The notes: generated by a model not told the origin, from the sequence alone. DNA of 64,000 bases from an uncultured Pelagibacteraceae bacterium (GCA_902589505.1 CACITE010000002.1:35740-99739); one strand, 5' to 3'; counted from the stretch's first letter, positions 1 to 64,000 are shown. Program-made: numbers and translations.

Positions 1-75
1 AGAATTGATACAGCAAATGAAGTTGAATATTATAAAAACGACGGAATATTAAAATACGTTTTAAGAAGTATGCTA
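1..75 (+). CDS. 3' end of an aconitate hydratase-type gene (partial)
   Basis: Frame 1 reads ...[25 protein letters not shown]. The YY-N-GIL-YV-R tail resembles the C-terminus of AcnA/IRP-type aconitases. Only 24 codons are visible. Confidence 0.45.
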
Positions 76-77
76 TA

Positions 78-1583
78 ATGAGAAATATTAAAGTAAGAGT
101 ACATAAATCATCGGCTAAGTTAAAAAAAGAAGATCAACTAGCCTGGAAAATTGCTGAAATTGCTTCAGATAAAGCTCCTTTAAATGAAGATGCGATTGAT
201 ATGGTTATCAATAGGATCATTGATAATGCTTCTGTAGCAATAGCTTCATTAAATAGAAACCCTGTTATTTCTGCACGAGAAATGGCATTAGCCCACCCAA
301 GAGAGAATGGAGCAACAGTTTTTGGAATTAATTCTAATCAAACATTTCATTGTGAGTGGGCTGCTTGGGCAAATGGAACCGCAGTAAGAGAATTAGATTT
401 TCATGATACTTTCCTTGCTGCAGACTATAGCCATCCAGGTGATAATATTCCTGCGATTTTAGCAGTAGCTCAACAAAAAAATTTGAGCGGCGTGGATTTA
501 ATTAGAGGAATTATTACGGGATATGAAGTCCAAGTTAATCTTGTTAAGGGAATCTGTTTGCACGAACATAAAATTGATCACATAGCTCATTTGGGACCAA
601 GTGTTGCTGCAGGAATAGGATCTTTGTTAAAACTTGATACTGAAACTATTTATCAATCTATTCAACAAGCATTACACACAACAATTTCTACAAGACAATC
701 AAGAAAAGGTGAAATTTCAAGTTGGAAAGCCTTTGCACCAGCTCATGCAGGAAAGTTAGCTATTGAAGCAGTTGATAGAGCAATGAGAGGAGAAGGAGCG
801 CCGAGCCCAATTTATGAAGGTGAAGACAGTGTAATAGCTTATGTTCTTTCAGGACCTAAAGCAAAATATACTGTTCCATTACCAAAAGTTAATGAAGAAA
901 AAAAAGCTATTTTAGAAACTTATACCAAAGAACATTCAGCCGAATATCAATCGCAAGCACTGATAGATCTAGCAAGAAGTTTAAATAAAAAAATAAAGAA
1001 TGTCTCAGATATTAAAAAAATTGAAATTCACACAAGCCATCACACTCACAATGTGATTGGAACTGGAGCAAATGATCCACAAAAAATGGATCCAAAAGCA
1101 AGCAGAGAAACACTTGATCACTCTATTATGTATATTTTCGCAGTGGCCCTAGAAGATGGCAAATGGCATCATGTAGATTCCTATACTCCAGAAAGAGCTA
1201 ACACCAAAAGTACTGTCGAGCTATGGAAAAAAATCAAAACATTTGAGGATAAAAAATGGACAAAAAAATATCACGATCCCAATCCAAACAAAAAGTGCTT
1301 TGGTGGAAAAGTATTAATTAAGATGAAAAATGGATCAAAAATTGTTGAAGAAATTAGTGTTGCGGATGCTCACCCCAATGGAAAAAATCCATTTAAAAGA
1401 AAAGATTATATTAAAAAATTTAAGACACTTACAAATGGTATTATTGAAGCGAGTGAATCAGAAAGATTTTTAAATGATGTTCAAAATTTAAGAAATTTAA
1501 GTAAATCAGAGCTTGATAAGCTAAATATTCAACTAAAAGAAGACATTCACCAAAATAAAATTTCTAATAAAGGTATTTTTTAA
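78..1583 (+). CDS. prpD: 2-methylcitrate dehydratase (MmgE/PrpD family)
   Basis: 501-aa ORF with full-length MmgE/PrpD-like sequence. ATG lies 2 nt after the upstream stop. Confidence 0.85.
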
Positions 1584-1626
1584 TCAATTTTAATTATAGA
1601 ATAAAGGAAAGAGGGGGAAATAAAAT

Positions 1627-1923
1627 ATGGCAAAAGAAATGCTTGCAATAGCAAAGCTTAAATCTGGTGAAGGAAAATTTGAAAAATTCATGGGATTTAT
1701 GCAATCAGATGAAGGAATGGCAGTAAGAAAAACTATTGCTCATGTTGAAAAAACAGTTCCAGCAATAGGACCAGATAAAAGTTATGTTATGTTTAAAGTC
1801 TCAGTTCATAATGAAGCAGAAATGAAGAAGTTCGCTTCAGGTAATAACCCGATAGCAAAACCTATTTTCGATGAATGTATCGAAGTTGTTCAAATGTATG
1901 AATTGAGTAAAGTTAATCTATAA
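1627..1923 (+). CDS. hypothetical small soluble protein (98 aa)
   Basis: Purine-rich SD (AAAGGAAAGAGGGGG) just upstream of the ATG. No motif I recognise. Confidence 0.6.
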   Translation: MAKEMLAIAKLKSGEGKFEKFMGFMQSDEGMAVRKTIAHVEKTVPAIGPDKSYVMFKVSVHNEAEMKKFASGNNPIAKPIFDECIEVVQMYELSKVNL

Positions 1924-1951
1924 AGATTAATAATAAAAAAGGATAATAATA

Positions 1952-2365
1952 ATGATAGAAAAATTTAATGGAATAATTTACTTAATTGTTTTTTTAGTTC
2001 ATTTTGCTGGATATGCTTTTTACGCATTCAGATGTTTAGCTGGAACTAAAGCATTTGTAGATCAATACGGCATGGGAGATGGTGCTGCAATAATGACGAG
2101 ATTTTTTGGCTCTTTTATTGTTGGTTCTGTCTTGATGGCAATTTATGTAGGTTTTGTAAGAGCTGATGGATTATCAAACACATGGGCATTTTTTAATTTA
2201 ATTTTCTTACAAAATACATTTGCTTTTATTTTTGCAATTTGGTCTCATAAAAAAGGAAATTTGGGCACTAATGAGAAAACTTCAATTGAAGGAATAATTG
2301 CCCCAGGTGTTTTAACTTTATTAAGTGCAGTTCTTTGTTACGGACTTGCAGATATAATTTACTAG
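1952..2365 (+). CDS. hypothetical membrane protein (about 4 TM)
   Basis: 137-aa ORF with four hydrophobic segments and an SD-like AAAAGGA upstream. Confidence 0.55.
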   Translation: MIEKFNGIIYLIVFLVHFAGYAFYAFRCLAGTKAFVDQYGMGDGAAIMTRFFGSFIVGSVLMAIYVGFVRADGLSNTWAFFNLIFLQNTFAFIFAIWSHKKGNLGTNEKTSIEGIIAPGVLTLLSAVLCYGLADIIY

Positions 2366-2973
2366 AACCAAGAAGCAAAAGGGTCGTTGATCGTAAGCAC
2401 TCCGTAATCCATTAGGCCTCCGATAATTAATTGGACGGCTACTAATAAAATTACCGCTAGACCAACATACCCAACCCATTTGTGGTCTTGAATAAATTTT
2501 GCAAAATATGTAGCTAACGCACCAACCAAAATTACTGAGAAAACTAAACCAAACAATAACAGCAAGTAATGTTCTTTTGCTGCTCCAGCAACGCCTAAGA
2601 CGTTATCGAAACTTAAAGTTATATCTGCAATCAAAACTTTATAAACACCACTCATGAAAGAAGGTTCTTTAGATTGTTTCGTCGGTGATTTTATTTTTTT
2701 TACTGTAAATAAATCTATTCTAAGTTCATTAACTATCCATAAAAGAAGCGCGCCTCCAATTAACTTGATAAATGCAAATTGAAGTAAAAAGGTTGCTGAA
2801 AAGGCAAATATGACTCTGAATATAAAAGCGGCAAAAACCCCCCACATAATTATCTGTTTTCTATTTTTAGGAGCAAAATTTGCTGCAACCATACCAATGA
2901 TAATGGCGTTATCTGCAGCCATTACGATATCGATAAATACAATTTGAATAAATATTAGGGTTTCTTCTAGCAC
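2362..2973 (-). CDS. TerC/YjbE-family integral membrane protein
   Basis: Duplicated TerC-type motifs (VMAADNAIIIG and SFDNVLGVAGAA) in a multi-TM protein. Confidence 0.8.
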   Translation of the reverse strand: MLEETLIFIQIVFIDIVMAADNAIIIGMVAANFAPKNRKQIIMWGVFAAFIFRVIFAFSATFLLQFAFIKLIGGALLLWIVNELRIDLFTVKKIKSPTKQSKEPSFMSGVYKVLIADITLSFDNVLGVAGAAKEHYLLLLFGLVFSVILVGALATYFAKFIQDHKWVGYVGLAVILLVAVQLIIGGLMDYGVLTINDPFASWF

Positions 2974-3029
2974 TTTTTATATTTTTTTATTCTATAAGCT
3001 AAATAATTATATTGCAATTACTCATTAGC

Positions 3030-3491
3030 TTAAATGAAAGGATCGTAAGCCCATTGCAGAATTGCTTGCCTTTGTTTTCTTCTACAATGAATGTCACCTG
3101 GTTCACAATTTTTCTTAATGGCTGTCACATGTCTTTTGAATGCTTTCCATCTTTTAATTTGAATTTCATCTATATGAGGAATTCTTCTGCCATTTTTAAA
3201 TCTGCAATACCATTGAAACCAACCCAACGGATCTTCTTTAAAAATCCATCCTTTATTTAACCATTCTTTTCTAGTTAAACCAGCTCTGACTTTAAATCTA
3301 TTTTTTTTAACATCAAAAGTTTTACCTAATTTTGCTTTTTTAAACCAAGATTTTGGATATTCTTTTATTTTTCTTCCAAAATATGAACCACCAAACACAC
3401 CAAGCTCTAACATTTTTTTTGGGGATAGCTGAGGTTTAAACAACTTATAAAAGTCGTGTGATTTTAATTTTCTTTTTATTATTGTTTTCAA
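3030..3491 (-). CDS. conserved hypothetical basic Trp/Cys-rich protein
   Basis: 153-aa ORF starting 1 nt after the pxpA stop. Contains GWFQWYCRF..GRR and RW.AF.RH segments. Family not recognised. Confidence 0.6.
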   Translation of the reverse strand: MKTIIKRKLKSHDFYKLFKPQLSPKKMLELGVFGGSYFGRKIKEYPKSWFKKAKLGKTFDVKKNRFKVRAGLTRKEWLNKGWIFKEDPLGWFQWYCRFKNGRRIPHIDEIQIKRWKAFKRHVTAIKKNCEPGDIHCRRKQRQAILQWAYDPFI

Positions 3492-3492
3492 G

Positions 3493-4266
3493 TTAAATAA
3501 ATTTTTTTAATTTATTTAAGGGTTTTAATGAAATTCCAGATTTAATCAATCCTTCTTTAATTTCTTTTGCCGTACTGACTGCGCTTTTTCCATCTCCATG
3601 CACACAAATGGAATCAATGTCGCAGGGAATTTGTTTTCCAGAGTAACAGTTTAAAGCTTGTGTTTCGACCATTTTTATAACATGTTTTTTTGCAACTTCT
3701 GGATCAGTTATCAGTGCATTATCTTTTTTTCTTGAAATTAAATTACCATCATCTTCGTAATTTCTATCAGCAAATATTTCTGCAGCAACTTTTAGGTTAA
3801 GTTTCTTTCCAGCCTTTTCCATTTGAGATCCGGTTGGAACTAAAAATATTAAATCTTTATTTGCTTCAATAATTGATTCAGATATTACCTTTGCTAAATC
3901 ATAGTTTTCACACGCCATATTATTCAAAGCCCCATGGGGCTTAACGTGTGTAACTTTTATTTCTTTGTCATTAGCAATACTCGTTAAAATAGCAATTTGA
4001 TCTATAATTAGTTTTTTTATTTCTTTAGCTGGTAAATCAAGTCTCTTTCTTCCAAAATTTTCTGGATCATTAAAAGAAGGGTGGGCCCCTATACTTACAT
4101 TATTTTTTTTTGAAATTTCAATTGTTTTTTCCATGGTTGCCTCATCACCGGCATGATAACCACAGGCAATATTTGCAGAATTAACAATACTTAGTAATAA
4201 AGGATCGTTCTCTGTTGAATGTAATTTCGAACTTTCCCCCAAGTCACAATTGATATTAATTTCCAT
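3493..4266 (-). CDS. pxpA: 5-oxoprolinase subunit A (LamB/YcsF family)
   Basis: N-terminal NCDLGES and ANIACGYHAGD motifs typical of LamB/YcsF. Confidence 0.9.
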   Translation of the reverse strand: MEININCDLGESSKLHSTENDPLLLSIVNSANIACGYHAGDEATMEKTIEISKKNNVSIGAHPSFNDPENFGRKRLDLPAKEIKKLIIDQIAILTSIANDKEIKVTHVKPHGALNNMACENYDLAKVISESIIEANKDLIFLVPTGSQMEKAGKKLNLKVAAEIFADRNYEDDGNLISRKKDNALITDPEVAKKHVIKMVETQALNCYSGKQIPCDIDSICVHGDGKSAVSTAKEIKEGLIKSGISLKPLNKLKKFI

Positions 4267-4318
4267 TTTCTAAATCCATAGTTTATTTAATCGGGAATAA
4301 GAACTATTATATCAATTT

Positions 4319-5005
4319 ATGTTCAAGAAACTAAATAATATTGGTGATTGCGGAATCGTATGTGATTTTGGGGATGAAGTTAGTAGAAGCATAAATACTA
4401 GTGTTATCAAATTATTTTACTACATAAAAAAGGAAGTTTCAGAAGGAAATTTGGATGGAGTATTAAATTACACTCCATCATATAACAAGTTAATTATAAA
4501 TTTTGATCTTGGAAAAATAAATTCATCGAAAATAAAAGATTTTTTAAATTCTGTGGATTTTTCAAAATTAAAGACTTCCCAAAATAGCAAAAAATGGACA
4601 ATCCCTATTTGTTATGATTTTGAGATGGATTTAACAAACATGAGTAAGACTTTAAAAATAGATAAGGATAAAATTATAGATATTCATTTAAATACAAATT
4701 TTTTTATTTATATGGTTGGTTTTATTCCCGGCCATCCTTTTATGGGTGACCTAGATTCAAAACTTTTTTTAAATCGTTTAAAAACACCGAGAGTTAAAAT
4801 ACCAGCAGGATCAGTTGGTATTGTAGAAAAATTTTGCAATATTTATTCTTATGAGAGCCCGGGCGGTTGGAATATTATAGGAAGAACTCCTACTAAACTT
4901 TTTAATAAAAAAGACGAGTCCAATCCTTGTCTTTTATCTCCAGGAGATTCTGTAAAATTTAAATCAGTTTCAAAAAAGGAGTTTGAAAAATTAAACAATG
5001 AGTAA
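4319..5005 (+). CDS. pxpB: 5-oxoprolinase subunit B (KipI / allophanate hydrolase subunit 1 family)
   Basis: GF.PGHPF..D and ESPGGWNIIGRTP motifs. Divergent from pxpA and overlaps pxpC by 8 nt. Confidence 0.85.
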   Translation: MFKKLNNIGDCGIVCDFGDEVSRSINTSVIKLFYYIKKEVSEGNLDGVLNYTPSYNKLIINFDLGKINSSKIKDFLNSVDFSKLKTSQNSKKWTIPICYDFEMDLTNMSKTLKIDKDKIIDIHLNTNFFIYMVGFIPGHPFMGDLDSKLFLNRLKTPRVKIPAGSVGIVEKFCNIYSYESPGGWNIIGRTPTKLFNKKDESNPCLLSPGDSVKFKSVSKKEFEKLNNE

Positions 5006-5957
5006 TATTTTTTTTGAAGTTCTGAGGCCTGGTATTAATACAACGTTCCAAGACGGAGGACGTTTTCATATGCAGCATTTTGGAGTAACTCCAGGAGGAT
5101 GCATGGACATAGAATCGTTTTTAATTGCAAATGCCTTAGTTGGAAATTCTTCTAACGAGGGAGTTATTGAGTTTGCTTATCAAGGTCCATTGCTAAAACT
5201 AATTAAAGGTAAAACAAAAATCTCAATCACCGGTAATGTTCTTTTCCAAATAAAAAAATTAAATGAAGAAGCAATAAAAGGACAATGCTACAGAACTTAT
5301 AATTTAGATGAGGGAGATCAACTTGATATTTTAGCAACGAAACAATCTGCTTATGGTTATATGGCTTTAGAAGGAGGATTTGATTTAAAGTATTTTTGTA
5401 AAAGCGTTTCTATTTTAGATAGAGCTGAAATTGGTTCCAATGACGGAAAAAAAATAAAGACAAATGATAAAATAAATATAAAAAGAAACAGAAATGAAAA
5501 GAAAAATTTTAGAACAAATTTTTCAAACACCAACAGAGATACAATTAGAGTTTTAAAGGGACCTCAATTTGATTCTTTTGCTAAAGACAGTCAAAAAGAT
5601 TTTTTTTCAAAAAATTATAAAATTTCCAATTTAACTGATCGAATGGGAATGAGATTGGAAGGAAGTATTATAAAAAATATTGTCAGTACAAACATAAGAT
5701 CGGAGGGTATAACAAAGGGTGCAATTCAAGTTCCTGCTGATGGGCAGCCAATTATATTATTAACTGATTATCCTACCATTGGGGGCTATCCTAAAATTGC
5801 AAATGTAATATCAGCAGATTACAACTTACTGATACAAAAAACTCCTGGAGAAAAAATATTTTTTAAATTAATTGAGTTGCGCGAAGCTGAGCAATTGTAT
5901 AAAGAACATCTCAATAATATTTCTAAAACTATAAAAAATATTAAAGAGATAAATTGA
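4998..5957 (+). CDS. pxpC: 5-oxoprolinase subunit C (KipA / allophanate hydrolase subunit 2 family)
   Basis: PG..TT.QD.GR....H.GV...G.MD N-terminus and TIGGYPKIA motif. Confidence 0.85.
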   Translation: MSNIFFEVLRPGINTTFQDGGRFHMQHFGVTPGGCMDIESFLIANALVGNSSNEGVIEFAYQGPLLKLIKGKTKISITGNVLFQIKKLNEEAIKGQCYRTYNLDEGDQLDILATKQSAYGYMALEGGFDLKYFCKSVSILDRAEIGSNDGKKIKTNDKINIKRNRNEKKNFRTNFSNTNRDTIRVLKGPQFDSFAKDSQKDFFSKNYKISNLTDRMGMRLEGSIIKNIVSTNIRSEGITKGAIQVPADGQPIILLTDYPTIGGYPKIANVISADYNLLIQKTPGEKIFFKLIELREAEQLYKEHLNNISKTIKNIKEIN

Positions 5958-6823
5958 CAATATTAAATAAAATTCCTGGTCCAGTTTTAGTTTTACTTGG
6001 TGCTCTGTGTTTAAGTTTTGGTGGCATAATCGTAAAATCTTTTGAAGGAGCCAATTTATGGCAAATCCTTTTTTGGAGACAATTTTTTTTCTCAATTATA
6101 GTAGCTCTATATTTATTAATCACTTTTAAAGAAAAATTCTTTAAATCATTTCAAGCATCTGGATTACCTGGAATTATAGCTGGAATATTTTTGGGAATTG
6201 GTTTTTCTGCTTATGTATTTGCCATGTATCATACTACTGTTGCTAATACTCTTTTTATTATTTCTACAGAAACAATTTTTTTAGCACTATTTGGTTATTT
6301 TTTTCTAAAAGAAAAAATTAATTTTGTAACTTTAATTTCAATTATTATGGGTATGTCAGGTGTACTTCTTATAATTGGAAGTTCTTTGTCTATTCAATCT
6401 AGCAGTCAATTTCTTGGTAATATTGTTGCATTCGTAATGCCAATTTCGTTCGCAGTACTAATTATCATAGTGAGAAAATATCCAAAAGTGGACATGGTTC
6501 CATCCCAATTTATAGCAGGAATTTTTGCTGCTTTGATTGGATATTTAGTTGCTGGCAAACTGTCTATATCATCTCATGATTTATTTTTAGGTTTTTTAGC
6601 AGGAACTTTTCAAATTGGTTTTGGATTTATAATGATTACCATTGGATCTCAAACTACACCTGCAGCTGTAGTTGGTATTTTAATGTTAACCGAAGCAGTT
6701 TTTGGACCACTTTGGGCTTGGCTTTTTATTAACGAAATACCACCTTCAAGTGTGATTATTGGGGGAGGAGTTATTATTTCGGCAATTTTATTTGAGTTTT
6801 TTTTCAGTCCAAAAAAAAAATAA
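5954..6823 (+). CDS. DMT/EamA-family transporter
   Basis: About 10 hydrophobic helices in two EamA-like halves. TTG start overlaps the pxpC stop. Confidence 0.8.
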   Translation: MTILNKIPGPVLVLLGALCLSFGGIIVKSFEGANLWQILFWRQFFFSIIVALYLLITFKEKFFKSFQASGLPGIIAGIFLGIGFSAYVFAMYHTTVANTLFIISTETIFLALFGYFFLKEKINFVTLISIIMGMSGVLLIIGSSLSIQSSSQFLGNIVAFVMPISFAVLIIIVRKYPKVDMVPSQFIAGIFAALIGYLVAGKLSISSHDLFLGFLAGTFQIGFGFIMITIGSQTTPAAVVGILMLTEAVFGPLWAWLFINEIPPSSVIIGGGVIISAILFEFFFSPKKK

Positions 6824-6869
6824 CTTTATTCATTTGAAAATTATTCACATCTGTCATAAACTCCATTTA

Positions 6870-7012
6870 ATACGGGAGAGACCAATTTAATTGGCGCCGA
6901 AGGAGCAACCACCCCGGAAACTCTCAGGCAAAAAGGACCGTACATAATAACTCTGGAAAGAAGGCTTAGCCTCACCGAAGGAGTAAATCTCTCAGGTAAC
7001 TAGACAGAGGGG
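6870..7012 (+). promoter_or_regulatory. tandem glycine riboswitch (two aptamers)
   Basis: Aptamer 1: GGGAGAG...CGCCGAAGGAGCAA...CTCTCAGGCAAAAAGGACCG. Aptamer 2: CTCTGGAAAG...CACCGAAGGAGTAA...CTCTCAGGTAACTAGACAGAG. It sits directly upstream of gcvT and is locally much more GC-rich than its surroundings. Confidence 0.9.
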
Positions 7013-7029
7013 GTTTGATAAGAGTTATT

Positions 7030-8124
7030 ATGGAAATACAGAAAACAGCTTTATACAATTATCATAAAAGTCTGGGAGCAAAATTTGTCCCCTTCGCTGG
7101 TTATGAGATGCCAGTGCAATATTCATCGGGAATTGTAGATGAACATAAAACAACTAGACGTAGTGCAGGTATGTTCGATGTCTCGCATATGGGTCAATTA
7201 TCAATCGAAGGAAATCAAGATTTGGCAGCAGAATTAGAAAAAATCATACCAGTAGATTTAAAAAAAATAAAAATAAATCAATCGAAGTATTCTTTTCTTA
7301 CTAACGAAGAGGGCGGAATCTGTGATGACTTAATTGTAACTAAAGTTGAAAAAGGTTTTAATATTATTCTCAATGCTGCATGCAAAAACAATGATTTTAA
7401 AATTATTAGTAGTTCGCTTAAGAATAAATTTAAAATAGTTTTACATAAAAATTTATCTCTAATTGCTTTGCAAGGGCCAAAATCATCAAAAATATTAGAA
7501 AAAATAATTAGTGGAGTTTCTTCTCTTAAATTTATGAATGGAAATAAATTTTCTTATAATGGGGAAAATCTATATATCACAAGATCGGGTTATACAGGCG
7601 AAGATGGATTTGAAATCTCCATATCAAATAAATTTGTAGAAGACTTTGCAAAAAAATTAATATCGCATGACGTAAAACCAATTGGCTTGGGAGCAAGAGA
7701 TACTCTAAGATTAGAAGCCGGATTGTGTCTTTATGGCCATGACATAAATGAAACTACAAGTCCAATTGAAGCAAATCTTAAATGGGCTATTTCCAAGAGA
7801 AGAAGAGAAGAGGGTGGATTTGTAGGATACAAAAAAATAAAATCTGATTTAAATGGTAGTTTAAGTCGATTAAGAGTTGGTGTTAAGCCTGAAGGAAAAA
7901 TTATAGCTAGGGAGGGAGTTAAAATTTTTTCTGGAGATGGTAAGGAAATTGGATCTATTACAAGTGGTACTTTTGGTCCAAGCGTTAACAGATCTATTGC
8001 TATGGGTTATGTAAAATTAAATTTTTCAAAACCAGGAACAAAGATCTTTTTGGAAGTTAGAGAAAAGAAACATGAAGCTAAAATTTCGGAGCTTCCATTT
8101 TATAAAAAAAACTATGTGAGGTAA
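7030..8124 (+). CDS. gcvT: glycine cleavage system aminomethyltransferase T
   Basis: Full-length GcvT-like sequence (FAGYEMPVQY, FDVSHMG, YTGEDGFEIS). ATG at 7030 preferred over the TTG at 7015. Confidence 0.95.
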   Translation: MEIQKTALYNYHKSLGAKFVPFAGYEMPVQYSSGIVDEHKTTRRSAGMFDVSHMGQLSIEGNQDLAAELEKIIPVDLKKIKINQSKYSFLTNEEGGICDDLIVTKVEKGFNIILNAACKNNDFKIISSSLKNKFKIVLHKNLSLIALQGPKSSKILEKIISGVSSLKFMNGNKFSYNGENLYITRSGYTGEDGFEISISNKFVEDFAKKLISHDVKPIGLGARDTLRLEAGLCLYGHDINETTSPIEANLKWAISKRRREEGGFVGYKKIKSDLNGSLSRLRVGVKPEGKIIAREGVKIFSGDGKEIGSITSGTFGPSVNRSIAMGYVKLNFSKPGTKIFLEVREKKHEAKISELPFYKKNYVR

Positions 8125-8127
8125 AAA

Positions 8128-8508
8128 ATGAGTGAGAAGAAGTTTTCAAAACAACATGAATGGATCACTGTAGAAGGAGATATTGCAACAGTTGGCATTA
8201 CAAAACATGCTTCAGAGATGTTAGGCGATGTAGTTTTTGTAGAATTGCCTGAAAAAGGAAAAAATGTTCAAAAAGAAGGTCAAGCAGGAGTTGTTGAATC
8301 TACTAAAGCAGCAAGTGATGTTTATACTCCAATCACTGGTGAAGTTACTGAAACTAATCAGTCCGTCGTGGATGATCCTGGTTCAGTTAATAAAGATCCT
8401 GAAGGGGCAGCTTGGTTTTTTAAAATTAAAATAAAAAATAAATCTGAATTAGATGGTTTAATGAGCAAAGTTGATTACGATAAATTTACAAAGGAAAATC
8501 CTAATTAA
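8128..8508 (+). CDS. gcvH: glycine cleavage system H protein
   Basis: Lipoyl-lysine motif [11 protein letters not shown] and HEW N-terminus. Confidence 0.95.
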
Positions 8509-8509
8509 A

Positions 8510-11377
8510 ATGATTAACGACACATCAAAAGAATTTATCAGAAGACATATTGGTCCATCAGAAGAGGATATAAAAGAAATGTTAAAATTGGTAGGGGCCG
8601 ATTCTTTGGATGATTTAATGAAAAAGACTGTGCCAGAAAATATTTTATTAAAAGATAAACTTAAAATTGGTGATCCAACTTCTGAACATGAATCGTTAAA
8701 ACAATTAAAAACAATCGGAGAAAAAAATAAGGTTTATACAAATTATATTGGAATGGGATATTCGAACACTTATATGCCAAATGTTATCGTAAGAAATATA
8801 TATTGTAATCCAGGTTGGTATACTGCTTATACACCTTATCAACCCGAGGTAGCTCAAGGAAGATTAGAAATGTTACTAAATTATCAGCAAATGATTTTAG
8901 ATTTTACCGGTATGGATATAGCCAATGCATCTTTGTTAGATGAGGCTACAGCAGCGGCGGAAGCAATTGGGTTGAGCAGAAGAGTAGATAAAAATAATTT
9001 AAATAAAATTTTTGTTTCAAGTGATTGTAACCCTCAAACAATTGACGTAATTAAAACAAGAACAGAAGTATTTGGATTACAATTAATAATTGGTGACCAA
9101 GAAAAAGATTTAAAAAATATAAAAGATGATATTATTTGTGGAATTCTTGCATATCCAGGGACTTTGGGTGATATCAGAGATCCCAGCGAAGCAATCAGTT
9201 TAATTCATAAAAAAAAAGGTAAGGTAATTTTAATTACTGATTTGTTGGCTTTAACAAAACTAAAAACACCTGCGGAACTCGGAGCTGATATTGCCGTTGG
9301 AAATTCGCAAAGATTTGGAATTCCAATGGGATATGGGGGACCGCATGCAGCATTTTTTGCAACAAAAGATGAATATAAAAGAGCAATGCCAGGAAGAATT
9401 ATTGGTGTTTCAGTTGATCGACTAGGAAAAAAAGCATTACGTATGGCGCTACAAACTAGAGAGCAACACATAAGAAGAGAAAAGGCCACTAGCAATATAT
9501 GTACTGCTCAAGCTTTACTTGCCATTATTTCGGCGGCATATGCAATTTATCATGGTCCCAAAGGAATTAATGAGATAGCGGAAAGAATATCTAAATTAGC
9601 AAAAAGTTTTGCAGATAAAATAAAGAAGTCAGGCTATGAGCTTTATTCAGATAATTTTTTCGACACGGTTACCATTCTTACAAAAAATAAAACACAAAAT
9701 ATTTTTAAAAATGCATTAAGAAACGGAGTTAATTTAAGAATGGTTGGTGATAACATGATATCTGTTGCCTTTGATGAAAGAAAATCAATAGAAAAAACTA
9801 ATATGCTTTTGAAAATTTTCAATAGCGCAGAGTCAATTAACGAAACCGGTAAAGTTACACTAAGCAACATACCAAAAAATTTAACGAGAACTTCAAAATA
9901 TCTTACGCATCCTGTTTTTAATTCTTATCATTCAGAAACAGAGATGCTTCGTTACTTAAAAAAATTGGAAGATTCAGATATTGCTCTAAACAGGTCAATG
10001 ATTTCTTTGGGATCATGTACAATGAAATTAAATGCTGTTTCTGAAATGATCCCAGTTACTTGGGGAGAATTTTATGAGCCTCACCCATTTGCTCCAGTTG
10101 AACAAATGGAAGGATACAGAAATTTATTTACAGATTTAAAGAATTGGTTAAGAGAAATTACTGGATTTTCAGGGGTTTCTTTACAACCAAATGCCGGTGC
10201 TCAAGGTGAATATGCGGGATTGATGGTAATTAGAAAATATCATCTGGAAAACGGAGATAAAGATAGAAATGTTTGCCTGATTCCAAGCTCAGCTCACGGC
10301 ACCAATCCAGCCAGCGCACAAATGGCTGGAATGAAAGTTGTGGTAATTAACTGTGATAAAAATGGAAATGTTGATCTAGAAGATTTAAAAATAAAAGCAA
10401 AAAAATATTCAAAAAATTTATCTGCTTTAATGGTTACTTATCCATCTACCCACGGAGTTTTTGAAGAAAAAATAAAAGAAATTTGTAGCGTTGTACATGA
10501 TAATGGAGGGCAGGTTTATATGGATGGGGCTAATCTCAATGCATTAGTTGGAATAGCTAAACCAGGTAAATTTGGTCCTGACGTTTGTCATATTAATTTG
10601 CATAAGACATTTTGCATTCCTCATGGCGGAGGAGGCCCTGGTATGGGCCCAATTGCATGTAAAAAACATTTGGATCCTTATTTACCAAAACACGAAGTTA
10701 TTAAAGACTGCGGACCAACAACAGGTATTGGAGCAGTTTCTTCTGCTCCCTGGGGAAGCGCAAGCATACTAGTAATTTCTTGGATGTATATAAAAATGAT
10801 GGGAGCAGAAGGTTTAAAAAAAGCATCCCAAGTAGCCATATTAAATGCAAATTACATTGCAAAAAAATTAAACAAATATTTTCCTGTACTTTATACAGGA
10901 AAAAATGGAAATGTGGCTCACGAATGTATTATTGATATTCGTCCTATTAAAGCTGAAACAGGTATTACTGAGGAAGATATAGCAAAGAGGCTAATTGATT
11001 TTGGTTTTCATGCACCAACAATGTCTTGGCCAGTACCAGGAACAATTATGATTGAACCTACTGAAAGTGAAAGTCTTTTTGAAATTAATCGTTTTTGCGA
11101 AACATTGATTAAAATAAGAAAAGAAATTAATAAAGTTGAAAGTGGAAAATTTGATAAGAATGATAATCCTTTAAAAAATGCACCACACACTCATACCGAG
11201 CTTGCTGCTAATGAATGGAAACATAAATATGATAGAGAAAGCGCAGCGTACCCATCAGCGGCTTTAAAATCTTATAAGTATTGGCCTCCAGTTGCTAGAG
11301 TAGATAACGTTTACGGTGACAAAAATCTTTTTTGTTCTTGTCCATCGATGGACGAATATAAAGAGTCAGCAGCATAA
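8510..11377 (+). CDS. gcvP: glycine dehydrogenase (decarboxylating), single-chain P protein
   Basis: About 955 aa, with FIRRHIGP N-terminus, YTPYQPE and PLP-lysine region NLHKTFCIPHGGGGPG. ATG at 8510 lies 1 nt after the gcvH stop. Confidence 0.95.
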   Translation: MINDTSKEFIRRHIGPSEEDIKEMLKLVGADSLDDLMKKTVPENILLKDKLKIGDPTSEHESLKQLKTIGEKNKVYTNYIGMGYSNTYMPNVIVRNIYCNPGWYTAYTPYQPEVAQGRLEMLLNYQQMILDFTGMDIANASLLDEATAAAEAIGLSRRVDKNNLNKIFVSSDCNPQTIDVIKTRTEVFGLQLIIGDQEKDLKNIKDDIICGILAYPGTLGDIRDPSEAISLIHKKKGKVILITDLLALTKLKTPAELGADIAVGNSQRFGIPMGYGGPHAAFFATKDEYKRAMPGRIIGVSVDRLGKKALRMALQTREQHIRREKATSNICTAQALLAIISAAYAIYHGPKGINEIAERISKLAKSFADKIKKSGYELYSDNFFDTVTILTKNKTQNIFKNALRNGVNLRMVGDNMISVAFDERKSIEKTNMLLKIFNSAESINETGKVTLSNIPKNLTRTSKYLTHPVFNSYHSETEMLRYLKKLEDSDIALNRSMISLGSCTMKLNAVSEMIPVTWGEFYEPHPFAPVEQMEGYRNLFTDLKNWLREITGFSGVSLQPNAGAQGEYAGLMVIRKYHLENGDKDRNVCLIPSSAHGTNPASAQMAGMKVVVINCDKNGNVDLEDLKIKAKKYSKNLSALMVTYPSTHGVFEEKIKEICSVVHDNGGQVYMDGANLNALVGIAKPGKFGPDVCHINLHKTFCIPHGGGGPGMGPIACKKHLDPYLPKHEVIKDCGPTTGIGAVSSAPWGSASILVISWMYIKMMGAEGLKKASQVAILNANYIAKKLNKYFPVLYTGKNGNVAHECIIDIRPIKAETGITEEDIAKRLIDFGFHAPTMSWPVPGTIMIEPTESESLFEINRFCETLIKIRKEINKVESGKFDKNDNPLKNAPHTHTELAANEWKHKYDRESAAYPSAALKSYKYWPPVARVDNVYGDKNLFCSCPSMDEYKESAA

Positions 11378-11386
11378 AAAAATTAT

Positions 11387-12628
11387 ATGAAAATTGCTGT
11401 CATAGGTTCAGGCATTTCAGGTCTAAGTGCGGCCCATTTTTTATCTAAAAAACATAAAGTAGACTTATTTGAAAAAAATGATCACTTCGGTGGACATTCG
11501 TATACTGTAGATATTTTTTCAAAGGACTCTAAAGAAACGACTTCATTAGATTTAGGATTTATTGTTTTTAATAAAGTTAACTATCCAAATCTTGTAAATT
11601 TATTTGAGAAGATTCAAGTAAACTACGAAAAAAGTGATATGTCTTTTTCAGTTTCAGTAAAAAATTCAAAAATCGAATATTCTGGTAGTGGTTTAAAAGG
11701 GTTGTTTGCTAATAAATATAATATTTTGAATTTTAGTTTTATAAAAATGATAAAAGAAATATTTTCTTTTTATAAAATGGCAGAAAATATTAACAAAGAA
11801 GATTTTATGCATCAAACATTAGGTGAGTTTCTAAAATCTAAAAAAATGTCAGATTATTTTATTAGGTTTCATATTATTCCTATGGTGTCGGCTATATGGT
11901 CTACATCTACAGATTTAGCTTATGAAATGCCAATGTCATTATTTATAAATTTTTTTCAAAATCATGGCCTTTTCAAAATTAAAAATAGACCACAATGGTA
12001 TACTGTAAAAGGAAGAAGCAAAATTTATGTTAAAAAAATTTTAGAAACCATTAATGGTGAATATTTTAAAAATTATGCTATTAAAAATGTTTTAAGAAAT
12101 AAAAATGGGATTAAACTTTATTATGGTGCATCAAATGAATATTTTGAATATGATAAAGTGGTCTTTGCTGTGCATGCTGACGAAATATTAAAATTAATTA
12201 AAGATCCCACAGAAAATGAAAAAAAAATATTACAAAATTTTCATTATAAGAAGAATATTGCATATCTTCATAACGATGATCGATTAATGCCAGAAAGGAG
12301 AAATGTTTGGTCTAGTTGGAATTCGATATTGGATAAAAATGATAAAAAAAAAAATTGCGTTACATATTGGCTAAATAAATTACAAAATCTAAAAACGAAA
12401 AAGAATTATTTTCTAACGTTAAATCCATTTATTTCTATAAATGGTAATAATATTATAAAAAAAGTTGAATTCACTCATCCTTATTATGAAATGAAAACAA
12501 TCAATGCCCAAAAATATCTTTCGGAACTTCAAGGTGTTAATAATAGCTATTTTTGTGGAAGTTATTTTGGTTATGGGTTTCATGAGGATGGTTTAAATTC
12601 AGGTATAGAAATTGCAAATAGATTATGA
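11387..12628 (+). CDS. NAD/FAD-binding oxidoreductase (amine-oxidase / desaturase-like)
   Basis: N-terminal dinucleotide fold IAVIGSGISGLSAA...FE...GGH. Starts 9 nt after the gcvP stop. Confidence 0.8.
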   Translation: MKIAVIGSGISGLSAAHFLSKKHKVDLFEKNDHFGGHSYTVDIFSKDSKETTSLDLGFIVFNKVNYPNLVNLFEKIQVNYEKSDMSFSVSVKNSKIEYSGSGLKGLFANKYNILNFSFIKMIKEIFSFYKMAENINKEDFMHQTLGEFLKSKKMSDYFIRFHIIPMVSAIWSTSTDLAYEMPMSLFINFFQNHGLFKIKNRPQWYTVKGRSKIYVKKILETINGEYFKNYAIKNVLRNKNGIKLYYGASNEYFEYDKVVFAVHADEILKLIKDPTENEKKILQNFHYKKNIAYLHNDDRLMPERRNVWSSWNSILDKNDKKKNCVTYWLNKLQNLKTKKNYFLTLNPFISINGNNIIKKVEFTHPYYEMKTINAQKYLSELQGVNNSYFCGSYFGYGFHEDGLNSGIEIANRL

Positions 12629-13395
12629 GCCTATTTAATTCATGCATATATTCGGGTTTTGTTACCCATAGAAGATTTAAACCTAAAAGACATTTTTTTT
12701 CCTACAAAACTTTTTCTTTGTTTATTGATTTAAATGAGATTGAAAACTTAGGTAAAAAAATAAATTTTTTTTCATATAACAGATTTAATATTTTAAGTTT
12801 CTATGATGTTGATCACGGGCCCAGAGATGGAAGCACCTTGATTGCGTGGGTAAAGAGTAGACTGGCTGATGCTAAAATAAATATTGGATCAGGAACTATT
12901 AAGTTACTTTGTTATCCGCGATTTTTTGGATACGTGTTCAACCCTTTAAGTATTTTTTATTGTTATGATGATAATTTAAAATTAAAGGCAATTCTTTATG
13001 AAGTAAAAAATACCTTTAATGAGCAACACACCTATGTATTTTCTGCATCATCATCTTCTAATTTAATTTTACATAAATGTGATAAAAAATTTTATGTTTC
13101 GCCATTTATGGAAATGAAAACTTTTTACAACTTTAGATTGTTAAATCCTGGAAAAATTTTAAATGTTTTTATAAAACAGAAAGACAGCGAAGGCACCTTA
13201 CTCACTGCATGCCAAGTTGGAAAAAGGGTAGAAATGACTAATAAAAATTTGTTATTTCAATTTTTAAAACATCCGCTCATGTCATTCAAAGTTATCCTGG
13301 CGATACATTTTGAAGCATTAAGATTATGGATTAAAGGAGTTAAACTTGTAAAGAGAAAAATAAAAATAAAGAATAATTTATCGATTGAAAATTAA
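12625..13395 (+). CDS. DUF1365-family protein
   Basis: G.V.H.R..P..H.F.Y N-terminus typical of DUF1365. Overlaps the upstream gene by 4 nt. Confidence 0.75.
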   Translation: MSLFNSCIYSGFVTHRRFKPKRHFFSYKTFSLFIDLNEIENLGKKINFFSYNRFNILSFYDVDHGPRDGSTLIAWVKSRLADAKINIGSGTIKLLCYPRFFGYVFNPLSIFYCYDDNLKLKAILYEVKNTFNEQHTYVFSASSSSNLILHKCDKKFYVSPFMEMKTFYNFRLLNPGKILNVFIKQKDSEGTLLTACQVGKRVEMTNKNLLFQFLKHPLMSFKVILAIHFEALRLWIKGVKLVKRKIKIKNNLSIEN

Positions 13396-14582
13396 TGAAA
13401 AAAATATTGAACCATATTTCAGATCTTTTTGTTTTTTGGAATTTAAAAAAAATTTATAATGGGTATCTAAATCTAATAGATTCAAAAGGAAATGAATATT
13501 TTTTTGGAAATAAGGAAAGTCTATTAAAAGCTCATATAAAAATTAACGATCCAAGTTTTTGTTACAAAATTTTGAGAAGGGGAAGTTCCGGATTAGGAGA
13601 AAGCTACATAAATAATGAATTTGAAACAACAAACTTAACCACCTTAATAGAGTTAGCTGCAAAAAATATTACCACAACCTATAAATTTTCTGGATTTTTT
13701 GAGTTTTCATTTTTAAGAAATTTTTTAAATAGAAATATATTTAGTAATACAAAAAAGAGAAGTCAAAAAAATATATCCCTGCATTATGATTTAGGAAATG
13801 ATTTTTTTTCTACTTGGCTAGACAGAACTCACACTTATTCTTGTGGAATATTTAAATCATCTAAAGAAACTTTAGAACAGGCACAAATAAATAAATACAA
13901 TCAGTTAATAAATATGGTTAAGCCACGTAAGGGAGATAGAATTTTAGAAATAGGATGCGGGTGGGGAGGTTTCGCTGAACACCTTGCAAAAAATTATGAT
14001 ATTAAATTAGATTGTATTACTATTTCAAAAAAACAATTTTTATTTACCAAAGAAAGAATTAGAAAAGCAAAACTGGTACACAAAGTAAATGTTAAAATGC
14101 TGGATTATAGAGAATTAAATAATAAATATGACATTATAGTTTCTATTGAAATGATCGAAGCTGTTGGCGAAAAATATTTAAATAAATATTTTAATGTTAT
14201 TAAAGAAAATTTATTTCCAGGAGGAAGAGCGGCCATTCAAGCGATTATTATTAAAGATGAGCTTTACAGCAGATACAGAATGAAAGAAGATTTTATACAA
14301 AAATATATTTTTCCAGGTGGATTTTTGCCTTCTCTAAAACATTTAAGTAAATTATCCGAAAGCTCAGGATTGAAAATTGATAGATATCATTTATATGGAT
14401 CACATTATTCAAACACTTTGCAAAAATGGAGAGAAAGTTTTTTAAATTCTTGGGATTTAATTTCAAGACAAGGTTTTAACTCAAGCTTTAAAAAAATGTG
14501 GGATTTTTATTTTTCTTATTGTGATGCTGGTTTTAAGTCAAAAAATATAGATTTAATCCAGTTTTCTTTATGTAATAAATAA
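13395..14582 (+). CDS. cyclopropane-fatty-acyl-phospholipid synthase-family SAM methyltransferase
   Basis: HYDLGNDFF, ILEIGCGWGG and IFPGG.LPS motifs of the CFA-synthase family. Confidence 0.85.
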   Translation: MKKILNHISDLFVFWNLKKIYNGYLNLIDSKGNEYFFGNKESLLKAHIKINDPSFCYKILRRGSSGLGESYINNEFETTNLTTLIELAAKNITTTYKFSGFFEFSFLRNFLNRNIFSNTKKRSQKNISLHYDLGNDFFSTWLDRTHTYSCGIFKSSKETLEQAQINKYNQLINMVKPRKGDRILEIGCGWGGFAEHLAKNYDIKLDCITISKKQFLFTKERIRKAKLVHKVNVKMLDYRELNNKYDIIVSIEMIEAVGEKYLNKYFNVIKENLFPGGRAAIQAIIIKDELYSRYRMKEDFIQKYIFPGGFLPSLKHLSKLSESSGLKIDRYHLYGSHYSNTLQKWRESFLNSWDLISRQGFNSSFKKMWDFYFSYCDAGFKSKNIDLIQFSLCNK

Positions 14583-14588
14583 TTAAAT

Positions 14589-15116
14589 ATGAAAATTATA
14601 TTTACTTTATTATTTACATTTTTATTAATTAGTTGTTCAGGTAACAATATGAAACCGATAGATTTTAAAGATCAAAAACCAAGATTAATTATAGAAGATT
14701 ATTTATCTGGTGACGTAAGGGCTTGGGGAATTTTACAAAATAGATCTGGCAAAGTAATAAGACAATTTTCTGCTGAATTAAATGGGAGTTGGGATGGAAA
14801 TCAATTAATTTTAAATGAGAAATTTAATTGGTCAGATGGTGAAGTTCAAAAAAGGCAATGGAAAATAAACAAAATTGATGAACATAATTACGAAGGAGTG
14901 GCAGGTGACGTTGTGGGGAAGGCTAAAGGTTATTCGTATGGACCAACTTTTAAATTTGAATATGTTTTATTAGTTCCGGTTAAAGGAAGAGAGATGAAAA
15001 TCACTTTTGATGATTGGATATTTAAGCAGAATGATGAAATTGCAATCAATAGAGCTACAATGACTAAATTTGGAATAAAAGTTGCAGAACTAACTGTGTT
15101 GTTTCAAAAAAATTAA
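14589..15116 (+). CDS. DUF3833-like lipoprotein
   Basis: Lipobox LLISC at the signal-peptide end. The conserved position after a CFA-synthase-like gene matches the DUF3833 pattern. Confidence 0.7.
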   Translation: MKIIFTLLFTFLLISCSGNNMKPIDFKDQKPRLIIEDYLSGDVRAWGILQNRSGKVIRQFSAELNGSWDGNQLILNEKFNWSDGEVQKRQWKINKIDEHNYEGVAGDVVGKAKGYSYGPTFKFEYVLLVPVKGREMKITFDDWIFKQNDEIAINRATMTKFGIKVAELTVLFQKN

Positions 15117-15868
15117 TATTTGATTGTCTTCATTCCCTTTTTTACTAATAAAAAATATAACCAATTAGGCATAATTTTTAATAATTTCATTATCATTGTA
15201 AAAGCTAGCGGGAAATGAATTTCAAATGCATTTTTTTTTGTTAAACCAATAAACATTTTTTCTGCAGCAAACTCAGCAGATTTTATCATCGGCATCGGAA
15301 ACTTATTTTTATCAGTCATAGGAGTTTTTATAAAACCTGGATTTACTACAGAAACTCTTACGTTGTGTCTTTTAAAATCAAAATAAAGACTTTCAGCTAG
15401 ACTTATCAAAGCAGATTTTGATGCACAATAGCCAGAAGCCGCAGGCAAACCTCTATAACCTGCAACTGAAGAAACTATAGAAATGTGACCATTTTTTTTT
15501 TCTCTAAAATAAGTATTTACTGCCATAATGCAATTTAAAGTTCCAAAAAAATTTGTTTCCATGATTTCTCTAATTTTTTCTGAACTTAATTTTTTCTCTG
15601 ATTCAGGATCATGAATTCCAGTACAAAAAATAGAAATATCTATTGTTTTAAATTGTTCTATTATATTTTGAAAAATATTTTTGGTTTCATCTTCATTTTT
15701 AACGTTCAAAGGAAAAGGATGAATATTTGGATTTTGATTATTTAAATCTTTTAGTAAATTTTCTCTTCTAGCTGATGCGGCAACTTGCCATCCTTCCTTT
15801 GCAAATTTTATTGCTAACTCTTTTCCAATACCGCTGCTTGCTCCAGTTATCCATACATTTTTTGACAT
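15113..15868 (-). CDS. short-chain dehydrogenase/reductase (SDR)
   Basis: TGASSGIG cofactor motif and Y..SK active-site motif (YCASKSAL). Confidence 0.85.
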   Translation of the reverse strand: MSKNVWITGASSGIGKELAIKFAKEGWQVAASARRENLLKDLNNQNPNIHPFPLNVKNEDETKNIFQNIIEQFKTIDISIFCTGIHDPESEKKLSSEKIREIMETNFFGTLNCIMAVNTYFREKKNGHISIVSSVAGYRGLPAASGYCASKSALISLAESLYFDFKRHNVRVSVVNPGFIKTPMTDKNKFPMPMIKSAEFAAEKMFIGLTKKNAFEIHFPLAFTMIMKLLKIMPNWLYFLLVKKGMKTIKY

Positions 15869-15942
15869 TGTTTTAACTTAAACACTTTTTATAAAAATGT
15901 AATAGTAAATATGCGACAAGATGTGTGTGGAATTAAAAAAAG

Positions 15943-16680
15943 TTGGATTTATATATAATTTTTGTGAATAAAAAATATCTCATTTTTGGTGCAACTGGTT
16001 CTATTGGCTCAAGCTTAGCAAATCAAATGTATGAAGAAAAACATGATTGTCATCTAATAGGAAGAAATGAAGACGAATTGAAAGAAATTGCAAATAAGCT
16101 AAGTTATTCTTATTCGGTATGCGATGTAATGAAAATTAATTTTGCTGATAAATTATTTAAAAATTTACCTGAAACCGAAATTCTTGGAATTGCTTATTGC
16201 GTTGGTTCAATTGATTTAAAACCTCTAAGAATAACCAGAGCAAAAGATTTTGTTTCTAGCTATATTCTGAACTTAGTAGCAGCCACTGACATTATTAGAA
16301 CATTTCAGGATAATTTAAAAAGAAACAACGGATCAATTGTAATGTTTTCCACCGTAGCTGCAAAAAAAGGATTTTCAAATCACAGCATAATATCCCCCGC
16401 AAAAGCTGCTGTCGAAGGTTTGACAGTAGCTCTTGCAGCTGAGCTTGCCCCACATACCAGAGTTAATTGTATTGCTCCGAGTTTAACAAAATCAAAAATG
16501 TCATCATTTTTATTACAAAATTTAAAAAGCATAGATTCTATATCTAAACAACACCCCCTAAAAAGAATTGGAGAAGGTTTTGATGCAGCTTATTTAGCTA
16601 AATTTTTGCTATCTAAAAATAGCTCATGGATAACTGGACAGATAATCGGCGTTGATGGTGGCAGAGGAACGGTGGCTTAA
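15943..16680 (+). CDS. short-chain dehydrogenase/reductase (SDR)
   Basis: FGATGSIG motif. Start is uncertain (TTG 15943 or GTG 15964). Confidence 0.8.
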   Translation: MDLYIIFVNKKYLIFGATGSIGSSLANQMYEEKHDCHLIGRNEDELKEIANKLSYSYSVCDVMKINFADKLFKNLPETEILGIAYCVGSIDLKPLRITRAKDFVSSYILNLVAATDIIRTFQDNLKRNNGSIVMFSTVAAKKGFSNHSIISPAKAAVEGLTVALAAELAPHTRVNCIAPSLTKSKMSSFLLQNLKSIDSISKQHPLKRIGEGFDAAYLAKFLLSKNSSWITGQIIGVDGGRGTVA

Positions 16681-16686
16681 ATATTT

Positions 16687-17103
16687 ATGTATTCTAAAAA
16701 ACAAATTAGTCTTAAAGCCTGGATAATGCAAAAATGGAGAACTAAGTCAGGAAAAAAATCATCAATAACGGGAGAACGTTACTTACCAGAAAAAGCTATT
16801 AAAGCTCTCTCGTCTTTTGAATATAGACTTACAACAAAAGCTAAACGCAAAGCTATGAAACTAGGTAAACAATTTTCTAAGCAACCTAAGTATATAGCTG
16901 ATAAAGTGAGGAAATACAGAAATGAATGGAAAATAGATAATAAAATTAAGCGTGGAAGTTATACTAAACCAAATTTAAGAAAAAAATTGTTTGTGGAAAT
17001 TAAAGCTAAGAATACTCACGGAACTACAGCTGGCAAATGGTCAGCTAGAAAAGCTCAGTTGTTGGCTAAAAAATATAAAGCTTTGGGAGGAGGGTATTAC
17101 TGA
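16687..17103 (+). CDS. hypothetical highly basic protein (138 aa)
   Basis: K/R-rich with no TM segment and a C-terminal GKWSARKAQLLAKKYKALGGGYY. Its stop overlaps the tspO ATG by 1 nt. Confidence 0.6.
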   Translation: MYSKKQISLKAWIMQKWRTKSGKKSSITGERYLPEKAIKALSSFEYRLTTKAKRKAMKLGKQFSKQPKYIADKVRKYRNEWKIDNKIKRGSYTKPNLRKKLFVEIKAKNTHGTTAGKWSARKAQLLAKKYKALGGGYY

Positions 17104-17573
17104 TGTCATTAACTAAAAAAATTATTTCTTTACTTGTATTTAATATTCTTGCTTTTGGAGCTTCTGCATGGGGTAGTTATGTAACTAATCTATATAAAGA
17201 ACCATGGTATTCTGGGATAATAAAACCTTCTTTTAATCCACCTGACTGGGTTTTCGCTCCTGTTTGGATTGCTTTGTATATTGCAATGTCAATTGCTATC
17301 TGGCTAATTTGGATAAATCCACAAAGAAAAGAAAAAATTATATATATATATTTTATTCACCTGCTTATTAACGGAAGCTGGAGTATATTTTTTTTCGGAC
17401 TTCACCTAATACTTGCATCTTTAATAATAATTGGGATTATCATTTTTTTCGTCATTTGGTTAATGAAATTATATTATCCAATTAACAAGTTTAGTACCTT
17501 TCTGATGGTTCCCTATCTTGCATGGTTAAGTTATGCATTCGTTTTAAATTTCTATATTTTTATACTTAATTAA
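17103..17573 (+). CDS. tspO: TspO/MBR tryptophan-rich sensory protein
   Basis: Five TM helices with PSFNPPDWVFAPVWIALY and Trp-rich loops. Confidence 0.85.
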   Translation: MSLTKKIISLLVFNILAFGASAWGSYVTNLYKEPWYSGIIKPSFNPPDWVFAPVWIALYIAMSIAIWLIWINPQRKEKIIYIYFIHLLINGSWSIFFFGLHLILASLIIIGIIIFFVIWLMKLYYPINKFSTFLMVPYLAWLSYAFVLNFYIFILN

Positions 17574-17606
17574 GTTGTGATATATTTCCCTAAAAAAAGG
17601 GGACTC

Positions 17607-18710
17607 ATGGATGACGTAGTTGTTGTTGGAGGTGGAATTATTGGAGCCGCAACAGCATATTTTTTATCAAAAGAGGGTAGAAAAGTAAGAGTTATTGAAA
17701 GAGATCCTGCTTATAAAAAAGCATCCTTTCCTTTATCTTTAGGCGGTTTTAGAAGGCAATTTTTTCAGAAGGAAAATATTAAACTTGGCAAATTTGCTTT
17801 GGAGTTTATTTCTAACATCTCAAATACACTTAAAACAAAAAACAATCCTAATCCAACAGCCAGTATTGTTCCTAATGGTTATTTATTATTATTTGGACCG
17901 GAACACGCAGAAGAACAATATGAAGCACTAAAAAATCACAAAGCATGTGAGGCGGGCACAAAAAATATTCCTGCTAGCAAACTGAAAGAAGTATTTAGCT
18001 GGATAAACCCCGAAGGATTAGAAACAGCAACTTATACTGATAATAAAATCGAAGGTTGGATTGATCCTCATATGTTTCACAATGCTTTAAAAAACAAAGC
18101 TATTGAACTGGGGGCTAAATTTGAAAAAGGAAATGTTAAAAAAATTAGTGATATTAATGCACAAACTATTGTATCCGCTGCTGGGTGCTGGACCAAAGAG
18201 TTACTCGATGACATTCCTGTTGCTCCACAAAAACATACAGTCTTTAGACTGAAATGTCCCAAACATTATCCTGAAATGCCATTAACAGGCGATCTTCCAT
18301 CAGGAGTTTATTGGAGACCCGAAGGTAAGGAATATCTTGCTGGATCTCCAAATTCTAAATTTGATTGCCCGGATCTAGAACCAGAATGGGATGATTTTGA
18401 AAATCTTGTATGGCCTGCACTAGCAAATAGAGTTCCTGAATTTGAGCAATTAAAATTAACAGGAGGTTGGGCTGGCTATTATGATTGCAACACATTGGAT
18501 AATAATGCCATTGTAGGAAAACACCCAAAATACGAAAATGTATTTTTAGCTACTGGATTTACAGGCAGAGGTTTAATGCAATCGCCAGGAATTGGCAGAG
18601 GTTTAACCGAGTTAATTACTACTGGAAAATATCAAACTATAGATTTATCGTGTTTTAGCATAGATAGAATTTTTGCTAAAAAAAAGAGAACCGAGCCTTA
18701 CGTTTTGTAA
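17607..18710 (+). CDS. FAD-dependent oxidoreductase (DAO family)
   Basis: VVVVGGGIIGAATAYFL...V.VIER dinucleotide fold. ATG at 17607 preferred over the GTG at 17577. Confidence 0.8.
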   Translation: MDDVVVVGGGIIGAATAYFLSKEGRKVRVIERDPAYKKASFPLSLGGFRRQFFQKENIKLGKFALEFISNISNTLKTKNNPNPTASIVPNGYLLLFGPEHAEEQYEALKNHKACEAGTKNIPASKLKEVFSWINPEGLETATYTDNKIEGWIDPHMFHNALKNKAIELGAKFEKGNVKKISDINAQTIVSAAGCWTKELLDDIPVAPQKHTVFRLKCPKHYPEMPLTGDLPSGVYWRPEGKEYLAGSPNSKFDCPDLEPEWDDFENLVWPALANRVPEFEQLKLTGGWAGYYDCNTLDNNAIVGKHPKYENVFLATGFTGRGLMQSPGIGRGLTELITTGKYQTIDLSCFSIDRIFAKKKRTEPYVL

Positions 18711-18718
18711 TTTATATT

Positions 18719-19348
18719 TTATTTTATTACTTGAGCGATACCAAGCCAAGCATTTACGTCCTTGCTAGCTATATAGTCAGATTTAAAAAATTCTTTCATT
18801 TCCCAATTTTTTTTATCACTTAGTTCTTTAATTTTTTTATCAAAACCATATTCTTCGTAAATTCCTTCATTGATAGTAAAGCAAATTAACCCCCCGTTTT
18901 TTGTAATTCTAATAAATTCTTCAAGAGCATTTGGTTTAACATGCGCAAAAGTAAAAGTCCCAACACACATGACAGCATCATACGTATCATTATTTACTGC
19001 AATAGTTTTGTTTAAGTCAGCTTTCATAATTTTTTTATATAAACCTGCGGGGATTAAATTTAATAATTTTTGTGATAGATCAGCTCCATCAAAATTATTG
19101 TATCCAAACTTTTTTAGTTCAATCCCCACCAACCCAGTTCCACATCCAGCGTCAAATATTTTAATATTTTTATTCTGGGCATATTTTTTGAAAACATTAG
19201 CAGTTTCTTTTGGCCCAGTATAATTCCAGGCTATCATATCTTTGTCATATTTATTTTCCGCTCCCCACTCATCGTAATATTTCATTACTTCGTTTGTAGT
19301 TTTCAATTTGTAGATTGGTACTTTATTACCTACGTCTTTTTGTGACAT
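18719..19348 (-). CDS. class I SAM-dependent methyltransferase
   Basis: Motif I IFDAGCGTGLVG. Its start lies 5 nt after the fdhA stop (same strand). Confidence 0.8.
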   Translation of the reverse strand: MSQKDVGNKVPIYKLKTTNEVMKYYDEWGAENKYDKDMIAWNYTGPKETANVFKKYAQNKNIKIFDAGCGTGLVGIELKKFGYNNFDGADLSQKLLNLIPAGLYKKIMKADLNKTIAVNNDTYDAVMCVGTFTFAHVKPNALEEFIRITKNGGLICFTINEGIYEEYGFDKKIKELSDKKNWEMKEFFKSDYIASKDVNAWLGIAQVIK

Positions 19349-19353
19349 TTATA

Positions 19354-22134
19354 TTAGGCTTTTAATACTTCGGCTTGATCTTTTTCGGCTACAACTTCAG
19401 TTTTAAATTGATTTGATATTTTTTGAACTTCGACAGCTGATACTTTATATTCAGCACACATTGTTTCTTCATCTTTTCCGTGGCCGGTTACCATATTGAC
19501 CATGTGTTCAGGAAAATGGAAAGTAGTAAAGACTATACCTTCTTTCACTTTTTCTGTAACTTCAACTTTTAAAGAGACTTCACCTCTTCCTGAATAAAGT
19601 CTAGCAACATCACCTGTGTTTAGCTGTCTGTGTTTTGCATCTTTAGGATTAATTAATAAAAAGTCTTCATCAACAATTTTAATATTTTTGGTTCTTCTAG
19701 TCATTGTTGCCGCGTTGTAATGTTGTAGAACTCTACTTGTAGTTAATATTAAAGGGTAATCTTTTTTGTTTTTCTCTAGTTCACTGCTTTCTTTAAAGTC
19801 AAAATATTTAATTCTACCTTTTCCTAATTTAAATTCTTTTTGATGTAAAATTTTTGTGTCGGTTCCATCTTCTTTAACTGGCCATTGCAATCCTAATTTT
19901 CCTAGTCTTTCTCTTGTTATTCCTTTAAAGAAAGGAACTACATCTGCAATTTCTGCCAAGACTTGATCAGCATCATATGTTGGTTGATTATATCCAAGCT
20001 TTTGCATCATGTCTGTAACTATTACTCCATCGGGTTTTGTTCCCGGAAGAGGTTTTGCAGCTCTGTTAACCCTTTGAACTCTTCTCTCAGTATTTGTAAA
20101 TGTACCATCTTTTTCTAAGAAAGTTGTTCCTGGTAGTACCACGTCAGCATGTTTAGCAGTTTCGCTTAAAAATATTTCTTGAACCACTAATAGATCTAAT
20201 GCATTCATTGCTTTAGCGACATGAGCACTATTGGGATCAGTTTGAACAACATCCTCACCGATAATCCATACAGCTTTTACTTCTTTGTTAATTGCTGCAT
20301 CAAAAATTTGTGGAATTTTTAAACCAGCTTTTGTTGGATGAACGACCCCATATTTTTCTGTATAAAAATTTTGAATTTTTTCATCTGCAACTGGAAAATA
20401 TCCTGCACCTTGATGTGGTTGACAACCCATATCAGCTGCACCTTGGACATTATTTTGGCCTCGCAATGGATTAACTCCAACACCTTTTCTTCCTATATTA
20501 CCTGTTATCATAGCAAGGTCGGCAATTAGCATTACTGTTTTTTGAACCTTGCTCATGTTCAGTCACTCCAAGACCATGAAACTCCATTGAATTTCCTGCG
20601 GTAGCGTATGCAATAGCAGCTTCTTTAACTTGATGTTTATCAACACCAGCAACCTTAGCTAGTTGGTCAATGTCTAATTTTTTAATTCCCTTAAGAAAGT
20701 TTTCAAAGCCTTCTGTTCTGTTCAAAATAAAATCTTCCTTTTGTAACTTAGATTCTATAATGAAATATAACATCATGTTTAGAACCGCCACGTTGGTGCC
20801 AGGTCTTAATCTAATATGATAGTCCGCCATTCTTGCAAGTTCAGTTGTTACTGGGTCTAAAACTATTAGCTTTTTACCTTTCATTACTTGTTGTTTAATT
20901 TTTGCACCAGTAACTGGATGAGCGTTAGTTGGATTTGCCCCAATAACCAAAAACAAATCTGCATGATAAATGTCTTCTGTGGAGTTTGTAGCTGCACCAG
21001 TACCATATGTTTGTTGTAATCCCCAAGCAGTTGGTGAATGGCAAATTCTTGCGCAACAATCTATATTATTTGTTCCTATAACAGCTCTAATCATTTTTTT
21101 GGAAAACATAATTTTCTTCATTTGTACATCTTGCAGAAGAAATACCTGCAACTGCATCTGGACCATTTTCTTTAACTATTTTTTGTAATTTGTTTTTAAT
21201 ATAATCATAAGCTTCATCCCAAGAAGCTTTTTCAAACTTACCATTTCTTTTTATTAAAGGACTTTTCAATCTATCTGGATGATCATAAAAACCAAAAGCA
21301 TATCTACCTTTTAAACAAGTATGTCCTGCATTAACCTCAGTTTCTTTTGGAGTATCAATAGAAACTACTTTACCATTTTTTACTGACGCTTCTAAGTTAC
21401 AGCCAACTCCACAATAGGAACATGTGGTTCTAACTTTTTCATCATAGTTAGCTGATTTAGATGCAAAAACATCTGATATGGCATCAGTTGGACAAGTGTG
21501 TGCACAAGCGCCACAAGATACACAAGATGAGTCACCAAAAAGCATGTCGTTATCAGTTGTAATTTTTTGACTCAAAACCTCTTCCACTCATTGTTAAAAC
21601 AAAAGAACCTTGAATTTCATCACATGCTCTTACACAACGTCCACAATTGATACAGTTATCTAAATTCATTCGCATATATGCATGCGATGTATCTTTTGGG
21701 GTTCCTTTATTTTGTTTAGGTTTATTGTAACGGTGTTCGTTTATTCCTAAATCATTAGCTACTGTTTGTAATTCGCAATTATTATTTACTTCACAAGTTG
21801 AGCATGTCATAGGGTGATCAGTAAGAACAAGTTCAACAATATTTTTTCTTAAATTTTCTAAATCTTTATTATTGGTAATAATATAAGAACCTTCGGTTAC
21901 AGGAGTATGACATGACGCTACTGTTTTTGTAGGTCCATCTTTTTTTAGAGCCACATCCACTGAGCAGACTCTGCATGCTCCATAAGGAGCTAAATTGGGA
22001 TCATCACATAAACTTGGAACTTTATCTTTACCTACGTGTTCACGGACAAATTTTAATACAGAAGTATGTTCAGATTTAATCTGATGTGCAACTCCATCTA
22101 TATATGCAATTTTATGACTTTTTCCGTTTTTCAT
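19354..22134 (-). pseudogene. fdhA: NAD-type formate dehydrogenase alpha subunit (FdsA/FdhF-like, Cys-type) split into four ORFs by three +1 frameshifts
   Basis: Four consecutive ORFs give 2Fe-2S and 4Fe-4S domains, then the molybdopterin domain (TNEENYVFQK|MIRAVIGTNNIDCCARICHSPT, GLGVTEHEQGSK|TVMLIADLAMITGNIGRKGVGVNPLRGQNNVQG). Breaks are at + strand T-runs 21563-21568, 21094-21100 and 20538-20543. Removing one base at each gives about 925 aa. Confidence 0.9.
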
Positions 22135-22141
22135 AAATCCC

Positions 22142-23377
22142 CTAAGCGCTCTGATTTATATCATCTTTAAATTCATGGGTAAAATATTTTAGTATGTTGC
22201 TTATAGGCACTGGAATCGCTCCACATAGGGCGCACAAACAACCTTTTTTCATGGTTACAAGCAATTCATTTAAAAGTTTTATTGGTATTTTGTTTGATTT
22301 ATTTAATGCTTGATCAAACATTTCTTTACCTCGATAAGAACCTAGCCTTCCAGGAAAACACTTTCCACAAGATTCATCGGATGAAAATTTGAATAAATGA
22401 TGAATATACTTAACCATACTAAATGATTCTGGGATACTTACTACACTTCCGTGTCCAAGCATAAAGCCGGCTTTAGTAAACTCTTGGAAATCTAAATTGA
22501 GTTTTTCCACTTCTTTAATTGGAATAACGCCACCCAACGGACCACCAACTTGAAGAGCTTTTACGGGTTGGACAAATCCTTCACCAATTTCATTAATTAT
22601 TTTTTTCATCGGTGTTCCCATGTCAATTTCATAAACACCAGGTTTTTTAAATAAACTATCTAAGCAAACAAGCTTGGTTCCAGCAGATTTAGCATTTCCT
22701 ACAGAAGAAAAAGTTTTAGCTCCAAATTTTAATATACAAGGTATAGCGGCTAACGTTTCAACATTATTCACAACAGTAGGCTTTTTATACAAACCTTCTA
22801 CTACTGGAAAAGGAGGTCTTACATCAACCTCCGCTCTTCTTCCTTCAATTGAAGCTATCAAAGCAGATTCTTCTCCACAAATATATGCTCCTTGACCAAT
22901 GCAAATTGTCATGTCACAAGAAAAGTTAGTACCTAAAATATTTTTTCCTAAAAGGTTTGCTTTTTTAAGCTCGTTGATAGCTCCATTAATAATCTCTATA
23001 GATTTTGGATATTCCCCTCTTATATATAAAACTCCTTCATCGCTTCCAATAATATATGCACAAACTAACATGCCAAATATTACTTTCAGTGGTTGTTCTT
23101 CTAAAAGATATCTATCTGAGTAAGCACCAGAATCTCCTTCATCAGCATTACAAACAACATATTTTTTTTCGACTTTTTGTTGGCTACAAAGATTCCATTT
23201 CATGCCCGTAGGAAACCCTGCTCCGCCTCTGCCACATAAATTAGATTCTGTAACAGTTTTAAGGGTTTCCTTTTTATCTTTTTTTAAAACATTAGAAACT
23301 AATTCCTTAAACTGATCAATTGAAGATAAATCATCGCCCATAAGTATAGTTTTTGTCGCAAAACTTTTGGAATACAT
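22142..23377 (-). CDS. fdsB: formate dehydrogenase beta subunit (NuoF-like, NAD/FMN-binding)
   Basis: GRGGAGFPTGMKW, GEESALI and ESCGKC motifs. Confidence 0.85.
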   Translation of the reverse strand: MYSKSFATKTILMGDDLSSIDQFKELVSNVLKKDKKETLKTVTESNLCGRGGAGFPTGMKWNLCSQQKVEKKYVVCNADEGDSGAYSDRYLLEEQPLKVIFGMLVCAYIIGSDEGVLYIRGEYPKSIEIINGAINELKKANLLGKNILGTNFSCDMTICIGQGAYICGEESALIASIEGRRAEVDVRPPFPVVEGLYKKPTVVNNVETLAAIPCILKFGAKTFSSVGNAKSAGTKLVCLDSLFKKPGVYEIDMGTPMKKIINEIGEGFVQPVKALQVGGPLGGVIPIKEVEKLNLDFQEFTKAGFMLGHGSVVSIPESFSMVKYIHHLFKFSSDESCGKCFPGRLGSYRGKEMFDQALNKSNKIPIKLLNELLVTMKKGCLCALCGAIPVPISNILKYFTHEFKDDINQSA

Positions 23378-23801
23378 TTTTTTTTGAATTTATTTTTTTA
23401 CCTTTAATAATTTCGTCAATTTGATCAATATCATTTCCTGCATAATTGTGACCATTATAGTGAAACGCATTAGTTTCATAGCAATGACCCAAACAAAACA
23501 TCATTCCAATATTATCTTCTCCTAATTTTTCAGATAATTTTTTCCTAATCTTACCTTGTGTTCCTGCGCACATGCATGCACTGCCATTGCATATCCATGC
23601 TTTTTTTTCTTTATGCTCAGGTCTTAAAAATTCATAAAAACTTTCAGCTCCATGAATAGTTGACATACCAACATGGTATTCTTCAGCGAGTTGTCTTATT
23701 TCTTTACCATTTTTACTTTTGCTAGTCGCGTCAACCATACGCTTAAAAAGATTGTCTTTAAGTCCTTTTCTTCCAGAGAGCTTACTTATATTTTTTGACA
23801 T
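23331..23801 (-). CDS. NuoE-like [2Fe-2S] thioredoxin-fold subunit or domain (FdsG-like)
   Basis: C-x4-C (CNGSAC) and C-x3-C (CLGHC) NuoE-type ligand pattern. The 3' end overlaps fdsB by 47 nt across an A9 run. Confidence 0.75.
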   Translation of the reverse strand: MSKNISKLSGRKGLKDNLFKRMVDATSKSKNGKEIRQLAEEYHVGMSTIHGAESFYEFLRPEHKEKKAWICNGSACMCAGTQGKIRKKLSEKLGEDNIGMMFCLGHCYETNAFHYNGHNYAGNDIDQIDEIIKGKKINSKKNVFQKFCDKNYTYGR

Positions 23802-23807
23802 AATTTT

Positions 23808-24644
23808 CTATTTTAAAATTCTACTTTCACCACAATATATATTAAAGCTATCAGATTTTACAAAACCTATTAATGTCATATCGAAGCGCTTTGCCAAATC
23901 AATAGCAAGACTTGTTGGCGCACCCACACCCATTAGAAAACCAATATTTGCCATAAGAGCTTTTTGAACTAATTCAAAGCTTAAACGACCAGAGCAGGCT
24001 ATAAATTGATTTTTTGTATCAAATAAAGAATTTTTAAAACAATAACCTATGACTTTATCCAATGCGTTATGACGACCAACATCTTCTTTAATCACCAAGG
24101 GTTTGCCCTCTTTGTTAAATAAAGCGCTAGCATGTATTCCTCCAGTTTTTGAAAATTCTGATTGATTTTCACTTAAAATATTTGGAATTTTAGTAATTAA
24201 TGAGTTTTTTATTTTTGGAACATTTTTGTTTATTTTTGTTTTACAAATAATTTCTAAAGAATCCATTGACGTTTTACCACAAACGCCACAACTAGAATTT
24301 GTTAAGAAATTTCTTCTCAAGTGCTTTACATCAAGATTTTCTCCATTTTTTAGAGTGGCTCTAATTTTATTTTGTAATTCAAATTTTCCAACTTTTTCAC
24401 CTAAAAATTCAACTTTTTCTATCTCAGAAATTTTTTGAATTATTCCTTCACAAAATAATAATCCAACTAATAAATCTTCATCATTTTTTGGTGTTCTCAT
24501 CGTTATTGAAAAAGAATTGTCTATCCACTTATTTTCTTTTTTATACCGAACAGCCATTTCAAGTGGCTCTTCAATTGAAACCAAATCTTCAATATTTGAA
24601 GATTTATTTTTTTTATATTTAACAGTTTTATATTTTGAATTCAT
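23808..24644 (-). CDS. fdhD: formate dehydrogenase accessory sulfurtransferase FdhD
   Basis: SSCGVCG catalytic loop, GGIHASALF and GRHNALDKVIG. Confidence 0.9.
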   Translation of the reverse strand: MNSKYKTVKYKKNKSSNIEDLVSIEEPLEMAVRYKKENKWIDNSFSITMRTPKNDEDLLVGLLFCEGIIQKISEIEKVEFLGEKVGKFELQNKIRATLKNGENLDVKHLRRNFLTNSSCGVCGKTSMDSLEIICKTKINKNVPKIKNSLITKIPNILSENQSEFSKTGGIHASALFNKEGKPLVIKEDVGRHNALDKVIGYCFKNSLFDTKNQFIACSGRLSFELVQKALMANIGFLMGVGAPTSLAIDLAKRFDMTLIGFVKSDSFNIYCGESRILK

Positions 24645-24645
24645 A

Positions 24646-25155
24646 TTAAAACCACTGAAGTGGGTAGTTTTTTTTTAATATAAGTCTATTATAAATTACC
24701 CCTCCAATTATAATAGTAACCGCACCAACAAATATTGGAAATATTAAAAATTGATATGATTCTTGAGCTAACATTACTAAAATTGTATTTCCTCCAGCAG
24801 GTGGATGTATAATTTTAAACACCATCATAAGCATGACAGTGATGCCTATGGCTATACCTAGGGTTAAAAAGAATACTGTTCTATCTTGAGTGATTTTAAA
24901 AAAAGTTACAAATATAATTCCAACAAGCGCAGCAAGAAGATGACCAAATAATACATTTTTTGGTTGAGCATATTCATTTTCTGGAGATATAAAAACAATA
25001 ACGACAGAAGAACCAAAAGAAGCTGTTAACCAAAGTCCGTAAATAGTTCCAGCCAAAAAAGATTGATAAGTTATATATGAGATAACCGCAATTGTAACTC
25101 CCGCCCCTATTCCAGCAAGTAGTGGCGGCCAGCAAATTATTTTTTTAAATTTCAT
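24646..25155 (-). CDS. HPP-family membrane protein
   Basis: Signature IIHPPAGG within a 4-5 TM protein. Its stop lies 1 nt before the fdhD start. Confidence 0.85.
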   Translation of the reverse strand: MKFKKIICWPPLLAGIGAGVTIAVISYITYQSFLAGTIYGLWLTASFGSSVVIVFISPENEYAQPKNVLFGHLLAALVGIIFVTFFKITQDRTVFFLTLGIAIGITVMLMMVFKIIHPPAGGNTILVMLAQESYQFLIFPIFVGAVTIIIGGVIYNRLILKKNYPLQWF

Positions 25156-25160
25156 AAAGA

Positions 25161-25563
25161 TTATTTACTTAACGCGTCAAGCGTTGTGTTAATAGGCAGC
25201 AACAAACATTCCTTTCTTGATATATTATTTTTCGTCATTATCTTATCAAATTCTTTCCATTCTTTATCAAAAGAATTTGCATTTTTTTTCAAAGCAATTT
25301 TTTACTTGTTCTGCGAACTTTTTAACTTTTTCTACTGATTTATTTTGAGCATTTCTTGAAAGCAAACTAACTGACGCTTGACAATATATGCATGATTCAC
25401 ATTCATATTTGAAATTTGTAATTTTCTCATTTTTAACAATTAAATAAATTTTCATTTCATCTCCACAAATTGAATTTTTTAACTTTGAGAAGTGTGTACA
25501 ATTGTTCAGCACACCATGATTTTCTGTATTTGACGCAATTTTAATGATTTCTTTATCTATCAT
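25161..25563 (-). pseudogene. NifU-N/IscU-like Fe-S scaffold protein interrupted by a +1 frameshift
   Basis: The N-terminal 98-aa ORF has CGD...C..C-type motifs (SICGDEM, CESCIYCQAS). The C-terminal 35 codons continue in another frame (..NSFDKEWKEFDKIMTKNNISRKECLLLPINTTLDALSK*), ending 5 nt before the HPP start. The break is most simply at T8 25282-25289. Confidence 0.7.
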
Positions 25564-25604
25564 TTGAACTTTATTGTATTTTCTTTAAAATTATAATTTG
25601 TTTT

Positions 25605-26228
25605 ATGAACGAACACAATATACTGGGAGCTATCTTAGCAGGCGGGAAATCCAAAAGAATGGGTGATGATAAACTCTTTCTTGAACTTAATAATAAAAAA
25701 CTTATTCAATACTCAATTGATAAAGTGAAAAAATATTTAAAAGATTTAATTATAGTTACTAATATAGACGATAATTTTTTTAGAAAAAATAATTTAACAA
25801 CTGTTAAGGATTGTATCGAAGGTCAACTCGGACCTTTAGTGGGAATACTTACTGCTATGCAATGGGCAAAAAAAAATTCAAATAAATATTCTTGGGTGGC
25901 AACTTTTCCATGCGACACTCCTTTTTTTCCAGAAAGTATCATTAAAAGTTTTATTAAAGAGTCAGAAAAAAAAGACTCTCTAATACTTTGTGCAAGTTCT
26001 CATGGACGCAAGCATAATATTTTTGGTTTGTGGTCCTTAGAACTTTATGACAAACTCAAGGATGATTTAATAAACAACAAGGTAAGGAAAGTCCAGGATT
26101 GGACAGAAAAAAATAAAATAAAAAATTTAGAATTTAAATTTGAGGATTATGATCCATTTTTTAACATTAACACCAAAGAGGATTTAGAATTTGCAAAAAA
26201 GTTAAGCACAAAGATTACAAATGAGTAA
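25605..26228 (+). CDS. mobA: molybdenum cofactor guanylyltransferase
   Basis: N-terminal ILAGGKSKRMG nucleotidyl-transferase motif and GPL.G motif. Confidence 0.85.
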   Translation: MNEHNILGAILAGGKSKRMGDDKLFLELNNKKLIQYSIDKVKKYLKDLIIVTNIDDNFFRKNNLTTVKDCIEGQLGPLVGILTAMQWAKKNSNKYSWVATFPCDTPFFPESIIKSFIKESEKKDSLILCASSHGRKHNIFGLWSLELYDKLKDDLINNKVRKVQDWTEKNKIKNLEFKFEDYDPFFNINTKEDLEFAKKLSTKITNE

Positions 26229-26757
26229 AAGTAATAAAATAGAAGATTCGTTGAACAAAATATTTTCGACATCAAGTTATAAAATGATAGATGTAAGTAG
26301 TAAAGAAGTTACTCATCGCAAAGCTCTTGCTGTAGGAGAAATAATCTTAAATGCTGAAATAATAAAAATGATTAAGAATAAAAAAATGCCAAAAGGTGAT
26401 CCATTAGCTATAGCAGAAGTTTCTGGAATTAATGGTGTAAAAAAAACAAGCGAACTAATACCACTTTGTCATCCATTGTCTTTAGATCATATTTCTATTC
26501 ATTCAGAAATTGATGAATCTAAAAACTTAATAACCGTTTATTGTTTAGTGTCTGCAAATTCAAAAACAGGCGTGGAAATGGAAGCTCTATCGGGGGTTAA
26601 TTCTGCATTGCTTGCCATTTATGACCTTTCAAAAATTGTTGAGCCAAATTTAAAAATTACTAATACAAGATTGCTTTTTAAATCTGGTGGAAAGAAAGGT
26701 TTATGGATTAATCCGAATGGAATACCAGAAAAAATAAAAAAAGTTATAAATCCTTAA
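26221..26757 (+). CDS. moaC: cyclic pyranopterin monophosphate synthase MoaC
   Basis: KGDPLAIAEVSGI and LIPLCHPL motifs. Confidence 0.9.
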   Translation: MSKSNKIEDSLNKIFSTSSYKMIDVSSKEVTHRKALAVGEIILNAEIIKMIKNKKMPKGDPLAIAEVSGINGVKKTSELIPLCHPLSLDHISIHSEIDESKNLITVYCLVSANSKTGVEMEALSGVNSALLAIYDLSKIVEPNLKITNTRLLFKSGGKKGLWINPNGIPEKIKKVINP

Positions 26758-26758
26758 A

Positions 26759-28000
26759 ATGATTTCATATAAAAAAGCTATAAGTTTAATTAATAAAAAT
26801 TCAATTACATTGCCTTCAAAAAAGATTTCTATTGATAAAGCTTTATATAAAATATGTGCTAAGGATATTTTGTCACCATCAAAATATCCATCATTTAATA
26901 ATTCTGCATTCGATGGTTTTGCTTTGGTTTCCAGAGAAACTAAAGGATTAAATTCAAAAAAAACCAAAAAATTTAGAATATTAAAAACTATTGCCGCAGG
27001 CGATAATCCTAAAATAAATAAATACAAAAAAAATTCTACTGTAGAAATCATGACAGGAGCTTTGATGCCAAAACAATTTGACACAATTTTACCAATAGAA
27101 AAAGTTAAATATTTTCCGTCCAATAAAAAACCTACGCATATTATTTTAGATAGAAGTTTAAAAAAATTTGAATATGTAAGATTTGGTGGAGAAGATTATA
27201 AACCAGGAAATCTTGTGGTGAAAAAAGGCGAACAAATCCACGCTAATCACCTTATTACTTTGGCGGCACTTGGAATTAAGAAAATATTAGTAAAAAAAAT
27301 ACCTAAAATAATTTTTTTTGGAACAGGTAATGAAATTATTGATTACAGAAAAAAAAATATACCTTTATGGAAAGTTAGAAATTCAAATAATCTTTATTTT
27401 TCTGCTTTTGGGAAAGGTTTAAATCTAGAAGTTGTTGATGGCGGTGTTATTAAGGACAATGAACCATACAAACTTAAAAAAGCTTTAAAAAAAACAATAA
27501 AATCAGATATTGATTTATTTGTAACTTCCGGAGCTATCTCAGCTGGTAAATTTGATTTTATACCAAAATTTATAAAACAATTTGGATTTCAAAATAAATT
27601 TAAAGGAGCTAAGATTAAGCCTGGACGTCCAATCATGTTATCGAAATTTAAAAAAAAAATATTTTTTGGCCTTCCTGGCAACCCCATATCTATGGTTGTG
27701 GGTTTCAGATTTTTTATTTATCCCTTAATCCGAAATATGTTAGGCATGAATAAGGAAAAAACATTCAAAGCCAAATTGATAAACAAATATTATAAACGAA
27801 AACACTTTACCAATTTTTTAAGATGCTATTTGACAGTTACCAAAAAAGGATCTTGCGAGCTGAAAATATTGAAAGGCCAGCAATCTAATAAATTAAAAGC
27901 ATTAACAGAAGCAAATTGCTGGGGGGTATTCGAAAGTGGCAAAGCAAAATTTAAAGCTGGTGATTTTGTTGAATGTTTGCCTTTAATTCCTAGTAGCTAA
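26759..28000 (+). CDS. moeA: molybdopterin molybdenumtransferase MoeA
   Basis: PSFNNSAFDGFAL, SGAISAGKFDF and GLPGNPIS motifs. Confidence 0.9.
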   Translation: MISYKKAISLINKNSITLPSKKISIDKALYKICAKDILSPSKYPSFNNSAFDGFALVSRETKGLNSKKTKKFRILKTIAAGDNPKINKYKKNSTVEIMTGALMPKQFDTILPIEKVKYFPSNKKPTHIILDRSLKKFEYVRFGGEDYKPGNLVVKKGEQIHANHLITLAALGIKKILVKKIPKIIFFGTGNEIIDYRKKNIPLWKVRNSNNLYFSAFGKGLNLEVVDGGVIKDNEPYKLKKALKKTIKSDIDLFVTSGAISAGKFDFIPKFIKQFGFQNKFKGAKIKPGRPIMLSKFKKKIFFGLPGNPISMVVGFRFFIYPLIRNMLGMNKEKTFKAKLINKYYKRKHFTNFLRCYLTVTKKGSCELKILKGQQSNKLKALTEANCWGVFESGKAKFKAGDFVECLPLIPSS

Positions 28001-28028
28001 AAAAATATTTTTATGATTTAATTTGTTT

Positions 28029-29018
28029 ATGTTAATCGATTCATTTGAACGAAAAATTTCATATTTAAGAGTTTCAGTTACGGATCGTTGTGATTTCAGA
28101 TGTACTTATTGTATGTCCGAGGATATGAAATTTTTGCCCAAAAAAGACGTTTTGTCTTTAGAAGAATTAGATAGACTTTGTAATGCCTTTATCGATCTTG
28201 GCGTAAAAAAAATAAGAATTACGGGAGGAGAACCTCTTGTTAGAAAAAATATAATTGAATTATTTAAAAATATTGGAAAAAAATTAGGGAAAGGATTAGA
28301 AGAATTAACACTTACCACAAATGGATCTCAACTTGATCGATATGTTAAAGACTTGCTTAATGCGGGTGTTAGAAGAATTAATATTTCATTAGATTCTTTA
28401 AATAAAAAAAAATTTAAAAATATAACTCGAAACGGTAATTTTGATAAAGTTATTAAAGGAATAATGGCAGCAAAAAAAGCTGGATTAAAAATAAAAATAA
28501 ATACTGTAGCTTTAAAAGGAATTAATGATGATGAAATTTTAAAACTAGTAAACTGGTGTGGTGAAAATAAATTTTCATTAACCTTTATAGAGGTAATGCC
28601 AATGGGAGAAATTGGAGAAAAAAGAATAGATCAATATATGCCATTAACTGAAGTTAGAAATTTAATACAAAAAAAATATAGTATTAGCGAAGATTCATTC
28701 AGAACCGCTGGACCAGCGAGATATGTACATTGTCATGAAACAAATCAAAAAATCGGTTTTATTACCCCGCATACTCATAATTTTTGCGAACTTTGCAATA
28801 GAGTCAGAATTACGTGTACCGGAGAAATGTATATGTGCTTGGGTCAACAAGATAAAGCAGATTTAAAAACACCTTTAAGAAAAAGTGAAAACAATCGGTT
28901 GTTAAAAGATGTAATACACGAAGCTATTTCGAGAAAACCAAAAGGACATGATTTTATTATTGATAGAAAAGAAAATGAAAATTTTGTTCCCAGAAATATG
29001 AACGTAACAGGAGGTTGA
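28029..29018 (+). CDS. moaA: GTP 3',8-cyclase MoaA (radical SAM)
   Basis: [18 protein letters not shown] radical-SAM cluster motif and C-terminal C..C...C plus GG tail. ATG at 28029 preferred over the TTG at 28023. Confidence 0.9.
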
Positions 29019-29019
29019 T

Positions 29020-29286
29020 GTGGAAATTGAGTTAAGGCTTTATGGATCATCTAAAATATTAAGCGATAAAGATGCGTTAAAAATTGAATTACCAAATAAC
29101 TCAAATATCGAACAACTAAGAGAAATATTATCTAAAATTATTTCTAAAAAACATTCTAAGAGTAACTTAAAAAATTTGTCAAAAACAGCAGCTTTCTTTA
29201 GTGACAAGAATGAAGTTGTAAATGACAACTACAGACTAAAAGACAAAGAATCTATTTCGATTATTCCTCCTATTGGCGGCGGTTAA
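29020..29286 (+). CDS. moaD: molybdopterin synthase sulfur-carrier subunit MoaD
   Basis: 88 aa ending in IGGG (ThiS/MoaD-type C-terminal Gly-Gly). GTG start; sits between moaA and moaE. Confidence 0.75.
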   Translation: MEIELRLYGSSKILSDKDALKIELPNNSNIEQLREILSKIISKKHSKSNLKNLSKTAAFFSDKNEVVNDNYRLKDKESISIIPPIGGG

Positions 29287-29747
29287 TGACCTTACATATA
29301 ACTCTTGTTAAAATAGAGGAAACAAAGATATCCTCAGACAAAGCAAAAAAATTTATTGCTTCGGAAAAAAATGGAGCAGAATGTATTTTTGTTGGAAAAG
29401 TTAGAAATGAAAATGCTGGAAAAAAGGTTACAGGCGTAACTTATGATGCTCACGATCAAGCTGTTATTAAATCTTTTCAATCAATTTGTAATAATGCAAA
29501 AGACAAATTTGATAAAAATGCTAAAATTTTTTTAGAGCATGTTAAAGGATATGCTCCTGTAGGTGAAATAAGCATCCTAATAGCAGTTGGGTCAGGGCAT
29601 AGGGATGAAGCTTTTAAAATTTGTAGATATATTCTTGAAGAAGTAAAACATGGATCTCCTATATGGAAAAAGGAACATTATACAGATGGGAAAGAAGAAT
29701 GGCTTCCAGGTCATTCTTTAAGACCAAAGAAAGAAATTAAATTATGA
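29286..29747 (+). CDS. moaE: molybdopterin synthase catalytic subunit MoaE
   Basis: GAECIFVGKVRN, HR.EAF and PIWKKE motifs. Confidence 0.85.
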   Translation: MTLHITLVKIEETKISSDKAKKFIASEKNGAECIFVGKVRNENAGKKVTGVTYDAHDQAVIKSFQSICNNAKDKFDKNAKIFLEHVKGYAPVGEISILIAVGSGHRDEAFKICRYILEEVKHGSPIWKKEHYTDGKEEWLPGHSLRPKKEIKL

Positions 29748-30646
29748 CAAAAAATAAAACTAACTCAGCAATTTTGATAGTTTTATTTGCAGGAATATTA
29801 TGGTCGTTTGGAGCTTTGGTTGTTAGATATATTGAAGATGCGCGCTCAATACCTTGGCAATATCTTTTTTTTAGGGGTGTAACTATTTTTTTAATTTTAA
29901 ATATTTATTTATTTTTCAAAGAAGGAAAATATTTTATTGACAATTATAAAAAAATTAATTTGTCAGTTGTTATAGGTGGATTAGGTTTTGCTACAGCTTT
30001 TATGGGTTTTATTTGGTCGATTACTCACACTTCGGCAGCCGTTACTCTTTTGATGTTAGCAGCGATGCCATTTATGACAGCAATTCTAGGATATATTTTT
30101 CTTAAGGAAAAAGTTTCTTTAAAAACTTTGATAGCAATTATTTTAGCAGCAGCTGGAATTATTTTTATGGCTTTTAACAACAGCCAAATAGGAACTTTAT
30201 TTGGTTTATTAGCTGGCCTCTTATCCGCTTTAGGTTTTTCTGTCGGCTCTGTTTCTTTAAGATGGAATAAAAGAACACCAACTTTTACAACTGTTTCATT
30301 AGCTGGATTATTTTGTGCAATTATTTCTTTTGCGATGATAATTATTAACGATACAAATGTTTTTACTACTTTTAGAAATTCTTCCCTTTCAGCATTGCAT
30401 GGAACTTTAGTATGTTCTGGCTTAATTCTCTATTCAATCGGTTCTAAAAATTTACCTGCTGCAGATCTTACTTTGTTGTCTTTGACAGAGGTTTTGGGTG
30501 GTATTTTCTGGGTTTGGTTGCCAATTTTAGGCATTAATGAGATTCCAACGACCAACACAATCATAGGGGGTTTTATCTTAACCTTTGCAATTCTTTTTTA
30601 TAGTTTAAACATTAAGAAAAATAGGCGTTTTATAGGATTAAGTTAA
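29744..30646 (+). CDS. DMT/EamA-family transporter
   Basis: Ten hydrophobic helices. Overlaps the moaE stop by 4 nt. Confidence 0.8.
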   Translation: MTKNKTNSAILIVLFAGILWSFGALVVRYIEDARSIPWQYLFFRGVTIFLILNIYLFFKEGKYFIDNYKKINLSVVIGGLGFATAFMGFIWSITHTSAAVTLLMLAAMPFMTAILGYIFLKEKVSLKTLIAIILAAAGIIFMAFNNSQIGTLFGLLAGLLSALGFSVGSVSLRWNKRTPTFTTVSLAGLFCAIISFAMIIINDTNVFTTFRNSSLSALHGTLVCSGLILYSIGSKNLPAADLTLLSLTEVLGGIFWVWLPILGINEIPTTNTIIGGFILTFAILFYSLNIKKNRRFIGLS

Positions 30647-30653
30647 AAATAAT

Positions 30654-30881
30654 TTAACTAGGATTTTTTTTTAAAAATTCAATATAATTGACAACTTCTT
30701 GAAACTTTGCATCTTCAATATCCTTATAACTTTTTTGAAATTTTGATTTTACACATATTGCAACATGCGCATAAGGATTTCTGCCTTTTGGATGGTTAGG
30801 ATGATCAGGCAATTGTCCTTTTAAATAATCGCCAGCTTCCTGTATGATTTTCCAGAGTTTACTTGTGTTTTCTTTGTTCAC
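30654..30881 (-). CDS. hypothetical small protein (75 aa)
   Basis: Only an ORF with a plausible ATG; no recognisable motif. Confidence 0.45.
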   Translation of the reverse strand: MNKENTSKLWKIIQEAGDYLKGQLPDHPNHPKGRNPYAHVAICVKSKFQKSYKDIEDAKFQEVVNYIEFLKKNPS

Positions 30882-30960
30882 TCTTCCTCTTTTCTTGTTT
30901 TATCTCTTCTGCACCCAGTCTGTACCCAGTTTAAGAGATGTTTTTAGTGAATTTCTATCC

Positions 30961-31956
30961 TTACTTATTATTCAAATTAACACTTATCAAACAAATTATT
31001 TCAAACATTATGGAAGCTGCGACCATTGAAGTAATATTATTTGGATTATCTTTGGTTGGCATTAAACAAGCAACATCTCCTCCTATTATATTTTTACCTT
31101 TAAGGCTTTGAATTAATTTTCTTACTTCATCAATATTAAAACCCTTAAAAGCTGGTTCGAGATTTGCTGTACCCGGAGCAACTGACACATCTAAACAATC
31201 CAAATCAAAAGTTACATAAACAGGTTTATCATCTAATCTATCCAAAATCATTTTTGAAGATTTTTCATGACCAAATTTTTTATATTCATCCATAGTTATT
31301 ACTTGGTACCCAATGTCATAACTTGCTTGCAGCCAATCCAAAGTTCTTGGATTTCCTCTAATACCAATTTGGGTGCTCGTTTTTGGATCAACATTTCCTT
31401 GTTTAACAAGATAAGAAGCCCAATGAGCTGCTGATTTTTTTGCCCCTAAAAAATGATCTAATTTTTCGTAACAATCAGTATGCGCATCAAAATGAACAAG
31501 ATTAACTTTTTGTCCTTTAGTGAGTTTGGAATTTTTTTTTGCTAAGCTTTGTAAAATTCCACCTGTTATTGAATGATCTCCGCCAATAGAAACAACTGGT
31601 TTTTGAGCTTCCTCTATATGATCATAAAAACTTGAAATTCTTTCTATACATTTTTCATTATCATTTGCTTCTGGAAAAGGCACATCTCCCAGATCGTGAA
31701 TTTTGTTTTGTTTCCATGGGTCAATGCCAAATTCAAGATGAGATCTTTTCAACATAGCTGAAATATTTCTTACAGCTCTTGGGCCAAGATGCTGATCTCT
31801 TTCTGTAGTTCCATTTCCGGTGCTATGCGGCACTCCTACTAAAGCAATGTCACAGTTTTTGGGATCGGGATCATTTTTACATCTAAATAAGGTTGGTATA
31901 CCCCACCAATATAGAGTTTCCATCATTAACTGATCTTCATCTGAAAATTTTTTCAT
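30961..31956 (-). CDS. ureohydrolase, agmatinase/guanidino-acid hydrolase family
   Basis: Mn-ligand motifs GGDHSIT, FDAHTD and TFDLDCLD. Confidence 0.85.
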   Translation of the reverse strand: MKKFSDEDQLMMETLYWWGIPTLFRCKNDPDPKNCDIALVGVPHSTGNGTTERDQHLGPRAVRNISAMLKRSHLEFGIDPWKQNKIHDLGDVPFPEANDNEKCIERISSFYDHIEEAQKPVVSIGGDHSITGGILQSLAKKNSKLTKGQKVNLVHFDAHTDCYEKLDHFLGAKKSAAHWASYLVKQGNVDPKTSTQIGIRGNPRTLDWLQASYDIGYQVITMDEYKKFGHEKSSKMILDRLDDKPVYVTFDLDCLDVSVAPGTANLEPAFKGFNIDEVRKLIQSLKGKNIIGGDVACLMPTKDNPNNITSMVAASIMFEIICLISVNLNNK

Positions 31957-31995
31957 ATTCCATAAAAAATTATTTTTTTTGTAAATTTACAATAT

Positions 31996-33772
31996 TTAAG
32001 AATCATTATTGTTAACTCTTTCAATGTTATTTAAAGTATCAATAGTTTTTGAAAATTTATAATTATTTTTTTGGTCAATTAATAGGGCTTTTTTACACGA
32101 AATATTGGTATTAATATTAATATAGTTTGCTAAATTAATTTTTTTATTCTTATCAATTAGCTCGTAATCAACATTTAATATTATTTCCTCCAGCGCGCCA
32201 TCATTACAATAAAGCTTTTTGATCACAAGGTTGTTATTATTAATAGATTCAGTTTGAATAATAATATTTTTTTTATCCTGCTGAATAAATATCTTTCCTG
32301 GCTCGTGAATGAAAAGTTTTAATAATAAATCGGCTTTATGATAAAAATTTTTTTCTGTAAAATAATATAAACCGGGTCCAAAATAATTATGGTGATCTAC
32401 AAAAAAATAATCTCCATATATTTTAGAATTTATTTTTTTTATCTGCTTTTCTCTTTTTTTAAAAAAGGAATCTAAAAAATCTTTTGATGATATTTTTAAA
32501 ACAGCGTTTCTATACTTCTTATAAAAATTGAGATTTATATCACCTTCCTGGTTATAAAAAATTTTGTACATATTATATTTAAAACCATGTGGGCATCTTA
32601 TGTTGTCTATTTCCGATTGTTCCTTTGTTAACCAGACACCATCTTTGACATTTTTTTTTATTATCGTGTAATTATTGTCTTCAAATCTTTTACAGCTCTT
32701 TGCTATCTCGAATGCTGAAGGACCACGCTGCCAAATAAGATTATTCCAATCATAATGCTTGCTATAATTTTGTATCAATCTATGTCCATCGAAAGGGATA
32801 GGTTCAAATTTGTTGATAGCGGGATTGTAATAGAATTTTAAATTTCCTAAAACTAGTGCGTGAAAATAATCATTAATGTCAGCTATTGCGTAAAACCATG
32901 CCCATTTGTCCATATCAAATATTTCATCTGAACTTATTTTATCATCAAAAAAATCTCTTAGCTTCTGGGAAGCTGTTTTACTTAATTCTATATTTTCTTG
33001 ATTTAACCAATATTTTTTATTGTAAACTTGAAGCTTTGCTTTTTTTATATCCGTGGAAAATTCATCGTGTATTGCAAGAATTGGTCCATTTTTTTCTTTT
33101 GTTTCTCTCCAAAAGAGGTTTTCCAAAACCTTCTTCAAAAACATATAGACCTTTGTTATTTCCATTTATTTTCAAATCGACAAATTCATATTTAAGTTTA
33201 ACAAGCCCCCCTTCACCAGCTAGTTCGTGAAAGATCCATTCATGAATATAATTTCTTGCTCTTGGTTTCATTAAAGAAAACTTTTTTGCACTAAGTATTC
33301 TATTTTCTTTTTTTAGATCAATTTTATAGGAAGAATATTTTTCTTCTTCAAAATGAATTTTTCTATCACCTTTTAAACGCAGATCTGCTCTATAAGATTT
33401 GTTTTTATAATTTATTCTGCTGGAAACTTCCAAAAAATTATAGTGCATTCCACCACCTGCTTCTTTCGCTGCATTCTTTCTATCATTCTCTAATATAAGC
33501 ATGTTGTCAAAATTAATACTGATATTTAATTTAGGAATTTTATAAAATTGCCCCCTGAGAGAGTAAAACCCAATTTCAAAAATATTTAAATAATGGTTTA
33601 CCGAACTTTTATACAATCTATTTAAAAAGGGATCTTTATATTGATTCCAATATCCTGTGTTAAAAAACAACACCGATAAAAAAAATAATACTACAAGAGA
33701 TACAAAAAAGTAGATTTTTAAAAAAATATTAAAATAAGATCTTTCTTTATTCATAGTGCTAATTTTATACAC
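31996..33772 (-). pseudogene. CotH-like (kinase-fold) protein with N-terminal TM anchor, interrupted by a +1 frameshift
   Basis: Two overlapping ORFs. The join ...KINGNNKGLYVFEEGFGKPLLERNKRK|NGPILAIHDEF... is restored by removing one base from T7 at 33089-33095. The SYKIDL, L....D.S and ING...GLY pattern resembles the CotH family. Confidence 0.65.
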
Positions 33773-33851
33773 AATTGAAAAATTATAAAGAAGAAAAATT
33801 ATTTATAATTTCATTTTTGACACAAATTAACTTAAAAGAATTGAGTATGTT

Positions 33852-35142
33852 TTATTTATTTTCGGTGCTTGATATATCAGCTCCAGTTGTTGGGTCAAGT
33901 TCAATTCCTAACGGAGTAATATTTCTTGGCAATGGAGTAAATGTCGATTCAGGGTTATCTTTATAACTTCTTTTGGTTATTCTATACAATCCAAAAAAAC
34001 CAATGATTAAATGAAAAAATAATAAATGAATAAAAAAACCATTACTTCCAAATTTATTCATTATCAAGGAGCATAAAAAAGGACCACCCATTGCTCCCAT
34101 TCCAAATATGATTTGCATTCCTGCGCCTGCGGCTACGAATTTTTTCTTTAGATATATAATCGTTTATATAAGCAAGGTTCAGGGTAAACATTGGAACAGC
34201 CATTCCCGCATATAACGCAATATATATATAAAACATTATTTTATCTAATCCAACGCTTGTTGCTAAATACATATTTTCTAGAGAAGTTCCAGATGCAACA
34301 ATACACATAAAAGAAAAAAGTGAAGCGGCGAACGTACTAAAGATAATAATTACTCTTCGATCAGTTTTGTCAGAGTAGTAACCGATTGGCCACTGAAATA
34401 TTCCTCCAGAAATTGTAACTATAAACAACACTAAAGAAATTTCAAAGAGAGTAAAATTCATTGAAGCGACATATACAGCTCCCAAAGAAAATAATGCTGA
34501 GTGAATTAAACCAGTGCAAAACATACTGAACGTGGCTAATGGAGAAGTTTTATATAAACCTTTTATATCAATGTTTCCCAATTTTTTAAATTTAGGTGCT
34601 TTACGTTTCGTAAGTAAAATAGGAATTAGAGCTGAGGATAACAATAAAGAAATTAATATGAAAGGTTCATACTTTTCGGGACTGCTAAAGTTTAATAGAA
34701 GAGTACCCAAAGCTAACCCTATCAAAGTTATAAACATATAAATGGATAATAATTGACCACGTGTTCTATTATTGGCTCGATCATTTAACCAACTTTCCAT
34801 AACAATAAAAATTGCAACAATACTAAATCCTGTTATGAATCTTCCCAATGTCCAGACTATTGGATTTACAAAGACAGCATGAAGTAAAATACTTAGCGAA
34901 GCCATCGAGGCAAAAGCTGCAAAAACTCTTATATGACCAACTTTTCCTACGAACTTTGGAATCGAATTTGCTCCAGAAAAATAACCTATAAAGTATCCTG
35001 ACATTATTGCGCCAGTTGCAATAAAGTTAAATTCTTCAATTACAGATCTAACTCCAAGTAGATTGCCTTGAAATCCATGGGCGACCATAAGAATAAAGTA
35101 ACCTGTAAAAAGAGCCCATGAATTTTTAAGTATTTTAAACAT
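33852..35142 (-). pseudogene. MFS transporter interrupted by a +1 frameshift
   Basis: The 362-aa ORF carries helices 1-10. Removing one base from T6 at 34140-34145 gives ...YINDYISKEK|FVAAGAGMQIIFGMGAMGGPFLCSLIM... joined to the 88-aa ORF. Confidence 0.8.
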
Positions 35143-35198
35143 AGAAATAGAAAGAGTGTAATTAAACTTTTGTTAAATGAAATGCAATTATATAATTA

Positions 35199-36056
35199 TT
35201 ATATTTTTCTTAAGGATAAAATAGAATGTATTCCAATTGTTAGTACTATAACTCCTCCACCCAAAATTGTTTCGAAACTAGGCTGCTCTTTAATTATAAG
35301 CCATACCCAAAGTGGGCCTAAAATAGTTTCAAGTAGAAAAAAAAGATTGACCTCCGCAGCAGTAATATATCTAGGCGCCAATGTTACTAAAACAAAGGGT
35401 ATAGCCACGCATATAATAGACATAATTGGAATAATGATTAAATCATCACCTTCTAATTTGATTGTATCAACAAACAATAAAGCTATTAGTGCAACCATTA
35501 ACTTACCTAACATTGCCGATGGAACTAAACTAATTTTTTTTGCAGATCTTATGATATTTGCACCAACTGCCAATCCCATAGCGGTAACTAAACCTAAAAA
35601 ATTTCCTAAAAAATCCCCAGCGTCCAAAGCATCATAAAAAATATAAATCACTGCTAACGTGGTAATTGCAATAGCCGTCCAGGTTTTTTTATCTAGGTTT
35701 TCTTTTAAAAAGATAAAACTAATTATAGCAGAAAGCATAGGTGCTAATGCAATCATTATCAATGTGTTTGCAACATTGGTGTTTTCAATTGAAATTACAA
35801 AGACAATATTTGTTATAGTAAATACAAAGGAGTAAGCAATTCCATGCCAACCATTACCGATTAATTCTTTTAATAATTTTGTTTTATAAATAATTATAAG
35901 TCCAAACAAAACTATTAAGAAAGGAATAATACCTCTATAAAAAATTAAATTCCATGAATTGGCATCAGCTAGCCTTATAAGAAGAGAGTCTGGTGTTATA
36001 AACATTACGGCAGTGAAGGCCAATAACATTCCTTTTTTTTGGTTACTAAACTGCAT
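35199..36056 (-). CDS. DMT/EamA-family transporter
   Basis: Ten hydrophobic helices. Its start overlaps the upstream gene's stop by 11 nt. Confidence 0.8.
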   Translation of the reverse strand: MQFSNQKKGMLLAFTAVMFITPDSLLIRLADANSWNLIFYRGIIPFLIVLFGLIIIYKTKLLKELIGNGWHGIAYSFVFTITNIVFVISIENTNVANTLIMIALAPMLSAIISFIFLKENLDKKTWTAIAITTLAVIYIFYDALDAGDFLGNFLGLVTAMGLAVGANIIRSAKKISLVPSAMLGKLMVALIALLFVDTIKLEGDDLIIIPIMSIICVAIPFVLVTLAPRYITAAEVNLFFLLETILGPLWVWLIIKEQPSFETILGGGVIVLTIGIHSILSLRKI

Positions 36057-37992
36057 AATTTTTTATAATAGATTTTAACTCATCCAAGTTTTTTATTTTA
36101 TTTGAGCAGGTTTGATTTTTACAAACAATTAAATAGTTTTCTTTATGATTTTCTTTATAAATTAAAGTAGAAGAATTTAAATAATTTTTTTTAACGAATT
36201 CTTGTAATTTTTTAATTTTATTAATATCACCAAAAAAAGTAAATGTTGTTAATTCTTCACATATGCCTAAATTTTTCATATAGCTTACCATCTGTGTTGA
36301 TTTCAAATTTAGAAATGAATGAAGACTTTGCATTAATTCTTTAGTCATATTTTGCCATTTGACATCTCCTGTAATTACTTCAAGTTTTTTACAATTCAAC
36401 AAAAATATACTGTTCCCATTTGGTATATTGCTGTCATTCAAGTCTAAGGGCGGAACAAAAAGATCATTATGTTTAATTGGATTTTTTTGTAGAACTTTAT
36501 GTTCTTTATCATAAAATAAATCCCATGTTTGTTGAGCAGCTTTTTTTGCATCATCTAAATAACTAGTTTTTCCAGTTGTTTCATAAAAAGTAATCATTAA
36601 TTGAGTAAGATATACATAATCATCAAGAAATACTTTCACACCATCTTTTTCTTTATAACAATGATAAATTTCATCTTTGGTAAGTTTTTTTATTAAATTA
36701 TAATTTAATATTGATAATTTTTTCCATTCTTCTTTATTAAAAACTTCAGCTACAAAAATTAATGTACTTATCCAATAAGCATTTAAATCAATTTGTGTTT
36801 TGTCATCAAAAAATGGTTTTGGTCTTTTTTGTCTTATATTTAAAAGCTTCTCTTTTATTTTTTTAAGTTTTTCGCTTTCATCTTTTGTTGGCTTAATATT
36901 TTTTTCTATTAATATATTTTTTCCTTCCCAATTGCCATTTTCAGAAATATCAAAATATTTAGCAAAAAGGCTGTAATCTTCTTTAAGTACAATTCTTAAT
37001 TCTTTATCGTCCCAGACGTAGTATTTTCCTTCTACACCTTCACTGTCCGCGTCATATGCGGAGCCCAGAAGATTTTCTTTGTTTTTGAATGAATTATTAA
37101 CAAATTCTACAGTTTGTATTAGTTTTTCTTTGTAATAATCGTTTGGTTCTTGGAGATAAAATTGTCCCAATAAATTTACAAATAAAATATTGTCATAAAG
37201 CATTTTTTCAAAATGTGGAACAATCCATCTGTCGTCTGTTGAATATCGAGCTATTCCTCCATGCAGATGATCATATAATCCTCTGGAACAAACATTATTA
37301 AGTAAAATTTTAACAGCATCATAAAATTTTTTATTTTTATTTTTTTTATAAAAATATAAAAAACTTTCAAATATGTAAAACTGTGGAAATTTTGGACTAC
37401 CTTGAAAACCTCCCCATTCAAAATCTATATAATTAATCATAGTTTCAAGATAAGGATTAAAATTCTGACCAATAACAGAAGATTTTTTTTGATCTTCTTG
37501 AAAAATACTTTTTATTTGTGTGGCTTGCTGAATAACTTTATCTTTATTTTTTTCGTAAAAATCAGCAACTTGTTTAAGAACATTTACAAAAGAGGGTCTG
37601 CCGTACATTTCCTTAGGTGGAAAATAAGTTCCACCTGAAAAAGGTACTCCATTTTCATCTAAAAACATTGAAAGTGGCCAACCTCCAGGTGTACCAGTTA
37701 AAATAGCTAAACTTTTTTGGAACACATTATCTAAATCTGGTCTTTCTTCACGATCTACTTTGATATTAATATACTTTTCATTCATTACAGCAGCGGTATT
37801 TTTGTCCTCAAAGCTTTCATGAGCCATGACATGACACCAATGACAGCTTGCATAACCAACGCTCAAAAAAATTGGTTTTTTTAATTCTTTTGCCTTGTTT
37901 AGAGCTTCCTTATTCCACGGGTGCCAGTGAACGGGGTTATCCTTATGTTGTTTGAGATAAGGGCTTTTTTCATTTTTCAATAAATTGCTCAA
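36046..37992 (-). CDS. thioredoxin-domain protein, YyaL/DUF255 (SSP411-like) family
   Basis: N-terminal NPVHWHPW...GYASCHWCHVMAHESFED motif followed by a long alpha-helical body. Confidence 0.85.
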   Translation of the reverse strand: MSNLLKNEKSPYLKQHKDNPVHWHPWNKEALNKAKELKKPIFLSVGYASCHWCHVMAHESFEDKNTAAVMNEKYINIKVDREERPDLDNVFQKSLAILTGTPGGWPLSMFLDENGVPFSGGTYFPPKEMYGRPSFVNVLKQVADFYEKNKDKVIQQATQIKSIFQEDQKKSSVIGQNFNPYLETMINYIDFEWGGFQGSPKFPQFYIFESFLYFYKKNKNKKFYDAVKILLNNVCSRGLYDHLHGGIARYSTDDRWIVPHFEKMLYDNILFVNLLGQFYLQEPNDYYKEKLIQTVEFVNNSFKNKENLLGSAYDADSEGVEGKYYVWDDKELRIVLKEDYSLFAKYFDISENGNWEGKNILIEKNIKPTKDESEKLKKIKEKLLNIRQKRPKPFFDDKTQIDLNAYWISTLIFVAEVFNKEEWKKLSILNYNLIKKLTKDEIYHCYKEKDGVKVFLDDYVYLTQLMITFYETTGKTSYLDDAKKAAQQTWDLFYDKEHKVLQKNPIKHNDLFVPPLDLNDSNIPNGNSIFLLNCKKLEVITGDVKWQNMTKELMQSLHSFLNLKSTQMVSYMKNLGICEELTTFTFFGDINKIKKLQEFVKKNYLNSSTLIYKENHKENYLIVCKNQTCSNKIKNLDELKSIIKNYAV

Positions 37993-38022
37993 TTTTGAAC
38001 CTTCAAGTTAATTAGATAATAA

Positions 38023-38051
38023 TTGACAATAATACATTAGAATGATTAAAT
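38023..38051 (+). promoter_or_regulatory. candidate sigma-70 promoter for the bhmt leader
   Basis: TTGACA (38023-38028), 17-nt spacer, then TTAAAT (38046-38051), placing the start just before the first aptamer. Confidence 0.35.
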
Positions 38052-38055
38052 TAAC

Positions 38056-38112
38056 ACTTAGCGCCGAGTTGAATCAGATTGCGGGCGCTGTATAAATCCA
38101 GCTAAAGCGACA
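38056..38112 (+). promoter_or_regulatory. SAM-II-class riboswitch aptamer candidate
   Basis: GC-rich hairpin GCGCC...GGCGC followed by CAGCTAAAGCG, resembling the SAM-II 3' AGCUAAAAAGC element. Its 3' 9-mer GCTAAAGCG is perfectly complementary to CGCTTTAGC inside the following terminator. Confidence 0.5.
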
Positions 38113-38119
38113 CTTCTAG

Positions 38120-38148
38120 ACCACCGCTTTAGCCGGTGGTTTTTTTTT
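38120..38148 (+). terminator. intrinsic terminator (expression platform of the first aptamer)
   Basis: 7-bp stem ACCACCG/CGGTGGT with a 7-nt loop, followed by T8. Confidence 0.8.
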
Positions 38149-38169
38149 GAAAATCTATTTCAAACAAAA

Positions 38170-38232
38170 ACCGGGTATTTAACCGAATTGTGCACCTGAC
38201 AATCGTCAAAGCACTAAAAACGGAGGGTAAAA
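38170..38232 (+). promoter_or_regulatory. SAM-V-class riboswitch aptamer candidate overlapping the bhmt SD
   Basis: GTGC...AAAGCAC TAAAAA CGGAGG directly before the ATG. This stem plus A-rich tail plus SD arrangement is characteristic of SAM-II/SAM-V pseudoknot switches. Confidence 0.5.
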
Positions 38233-39297
38233 ATGAGTAGTAAGAAAAGAAATTTAATCGAAAGATTAAATTCAGGACCGGTGATTTGTGCAGAGGGTTT
38301 CCTTTTTGAAATAGAAAAAAGAGGATACATGAGTTCAGGAGAGTTTGTTCCCATGGTTTCTTTGGAGCATCCTGAAGCTTTAGAAAATCTTCATAGGGAT
38401 TTTCAACATGCGGGTTCCGATGTAGTTCAAGCATTTACTTATAATGGTCATCGTGAAAAAATGAAAGTTATTGGTAAAGAAGAACTATTAGAACCTCTTA
38501 ATAGAGCTGCTCTGAAAATTGCAAAAAAAATTGCAGACAATCCAATTGGGAAAGAGCCTAATTTAATGGCTGGAAATATTTCAAATTCAAATATTTGGAA
38601 TGATAAAGACCCCAAAACACATAAAGAAGTTGAAAAAATGTTTTCAGAAATGGTTGGCTGGGCTGTAGACGAAGGAGCAGATATGTTGATCGGCGAAACT
38701 TTTTACTATGCTGAAGAAGCATATACTGCCTTAAAGGTTATGAAACAAACTAATCTTCCAAGTGTTATTACAATAGCACCCATGGGGGAGAATATTATGA
38801 GAGACGGTTTTTCTATAGTTGATACTTGCAAAGAACTAGAACAACGAGGTGGTGATGTAGTAGGAATGAATTGTTTTAGAGGACCAAATACGATGATGCC
38901 TTATTTAAAAGAGATTAGAAAGGTTTTAAAATGTCATGTGGCTGCTTTGCCAGTAACTTATAGAACAACAGAAAAGCATCCCACTTTTTTTAATTTACCG
39001 GATAATAATGGTTGCGAATGTCATACTCCTCATAAGACACCATTTCCTACAGCATTAGATCCTATGCAATGCAATAGATATGAAATTGGAAAATTTGCAA
39101 AGGAATCTTTTGATCTAGGTATTAAATATCTAGGTGTATGTTGCGGAGCAAACCCCATGTTGATTAGAGAAGTAGCCGAGGCCGTTGGATTAAAAGTGCC
39201 AGCAAGCAAATATCATGAAGATATGTCGACGCATATGCTATTTGGAACAGATAAAAGAATTCCAAAACATCAAAAGGACTATCAAGATAAAGCTTGA
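38233..39297 (+). CDS. bhmt: betaine-homocysteine S-methyltransferase (homocysteine S-methyltransferase domain)
   Basis: GPVICAEGFLFE N-terminus, GADML.GETF, and GVCCG Zn-site motif near the C-terminus. Confidence 0.85.
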   Translation: MSSKKRNLIERLNSGPVICAEGFLFEIEKRGYMSSGEFVPMVSLEHPEALENLHRDFQHAGSDVVQAFTYNGHREKMKVIGKEELLEPLNRAALKIAKKIADNPIGKEPNLMAGNISNSNIWNDKDPKTHKEVEKMFSEMVGWAVDEGADMLIGETFYYAEEAYTALKVMKQTNLPSVITIAPMGENIMRDGFSIVDTCKELEQRGGDVVGMNCFRGPNTMMPYLKEIRKVLKCHVAALPVTYRTTEKHPTFFNLPDNNGCECHTPHKTPFPTALDPMQCNRYEIGKFAKESFDLGIKYLGVCCGANPMLIREVAEAVGLKVPASKYHEDMSTHMLFGTDKRIPKHQKDYQDKA

Positions 39298-39333
39298 ATA
39301 TGCTATAGTTTGTTGACAATCCATCAATAAATT

Positions 39334-39675
39334 ATGGTTAAACAATTGGAATGCAAAGATATTAAGGAGTATCTGAAAACAGATACAAAGAAGGTGCTAC
39401 TTGATGTTAGAACTCAGGAAGAATGGGATCAGTTTGGAAAACCTGATGGTGAAAAATTAGGATTAAAAACTTATTTTCTAACAATACAAGATGAAAATTT
39501 TCTTAATGATTTTAAAAAATTATTAATTAATCAAGATTGTGAAATTTTATCCATATGTAAATCTGGTCAACGATCACAATTTGTTGCTGAATTACTCGAA
39601 AAAGAAAATTACAAAAGTATAAATATTTCTGATGGATTTGATAATTGGGTAAGTTCTGATCTGCCTTCGTTATAA
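39334..39675 (+). CDS. rhodanese-domain protein
   Basis: LLDVRT.EEW and the active-site loop CKSGQRS. Confidence 0.8.
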   Translation: MVKQLECKDIKEYLKTDTKKVLLDVRTQEEWDQFGKPDGEKLGLKTYFLTIQDENFLNDFKKLLINQDCEILSICKSGQRSQFVAELLEKENYKSINISDGFDNWVSSDLPSL

Positions 39676-39688
39676 CAAATTAAATAAT

Positions 39689-40243
39689 TTAGTTTGAATA
39701 AGGAGTTCTACTAAATATCTTTTTAACATAGGGTTCGAAATCTTTTAGAGTAAGAGATTTAAAATTTGGATCAAAAGATTTTTGATCCCAATTTTCACAA
39801 AAGTTTACAGTATCTTGGTAGTATTTTTGGCCTTTGTATTTATCTCTTTGGTTTTTATTTCCATTTAAATGGTGAGCGTAATAATACATTTGAAATTCAC
39901 CGTGTTTTTCTATTATCCAATGAGTTTTTTCGCTTACGTAAGGTTTAAGAACAGCTGCAGCATACTCTGAATGATTTAGCGGTGCCAGCTCGTCACCAAT
40001 ATCATGTAATAGTGCAGCGACAACCATTTCGTCATCAGCTTTATCATTTAGAGCTCTAGTCGCTGTTTGTAAGGAATGTTCCAATCTTGTTATTTGATAT
40101 CCTTCTAAAGTATTACTTAAGCCAGCCAAAAAATTAATTAGTCTATCTGCGGTGCCTTCTATATATTTTTTTTCGTGCTTTTCCAGAAGAAGGTATTCTT
40201 CTTTTGTACCATCTTTCATTTGTTTGAATTTTACTTTTTCCAT
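39689..40243 (-). CDS. HD-domain protein of the PhnZ/TmpB (COG4341-like) oxygenase type
   Basis: RLEHSLQTA and VVAALLHDIGD, plus further His/Asp (NH, EKHGEF, WDQ) spaced like diiron ligands. The ATG lies 13 nt inside the end of the upstream BBOX-like gene. Confidence 0.7.
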   Translation of the reverse strand: MEKVKFKQMKDGTKEEYLLLEKHEKKYIEGTADRLINFLAGLSNTLEGYQITRLEHSLQTATRALNDKADDEMVVAALLHDIGDELAPLNHSEYAAAVLKPYVSEKTHWIIEKHGEFQMYYYAHHLNGNKNQRDKYKGQKYYQDTVNFCENWDQKSFDPNFKSLTLKDFEPYVKKIFSRTPYSN

Positions 40244-41337
40244 TTTAAGTTAAATTTTCTTTCCAAAAATCTTAGTTTTCCTTCTGTAGAATCATGGTCA
40301 ATATAACAACCTTTTAGAAATCGCTTTCCTTCTTTCGGATCAAAAGAAGTTCTACCATGTAGAGTTCGATAATTATCAAACATCATTATATCGCCTGTTT
40401 CCAATTTAAATTTTAATTCAAATTTTTTTGAAGCACATAATTTTGAAAATAATCTTCTTGCATGATAAAACTTTTCTAATTTTTTCTTTTCTAAGATCGG
40501 CACATAATCTAATCTATGGCTATGTCTTATGTGTTCTGCCAGTCCATTTTCATTCAACTCAATTATTTTTCCCCAGTTTTCAAGAATTACATCTTTGTCG
40601 ACAAATCTATATCTAACTTTTGTAGAGGTAAGTATATCGAATAAATCTTTATGGTTTTTTTTTAAATATTCAGCTACTGCAAATCCATCCACAACTGTTG
40701 AAAAACCACCTTTAACCTCATTATAAATACAATGTAGTAATTGAATGCAAGGAATGGGTTTTCTGTAAGGATTATCAGTGTGTGGCGAAATATGATAGTT
40801 AGTATAGGCAAGATCATTATAATTTTTTTCAGATCTAACATTGAATGTGGTGCCAAAATTTGTTGGTCTAACAGTACCGATTGAATTTGCAAATTTTACA
40901 AGAAAATTTTCATCAGCAGGAGTATTTTTAATAAGAACGAAACCATATTTATAGAAATTCTGCAATAAATCATACATACTTATAGTATCAAACATGTTTT
41001 CTCTATAGGATGCTATCGGCTTATGCTTTAGCTTTGAATTCCATAATATAGGTTTTTCATAAGGTAAACTTTTATTTAACTCATAAAACAATTCTTTAAT
41101 TTCATAATCAAATTTGATTCCGTCATTAAAATTTATGTTTAAGCTCCCATTAGAAATTGAAGCTTTTTTTATTTTCAAATTAGCATTCAATTCAGAGGGG
41201 TCATACAATCTCTGATCAGTATTTTTATCATGCAAATTATCCAATCTGGCCCTTTCTCTTAGCCAAAGTGGATGTATTTCCAATTTTTTTCTTGATAATT
41301 TTAAAAATACTTTATTTTTTGCAATTTGAATTCTCAC
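40231..41337 (-). CDS. Fe(II)/2-oxoglutarate dioxygenase, gamma-butyrobetaine-hydroxylase-like (DUF971 + TauD/TfdA fold)
   Basis: N-terminal DUF971-like segment (HPLWLRE), then the H.D facial-triad region (SPHTDNPY) and C-terminal LHGR. Confidence 0.8.
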   Translation of the reverse strand: MRIQIAKNKVFLKLSRKKLEIHPLWLRERARLDNLHDKNTDQRLYDPSELNANLKIKKASISNGSLNINFNDGIKFDYEIKELFYELNKSLPYEKPILWNSKLKHKPIASYRENMFDTISMYDLLQNFYKYGFVLIKNTPADENFLVKFANSIGTVRPTNFGTTFNVRSEKNYNDLAYTNYHISPHTDNPYRKPIPCIQLLHCIYNEVKGGFSTVVDGFAVAEYLKKNHKDLFDILTSTKVRYRFVDKDVILENWGKIIELNENGLAEHIRHSHRLDYVPILEKKKLEKFYHARRLFSKLCASKKFELKFKLETGDIMMFDNYRTLHGRTSFDPKEGKRFLKGCYIDHDSTEGKLRFLERKFNLKWKK

Positions 41338-41415
41338 ACAATTATTTTATATATTTTTATTGTTATCCTCAACAATAAGATATACCCAATCTTTACAGAT
41401 TGATTTGAATCAAGC

Positions 41416-42282
41416 ATGAAAATACAAGATATATTTATTGCGTTATTGGTGCCTATAATTCTAGGATTTGGCTTTGTCATAGCAAAACCTGCTATGCAAT
41501 ATTTTCCGACTTATTTATTAATGGGTATGCGTTTTACTATACCGGCTTTAATTTTGGTGTGGTGGTTTCCTTTACCAAAAGGATTATATTTTGATTTATT
41601 TAAAGTTTCGCTAATTGGAAGCACTTTACAGTATGGATTAACTTATACGGGTTTAAATATTATTGATGCATCTTCAGCTATTCTTCTTGTGCAGTTAGAA
41701 GTTCCTTTTGGAATTATAATTGCATTTTTTTTATTAAAAGAAATTCCAACTATAAAAAATACAATTGGTCTAATTATTGCTTTTTTTGGAGTTTTTATAT
41801 TAACAGGAGCACCCAACTTAGAAGGTAAATATATAGGGGTTGTTTTAACTTTAGCTGGAGCATTTACTTGGGCGCTTGGAGCAGTTATGGCAAAACCCCT
41901 CAGTAAAAAAATTGGGGCACTTGCATTAATGACGTGGCTATGTGTATTTTCTGGACCAATGCTAATAATGGTATCAATGATTTTTGACGGAAGTCCAATC
42001 CCATATTTTTTATCAGCAAATCTTAATAGCTGGTTAACAGTTATGTTTCTTGGATTTATTATGCAACCAATTGGTTACGCTGCTTGGTATTATGTTTTAA
42101 AAAAATATCCAGTAAATAAAGTAATGCCCGTTTTACTTGTGCTTCCAGTAACAGGATTACTAACATCTATTTTTTTGCTAGGGGAGGATCCTCCCAAGCA
42201 AGTTTTTCTTGGTGGACTAGTTATAATTTCTGGCGTGGGCATGATATTATTCACAAGATCAAATAAAAAAAAAAAGAGATAA
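41416..42282 (+). CDS. DMT/EamA-family transporter
   Basis: Ten hydrophobic helices in a two-EamA-half organisation. Confidence 0.8.
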   Translation: MKIQDIFIALLVPIILGFGFVIAKPAMQYFPTYLLMGMRFTIPALILVWWFPLPKGLYFDLFKVSLIGSTLQYGLTYTGLNIIDASSAILLVQLEVPFGIIIAFFLLKEIPTIKNTIGLIIAFFGVFILTGAPNLEGKYIGVVLTLAGAFTWALGAVMAKPLSKKIGALALMTWLCVFSGPMLIMVSMIFDGSPIPYFLSANLNSWLTVMFLGFIMQPIGYAAWYYVLKKYPVNKVMPVLLVLPVTGLLTSIFLLGEDPPKQVFLGGLVIISGVGMILFTRSNKKKKR

Positions 42283-42283
42283 A

Positions 42284-43225
42284 ATGAAAGTAGGCTTTAT
42301 AGGGTTGGGTAATGTAGGGGGAAAGCTAGCTGGAAGTCTACTACGAAATAAATTTGATATAATTGTAAGAGACTTAGATAGCAAATTAACAAAAAATTTT
42401 TCTGATCAGGGTGCGCAAGTCTCAAATAACCCAAAAGATTTAGCAGAAAAATCTGATCTTATTATAACCTGCTTACCATCACCCAAAGTTTGTTCTAAAG
42501 TTATGGAAGCTGATGACGGCGTTATTAAAGGATTAACAAAAAATAAAATTTGGCTGGAAATGAGTACAACGGATGATAAAGAGGTAAAGAGATTAGGTGA
42601 GCTAGTAAAATCAAGAGGAGCTATACCATTAGATGCTCCTGTTAGCGGAGGTTGTCATAGAGCCGCAACAGGAAATATTGCTATATTTGTTGGTGGAGAA
42701 AGGAAAGCTTTTGAAAAAATATTACCAGTATTAACTACTATGGGTCGACAAATTTTACATACAGGAGAACTTGGATCAGCATCAATTTTAAAAGTTATTA
42801 CCAATTTTTTAGCATCAACTCATTTGGTGGCTTTAGGAGAAGCTTGGTCAGTGGCCAAAAAATCAAATTTAGATATGAAAAAAACATTTAAAGGTATTCA
42901 AGTTTCATCTGGCAATTCATTTGTTCATGAAACAGAAAGCCAAGTAATCTTAAATGGTTCATATAATATTAATTTTACTATGGATTTAGTAGAAAAGGAT
43001 ATGACTTTGTTTAATAATTTGTCAAAAAAACTAAATATACCACTAGAAATTTCACCTTTAGTTTTGAATATTTTTAAAGATGCTCATAAAAAATATGGAT
43101 CAAGAGCATGGTCGTCAATGGTTGTTAAAAGACTAGAAGATATTTGCAAAATAAACTTTAGAGCTAATGGTTATCCTGAGGAATTAGTTGATAATGAAAA
43201 AGAAGAAAAAGGTTATGAAATATAA
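42284..43225 (+). CDS. NAD(P)-dependent dehydrogenase, 3-hydroxyisobutyrate/6-phosphogluconate dehydrogenase family
   Basis: KVGFIGLGNVGG Rossmann motif and the DAPVSGG motif. Confidence 0.85.
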   Translation: MKVGFIGLGNVGGKLAGSLLRNKFDIIVRDLDSKLTKNFSDQGAQVSNNPKDLAEKSDLIITCLPSPKVCSKVMEADDGVIKGLTKNKIWLEMSTTDDKEVKRLGELVKSRGAIPLDAPVSGGCHRAATGNIAIFVGGERKAFEKILPVLTTMGRQILHTGELGSASILKVITNFLASTHLVALGEAWSVAKKSNLDMKKTFKGIQVSSGNSFVHETESQVILNGSYNINFTMDLVEKDMTLFNNLSKKLNIPLEISPLVLNIFKDAHKKYGSRAWSSMVVKRLEDICKINFRANGYPEELVDNEKEEKGYEI

Positions 43226-43249
43226 TTTATATGATAATAGTAATTCAAA

Positions 43250-44680
43250 ATGTTAGATAAAAGAAATTTTTACATAAACGGGAAATGGGTAAAACCTTCA
43301 AAGTCAAATGACCTTGAAGTTATAAATCCATCAAATGAAGAACCTTTTGCTATTATTTCTTTAGGATCTAAAGAAGATACAAATTCTGCTGTAAATGCAG
43401 CAAAACAAGCTTTTGATAAATGGAAAGAAACTTCAAAAGACGAAAGAATAAAGCTTTTAGAAAAATTACTAACAATTTATAAAAAAAAATCTAAAGAAAT
43501 GTCAGAGGCAATCTCCATGGAAATGGGTTCGCCTATAGATTACTCAATTTCAACACATACTGTTTCTGGTCAATCACATTTAGAAGATTTTATATTAAGA
43601 TTGAAAGAATTTAATTTTGAAGAACATTTTGACACAAAATCAAGTAATTACATAAGACATGAACCAATCGGCGTGTGTGGTTTAATTACTCCGTGGAATT
43701 GGCCAATTAACCAAATAGCTTTAAAAGTAGTTCCAGCTTTTGCAGCTGGGTGTACGATGGTACTTAAACCTTCTGAGATAGCACCTATATCAGGAATGTT
43801 ATTCGCTGAAATGATAGATGAAACTGGATTTCCACCAGGAGTATTTAATTTAATAAATGGTGATGGAGCAGGAGTCGGAACAAATATATCTGGTCATCCT
43901 GATATCGATATGATTTCTTTTACAGGATCAACAAGAGCAGGAAAACTAATTTCAAAAAATGCAGCTGATACAATTAAAAGAGTTTGTTTAGAATTGGGAG
44001 GCAAAGGTGGAAATATTGTTTTTGCAGATTCTTATCCCAATGCAGTTAGAGACGGAATTAGAAATGTAATGAGTAATTCTGGGCAATCATGCGACGCCCC
44101 AACAAGAATGCTCGTGGAAAAATCTATTTATGAAAAAGCAATTAAAGAAGCAGCGGATGAAGCAAGTAAAATTAAAGTAGATGTTGCGTCAAAAACAGGA
44201 GATCATATAGGGCCAGTAGTTTCAAAAGTTCAATATGATAAAATTATTAACTTAATTAAAAGCGGAATAGATGAAGGCGCTACATTAGCTACCGGAGGTC
44301 CTGAGCTTCCAAATAATTTAAATAAAGGTTATTTTATAAAACCAACAATCTTCACAAATGTTACAAACGATATGGAAATAGCAAAAAAAGAAATTTTTGG
44401 GCCGGTCCTTTCAATAATCCCATTTGAAACAGAAGAAGAAGCAATTAAAATTACTAATGATACTGAATATGGTCTTGGTAACTATTTACAAACTGAAGAT
44501 AGTGAAAAAGCAAAAAGAGTTGCAAAAAAATTAAGGTCAGGAATCGTTTATATAAATGGAAAAGCTGCAGATTCAGGAACACCTTTCGGAGGCTACAGAC
44601 AATCTGGAAATGGTCGTGAAGGCGGCACCTGGGGATTAGAAGAATATCTAGAGGTAAAAACTATTACTGGCTGGAAGTAA
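43250..44680 (+). CDS. NAD-dependent aldehyde dehydrogenase
   Basis: PWNWP, LELGGK and the catalytic-Cys region NSGQSCDAPTR. Confidence 0.9.
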   Translation: MLDKRNFYINGKWVKPSKSNDLEVINPSNEEPFAIISLGSKEDTNSAVNAAKQAFDKWKETSKDERIKLLEKLLTIYKKKSKEMSEAISMEMGSPIDYSISTHTVSGQSHLEDFILRLKEFNFEEHFDTKSSNYIRHEPIGVCGLITPWNWPINQIALKVVPAFAAGCTMVLKPSEIAPISGMLFAEMIDETGFPPGVFNLINGDGAGVGTNISGHPDIDMISFTGSTRAGKLISKNAADTIKRVCLELGGKGGNIVFADSYPNAVRDGIRNVMSNSGQSCDAPTRMLVEKSIYEKAIKEAADEASKIKVDVASKTGDHIGPVVSKVQYDKIINLIKSGIDEGATLATGGPELPNNLNKGYFIKPTIFTNVTNDMEIAKKEIFGPVLSIIPFETEEEAIKITNDTEYGLGNYLQTEDSEKAKRVAKKLRSGIVYINGKAADSGTPFGGYRQSGNGREGGTWGLEEYLEVKTITGWK

Positions 44681-44681
44681 A

Positions 44682-45479
44682 ATGGAAAAAAAAGATAAAT
44701 TAAATTATTATAAATTTTTAAATTCACTACCTAAAAAAATTAATAAATTATACTTTGGAAAATTAAGTGGTAAATTTAAATTAAATAATAAATCAAGTAA
44801 AAAAAATGGTTTTGACCCCGTAACAAATATTGACAGAACTTTAGAATTATTTCTGAGAAAAGAAATAACAAAAAAATTTCCAAAAGATGGAATAACTGGA
44901 GAAGAATTTAAAGCAAAAAAAACAAAAAGTGGATTTTCATGGATTCTTGATCCAATTGACGGAACCAGATCTTTTGTTATAGGAACTCCAACTTGGAGTA
45001 ACTTAGTAAGTATAAATTATAATAGCGAACCAACTTTAGGTTTAGTAAATTTTCCTATGCTAAAAAAATATTATATTACTGGACCTAATAATAGTTCTTA
45101 TCTAGTGGAAAATAATAAATATAAAAAACTTAAAGTAATAAAAGAAAAATCACTAAATAATTCTAAAATTGCAGGGAATTTTTTTGGTTGGCTAAGTCTT
45201 GATGAACAAAAAAAGATTTCGAAGTTAACAAGACTTATGAGATATCCTTGCTCCGATGCTTTGAGCTACTGTCAATTGTGCGAAGGAAAACTAAATGTTG
45301 TACTTCAATGTTACAATAAAATTTGGGACATACACCCAATGATACCTTTAGTTAAAAATGCTGGTGGTTATATAAATACATGGAAGGGAAAAGACCCTAA
45401 AGTTGGAGGAAGTATAGTTGTAAGTTCTAGTAAAGAATTACATAGAAAAATTTTAAAAATGTTAAAGCCTGTTGCATAG
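44682..45479 (+). CDS. inositol-monophosphatase-family phosphatase
   Basis: WILDPIDGTRSF metal-binding motif and WD..P motif (WDIHP). Confidence 0.8.
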   Translation: MEKKDKLNYYKFLNSLPKKINKLYFGKLSGKFKLNNKSSKKNGFDPVTNIDRTLELFLRKEITKKFPKDGITGEEFKAKKTKSGFSWILDPIDGTRSFVIGTPTWSNLVSINYNSEPTLGLVNFPMLKKYYITGPNNSSYLVENNKYKKLKVIKEKSLNNSKIAGNFFGWLSLDEQKKISKLTRLMRYPCSDALSYCQLCEGKLNVVLQCYNKIWDIHPMIPLVKNAGGYINTWKGKDPKVGGSIVVSSSKELHRKILKMLKPVA

Positions 45480-45485
45480 CTTTAG

Positions 45486-46133
45486 ATGACCCATTTAATA
45501 ATTCACAGAGGAATTGTAAACAAACACTATAAAGAGAACCTTCTTAGATCATTTAAACATTCATTTAAAAAGGGGTATGGAATTGAAACTGATATTCATG
45601 CCACAAAAGATTGTGAATTTATTTGTTTTCATGACTTCACTTTAAATAGAGTTTTTAAAAAAAAAATAAGTGTGAAAGATATGAAATATTCTCAAATTAA
45701 AAAAATAAGCTCTCAAAATAAAAAACCAATCCCACTTTTAAAAGATTTGCTTAAAATATCAAAAAAAAAGTATCCATTATTTATTGAAATAAAACCGCTT
45801 TTTACGAAAAAGCTTTTAAAAAAGTTATTGAAGGAATCATCTAAATTTTCAAAGTGTGTATTTATTTCTTTCAAACATCAGAATATTTATAATTTACTAA
45901 AAATAAAAAGTAATACAAAAGTAGGACTATCTTTTTCACCTCCCTCTAGCGTTAAGACGATTATAAAAAAATCAAATAATAGAAAAATTAATTGCTTAAT
46001 CTTAGATAAATTTTTTTTAAAAAATAAAAGTATTCAGGACTTAAAAATTAAAAAATATTATTATACTATTAAAACAAAGTCAGAATTTAATAAGTATAGC
46101 AAAAATAATAACTTAATATTTGAGAATTTATAA
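45486..46133 (+). CDS. glycerophosphodiester phosphodiesterase (GDPD) family protein
   Basis: HRG...EN, IETDIH and FHDFTLNR motifs. Confidence 0.75.
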   Translation: MTHLIIHRGIVNKHYKENLLRSFKHSFKKGYGIETDIHATKDCEFICFHDFTLNRVFKKKISVKDMKYSQIKKISSQNKKPIPLLKDLLKISKKKYPLFIEIKPLFTKKLLKKLLKESSKFSKCVFISFKHQNIYNLLKIKSNTKVGLSFSPPSSVKTIIKKSNNRKINCLILDKFFLKNKSIQDLKIKKYYYTIKTKSEFNKYSKNNNLIFENL

Positions 46134-46135
46134 AA

Positions 46136-47263
46136 TTATTTTTTTAAAAAGTTTAATCTTCCAATAATTTCATCTCTGTCCATATAATAACCTTGAAGGT
46201 GTCTATGGCCTGAATTGGGATCAAATTCAGTTCTTCCGTGTAAAATTCTTCTATTATTAAATGAAAAAATATCTCCAGGCTCTAACCTAAATTTAATTTG
46301 AAATTTGTTATCGTGCAAAAGATTACCAAATCTATGATGAGCTTTGTAAACTTTATCCATAATATCTGGATGACAATCCAAAGTGTCCATTGTTGCTACA
46401 CTGAATCTTATATCATTAAAGTCTCCATCTTTTGTTAAAGAGATCGCAGGTGCATAAAAATTTCTATGTGATTCTTGAGTATAATCTTTGTCTCTAAATT
46501 TAAGAGGTACACTCACTAAGGTTTCAAAAATATCTTTTTCATTATTTCTTAAATAATTAGCAACCGCAAAAGCATCTATAGCTGAAGAATCTCCTCCTTT
46601 GGCATCGTTAATTAAACAATGAAGAAATTGATAGCCTGGAGGGTTTTCAAACCAAGGTAAGTCCATATGATTTCTTAAAGCATGAGAAGAGTAAGCAGAA
46701 TTATTTGGTTTTGGAATATTTATAACTTCAAAAGGTGTTTTAAAAAAAGTTTCTCTTGTATGGCTTATTCTATTTAAAACAGGAAATGCAGATTTTTTTT
46801 CAGTTGGTGCATTTTTTACAATTGCAATTCCTTTTTGATGAAGAAGTTCTAGCCATTTTATTAATCCTTCATTTGAATTCATTATTTCATCATGCTTAAT
46901 GCTTATTAGGGAAAGATTATCCTGGAGAGAACTATTCCATAATTGGTATGGGGAAATATATTTTTGTTTATTTTTAATTGTATAACAATTTTTTCTTAAC
47001 CAGTCTGGATCATAATAACTTATATGATTTCCTTCGCTCCATTCAATTTCTAATTTTCCATCAGTGTTAATTAAAAATTTTTTTGGACTTAAGTTTTCTG
47101 AAACATTAAGAATATTAAACATTCTATGTCTCGAGTCCTTGTCGTGAGCTGTAGGACAATTATCTCTTAGCCACATAAAGTTAAAGTTACTTTTTTCCCC
47201 GTCTCTCCACTCAACATTTAAAGAGGATCCATTTTTTGTAACTTTAGAAATAGCATTTGTCAT
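46136..47263 (-). CDS. Fe(II)/2-oxoglutarate dioxygenase, gamma-butyrobetaine/trimethyllysine-hydroxylase-like (second copy)
   Basis: DUF971-like N-terminus (FMWLRDNCPTAHD), H.D triad region (NHMDLPW) and ILHGRTEF. Confidence 0.8.
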   Translation of the reverse strand: MTNAISKVTKNGSSLNVEWRDGEKSNFNFMWLRDNCPTAHDKDSRHRMFNILNVSENLSPKKFLINTDGKLEIEWSEGNHISYYDPDWLRKNCYTIKNKQKYISPYQLWNSSLQDNLSLISIKHDEIMNSNEGLIKWLELLHQKGIAIVKNAPTEKKSAFPVLNRISHTRETFFKTPFEVINIPKPNNSAYSSHALRNHMDLPWFENPPGYQFLHCLINDAKGGDSSAIDAFAVANYLRNNEKDIFETLVSVPLKFRDKDYTQESHRNFYAPAISLTKDGDFNDIRFSVATMDTLDCHPDIMDKVYKAHHRFGNLLHDNKFQIKFRLEPGDIFSFNNRRILHGRTEFDPNSGHRHLQGYYMDRDEIIGRLNFLKK

Positions 47264-47298
47264 AACTATTATGATTATTTTATTTTAATTATTTTTCA

Positions 47299-47317
47299 AT
47301 TCAATTAATAATTGAAT
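47299..47317. promoter_or_regulatory. perfect 9-1-9 palindrome ATTCAATTA-A-TAATTGAAT (candidate operator)
   Basis: Read directly in the divergent region between the BBOX-like gene and proX. The AT-rich background lowers its significance. Confidence 0.3.
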
Positions 47318-47441
47318 CAAAACTTTTTGTATAAAATAAACCTTATTTTTATTGAGTTAAATGAAAAGATTAAAGGTTGTTTTTTAAGGCATTTCACGTT
47401 GTAATACCTCAGTTTAAACTAATAAAGGGGAGGGAAATTTC

Positions 47442-48467
47442 ATGAAATTTCTTAAAAAACTAATACTTTCTTTTGTATTTGCTGGAGTTATGGCTCTTGG
47501 TTCAACAAGTGCCAACGCTGCTTGCAAAGTACATTTGGGAGATTTTGACTGGGATAGTGCTAACGTCCATACGGCTATAGTTGGTTTCATTCTTGAAAAA
47601 GGTTATGGCTGTGATGTTCAAGTTACAAAGGGAAGTACTAGCCCAATAATGGCTGCTCACTACGATGGTCAGCTTGATATTATTACTGAAGTTTGGAGAG
47701 ATAATATTGTTCAGATGCACGAAGAAGCTGTTTCTAAAGGACAAATTGTTGAATTAGGAGTTAACACTCCTTCATCTACACAAGGATTTTACGTAGATAA
47801 AGCAACTTCAGATAAGTACGGTTTAAAAAGCGTTGAAGACATGAAGAAGCCTGAGATAGCAAAATTATTTGCTGATCCTGAGGCGCCTGGAAAAGGTAGA
47901 ATGACAAGCTGTATTTCAGGATGGACTTGCTACACTATTAACATGGTGAAACACAAAGTTTATGGTTTAGATGAATTCTACACTAACTTTGATCCAGGTT
48001 CTGGTGGAGCGCTTGATGCTGCTATTGCTGGTGGATTTAAAAAAGGAAAACCAGTTTTTTCATACTACTGGACACCAACAGGTTTGATGGGCAAAGTAGA
48101 TTTAGTTCAACTTAAAGAACCTAAATATGACAATGCTTGTTGGACAAAAATGATGAAGGTAGTTGAAGATATTAAAGCAAATGGTCCAGACGCATACAAA
48201 GATACTTGCGCATGTGCTTATGTAGATATGGCTTTAACAAAATCTGCAACGACTAAGTTTGCAAACGACCCAGCAAACAAACCAATCATTGATTTTATTA
48301 AACAGTACTCATTACCAACAGCTGAAGTTAATAAATCACTTGCTTTCTATATTGATGAATCTGGTGGAGATATGGAAGCAACTGCTAAGAATTACTTAAA
48401 GTCCTCTAAGTCATGGACTAAATGGGTTCCAGCAGATGTTGCGAAAAAAGTTAAAGCAGCGCTTTAA
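47442..48467 (+). CDS. proX: glycine betaine/quaternary-amine ABC transporter substrate-binding protein
   Basis: Signal peptide ending ANA, an OpuAC/ProX-like body, strong SD GGGGAGGG, and proW/proV downstream. Confidence 0.85.
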   Translation: MKFLKKLILSFVFAGVMALGSTSANAACKVHLGDFDWDSANVHTAIVGFILEKGYGCDVQVTKGSTSPIMAAHYDGQLDIITEVWRDNIVQMHEEAVSKGQIVELGVNTPSSTQGFYVDKATSDKYGLKSVEDMKKPEIAKLFADPEAPGKGRMTSCISGWTCYTINMVKHKVYGLDEFYTNFDPGSGGALDAAIAGGFKKGKPVFSYYWTPTGLMGKVDLVQLKEPKYDNACWTKMMKVVEDIKANGPDAYKDTCACAYVDMALTKSATTKFANDPANKPIIDFIKQYSLPTAEVNKSLAFYIDESGGDMEATAKNYLKSSKSWTKWVPADVAKKVKAAL

Positions 48468-48484
48468 TTTTAAAAAATCTTATA

Positions 48485-48515
48485 CTAAGAGCCCTCACGG
48501 GCTCTTAGTTTTTTT
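48485..48515 (+). terminator. intercistronic hairpin plus T-run between proX and proW
   Basis: 10-bp stem CTAAGAGCCC/GGGCTCTTAG, loop TCAC, then T7. Confidence 0.7.
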
Positions 48516-48527
48516 GTAGGCATATAG

Positions 48528-49544
48528 ATGGAAAAATATAAAAAATATATTAATTTACTTTATTTAGTAGTTTTTGTACTAATGGTCGTTGTTGCCTACA
48601 CAACCTCCAAGTATAAACCCGAAAGTGTTTCAGTTTTATTTACAGATCCTTCTTGGTTAGGGGACTGGCCCAAATGGTTAGATTTTCCATTAATGCCATT
48701 TCTAAATAAATGGTTTGATGTTCTGATTGTAAAATACGGAATTATGTTTGAAGGAATCAATTTTTTCTTGCTAGGTCTATATGGAAAAATGAAAAATTTC
48801 TTAGTAGGTCTTCCTTGGCCAATAGTTATGATTTCAGTTATATTGCTTGCTTACTTTGCAAGCGGAAGACAAATGGGTACCACAATAATGGTTGCCTTCT
48901 GCGTTTTTTTTCTTGGGTTTCTTAGCCCTAGATATTGGGACAAATGTATAATGACAACAACCATTGTCGTTATTGGAATGTTGCTTTGTTTAGTAATTGG
49001 TATTCCTATTGGAATAGCTATGGCTCGAAATAAAAAAGTAAGAAATGCATTATTACCTATTCTTGATTTAATGCAGACCATACCAAGTTTTTGTTATTTA
49101 ATTCCTGGAATTTTATTATTTGGATTAGGAGCTGTTCCTGCAATAGTTGCAATTTTTGTATATGCTGTGCCGCCACTTATAAGATTAACCGATCTTGGAA
49201 TAAGGTTAGTTGACAAAGAAGTTATTGAAGCCGCGGAAGCTTTCGGTGCAAGTAAAAGACAAAAATTGTTGGGAGTGCAACTTCCTTTGGCCTTGCCAAA
49301 TATAATGCAGGGAATTAACCAATGTACAATGATGGCTTTAGCTATGGTAGTTATTGCTTCAATGATAGGAACTAGAGGAATAGGAGATGAAGTATTACTT
49401 GGTTTACAACAACTTAATGTTGGTATGGCAACCGAAGCAGGAATAGCAATCGTACTTCTTGCTATAATTTTTGATAGAATTACTCAATCATATGGTGAAA
49501 GAATGCAAGAAAGAGTTCATCATAAGAAGAAAAAGAAAAAATAA
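48528..49544 (+). CDS. proW: glycine betaine ABC transporter permease
   Basis: BPD-transport EAA-type loop (EAAEAFGASKRQ) in a multi-TM protein. Confidence 0.9.
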   Translation: MEKYKKYINLLYLVVFVLMVVVAYTTSKYKPESVSVLFTDPSWLGDWPKWLDFPLMPFLNKWFDVLIVKYGIMFEGINFFLLGLYGKMKNFLVGLPWPIVMISVILLAYFASGRQMGTTIMVAFCVFFLGFLSPRYWDKCIMTTTIVVIGMLLCLVIGIPIGIAMARNKKVRNALLPILDLMQTIPSFCYLIPGILLFGLGAVPAIVAIFVYAVPPLIRLTDLGIRLVDKEVIEAAEAFGASKRQKLLGVQLPLALPNIMQGINQCTMMALAMVVIASMIGTRGIGDEVLLGLQQLNVGMATEAGIAIVLLAIIFDRITQSYGERMQERVHHKKKKKK

Positions 49545-50599
49545 TGACTAAAATAGAAATTAAAAATGTTTATAAAATATTTGGTGACAACCCTGCCAAA
49601 GTTCTTCCTATGGTTCAAGAAGGAGCTACAAAAGAAGAAGTTTTAGAAAAAACAGGTCATACAGTTGGATTAGATAATGTTTCAATAAATGTAGAAGAGG
49701 GTGAGACATTTGTATGTATGGGTTTATCTGGTTCAGGAAAATCAACTCTAATACGTCATATCAATAGATTAATTGACCCAACCTCTGGAGAAGTTTCCGT
49801 AGAGGGAACAAACGTAATGCAGCTAGACCAAAAAAAGTTAATAGATTTTAGAAGACACAAGATGAGCATGGTTTTTCAAAGATTCGGATTATTTCCTCAC
49901 AAAACAGTAATACAGAATGTTGGTTATGGTTTAGAGGTTCAAGGTAAAGAGAAAGAAGAGATAGAAAAAGTTGCTATGGAAAAAATAGATGCTGTTGGTT
50001 TAAACGGTTTTGAACATCAATATCCAAATCAATTATCAGGAGGTATGCAGCAAAGAGTAGGTCTTGCAAGAGCTTTAGCAACTAACACAGATATAATGTT
50101 AATGGATGAGGCCTTTAGTGCGCTTGATCCACTTATACGTAGCGACATGCAAAAACAACTTATAGATTTACAAGCAGAATTAAAAAAAACTATAGTATTT
50201 ATTACTCATGACCTAGATGAATCGTTAAGATTAGGTGATCATATTGGAATTTTAAATGGTGGAAGATTAGTGCAGGTAGGCACACCAATAGATATCATAA
50301 TGAATCCTGCTGATGATTATGTAGCTGCATTCGTAAAGGATGTAAATCGAGCCAAGGTAATCAAGGCTAAAATAATTATGATTTCTCCTCAACAATTTAA
50401 AGGATCAAAAAATTCAAATACTGTTAAAGTTAAAGAAGATACCTTTCTAGATGAGTTTTTACCAAAAGTTTGTTTAACACCAGCAACAGTTGAAGTGGTT
50501 GATAAAAGCGGAAATGTAAAAGGGTATATTACCGATAAAGAATTATCCAAGGCTTTAACTAAAACCCACGCAAATGGCGTTGCTAAATCTAAAAAATAA
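49544..50599 (+). CDS. proV: glycine betaine ABC transporter ATP-binding protein
   Basis: Walker A GLSGSGKST, signature LSGGMQQR, Walker B LMDEAFSALD and a C-terminal regulatory extension. Confidence 0.9.
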   Translation: MTKIEIKNVYKIFGDNPAKVLPMVQEGATKEEVLEKTGHTVGLDNVSINVEEGETFVCMGLSGSGKSTLIRHINRLIDPTSGEVSVEGTNVMQLDQKKLIDFRRHKMSMVFQRFGLFPHKTVIQNVGYGLEVQGKEKEEIEKVAMEKIDAVGLNGFEHQYPNQLSGGMQQRVGLARALATNTDIMLMDEAFSALDPLIRSDMQKQLIDLQAELKKTIVFITHDLDESLRLGDHIGILNGGRLVQVGTPIDIIMNPADDYVAAFVKDVNRAKVIKAKIIMISPQQFKGSKNSNTVKVKEDTFLDEFLPKVCLTPATVEVVDKSGNVKGYITDKELSKALTKTHANGVAKSKK

Positions 50600-51362
50600 A
50601 AAAATTGTAATTTCAGCCGGAGCTTCAGGAATAGGATGGGCGATAGCAAAAATATTTTTATCTAAGGGAGCAAATATATATCTTTGTGACATAGATTTAA
50701 AAAATATCAATAAAGTAAAAAAACATCCTCTAAATAATAAAAGATTATTTGTTCATGAATGTGATGCTTCAGAAGAACATGATGTGGAAAATTTTTTTGA
50801 CAAAATAAGAAAAAAAACAAAAAAAATTGATGCTTTAATAAACAATGTTGGAGTAGCTGGACCAACAGGAACAATTGAAAAATTAAGTTCTGAAGATTGG
50901 GAAAGAACTCTTCAAGTTAACGTTATTAGCCATTTTTACTTTACAAAATTAGCAATACCAATGTTAAAAAAAAATAAAAGTGGATCAATTATAAACATTT
51001 CTTCAGGCGCTGGAATAATGGGATTTCCATTAAGATCGCCTTATGCTGCTAGCAAATGGGCAGTTGTTGGCATGACAAAAACTTTAGCAATGGAACTTGG
51101 AAAATTTAAAATTCGTGTTAATGCAATTTGTCCTGGAACCATTAAAGGAAATCGAATGGTTAAAGTAATAAGAGATAAAGCAAATTTTTTAAAAATACCA
51201 AAGAGAAAAATAGAAAAGGAATTTGTATCAATGGCTTCTATGAATTGCTGGATTTATGAAGAAGATATAGGGAAAATGTGTTCTTTTTTAATTTCAGAAG
51301 ATGCTGAAAGAATTTCTGGTCAAGTTATTGGCGTTGATGGAAATGCCGTTAGATTGGATTAG
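50574..51362 (+). CDS. short-chain dehydrogenase/reductase (SDR)
   Basis: SAGASGIG, NNVG and Y..SK (YAASKWA) motifs. Confidence 0.85.
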   Translation: MALLNLKNKKIVISAGASGIGWAIAKIFLSKGANIYLCDIDLKNINKVKKHPLNNKRLFVHECDASEEHDVENFFDKIRKKTKKIDALINNVGVAGPTGTIEKLSSEDWERTLQVNVISHFYFTKLAIPMLKKNKSGSIINISSGAGIMGFPLRSPYAASKWAVVGMTKTLAMELGKFKIRVNAICPGTIKGNRMVKVIRDKANFLKIPKRKIEKEFVSMASMNCWIYEEDIGKMCSFLISEDAERISGQVIGVDGNAVRLD

Positions 51363-51365
51363 TTT

Positions 51366-52253
51366 TTATTTGTAGTTTTTTAATTTTAATTTTTCTCTTG
51401 TTTCTGCAGGAGTCATAGTTGATACACCAAGGTCATTTACTATTCTTATTGCTTTCTCAACTAATTGAGCATTTGTGGCTAGTTTTCCTTTAGATAAATA
51501 CAAATTATCTTCAAGTCCTACCCTAGGGTTTCCTCCCATAACTACTGTTTGAGCAACAAAAGGCATTTCGTTTTTTGAAATTGCAAAACCCGACCAGACA
51601 CCTTCTTTTGGCATTATATCTTTCATTGCTTGCATAGCTAAAGGTGTGGCAGGCGCCCCCCATGGTATTCCAAGACACATTTGAAACATTGGAGGGTCAT
51701 TCAGCAATCCTTCTTTATATAACTGAGCTCCAAACCACATGTTTCCTAAATCAAAAGCTTCTATTTCAGGTTTTACATTTATTTCTTGTAATCTTTTAGC
51801 AGCTTTTCTTAGATCGTTAGGCGTGTTTACTGTAATTACAGAGCCATCGCCGAAGTTTAATGTTCCACAATCCAGCGTACATATTTCTGGCAAGAATTGT
51901 TCTGCATTAGAAATTCTTTCCATAACATTTGCCATATCTGTTAATGGACCAAAGTCTAATGGATTTTTTCCCTGACCAATATCTAAATCTCCTCCCATGC
52001 CCGTAGTTAAATTTAAAATAACGTCCGTATCACTAGAACGAATTCTATCAACAACTTCTTTATATAACTCTAATCTTCTACTTGGTGTTCCGTCTTTTTC
52101 TCTAACATGGATGTGAGCGATGGCTGCCCCAGCTTTTGCAGCTTCAATTGCTGCACTTGCAATTTGTTCAGGAGTTTTTGGTAAATCAGGATGCTTTTTT
52201 GCTGTATCACCTGACCCAGTTACAGCACAAGAAACGAATACTTTGTTGTTCAT
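51366..52253 (-). CDS. beta-keto acid cleavage enzyme (BKACE/DUF849; 3-keto-5-aminohexanoate cleavage family)
   Basis: VTGSGDT, PEQIA.....A..AGAAI.H.H.R and GLED motifs. ATG at 52253 preferred because the 52283 start would overlap the divergent gene. Confidence 0.85.
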   Translation of the reverse strand: MNNKVFVSCAVTGSGDTAKKHPDLPKTPEQIASAAIEAAKAGAAIAHIHVREKDGTPSRRLELYKEVVDRIRSSDTDVILNLTTGMGGDLDIGQGKNPLDFGPLTDMANVMERISNAEQFLPEICTLDCGTLNFGDGSVITVNTPNDLRKAAKRLQEINVKPEIEAFDLGNMWFGAQLYKEGLLNDPPMFQMCLGIPWGAPATPLAMQAMKDIMPKEGVWSGFAISKNEMPFVAQTVVMGGNPRVGLEDNLYLSKGKLATNAQLVEKAIRIVNDLGVSTMTPAETREKLKLKNYK

Positions 52254-52277
52254 ATTTAATAATATATAAATAATTAA

Positions 52278-53708
52278 ATGCATGATAACAATAAAACAGT
52301 TGTCGTAATAGGGGCTGGTCCAGCTGGTTTATCTGCGGCTTATCAGGCACAAAAATCAGGATATCATGTAGTTCTAATGGAAAAAACGGGTATTGCTGGA
52401 GGAAAAGGAGGCAGTAAAAAATATAAAAATTTTACCGTTGATTTTGGTCCCCACGCGTATCACGCGATGACTAAAGAAATTACTAACTTAATGGAAAATC
52501 ATAGCAAAGGAAATTTAGTAGATATCAATATTAAGCAAAAATTATATATTACTAAAAAACCAATAAGCTACCCAATGAAAATTAAAGAGGCGGTACTTAA
52601 TTTTGGCATAGGACTTAATATTAAAATTTTATTTGATTTTTTTGTATCTAAAACTAAATCTATTTTCATTAAGCAATCCAGAAATTCGTTTAAACAATTC
52701 GGTGAGGCAAATTTTGGCAAAACTTTATATGATCTTTGTTTTGGAAAATACACTGAACGAGTGTTTAGACGATCGTCTGATGATATTTCGGTAGAATATG
52801 CTCGAAGAAAACTTCCAAATGCTTCTTTATGGGGTTTTATAGTTGGATTGCTTACAAAAATTCATAGCAAAAAAGATAGAGAGTCTTACCTACACGTGCG
52901 CCGGTATATGTATAATAAGAATGGTATTGGCAATACTTACCAGGAAATAGCTAAAGGAATAATAGATAGGGGAGCCGAAGCAATTTTTAATTGTGAAATC
53001 TCAAATATTGTAGTTTCAGAAGATAATAAAGTTCAGTCAGTTAATTTGAATTTACCAGAAAAAAAAAATATTAAATGTGATTATTTGATTTCGACAATAC
53101 CAATTGATGATCTAGTTCATTATACTGACAAAAAAATAACGGATCATAATTTTAATGAAAAAAAAATTTCTTACAAACACGTTGTAATAGTAAATGTAAT
53201 TTTGGACAAACCCAGGTTATCAGAAAACCATTGGATCTACTTAGTAAATGATCAATTTTATTTTAATCGTTTAAGTGAACAAAAAAATTTCTCAATGAAT
53301 TGTGCTCCTAAAAACAAGACTCTTATTATGTTAGAAGTAATACTTGATTCTGTTGATAAGGAATGGCGTTGGGAAGGCGATCAATGGCGTAATAAGGTTG
53401 AAAAAGAATTGGGTTTTTTTAATATTAGTTCAAAAGAAATAGAGGATATTTGGGTAACTAGAATGGAAAAGGCATACCCACTTTTTTTGGTTGGCTATGA
53501 AGAAGTTAAAAATAAGATTTTAAATGATTTTGCTAAATTTAAAAATATAATATCAACCGGTAGATATGGGCTTTTTTTAGATGTCAATATGCATGATGCT
53601 ATGGTTTTGGGTGCGGAAGGATTTAGATATTTGGTCGAAAATAAAGTAGAAGAGTTTTATAAAGATCATAAAATGGTGTGTATTTGGAAAAGAAATCAAA
53701 AAAGCTAA
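52278..53708 (+). CDS. FAD-dependent oxidoreductase (protoporphyrinogen/amine-oxidase-like fold)
   Basis: VVVIGAGPAGLSAAY...V.LMEK...GG dinucleotide motif. Confidence 0.75.
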   Translation: MHDNNKTVVVIGAGPAGLSAAYQAQKSGYHVVLMEKTGIAGGKGGSKKYKNFTVDFGPHAYHAMTKEITNLMENHSKGNLVDINIKQKLYITKKPISYPMKIKEAVLNFGIGLNIKILFDFFVSKTKSIFIKQSRNSFKQFGEANFGKTLYDLCFGKYTERVFRRSSDDISVEYARRKLPNASLWGFIVGLLTKIHSKKDRESYLHVRRYMYNKNGIGNTYQEIAKGIIDRGAEAIFNCEISNIVVSEDNKVQSVNLNLPEKKNIKCDYLISTIPIDDLVHYTDKKITDHNFNEKKISYKHVVIVNVILDKPRLSENHWIYLVNDQFYFNRLSEQKNFSMNCAPKNKTLIMLEVILDSVDKEWRWEGDQWRNKVEKELGFFNISSKEIEDIWVTRMEKAYPLFLVGYEEVKNKILNDFAKFKNIISTGRYGLFLDVNMHDAMVLGAEGFRYLVENKVEEFYKDHKMVCIWKRNQKS

Positions 53709-54964
53709 AAAAAGAAAAGAACTCTTTATATTCGACAATAACTTCATGTCGTATTTGCAAATCGAGTGATCTAAAGACGTTTCTAAAATTTGGAGATATG
53801 CCTTTGGCAGGAGGCTTTATAAAAAAAGAAGAACTGGCTAAAGAAAAACAATTTCCGCTAACGGTCGTTTTTTGTGAACGTTGTAAAGAAACACAAATTC
53901 TTGAAACGGTTTCTTCAACAACATTGTTTAAAGACTATAGATTCGTTTCATCTACTACAGAAACTTTATCAAATCACTTCATTCAATATGCAAAAACCAT
54001 GAAAGAAAGATTTATAGAAAAAAATTCTTTAGTTGTCGAGTTTGGTAGTAATGATGGTGTTCTTTTAAAACCATTTAACGATTTAGGTATTAAAGCTATT
54101 GGCGTCGAGCCTGCCAAAAACATTGCTTTGTTAGCAAGGAAGAAGGGATGTAAAGTTATAAATGATTTTTTTAATTCTAAAACAGCTAAAGAGATAAAAA
54201 AAAAATATGGAAACGCCTCTCTTATATGTGCAAATAATGTTTTTGCGCACATTGATGACATGCATGAGCCAATGAAAGGAATAAAATTATTATTAAAAGA
54301 AGAAGGTATATTTGTTTTTGAAGTTCATTATTTAATAGATCTTTTAGAGCAATTCCAATTTGACATGATTTATCATGAACACATGATGCACCACTCTTTA
54401 ACTTCATTGTCTTATTTATTAAACCTTTTTGATATGGAAATTTTTGATATTTTAAGAATACCAATACATGCTGGATCTATTAGAGTTTATGCACAAAATA
54501 AAAAAAAGGGGAAAGAAAATATACAAGAATCAGTTTATAAATTATTTAATTTAGAAAAGAGTAGAAAAATAGATCATCTAAGCACTTTAATTAAATTTGG
54601 AGAAGATACATATAAAAAGCGAGATTCTTTAATTAAACTTGTAAAAAACCTTAAATCACAAGGAAAAAGAATTGTTGGATACGGTGCTTCAGGTAGAGCT
54701 ACGGTTCATATTAATTTTTGCAAATTTGACAATAAAACCATCGAGTACGTTGTAGATGCGTCACATGAAAGACAAGGTAGGCTTATTCCAGGAATGCATA
54801 TACCAATATTACCACCAGATAAATTTAAAGAAGACAAACCTGATTTTGCTATACTTTTTGCTTATAATTATTTTGAAGAAGTAATGAAGAAAGAAACTAA
54901 TTTTATAAAAAATGGAGGAAGATTTATTGTGCCTTTACCTGAACCTAAAATTATAGAGCCTTAA
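53678..54964 (+). CDS. SAM-dependent C-methyltransferase (Zn-ribbon + class I MT + C-methyltransferase C-terminal domain; NDP-hexose 3-C-MT-like)
   Basis: CRIC...CERC zinc ribbon and VVEFGSNDG motif I. About 430 aa, typical of the TylCIII-like family. Start codon uncertain. Confidence 0.75.
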   Translation: MYLEKKSKKLKKEKNSLYSTITSCRICKSSDLKTFLKFGDMPLAGGFIKKEELAKEKQFPLTVVFCERCKETQILETVSSTTLFKDYRFVSSTTETLSNHFIQYAKTMKERFIEKNSLVVEFGSNDGVLLKPFNDLGIKAIGVEPAKNIALLARKKGCKVINDFFNSKTAKEIKKKYGNASLICANNVFAHIDDMHEPMKGIKLLLKEEGIFVFEVHYLIDLLEQFQFDMIYHEHMMHHSLTSLSYLLNLFDMEIFDILRIPIHAGSIRVYAQNKKKGKENIQESVYKLFNLEKSRKIDHLSTLIKFGEDTYKKRDSLIKLVKNLKSQGKRIVGYGASGRATVHINFCKFDNKTIEYVVDASHERQGRLIPGMHIPILPPDKFKEDKPDFAILFAYNYFEEVMKKETNFIKNGGRFIVPLPEPKIIEP

Positions 54965-54967
54965 AAA

Positions 54968-55804
54968 ATGAAAATACTTATTTTAGGGGCATCAGGGATG
55001 TTGGGCAATATTGTTTCTTATTATTTTAAAAAAAAATATTTCAAGGAAACTATTTTATTTTCAAGATCTAGAACAAATATAAATGCACTAGATAAAATAT
55101 TAGTTAAAATACCTGACTATTCAAAAACACAACTTTCATCTTTAATTAAACAACATAGACCATGTAGGGTTATTAATTGTGTAAGTGTTAATGATATTAA
55201 TGCAAGTAAAGAAGATCTAGATTTAATTAATAGTCAATTGCCAAAGCTGTTAGTTGACATTTTAGATGCTAAAAATGATAACAGCCAACTTATTCATATT
55301 AGTACAAATGGAGTTTTTTCCGGAGACAAAGGTCAGTATGTGGAAACAGACTCGACGAATCCAATAAATAGTTATGGAAAAAGTAAATTAAAGGGAGAGG
55401 TGACTCATGCGCCTCATATAACAATTAGAACATCTATAATAGGACATAAATCAAAATCTGATAAAGGACTTTTAGGATGGTTTTTAAATCAAGAGAATCA
55501 AATTAACGGATACACAAAAGTAGAATGGAATGGTGTAACCACATTAGAATGTGCTAAATTTATTGATTGGGTGATTTGTAAAAAATTAAATGGTATAGTG
55601 CATCTTTTTTCAAAAAAAATCTCAAAATATGATTTGTTAAATATAGCAAAACAAGTATATAAAAAAGATATTAAAATTGTTGCAGATAATAGCATAAAAT
55701 CAGATTTAACTTTAGATACCAAAAGACCAGATGTTAACTATGTAACACCCAATCACTTGAAAATGTTAGAAGAATTAAAAGGTGTTTCTTTTTTAAATTT
55801 TTAA
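54968..55804 (+). CDS. NAD(P)-dependent sugar-nucleotide reductase-like protein (RmlD-like)
   Basis: ILILGASGMLG Rossmann motif and Y..SK (YGKSKL). Confidence 0.7.
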   Translation: MKILILGASGMLGNIVSYYFKKKYFKETILFSRSRTNINALDKILVKIPDYSKTQLSSLIKQHRPCRVINCVSVNDINASKEDLDLINSQLPKLLVDILDAKNDNSQLIHISTNGVFSGDKGQYVETDSTNPINSYGKSKLKGEVTHAPHITIRTSIIGHKSKSDKGLLGWFLNQENQINGYTKVEWNGVTTLECAKFIDWVICKKLNGIVHLFSKKISKYDLLNIAKQVYKKDIKIVADNSIKSDLTLDTKRPDVNYVTPNHLKMLEELKGVSFLNF

Positions 55805-55833
55805 TTTATTATTATCACTTAAAGAAGAATTAA

Positions 55834-56301
55834 ATGAACTCGATTTTAAAAACAGAAAAAGTAATAAAAGAATATACCGATTATAATAACCATTTAAATG
55901 TGGCTTACTATGTTCGCATTTTTGATATAGCAGCAGATGTTATGTTAGATAATTTTAATATGGGAGGTGAGTCTGCTAAAAATAATAAAAAAACTACTTT
56001 TGTTGCAGAGATGTACACAACTTATAATCAAGAAGTTAGATTAGGAGAAGAAGTTGAAACTCATGTAACTTATGTTGATCATGATAAAAAAAGAATTCAT
56101 TATAGACTTTCTATGTTTCATAAAGAAAAAAAATATCTTGCCGCTACAAATGAAGTTTTATCTTTGTATGTAGATCTTAGCAAAAGAAGAGTTGTTGAGT
56201 TTGATGCAGATAGAATAAAGCTTATGGATGATTTTATAAAAAATAATTCTACAAAATTTAACTATGAAAAATTATTTTTTTCAGGAAAATTAAAAAAATA
56301 G
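55834..56301 (+). CDS. hotdog-fold acyl-CoA thioesterase (4HBT/YbgC-like)
   Basis: Size and the HLNVAYYVRIFD segment are typical of 4HBT thioesterases. Confidence 0.65.
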   Translation: MNSILKTEKVIKEYTDYNNHLNVAYYVRIFDIAADVMLDNFNMGGESAKNNKKTTFVAEMYTTYNQEVRLGEEVETHVTYVDHDKKRIHYRLSMFHKEKKYLAATNEVLSLYVDLSKRRVVEFDADRIKLMDDFIKNNSTKFNYEKLFFSGKLKK

Positions 56302-57246
56302 TTACCTTAGTGGTTTTTCGGTTACGATATTTTGATTCTGAGCTTTTTCACGAATAAAAATATAAACCCCACTAACAACTATCAGAATCATCCCAATTAC
56401 TGATTTTAAATCTGGTATTTCATTAAAGAAAATCCATCCACTAAGCGCGGACCATATTAGTATCGAATACTCGAAGGGAGACACGACAGCAGGAGATGCT
56501 ATTCGATACGCAGAGAAAACTAAAATAAATGCAACAGATGCTGTGAAACCTGTTATGATAATAAAAACTATAGAATTTTCCAAATTAATAAACCATTCTC
56601 GAAAAATAAATTGAGAAGTTGGGTTATCTACCGTATTGAATTTTCCGTCGCCAAAAATAAAATAAAAAACTAAACTGATGATTATTGCACCAATATAAAA
56701 TGTAAATGTTTGCGTATATACATTATCTTTTTCAGAAGTTATTTTTATAATTATCATAGTTAATGAATAACAAAACGCACATAAAATTGGGGTTAGACTC
56801 ATATAGTCAAAATTATTAAAGTTAGGATTTAATATTACATACGCTCCAACAAAACCAATTATAATAGCCAACCATCTTCTAGGTCCTATTTGCTCCTTTA
56901 ATAAAAATTTTGCAAATATTGTAATTAAAAAAGGTGAGACGAAGAACAAAGCTGTAGCGGTAGCTAAAGGTAGCACGGTAAGCGAAATATAAAAAGAGCT
57001 GAATCCGAAAAAGAAAAGTATTACTCGGCAAAAGGTTAAAAGAGGGTACTGAGTTTTAAATACAATTGTTTTTTTGGTAAATTTTAAAAATAATAAAATA
57101 ATTAAAAAACTTACTATAGTTCTTATCAAATAAATTTCATACAGTGATGCAAAACTGTAAATATACTTCATAATCGAGTCTTGTATTGAAAAGGCTAGCA
57201 TGCCTATTAGAATTAAAATTATGCCTTTTGGATTATTATTTTTCAT
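56302..57246 (-). CDS. DMT/EamA-family transporter
   Basis: Ten hydrophobic helices. Confidence 0.8.
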   Translation of the reverse strand: MKNNNPKGIILILIGMLAFSIQDSIMKYIYSFASLYEIYLIRTIVSFLIILLFLKFTKKTIVFKTQYPLLTFCRVILFFFGFSSFYISLTVLPLATATALFFVSPFLITIFAKFLLKEQIGPRRWLAIIIGFVGAYVILNPNFNNFDYMSLTPILCAFCYSLTMIIIKITSEKDNVYTQTFTFYIGAIIISLVFYFIFGDGKFNTVDNPTSQFIFREWFINLENSIVFIIITGFTASVAFILVFSAYRIASPAVVSPFEYSILIWSALSGWIFFNEIPDLKSVIGMILIVVSGVYIFIREKAQNQNIVTEKPLR

Positions 57247-57289
57247 GACACGTGATTATATAAAAATGAGTTTTATTTTAATCTGTTAT

Positions 57290-57559
57290 TTAATTATTTA
57301 TTTTTTTTGTTGAATATTGTTTATATAAAGAAATTCCAGTTTTTAATTTATTTTGATACGATTCTTTAAAGGTTTCTAGCTGCCATCCAGACATTCTTTG
57401 AACTAAAATTTTTAAATTTTCATCTTTCCAAGCAATCGTTGTTTTTTCTTCCTTCCAAATTATTTTTTCTTCATTAGTTCTTGCACAACCGTAGCAATAA
57501 CCAGTTCTAGGATCAGTTCTGCAAATACTTATACAAGGTGAAATTATTTTTTTATTCAT
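57290..57559 (-). CDS. DUF1289-family Cys-rich protein
   Basis: SPCISIC......G.C.GC.RT..E motif. Confidence 0.8.
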   Translation of the reverse strand: MNKKIISPCISICRTDPRTGYCYGCARTNEEKIIWKEEKTTIAWKDENLKILVQRMSGWQLETFKESYQNKLKTGISLYKQYSTKKINN

Positions 57560-57561
57560 TG

Positions 57562-59145
57562 TTAATTATTTAATATTATATCAGAAGCTTTTTCAGCAAT
57601 CATCAATGTTGGTGCGTTTAAATTGGCGCTGGGAATTTCTGGCATTACAGAGGCATCAACTACTCTTAAATTTTTAATTCCTTTAACTTTTAAATTCTCA
57701 TCAACTACAGCCATTTCATCCATTCCCATCTTACATGTTCCACACGGATGATAAGCAGTTTCAGCATTAGATCTAATGTATTCATTTAACTCATCATCAC
57801 TTTGCTTGTCAGATCCTGGACCAATCTCTTTTCCCGCATGTTTAGCTAAAGAAGGTTGTGATAGGATTTTTCTTGCAATATGAATACATTCTCTTGTTTG
57901 TCTTAAATCATCTTCGTCTTCTAAGTAATTAAATTTAATTTTTGGATAATCGTATGGGTTGGAAGAATTAAGAGTAATCGATCCTCTGCTTTTTGGGTGA
58001 TTAGGGCTAGCATGTAATTGATAGCCGTGTGACGTAGGATTGACCAGACCATGATTAATCACAAATGATGGAAAAAAATGAAATTGTATATTCGGTATTT
58101 TTCTATCAGGCGAAGATTTTGCAAATCCTCCAGCTTCTAAATATGATTGTGAGCAAGGACCAGATTTAGATAAAAACCACTGAATACCGGCGAGCATTTT
58201 TGGAATTAACTTTGTGTACGTGTAGAGAGTATTGGGTGTTTTACATTCTTGCATAATGTACGTTTCCAAATGGTCCTGAAGATTTTTTCCTACACCTTTT
58301 AAATCATGAATAACATTAATCCCTTTATCTTTTAAATGATTAGCATTTCCAATTCCTGAAAGCATTAGTAATTGTGGTGAATTAATTGAACCGCCACTTA
58401 ATATTAATTCTTTTTCTGCGTAAATTTTTTCAACTTTATTCTTAATTTTTACTTCGATACCAATAGCTTTTTTTCCATCAAAAATAATTTTTTCCACAAA
58501 CGAATTAGAAAAAATATTTAGATTTTTTCTACTTTTTGCAGGATTTAAATAATATTTTGCTACACTTGCTCTTTCACCATTATGAATTGTAGTATCAAAC
58601 ATTCCAAATCCTTCTTGAGATTCTCCATTCATATCTGGATTAATTTTATGCCCAGCTTCAGAAGAAGCATTTAAAAAAGCACTAAACAAAGGATTGCTAT
58701 TTCTTGATTGGTTAACGGGCAATAATCCAAAAGATCCTCTATATTGATTTTCCCCACCTGACCAATTTTCAATTTTTTTAAAATAGGGAAGGATATTATC
58801 ATACGACCATGATTTTAATCCAAAACTCTCCCATCTTTCATAATCATTTCTATTACCTCTTACAAACACCATTCCGTTATGAGCTGAACAACCACCAATC
58901 ATTTTTCCTCTTGGACAAAATAATTTTCTATTATTTAAATAAGGCTCTGGTTCAGAATAATATTTCCAATTATATTTAGGATCATGCATTGTGTACAATA
59001 AAGCCAATGGCATCTTTACCTTCCAAATATCGCTTTGATTTCCCGCTTCAAAGACAGCAACTTTATTAATTGAGTTTTCAGTTAATCTATTTGCGAGAAC
59101 GCAACCAGCAGATCCTGCACCAATAATTATATAATCAAACTTCAT
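57562..59145 (-). CDS. GMC-family FAD oxidoreductase, choline-dehydrogenase-like
   Basis: FDYIIIGAGSAGCVLANRL, GGCSAHNGM, and C-terminal HPCGTCKMG / VVDASVMP motifs. Confidence 0.85.
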   Translation of the reverse strand: MKFDYIIIGAGSAGCVLANRLTENSINKVAVFEAGNQSDIWKVKMPLALLYTMHDPKYNWKYYSEPEPYLNNRKLFCPRGKMIGGCSAHNGMVFVRGNRNDYERWESFGLKSWSYDNILPYFKKIENWSGGENQYRGSFGLLPVNQSRNSNPLFSAFLNASSEAGHKINPDMNGESQEGFGMFDTTIHNGERASVAKYYLNPAKSRKNLNIFSNSFVEKIIFDGKKAIGIEVKIKNKVEKIYAEKELILSGGSINSPQLLMLSGIGNANHLKDKGINVIHDLKGVGKNLQDHLETYIMQECKTPNTLYTYTKLIPKMLAGIQWFLSKSGPCSQSYLEAGGFAKSSPDRKIPNIQFHFFPSFVINHGLVNPTSHGYQLHASPNHPKSRGSITLNSSNPYDYPKIKFNYLEDEDDLRQTRECIHIARKILSQPSLAKHAGKEIGPGSDKQSDDELNEYIRSNAETAYHPCGTCKMGMDEMAVVDENLKVKGIKNLRVVDASVMPEIPSANLNAPTLMIAEKASDIILNN

Positions 59146-59678
59146 ATTAGTTTGGAGATTAAAAGATTTTTATAGTCATTTATAGATTTGATTTTTAGAC
59201 CAGCTTTTTTTGCATTTTCGTCAAATTTTCTTAACTTTATTGAGCTTTCAAAAAATTCGTTATTTTCAAATTCTTTTGCCTCATTATTGGTCATAATTCC
59301 TCCTTGTAGCTTTAAACTTATTTTTGATGCCTCAGAAAGGGTATCGTAATATTTTTTATTTCTGGCTAAATATTTTTTTGCTTTTACATGATATTTTACT
59401 GGCCCAACAACTTCTTTTACAAAATATTGTTTTAAGAATTCATAACCAAAATCTTCATGTCTTCCATTTTTTTTTTCTTTAACTAGATTATCTGGGTTTT
59501 CCAATATAAAATGTCCATAATCATGAAGCAAACTTGAACAAACAAGATTGCTGGAACAATTTGCTTTTTCTGCAAGCATGGCAGTCTGTATCATATGTTC
59601 AGTCATTGTAACTTTTTCACCAATATAAAGAATTTTATTATTTAAATAGGAAGATATAATTTTATCAATTATATTCAT
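59142..59678 (-). CDS. PhnZ-like HD-domain oxygenase
   Basis: TEHMIQTA, SSLLHDYGH, YHVKAKKYL, LSEASK..L.LQGGIM and RKFDENAK match my recollection of PhnZ. Its stop overlaps the next gene's ATG (ATGA). Confidence 0.65.
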   Translation of the reverse strand: MNIIDKIISSYLNNKILYIGEKVTMTEHMIQTAMLAEKANCSSNLVCSSLLHDYGHFILENPDNLVKEKKNGRHEDFGYEFLKQYFVKEVVGPVKYHVKAKKYLARNKKYYDTLSEASKISLKLQGGIMTNNEAKEFENNEFFESSIKLRKFDENAKKAGLKIKSINDYKNLLISKLI

Positions 59679-59686
59679 TTAATAGA

Positions 59687-60514
59687 TTATTGAGGTTGGT
59701 CGCCTTCAATAGCAATTCTGTCCATTATTCTTTCGTAACCTAGACCTCTGCCTGGAAAAAAATCTGATATAGCATAATGCTGAACACTTCTATTATCCCA
59801 AATTGCTACAGCATTTTCTGTCCATCTAAAACGGCAAGTTAAATCTAATCTTGCTTGGTGTTCAAATATTTTCTCTAAAATTTCATCACTTTCATTTTTT
59901 TCTAAACCAATTATTTTTTTTGTATAAGTCCAATTAACAAATAATATTTTTTTTCCAGTTTCAGGATGAGTACGAACTATAGGATGTTCATTGCTGTATT
60001 CTTTTTTATTTCCATTACTTTCCATTGCCTCATATTCATCAGTAAAAAAAGCTCCACCCAAGGAACTGTGAACAGCTTTTTTATCTTTAATTTTTTCCTT
60101 TATATTTTTATCTAATGTCTCCCAAGCAAGTTCCATATTTGCAAACATTGTATCACCACCAACCGGAGGTATTTTAACAGATCTTAATATAACAGCTTTT
60201 GTAGGTTTAACATTATAACTTACGTCACTGTGCCAATTCTCTCCCCATTGATTTTTTTCATGAGGTTTTTTGACAATTCTAACTATTTCTGGATAATCGT
60301 CGCGGCCTTTTACATACACATGTTTTTCAAGTGGTCCAAAATGTTTCGCTAATGCCAACTGTTCTTTTGGAGTAATATTTTGGTTTCTAAAAAAAATAAC
60401 CTTATGTTCCAAAAGTAATTTATTTATAATTTTAAAATTTTTTTCAGATGTGTCTTTTAGATCAATACCGCTGATCTCTGCACCCAATGCCCCTGATAAA
60501 AGGTTTATATCCAT
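59687..60514 (-). CDS. TauD/TfdA-family Fe(II)/2-oxoglutarate dioxygenase (taurine-dioxygenase-like; PhnY-type partner of the HD protein)
   Basis: WHSDVSY and PPVGGDTMFANM motifs and C-terminal WDNRSVQH. Its stop lies 8 nt before the HD gene start. Confidence 0.85.
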   Translation of the reverse strand: MDINLLSGALGAEISGIDLKDTSEKNFKIINKLLLEHKVIFFRNQNITPKEQLALAKHFGPLEKHVYVKGRDDYPEIVRIVKKPHEKNQWGENWHSDVSYNVKPTKAVILRSVKIPPVGGDTMFANMELAWETLDKNIKEKIKDKKAVHSSLGGAFFTDEYEAMESNGNKKEYSNEHPIVRTHPETGKKILFVNWTYTKKIIGLEKNESDEILEKIFEHQARLDLTCRFRWTENAVAIWDNRSVQHYAISDFFPGRGLGYERIMDRIAIEGDQPQ

Positions 60515-60587
60515 TGACTAAGCTTAATCGATTTACTTTTGGTTGTAAATCTCTCGAAGAACTTGATTTATGTGGCTATAATTGTTT

Positions 60588-60824
60588 TTATTTTAACAAT
60601 TTTCTATAAGTAAATATTACAGCAAACACTATTATTAATGCAGCTATTCCCGACTCTCCAAGGCTGTTCAATAATGCAATTAAATTTTTTGTAACTTGTG
60701 AGCCTAAAAAAGCTACATCTGGACCAAATAGTATTTCAGCTAGAACTGAAACTCCTAATAAAAGAACACCCAATTCAATAAATTGTCTTAAATAATTTCT
60801 TATTTTTGTAATCCATGCATTCAT
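60588..60824 (-). CDS. small two-TM membrane protein (paralog A, 78 aa)
   Basis: AAGGAG SD 7 nt before the ATG at 60824. Shares the motif N.I.L...SLGE/D.GI..LI with the neighbouring gene. Confidence 0.6.
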   Translation of the reverse strand: MNAWITKIRNYLRQFIELGVLLLGVSVLAEILFGPDVAFLGSQVTKNLIALLNSLGESGIAALIIVFAVIFTYRKLLK

Positions 60825-60857
60825 AAAATACTCCTTCAATTTACTTATTTAAACTTC

Positions 60858-60889
60858 CTATCCTAGCCCAAAATCGAGGGCTAGGATAG
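60858..60889 (-). other. perfect 12-bp stem-loop between the two small-protein genes
   Basis: CTATCCTAGCCC / GGGCTAGGATAG with an 8-nt loop and no U-run after it. A second 8-bp hairpin is at 60903-60934. Confidence 0.6.
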
Positions 60890-60943
60890 TCAGGTTTTTA
60901 AACGTTAGTTAACTATTAAGAGGGAAAACTAACGAGATAAAAT

Positions 60944-61159
60944 CTATTTGTAAAAACCTAAAATTATAATAGCTGCTATTAAGCCGACTATTCCTGCATC
61001 ACCTAGTGACTGCACTAGTCCAACTATATTATCAGCTATTCCACTTACGAATGGAACATTTCCACCCAAAAGCGAAACAACGATACCTAAACCAAGTAGT
61101 GATATAACTACATGTGTTAGGCTTCTTACTGTTCCTGAGAATCCTGCAAGCATTTTCAT
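60944..61159 (-). CDS. small two-TM membrane protein (paralog B, 71 aa)
   Basis: GGGAGG SD 8 nt before the ATG at 61159. Paralogous to 60588-60824. Confidence 0.6.
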   Translation of the reverse strand: MKMLAGFSGTVRSLTHVVISLLGLGIVVSLLGGNVPFVSGIADNIVGLVQSLGDAGIVGLIAAIIILGFYK

Positions 61160-61379
61160 ACTTAACACCTCCCTAAAGTTACTTGTTTAAACAAGTGCTA
61201 CCGAATCAACCATCGATAGCGTATGGGTCTTAGTATCATACTATATATAGATATCTACTCTATTTTGATGCAAAAAAACCAGAAAAATAAGGGTTTTTAA
61301 ACTTTTCCACATCACTTACTAGGACTCAAAAGAGGGATTGGGCATTGTACTCTTTATATATATGTTAAAAATCGAAATA

Positions 61380-61721
61380 ATGAATCTAACCTACGCTTAT
61401 ATATTTTTGATTTTGGCAATAGCCTTTGAAGTGATAAGCACAAGCTTTTTAAAGGATACTAATGGCTTTACCAGATTTTATCCTTCGCTAGTGGTAATAG
61501 TGGCTTTGTGTATTTGTCTTTTCTTAATGTCACATTCAATGAAGTTTATTCCAGTAGGAATAGTTTACGCCAGCTGGGCAGGATTAGGAATTGTGGCCAT
61601 AACAATTATTGCAGTATTTAAATATAATCAAGTGCCAAATATACCAACTATGATAGGAATTGCTCTTATAGTTATTGGTGTTGTTGTTGTTAATTTAATG
61701 AATGATATCGATGTTAAATAA
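61380..61721 (+). CDS. SMR-family small multidrug/quaternary-cation efflux protein (EmrE/SugE-like)
   Basis: Four TM helices with the conserved membrane Glu in AIAFEVISTSFLK. ATG at 61380 preferred. Confidence 0.85.
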   Translation: MNLTYAYIFLILAIAFEVISTSFLKDTNGFTRFYPSLVVIVALCICLFLMSHSMKFIPVGIVYASWAGLGIVAITIIAVFKYNQVPNIPTMIGIALIVIGVVVVNLMNDIDVK

Positions 61722-62140
61722 TGCAACAAATATTTCATGAAATTAAAATAAACACTAAAGGTCAAGGATTTTACGATTTTACCTCAAAAACTGTCAACTG
61801 GTTAAGCAAGCAAGAAATTAAAAATGGAATATTAAATATAAATATTTTACACACGAGCGCTTCATTAGTTATACAAGAAAACGCAGACCCAGATGTATTG
61901 GACGATTTAAAAATTTTCTTCGATAAATTGGTTCCTATGGACAATAAACTCTACAAACATACGACGGAAGGCAAAGATGATATGCCCGCGCATATTAAAT
62001 CTGCTCTAACAAATAATCAGCTTACACTAAGCATAAAAAATAATAAATTAATGCTAGGAACGTGGCAGGGGCTATATTTATTTGAGCACAGGATAGAAAA
62101 ACACACCAGGATATTATCTCATCATTTGATTGGAGATTAA
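61721..62140 (+). CDS. YjbQ/UPF0047-family protein
   Basis: HTSASLVIQENADPDV, DDMPAHIKSAL and LGTWQGLYLFEHR motifs. Confidence 0.85.
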   Translation: MQQIFHEIKINTKGQGFYDFTSKTVNWLSKQEIKNGILNINILHTSASLVIQENADPDVLDDLKIFFDKLVPMDNKLYKHTTEGKDDMPAHIKSALTNNQLTLSIKNNKLMLGTWQGLYLFEHRIEKHTRILSHHLIGD

Positions 62141-62147
62141 CTTATTA

Positions 62148-62990
62148 ATGTCATCAACAGTTTTTATCACAGTGATATTTGCAGCACTTCTTCATGCTAT
62201 TTGGAACGGAATGGTAAAAAATTATGAAGATAAAGTTATTTCTGTTTCAGCAATAGTTTTCGGTCATGTCCCAATTGCAATATTGGTAATGTTATTTTTG
62301 CCTCTTCCAACTTTGGAAAGTGTACCTTATATAATATTAAGTGCAATTATTCATCAAGGTTATCAATACTATTTAATTTCAGCTTATAAAATTGGGAATT
62401 TGACCAGAGTCTATCCAATTGCAAGAGGAAGCGGGCCTATAGTTGCTACATTAATTTCAATTATATTTTTAGGACTTTTAATTTCAAAAATTCAAGCATT
62501 ATCTATTTTTTTAATTTGTTTTGGAATAATTATTCTTGGAGTTTTCAACAAAAAATCATTAAAAAATAATAAAGAAGTTGTTTATTCTTTAATGACAGGA
62601 TTTTTCATAGGCTTATATTCTTTATCAGACGGCTATGGAGCTAGAATAAGCTTGTCTCCGTTAAGTTTTTTAGGTTGGTCATTTGTTTTAAACGCAATGA
62701 TATTTCCCTTCGTTTTAAAATCTATGAATTATTCAAATGTTTTTAGTCGCGTTATGAAGGAAGCAAAATTTATATTTTGGATAGGAGGAACAATCTCTTA
62801 TATAGTATATGGATTAATTGTTTGGAGCTTTACTCAAGCACCAATACCACTTGTCGGAGCTTTAAGAGAAACAAGTATTATTTTTGCTTTATTGATTGGA
62901 AGTTTATTTTTAAAAGAAAGATTAACTCTAGAAAAAATAATTTCTATATTATTAATTTTTTTAGGAGTGATATTGTTAAAATTGTTTTAA
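62148..62990 (+). CDS. DMT-superfamily membrane protein
   Basis: Ten hydrophobic helices. ATG at 62148 preferred over the upstream TTG. Confidence 0.7.
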   Translation: MSSTVFITVIFAALLHAIWNGMVKNYEDKVISVSAIVFGHVPIAILVMLFLPLPTLESVPYIILSAIIHQGYQYYLISAYKIGNLTRVYPIARGSGPIVATLISIIFLGLLISKIQALSIFLICFGIIILGVFNKKSLKNNKEVVYSLMTGFFIGLYSLSDGYGARISLSPLSFLGWSFVLNAMIFPFVLKSMNYSNVFSRVMKEAKFIFWIGGTISYIVYGLIVWSFTQAPIPLVGALRETSIIFALLIGSLFLKERLTLEKIISILLIFLGVILLKLF

Positions 62991-63044
62991 GTACTTAAAT
63001 TTTATAATTGAATAATTTAGTTTTTTAACTTATTAGTATAGAGC

Positions 63045-64000
63045 ATGTACAGTAAATTTGGTCAATTTATAGATGGAAAATGGCAGCAGTCAGAAGGAAA
63101 AGAAACCTATGATGTTATCAATCCTGCCACAGAAGAGGTAATTGGAAAAGCTCCAAAAGCATCTTCAAAAGATGTTGATAAAGCACTTAAATCTGCTGAA
63201 AAAGGTTTTTTAATTTGGAAAAAATTTTCACCATGGAATAGAGCAGTAGTTATCAGAAAAATTGCAGATTTAATGAGAAAAAGAAGTAATGAGTTAGCTA
63301 AATGGATGACGTTAGAAACTGGCAAACCCTTAGCTGAATCGTTAGCTGAAGTAGCAGGATCTGCTGATATTTTTGAGTGGAACGCCGAAGAAACTAAGAG
63401 AATTTATGGTCAAACAGTACAAAGTAGATTTGAAGATACAAGAGTTATAATTAATTATGAACCTGTTGGCGTGGTTGCGGCTTTGTCTCCATGGAACTTT
63501 CCTCTTATTTTGGCAGCAAGGAAAATTTCAACTGCGTTGGCCGCGGGTTGTTCAGTAATTTGTAAACCAGATGTTATCACTCCAGGCACAGTTATGGAGC
63601 TTGTAGATATTATTAATCAATGTGGAACCCCTCCAGGAGCTGTAAACCTATTATCTGGCGATCCAGCATCAATTGCTTCACAATTAATTTCTTCAGATAT
63701 TGTAAAAAAAATTTCTCTAACAGGATCGACTAGAGTTGGAAAGATAATTTTAAAACAAGCAGCTGAAAAAATACAAAGAGTTACAATGGAATTAAGTGGC
63801 CATGCTCCATTCATAGTTCATGCAGATGCTGATGTTGAAAAAGCCGTAGATATAGCTATGGCGGCTAAATACAGAAATAATGGTCAGGTATGTATTTCAC
63901 CTAGCCGTTTTTATATACATGAAAGTAAAAAAGAAAAATTTACAAAGTTTTTTGTTGACAAAACTATAAAGTTAAAAATTGGAAATGGAATGAGTAAAGA
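63045..64000 (+). CDS. NAD-dependent aldehyde dehydrogenase (5' part, runs off the window)
   Basis: Not in the ORF track because no stop is reached. ATG at 63045, then MYSKFGQFIDGKW..., PWNFP, MELSGHAP and the catalytic-Cys region NNGQVCISPSRF. Confidence 0.85.
   Translation, partial: MYSKFGQFIDGKWQQSEGKETYDVINPATEEVIGKAPKASSKDVDKALKSAEKGFLIWKKFSPWNRAVVIRKIADLMRKRSNELAKWMTLETGKPLAESLAEVAGSADIFEWNAEETKRIYGQTVQSRFEDTRVIINYEPVGVVAALSPWNFPLILAARKISTALAAGCSVICKPDVITPGTVMELVDIINQCGTPPGAVNLLSGDPASIASQLISSDIVKKISLTGSTRVGKIILKQAAEKIQRVTMELSGHAPFIVHADADVEKAVDIAMAAKYRNNGQVCISPSRFYIHESKKEKFTKFFVDKTIKLKIGNGMSK

Follow-up and report, generated by a model that had tools for sequence, protein, structure and literature searches.

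Changes of one base in runs of A or T, splitting genes that are otherwise perfect, are a familiar error of draft assemblies made by pyrosequencing, Ion Torrent or nanopore, and of unpolished or low-depth patches in long-read or hybrid assemblies. Such errors go in one direction, are patchy along a contig, and are absent from the independent assemblies of relatives. In Pelagibacter ONT assemblies, gene-splitting homopolymer indels affect 1.8% of genes, with a mean of 26 per genome, and are concentrated at assemblies of lower depth (bioRxiv 10.64898/2026.04.03.716430). Similar lesions can also be biological. In the AT-rich, reduced genomes of Buchnera and Blochmannia, single indels occur in sense-strand poly(A) tracts of genes that are otherwise intact and constrained, one Blochmannia frameshift tract being 11 A long (PMC3017870). 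In bacteria, slippage has been documented at tracts of about 9 nt or longer (PMC5009743). When transcription goes wrong at A/T runs, bases are mostly inserted; deletions are seldom linked to homopolymers, and in Buchnera no event that restored the frame was seen (PMC5574713). Two further points of comparison are simple-sequence contingency loci, where a homopolymer gains or loses bases and so switches the gene in or out of frame, and programmed ribosomal frameshifting (prfB, +1; dnaX, -1), where one protein family lies in two overlapping frames.

Each of these systems resembles in some respect the locus described here. The window under study is a stretch of 64,000 nt, AT-rich at about 30% GC, from an uncultured Pelagibacteraceae bacterium; it comes from a single NCBI contig of 111,242 bp, in whose record the broken ORFs are already present. 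Five of its genes are interrupted, fdhA by three indels and the other four by one each (Table 1). All seven plus-strand T-runs named in a preliminary description of this DNA are present where that description placed them, and the lesion is the same in every case: one additional base in a run of T6-T9, that is, an extra A on the sense strand. Deletion of one T per site gives uninterrupted ORFs for a 925-aa FdhA, a 552-aa FdsG-FdsB, a 133-aa NifU/SufU-like protein, a 591-aa CotH-family protein, and a 429-aa MFS protein. In these repaired translations the Pfam domains continue across the junctions (the 591-aa protein has no Pfam match), and the 6.4 kb of affected coding sequence contains no stop codon, further frameshift, or larger indel besides the seven shifts. 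The junction peptides proposed earlier agree with our own translations and with the sequences of relatives.

Table 1. Interrupted genes, shift sites and the intervening molybdenum-cofactor block (positions counted from the first base of the window).
Feature	Position	Strand	Description
fdhA, formate dehydrogenase alpha subunit	19354-22134	-	four ORFs of 193, 166, 222 and 400 aa; three one-base insertions
fdhA site 1	21563-21568	-	sense A6; relatives A5, or one base shorter and interrupted; 61 loci with window one base longer
fdhA site 2	21094-21100	-	sense A7; relatives A6; 58 loci with window one base longer
fdhA site 3	20538-20543	-	sense A6; relatives A5; 56 loci with window one base longer
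fdsG-fdsB	22142-23801	-	single fused gene in SAR11; split in window
fdsG/fdsB site	23377-23385	-	sense A9; closest relatives A8; ~12 loci with window one base longer
NifU/SufU-like Fe-S scaffold gene	25161-25563	-	split into 98-aa and 43-aa ORFs
NifU-like site	25282-25289	-	sense A8; relatives one base shorter; ~10 loci with window one base longer
Molybdenum-cofactor block (mobA-like, moaC, moeA, moaA, moaD/E-like, others)	25605-30646	+	intact, contiguous ORFs
CotH-family gene, membrane-anchored protein	31996-33772	-	split into 236-aa and 389-aa ORFs
CotH-family site	33089-33095	-	sense A7; relatives in frame (...ERNKRRNGP...); 17 loci with window one base longer
MFS transporter gene	33852-35142	-	Pfam MFS_1; split into 362-aa and 88-aa ORFs
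MFS site	34140-34145	-	sense A6; L162-L164 and L013 have A5; 4 loci with window one base longer

The identity of most of these genes is clear. Repaired FdhA carries Fer2/Fer4, Molybdop_Fe4S4, Molybdopterin (residues 288-706), and Molydop_binding domains that span the junctions, and it is 96-98% identical to SAR11 orthologues; a close homologue (P0001) scores above the cut-off of the NCBIfam model TIGR01591 (Fdh-alpha). The NifU-like protein matches Pfam NifU_N (E=4e-11) and, under the cut-off, NCBIfam SufU. The original labels fdhA, NifU-like, and MFS were confirmed, whereas "CotH-like" draws its support from homologues: the 591-aa protein of the window has no match in Pfam or NCBIfam, and 4 of its 13 homologues match Pfam CotH (PF08757, best E=1e-13). 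The fdsG/fdsB junction had been listed as a possible seventh interruption. Since FdsG and FdsB form one fused protein in SAR11, it is a true shift. The fused protein appears as one full-length alignment in 58 of 64 SAR11 loci, and its 90% cluster contains fused proteins of 552 and 507 aa. In the window the gene is left in two pieces: a 156-aa FdsG-like ORF whose tail is out of frame, and a 411-aa FdsB whose ATG start lies immediately 3' of the A-run. Once repaired, the protein has 2Fe-2S_thioredx, Complex1_51K, and NADH_4Fe-4S domains.

Four of the genes could be compared with 52 to 80 loci from SAR11 or from marine metagenomes, and the MFS gene with 4 loci and three metagenome contigs. The relatives cover the window at about 4-36 kb and 56-62 kb, and the nearest loci from genome collections are 84-90% identical at the nucleotide level. 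A comparison of run lengths at orthologous positions, which the preliminary description had called for, confines the extra bases to the window assembly among the relatives examined. Every relative is one base shorter at the five sites covered by SAR11 genome loci, and in a scan against 160 loci none contradicts the extra base at any of the seven sites (counts in Table 1), while comparable unanimous support was found at no other site. The shifts are found in none of 52 full-length FdhA, 58 FdsGB, 55 NifU-like, 80 CotH-family, and 7 MFS sequences. When the repaired proteins were aligned by tblastn, a single alignment ran across the junction in 80/80 cases for the 591-aa protein, 55/55 for the NifU-like protein, 70/80 for FdsGB, and 4 of the 5 MFS loci with a match; intact 429-aa MFS relatives (93% identity) lie on three JGI contigs. 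In all relatives the orthologous tracts are either fixed at the in-frame length or interrupted by substitutions, with no length polymorphism among them. Homopolymer shifts in the same genes of the other 64 SAR11 loci number one in total (L013, A8 to A7), a density roughly 100-fold below that of the window. A different kind of lesion, an in-frame TAA within FdhA, is seen in L161.

The interrupted genes look fully constrained. For FdhA, dN/dS against its closest relatives, L001 and L003, is 0.015-0.020, and the four segments delimited by the shifts each have a dN of 0.005-0.014. FdsGB has a dN/dS of 0.04-0.05, and the MFS gene has one of 0.073 before the shift and 0.068 after it. Amino-acid changes private to the window affect 3 columns out of 915 for FdhA and 2 out of 488 for FdsGB, not above sister lineages. 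Ongoing decay into true pseudogenes, one of three explanations that had been proposed without ranking, is contradicted by the low dN/dS, the lack of any other lesion, and the lack of an excess of private changes. SAR11 bacteria are free-living and have very large populations, so drift-driven fixation of such lesions is not expected. Low dN/dS fits an artefact and very recent real mutation alike.

It had also been claimed that the rest of the window is free of such breaks, and this held on both strands in an edit scan of homopolymers of at least 4 bases, ORF tiling, Pfam searches, and comparison with relatives, the interval from 36 to 56 kb being judged by ORF tiling and Pfam alone. The edit scan also returned candidate junctions at 3502, 8495, 24668, 36059, 42265, 44656, 50591, and 53698; these eight were rejected as breaks, each lying between complete genes with end-to-end Pfam matches. 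The molybdenum-cofactor (Moco) genes provide an internal control. All 43 of their sense-strand A-runs of at least 6 bases, the longest being A10, keep the frame; this had been stated at the outset for runs of A8-A9 and holds for those of A8-A10. No uncompensated indel was found in these genes relative to L001, L003, L010, and L060.

The seven hits span 13.6 kb, and the remaining 50 kb of the window contains none. Among random sets of seven taken from the 507 A/T runs of at least 6 bases, 0.07% fit into 13.6 kb (p about 7e-4). Five of the hits fall within 20.5-25.3 kb, an interval that holds 31 T-runs against 2 A-runs and only minus-strand genes, and the other two within 33.1-34.1 kb. The probability that all seven would land in T-runs by chance is ~0.012 if the whole of 20.5-34.1 kb was at risk, and ~0.07 if only these two intervals were. 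The restriction to minus-strand genes is largely trivial, because the hits fall in blocks that hold no others. Clustering and uniform polarity had been taken to argue against random mutation, and rightly so, but the "minus-strand only" pattern mostly reflects where the hits lie, and polarity is a weaker argument than was stated. The dependence on run length is shallow: 3 of 58 runs were hit at a true length of A5, followed by 2/31, 1/13, and 1/6 at successive lengths and 0/4 at A9, so that each added base makes a hit only about 1.9-fold more likely. Three of the hit runs have a true length of only 5.

Among the three original explanations, homopolymer miscalls are the one favored by this evidence, and the seven interruptions are probably overcalls made where the draft assembly is poorly supported. 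One-base A/T overcalls would have arisen during amplification, sequencing, assembly, or polishing of the contig, and would be concentrated in one or two weakly supported patches (roughly 20.5-25.3 kb and 33.1-34.1 kb). The correct sequence most likely reads A5, A6, and A5 in fdhA, A8 in fdsGB, A7 in the NifU-like gene, A6 in the CotH-family gene, and A5 in the MFS gene, and most likely encodes five intact proteins. An artefact is probable because the genes are otherwise conserved and no relative has the same break. As in draft assemblies, all seven lesions are changes of a single homopolymer base with no other damage, purifying selection on FdhA and MFS is normal even downstream of the shifts, and the changes do not recur in independently assembled relatives. 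So tight a cluster is not what a genome-wide process would produce, but it is what patchy coverage or polishing would.

Overcalling does not account for everything with equal ease. The density of seven in 13.6 kb is far higher than that of Pelagibacter ONT errors (about 26 per genome), and the window errors lie on one strand only. Related single-cell genomes with AG- designations are Illumina-only. If the same is true here, one-base overcalls at A5-A8 runs are rare, and seven in 14 kb would need an unusual cause, perhaps a single early amplification product, laden with errors, that came to dominate the locus. The extra T on the plus strand at all seven sites is not what strand-symmetric errors would give and also weakens the case for an artefact, less so if only the two patches were at risk (probabilities above).

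The same uniform polarity is what would be expected from one pass of a polymerase on one strand, and the strongest rival to overcalling, though an unlikely one, is that the extra bases are real, recent, and private to the sampled cell or strain. A single error-prone, slippage-prone tract of synthesis copying one strand over ~14 kb would have introduced them in one local event, leaving the genes dead in that individual and yet to be purged by selection. Such an origin would fit the 13.6-kb span, and the low dN/dS and absence of other lesions are compatible with changes only generations old; the isolated lesions of L013 and L161 show that breaks in the same operon are present in other assemblies. 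It would, however, require the simultaneous loss of five unrelated functions. Replication slippage should also favor the longest runs, yet none of the four T9 runs in the affected genes was hit while three A5 runs were, and the same signature arises equally in vitro, the commoner source of such errors. We know of no described process that generates +1-only homopolymer expansions at ~6% of runs of at least 5 bases over 14 kb. It is very improbable that the extra bases were truly in the DNA of the cell as a strand-coordinated +1 "shower" of ~14 kb or, less likely still, as poly(A) frameshifts that a free-living, streamlined bacterium tolerates through slippage.

Slippage rescue, the third of the original explanations, would have the frameshifts real and tolerated, with full-length protein produced by transcriptional or +1 ribosomal slippage on A-runs, a mechanism put forward for the poly(A) frameshifts of Buchnera and Blochmannia. 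The setting is suggestive, in that all shifts lie in sense-strand A-runs of an AT-rich, streamlined genome and the affected genes are strongly constrained, as are frameshifted Blochmannia genes (PMC3017870). The details point the other way, and such rescue is highly improbable. The window tracts are 6, 7, 6, 8, 7, 6, and 9 nt long (A6-A9), compared with about A9-A11 or longer in the endosymbionts, and six of the seven are under the ~9-nt length of documented bacterial slippage (PMC5009743). Endosymbiont genes have a single indel, whereas FdhA would need three independent corrections; at 30% per site, as in long endosymbiont tracts, less than 3% of the product would be full-length. Removal of the extra A calls for a deletion in the transcript, while slippage at such runs mostly adds bases (PMC5574713). 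No relative has any of the seven shifts, in contrast to endosymbiont cases conserved across populations and species (PMC3017870). With sense-strand A-runs taken as the target, the data are fitted ~9-fold worse than with plus-strand T-runs as the target: the sense-strand A-runs of the adjacent plus-strand Moco genes are all in frame. In contrast to programmed frameshifting of the prfB or dnaX type, the shift sites here are unconserved and every orthologue is in frame.

Least probable of all is that the A-runs are phase-variable contingency tracts that switch the genes between expressed and silent states within the population: beyond the fact that the lesions are length changes of simple repeats inside genes, the relatives show no run-length polymorphism, the tracts, with a true length of 5-8, are short, arbitrarily placed within genes and as many as three to a gene, the genes concerned are of central-metabolism and housekeeping type rather than surface or restriction-system genes, and the 14-kb clustering is left unexplained.

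If the interruptions are artefacts, as we consider probable, they amount to a quality flag only. The fdhA, fdsGB, NifU/SufU-like, CotH-family, and MFS genes should then be treated as intact, and the contig record would be no evidence for pseudogenes or for loss of formate oxidation in SAR11. Should the extra bases be real, they would be the first sign in SAR11 of clustered, strand-coordinated homopolymer hypermutation, or of slippage-dependent expression. SAR11 bacteria have been reported to be without mismatch repair, and real extra bases would bear on how streamlined, AT-rich genomes handle their abundant A-runs.

The preliminary description of this window reported T-runs on the forward strand at which minus-strand genes are broken by one extra sense-strand A. 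All seven runs are present, and removing one T from each does restore five full-length proteins, whose junctions are crossed by Pfam domains; the Molybdopterin domain of FdhA, covering residues 288-706, spans the second and third fdhA sites. The fdsG/fdsB junction, offered earlier only as a possible seventh case, is a true shift, bringing the total to seven rather than six, because fdsG and fdsB form one gene in SAR11: a fused protein of 552 aa, joining FdsG-like (2Fe-2S thioredoxin-like) and FdsB-like (NuoF-like) formate dehydrogenase subunits, is encoded at 58 of 64 SAR11 loci. A separate FdsB could still start in the window at the ATG directly after the run. Judged from sequence, the seven interruptions are most likely technical homopolymer overcalls and not real biology.

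Coordinates of frameshift sites and other features in the window, with the number of loci supporting each extra base in a scan of 160 fetched loci
Feature	Position	Strand	Remark	Supporting loci
fdhA site 1	21563-21568	T-run on +	repaired FdhA, 925 aa	61
fdhA site 2	21094-21100	T-run on +	repaired FdhA, 925 aa	58
fdhA site 3	20538-20543	T-run on +	repaired FdhA, 925 aa	61
fdsG/fdsB site	23377-23385	T-run on +	repaired fusion, 552 aa	about 12
NifU/SufU-like site	25282-25289	T-run on +	repaired protein, 133 aa	about 10
CotH-family site	33089-33095	T-run on +	repaired protein, 591 aa	17
MFS site	34140-34145	T-run on +	repaired transporter, 429 aa	4
Fused fdsGB gene	22142-23801	-
CotH-family gene	31996-33772	-
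A9 run	24668-24676	-	8 codons before stop of HPP-family gene
A11 run	42265-42275	+	longest homopolymer of window
Glycine riboswitch	6863-6950	+	Rfam RF00504, 65 bits
ORF after glycine riboswitch	7015-8124
GcvH	8128-8508
968-aa ORF	8471-11377
SAM-V riboswitch	38164-38228	+	RF01826, 42 bits, barely over gathering score
Homocysteine S-methyltransferase-family gene	38233-39297

The window has a GC content of about 30% and densely packed genes, and its closest protein relatives come from single-cell and metagenome-assembled genomes of Pelagibacteraceae (SAR11). In the protein collection, the window's proteins, including its broken ORFs, derive from one NCBI contig of 111,242 bp. The best loci from genome collections, those of AG-439-E07 (L001), AG-414-E02 (L003), AG-464-B15 (L010) and AG-414-G15 (L060), share 95-97% identity with the window in FdsB and 84-90% at the DNA level. 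When each site was compared by blastn with 60 bases on either side, every relative proved one base shorter, whether its run was continuous or interrupted. Comparing 11.5-30.9 kb in full against the four closest loci revealed five uncompensated, non-multiple-of-three indels within genes; these are the five reported sites of that span, and the window is the longer sequence each time. Across all 160 fetched loci, unanimous support for an extra base was confined to the seven sites. Single protein-level alignments span the junction at 80 of 80 loci for the 591-aa protein, 55 of 55 for the NifU-like protein, 70 of 80 for FdsGB and 4 of 5 for the MFS transporter. Three more JGI contigs also encode this transporter intact at 429 aa, with 93% identity and an A5 run instead of the window's A6.

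The label "CotH-like" applied to the 591-aa protein is supported indirectly, through its family: 4 of 13 marine homologues match Pfam CotH, with E-values down to 1e-13, but the window protein itself has no useful match in Pfam, NCBIfam or a PDB profile search. The motifs Y-I-H-E-W-I-F and D-G-H-R are conserved across the family, which also has a hydrophobic segment at the N-terminus. Elsewhere in the window, the glycine riboswitch lies upstream of an ORF followed by GcvH and a 968-aa ORF, while the SAM-V riboswitch, directly upstream of the methyltransferase-family gene, overlaps a spurious 101-aa minus-strand ORF.

Loci of relatives span the window at about 4-36 kb and at 56-62 kb; everything else was judged by ORF tiling and Pfam. 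Every homopolymer of at least 4 bases was also changed by +1 or -1, and edits that fused two open stretches of at least 60 codons were kept. The candidates at 3502 (A7), 8495, 24668 (A9), 36059 (A6), 42265 (A11), 44656, 50591 and 53698 all proved to be gene boundaries, where the ORFs on either side are complete and unrelated with Pfam matches from end to end, and where the run length is common to relatives wherever comparable. The other ORFs at 36-56 kb and 0-3 kb have mostly full-length domain matches. Indels at 22127, 24509 and 30096 had moderate support in the 160-locus scan (10, 15 and 4 loci) and were rejected, as the four closest relatives lack them and fdhD is a full-length ORF; these signals are put down to noise in aligning divergent loci and to variable N-terminal length. 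The earlier claim of no break in plus-strand genes or elsewhere in the window thus stands, with no frameshift outside 20.5-34.1 kb by any of these approaches. Deletion of one base from the A9 run would join the HPP-family gene to fdhD; it shows no indel against the four closest relatives, and its length is therefore genuine and keeps the frame. The A11 run falls at the very end of an EamA-family gene, among the last codons, with 7 nt separating it from the stop and 9 nt from the following gene; a length error there would escape notice.

A few irregularities appear in other assemblies. In the single-cell assembly AG-464-I02 (L013), an A8 run of fdsGB (encoding HKEKKAW) reads A7 at 9755-9775, a -1 frameshift, and FdsG fragments of 83-93 aa from the same protein cluster occur on 9-15 kb ENA contigs; these fragments suggest that breaks in this A8 run may recur among assemblies. 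AG-464-B15 has A9 against CA7 at window positions 13765-13771, in the orthologue of the gene at 13395-14582, a difference that may reflect a frameshift in the AG-464-B15 assembly. A 13.7-kb metagenome contig (JGI Ga0068481_1102229) has FdhA split into 535 and 395 aa, but was discarded as an independent case, the split being due to a TCA codon turned in frame into TAA at 8190-8230, with no indel. The TAA replaces the Ser codon that immediately precedes the run of fdhA site 3; this shared position is an ascertainment effect, because the contig was found only via the fragment cluster, of which its 395-aa piece is the representative and which holds the window's FdhA fragment.

Extra bases aside, the broken genes look fully functional by their substitution patterns. 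No protein of the neighbourhood is more conserved than FdhA (97.7% identity to L001), which has dN/dS of 0.015-0.020 against L001 and L003 and, in each of its four segments, dN of 0.005-0.014 and dS of 0.5-0.9. For FdsGB dN/dS is 0.04-0.05, and for the MFS gene 0.073 before the shift and 0.068 after it. The window lineage has 3 private amino-acid changes among 915 columns of FdhA and 2 among 488 of FdsGB, a level not above that of sister lineages. Genes that had been dead for any length of time would not show this pattern, and three successive lesions of one kind in an already dead gene would be odd. The suggestion of ongoing decay consequently finds no support.

Clustering of the sites was borne out: among random draws of seven from the 507 A/T runs of at least 6 bases, a span of 13.6 kb or less arose in 0.07%. 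The same genes at 64 other SAR11 loci contain one homopolymer shift in total, the A8 to A7 change in AG-464-I02, so that shifts in the window are about two orders of magnitude denser. The uniform polarity is real, all seven sites lying in T-runs, but is less remarkable than was claimed, given where they lie. Five fall within 20.5-25.3 kb, where there are only minus-strand genes, with 31 T-runs to 2 A-runs, and the other two within 33.1-34.1 kb. Conditional on run length, all seven would fall in T-runs with a probability of about 0.012 if 20.5-34.1 kb is at risk throughout and about 0.07, a non-significant asymmetry, if only the two site-bearing patches are. That all lie in minus-strand genes has a probability of about 0.25 if forward-strand T-runs are the target and about 0.03 if sense-strand A-runs are, the latter being low because 43 sense A-runs of at least 6 bases in the plus-strand molybdenum-cofactor genes (25605-30646) are untouched. 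With the T-run model about 9-fold better, polarity was set aside as a sign of a gene-relative process.

With constrained genes, intact relatives and clustered lesions, homopolymer miscalls in a poorly supported part of the assembly are the probable explanation among those first proposed. The overcalls would fall in a weakly supported patch of the draft, or in two such patches, which might stem from uneven single-cell amplification, low-depth stretches of long-read assemblies, or hybrid-assembly stretches left unpolished by short reads. A recent study of Pelagibacter reports the same symptom in nanopore assemblies, where 1.8% of genes are split (mean 26 per genome), with numbers going up at low depth (bioRxiv 10.64898/2026.04.03.716430). 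The probability of a hit rises only about 1.9-fold per added base of run; three of the hit runs have a true length of 5, and none of four T9 runs was hit. Replication slippage in vivo would be expected to favour the longest runs more strongly.

Real and very recent lesions from one local tract of error-prone synthesis would match those seen in their uniform direction, their size and their single-strand polarity, yet no such process is known to have been described and it would have cost five functions simultaneously, making it an unlikely source. Rescue of expression by slippage, also proposed earlier, would be highly improbable: the tracts are A6-A9, against about 9 or more in documented bacterial cases (PMC5009743), FdhA requires three corrections, and an extra A demands deletion from the transcript, but erroneous transcription of A/T runs mainly inserts bases, with no frame restoration observed in Buchnera (PMC5574713). 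Moreover, endosymbiont slippage involves single indels conserved across species (PMC3017870), unlike the shifts here, none of which is common to any relative. Phase variation of the A-runs fails, as neither blastn of the sites nor the 160-locus scan found run-length polymorphism among relatives. If the interruptions are overcalls, as is most likely, this record is no basis for calling pseudogenes or a loss of formate dehydrogenase.
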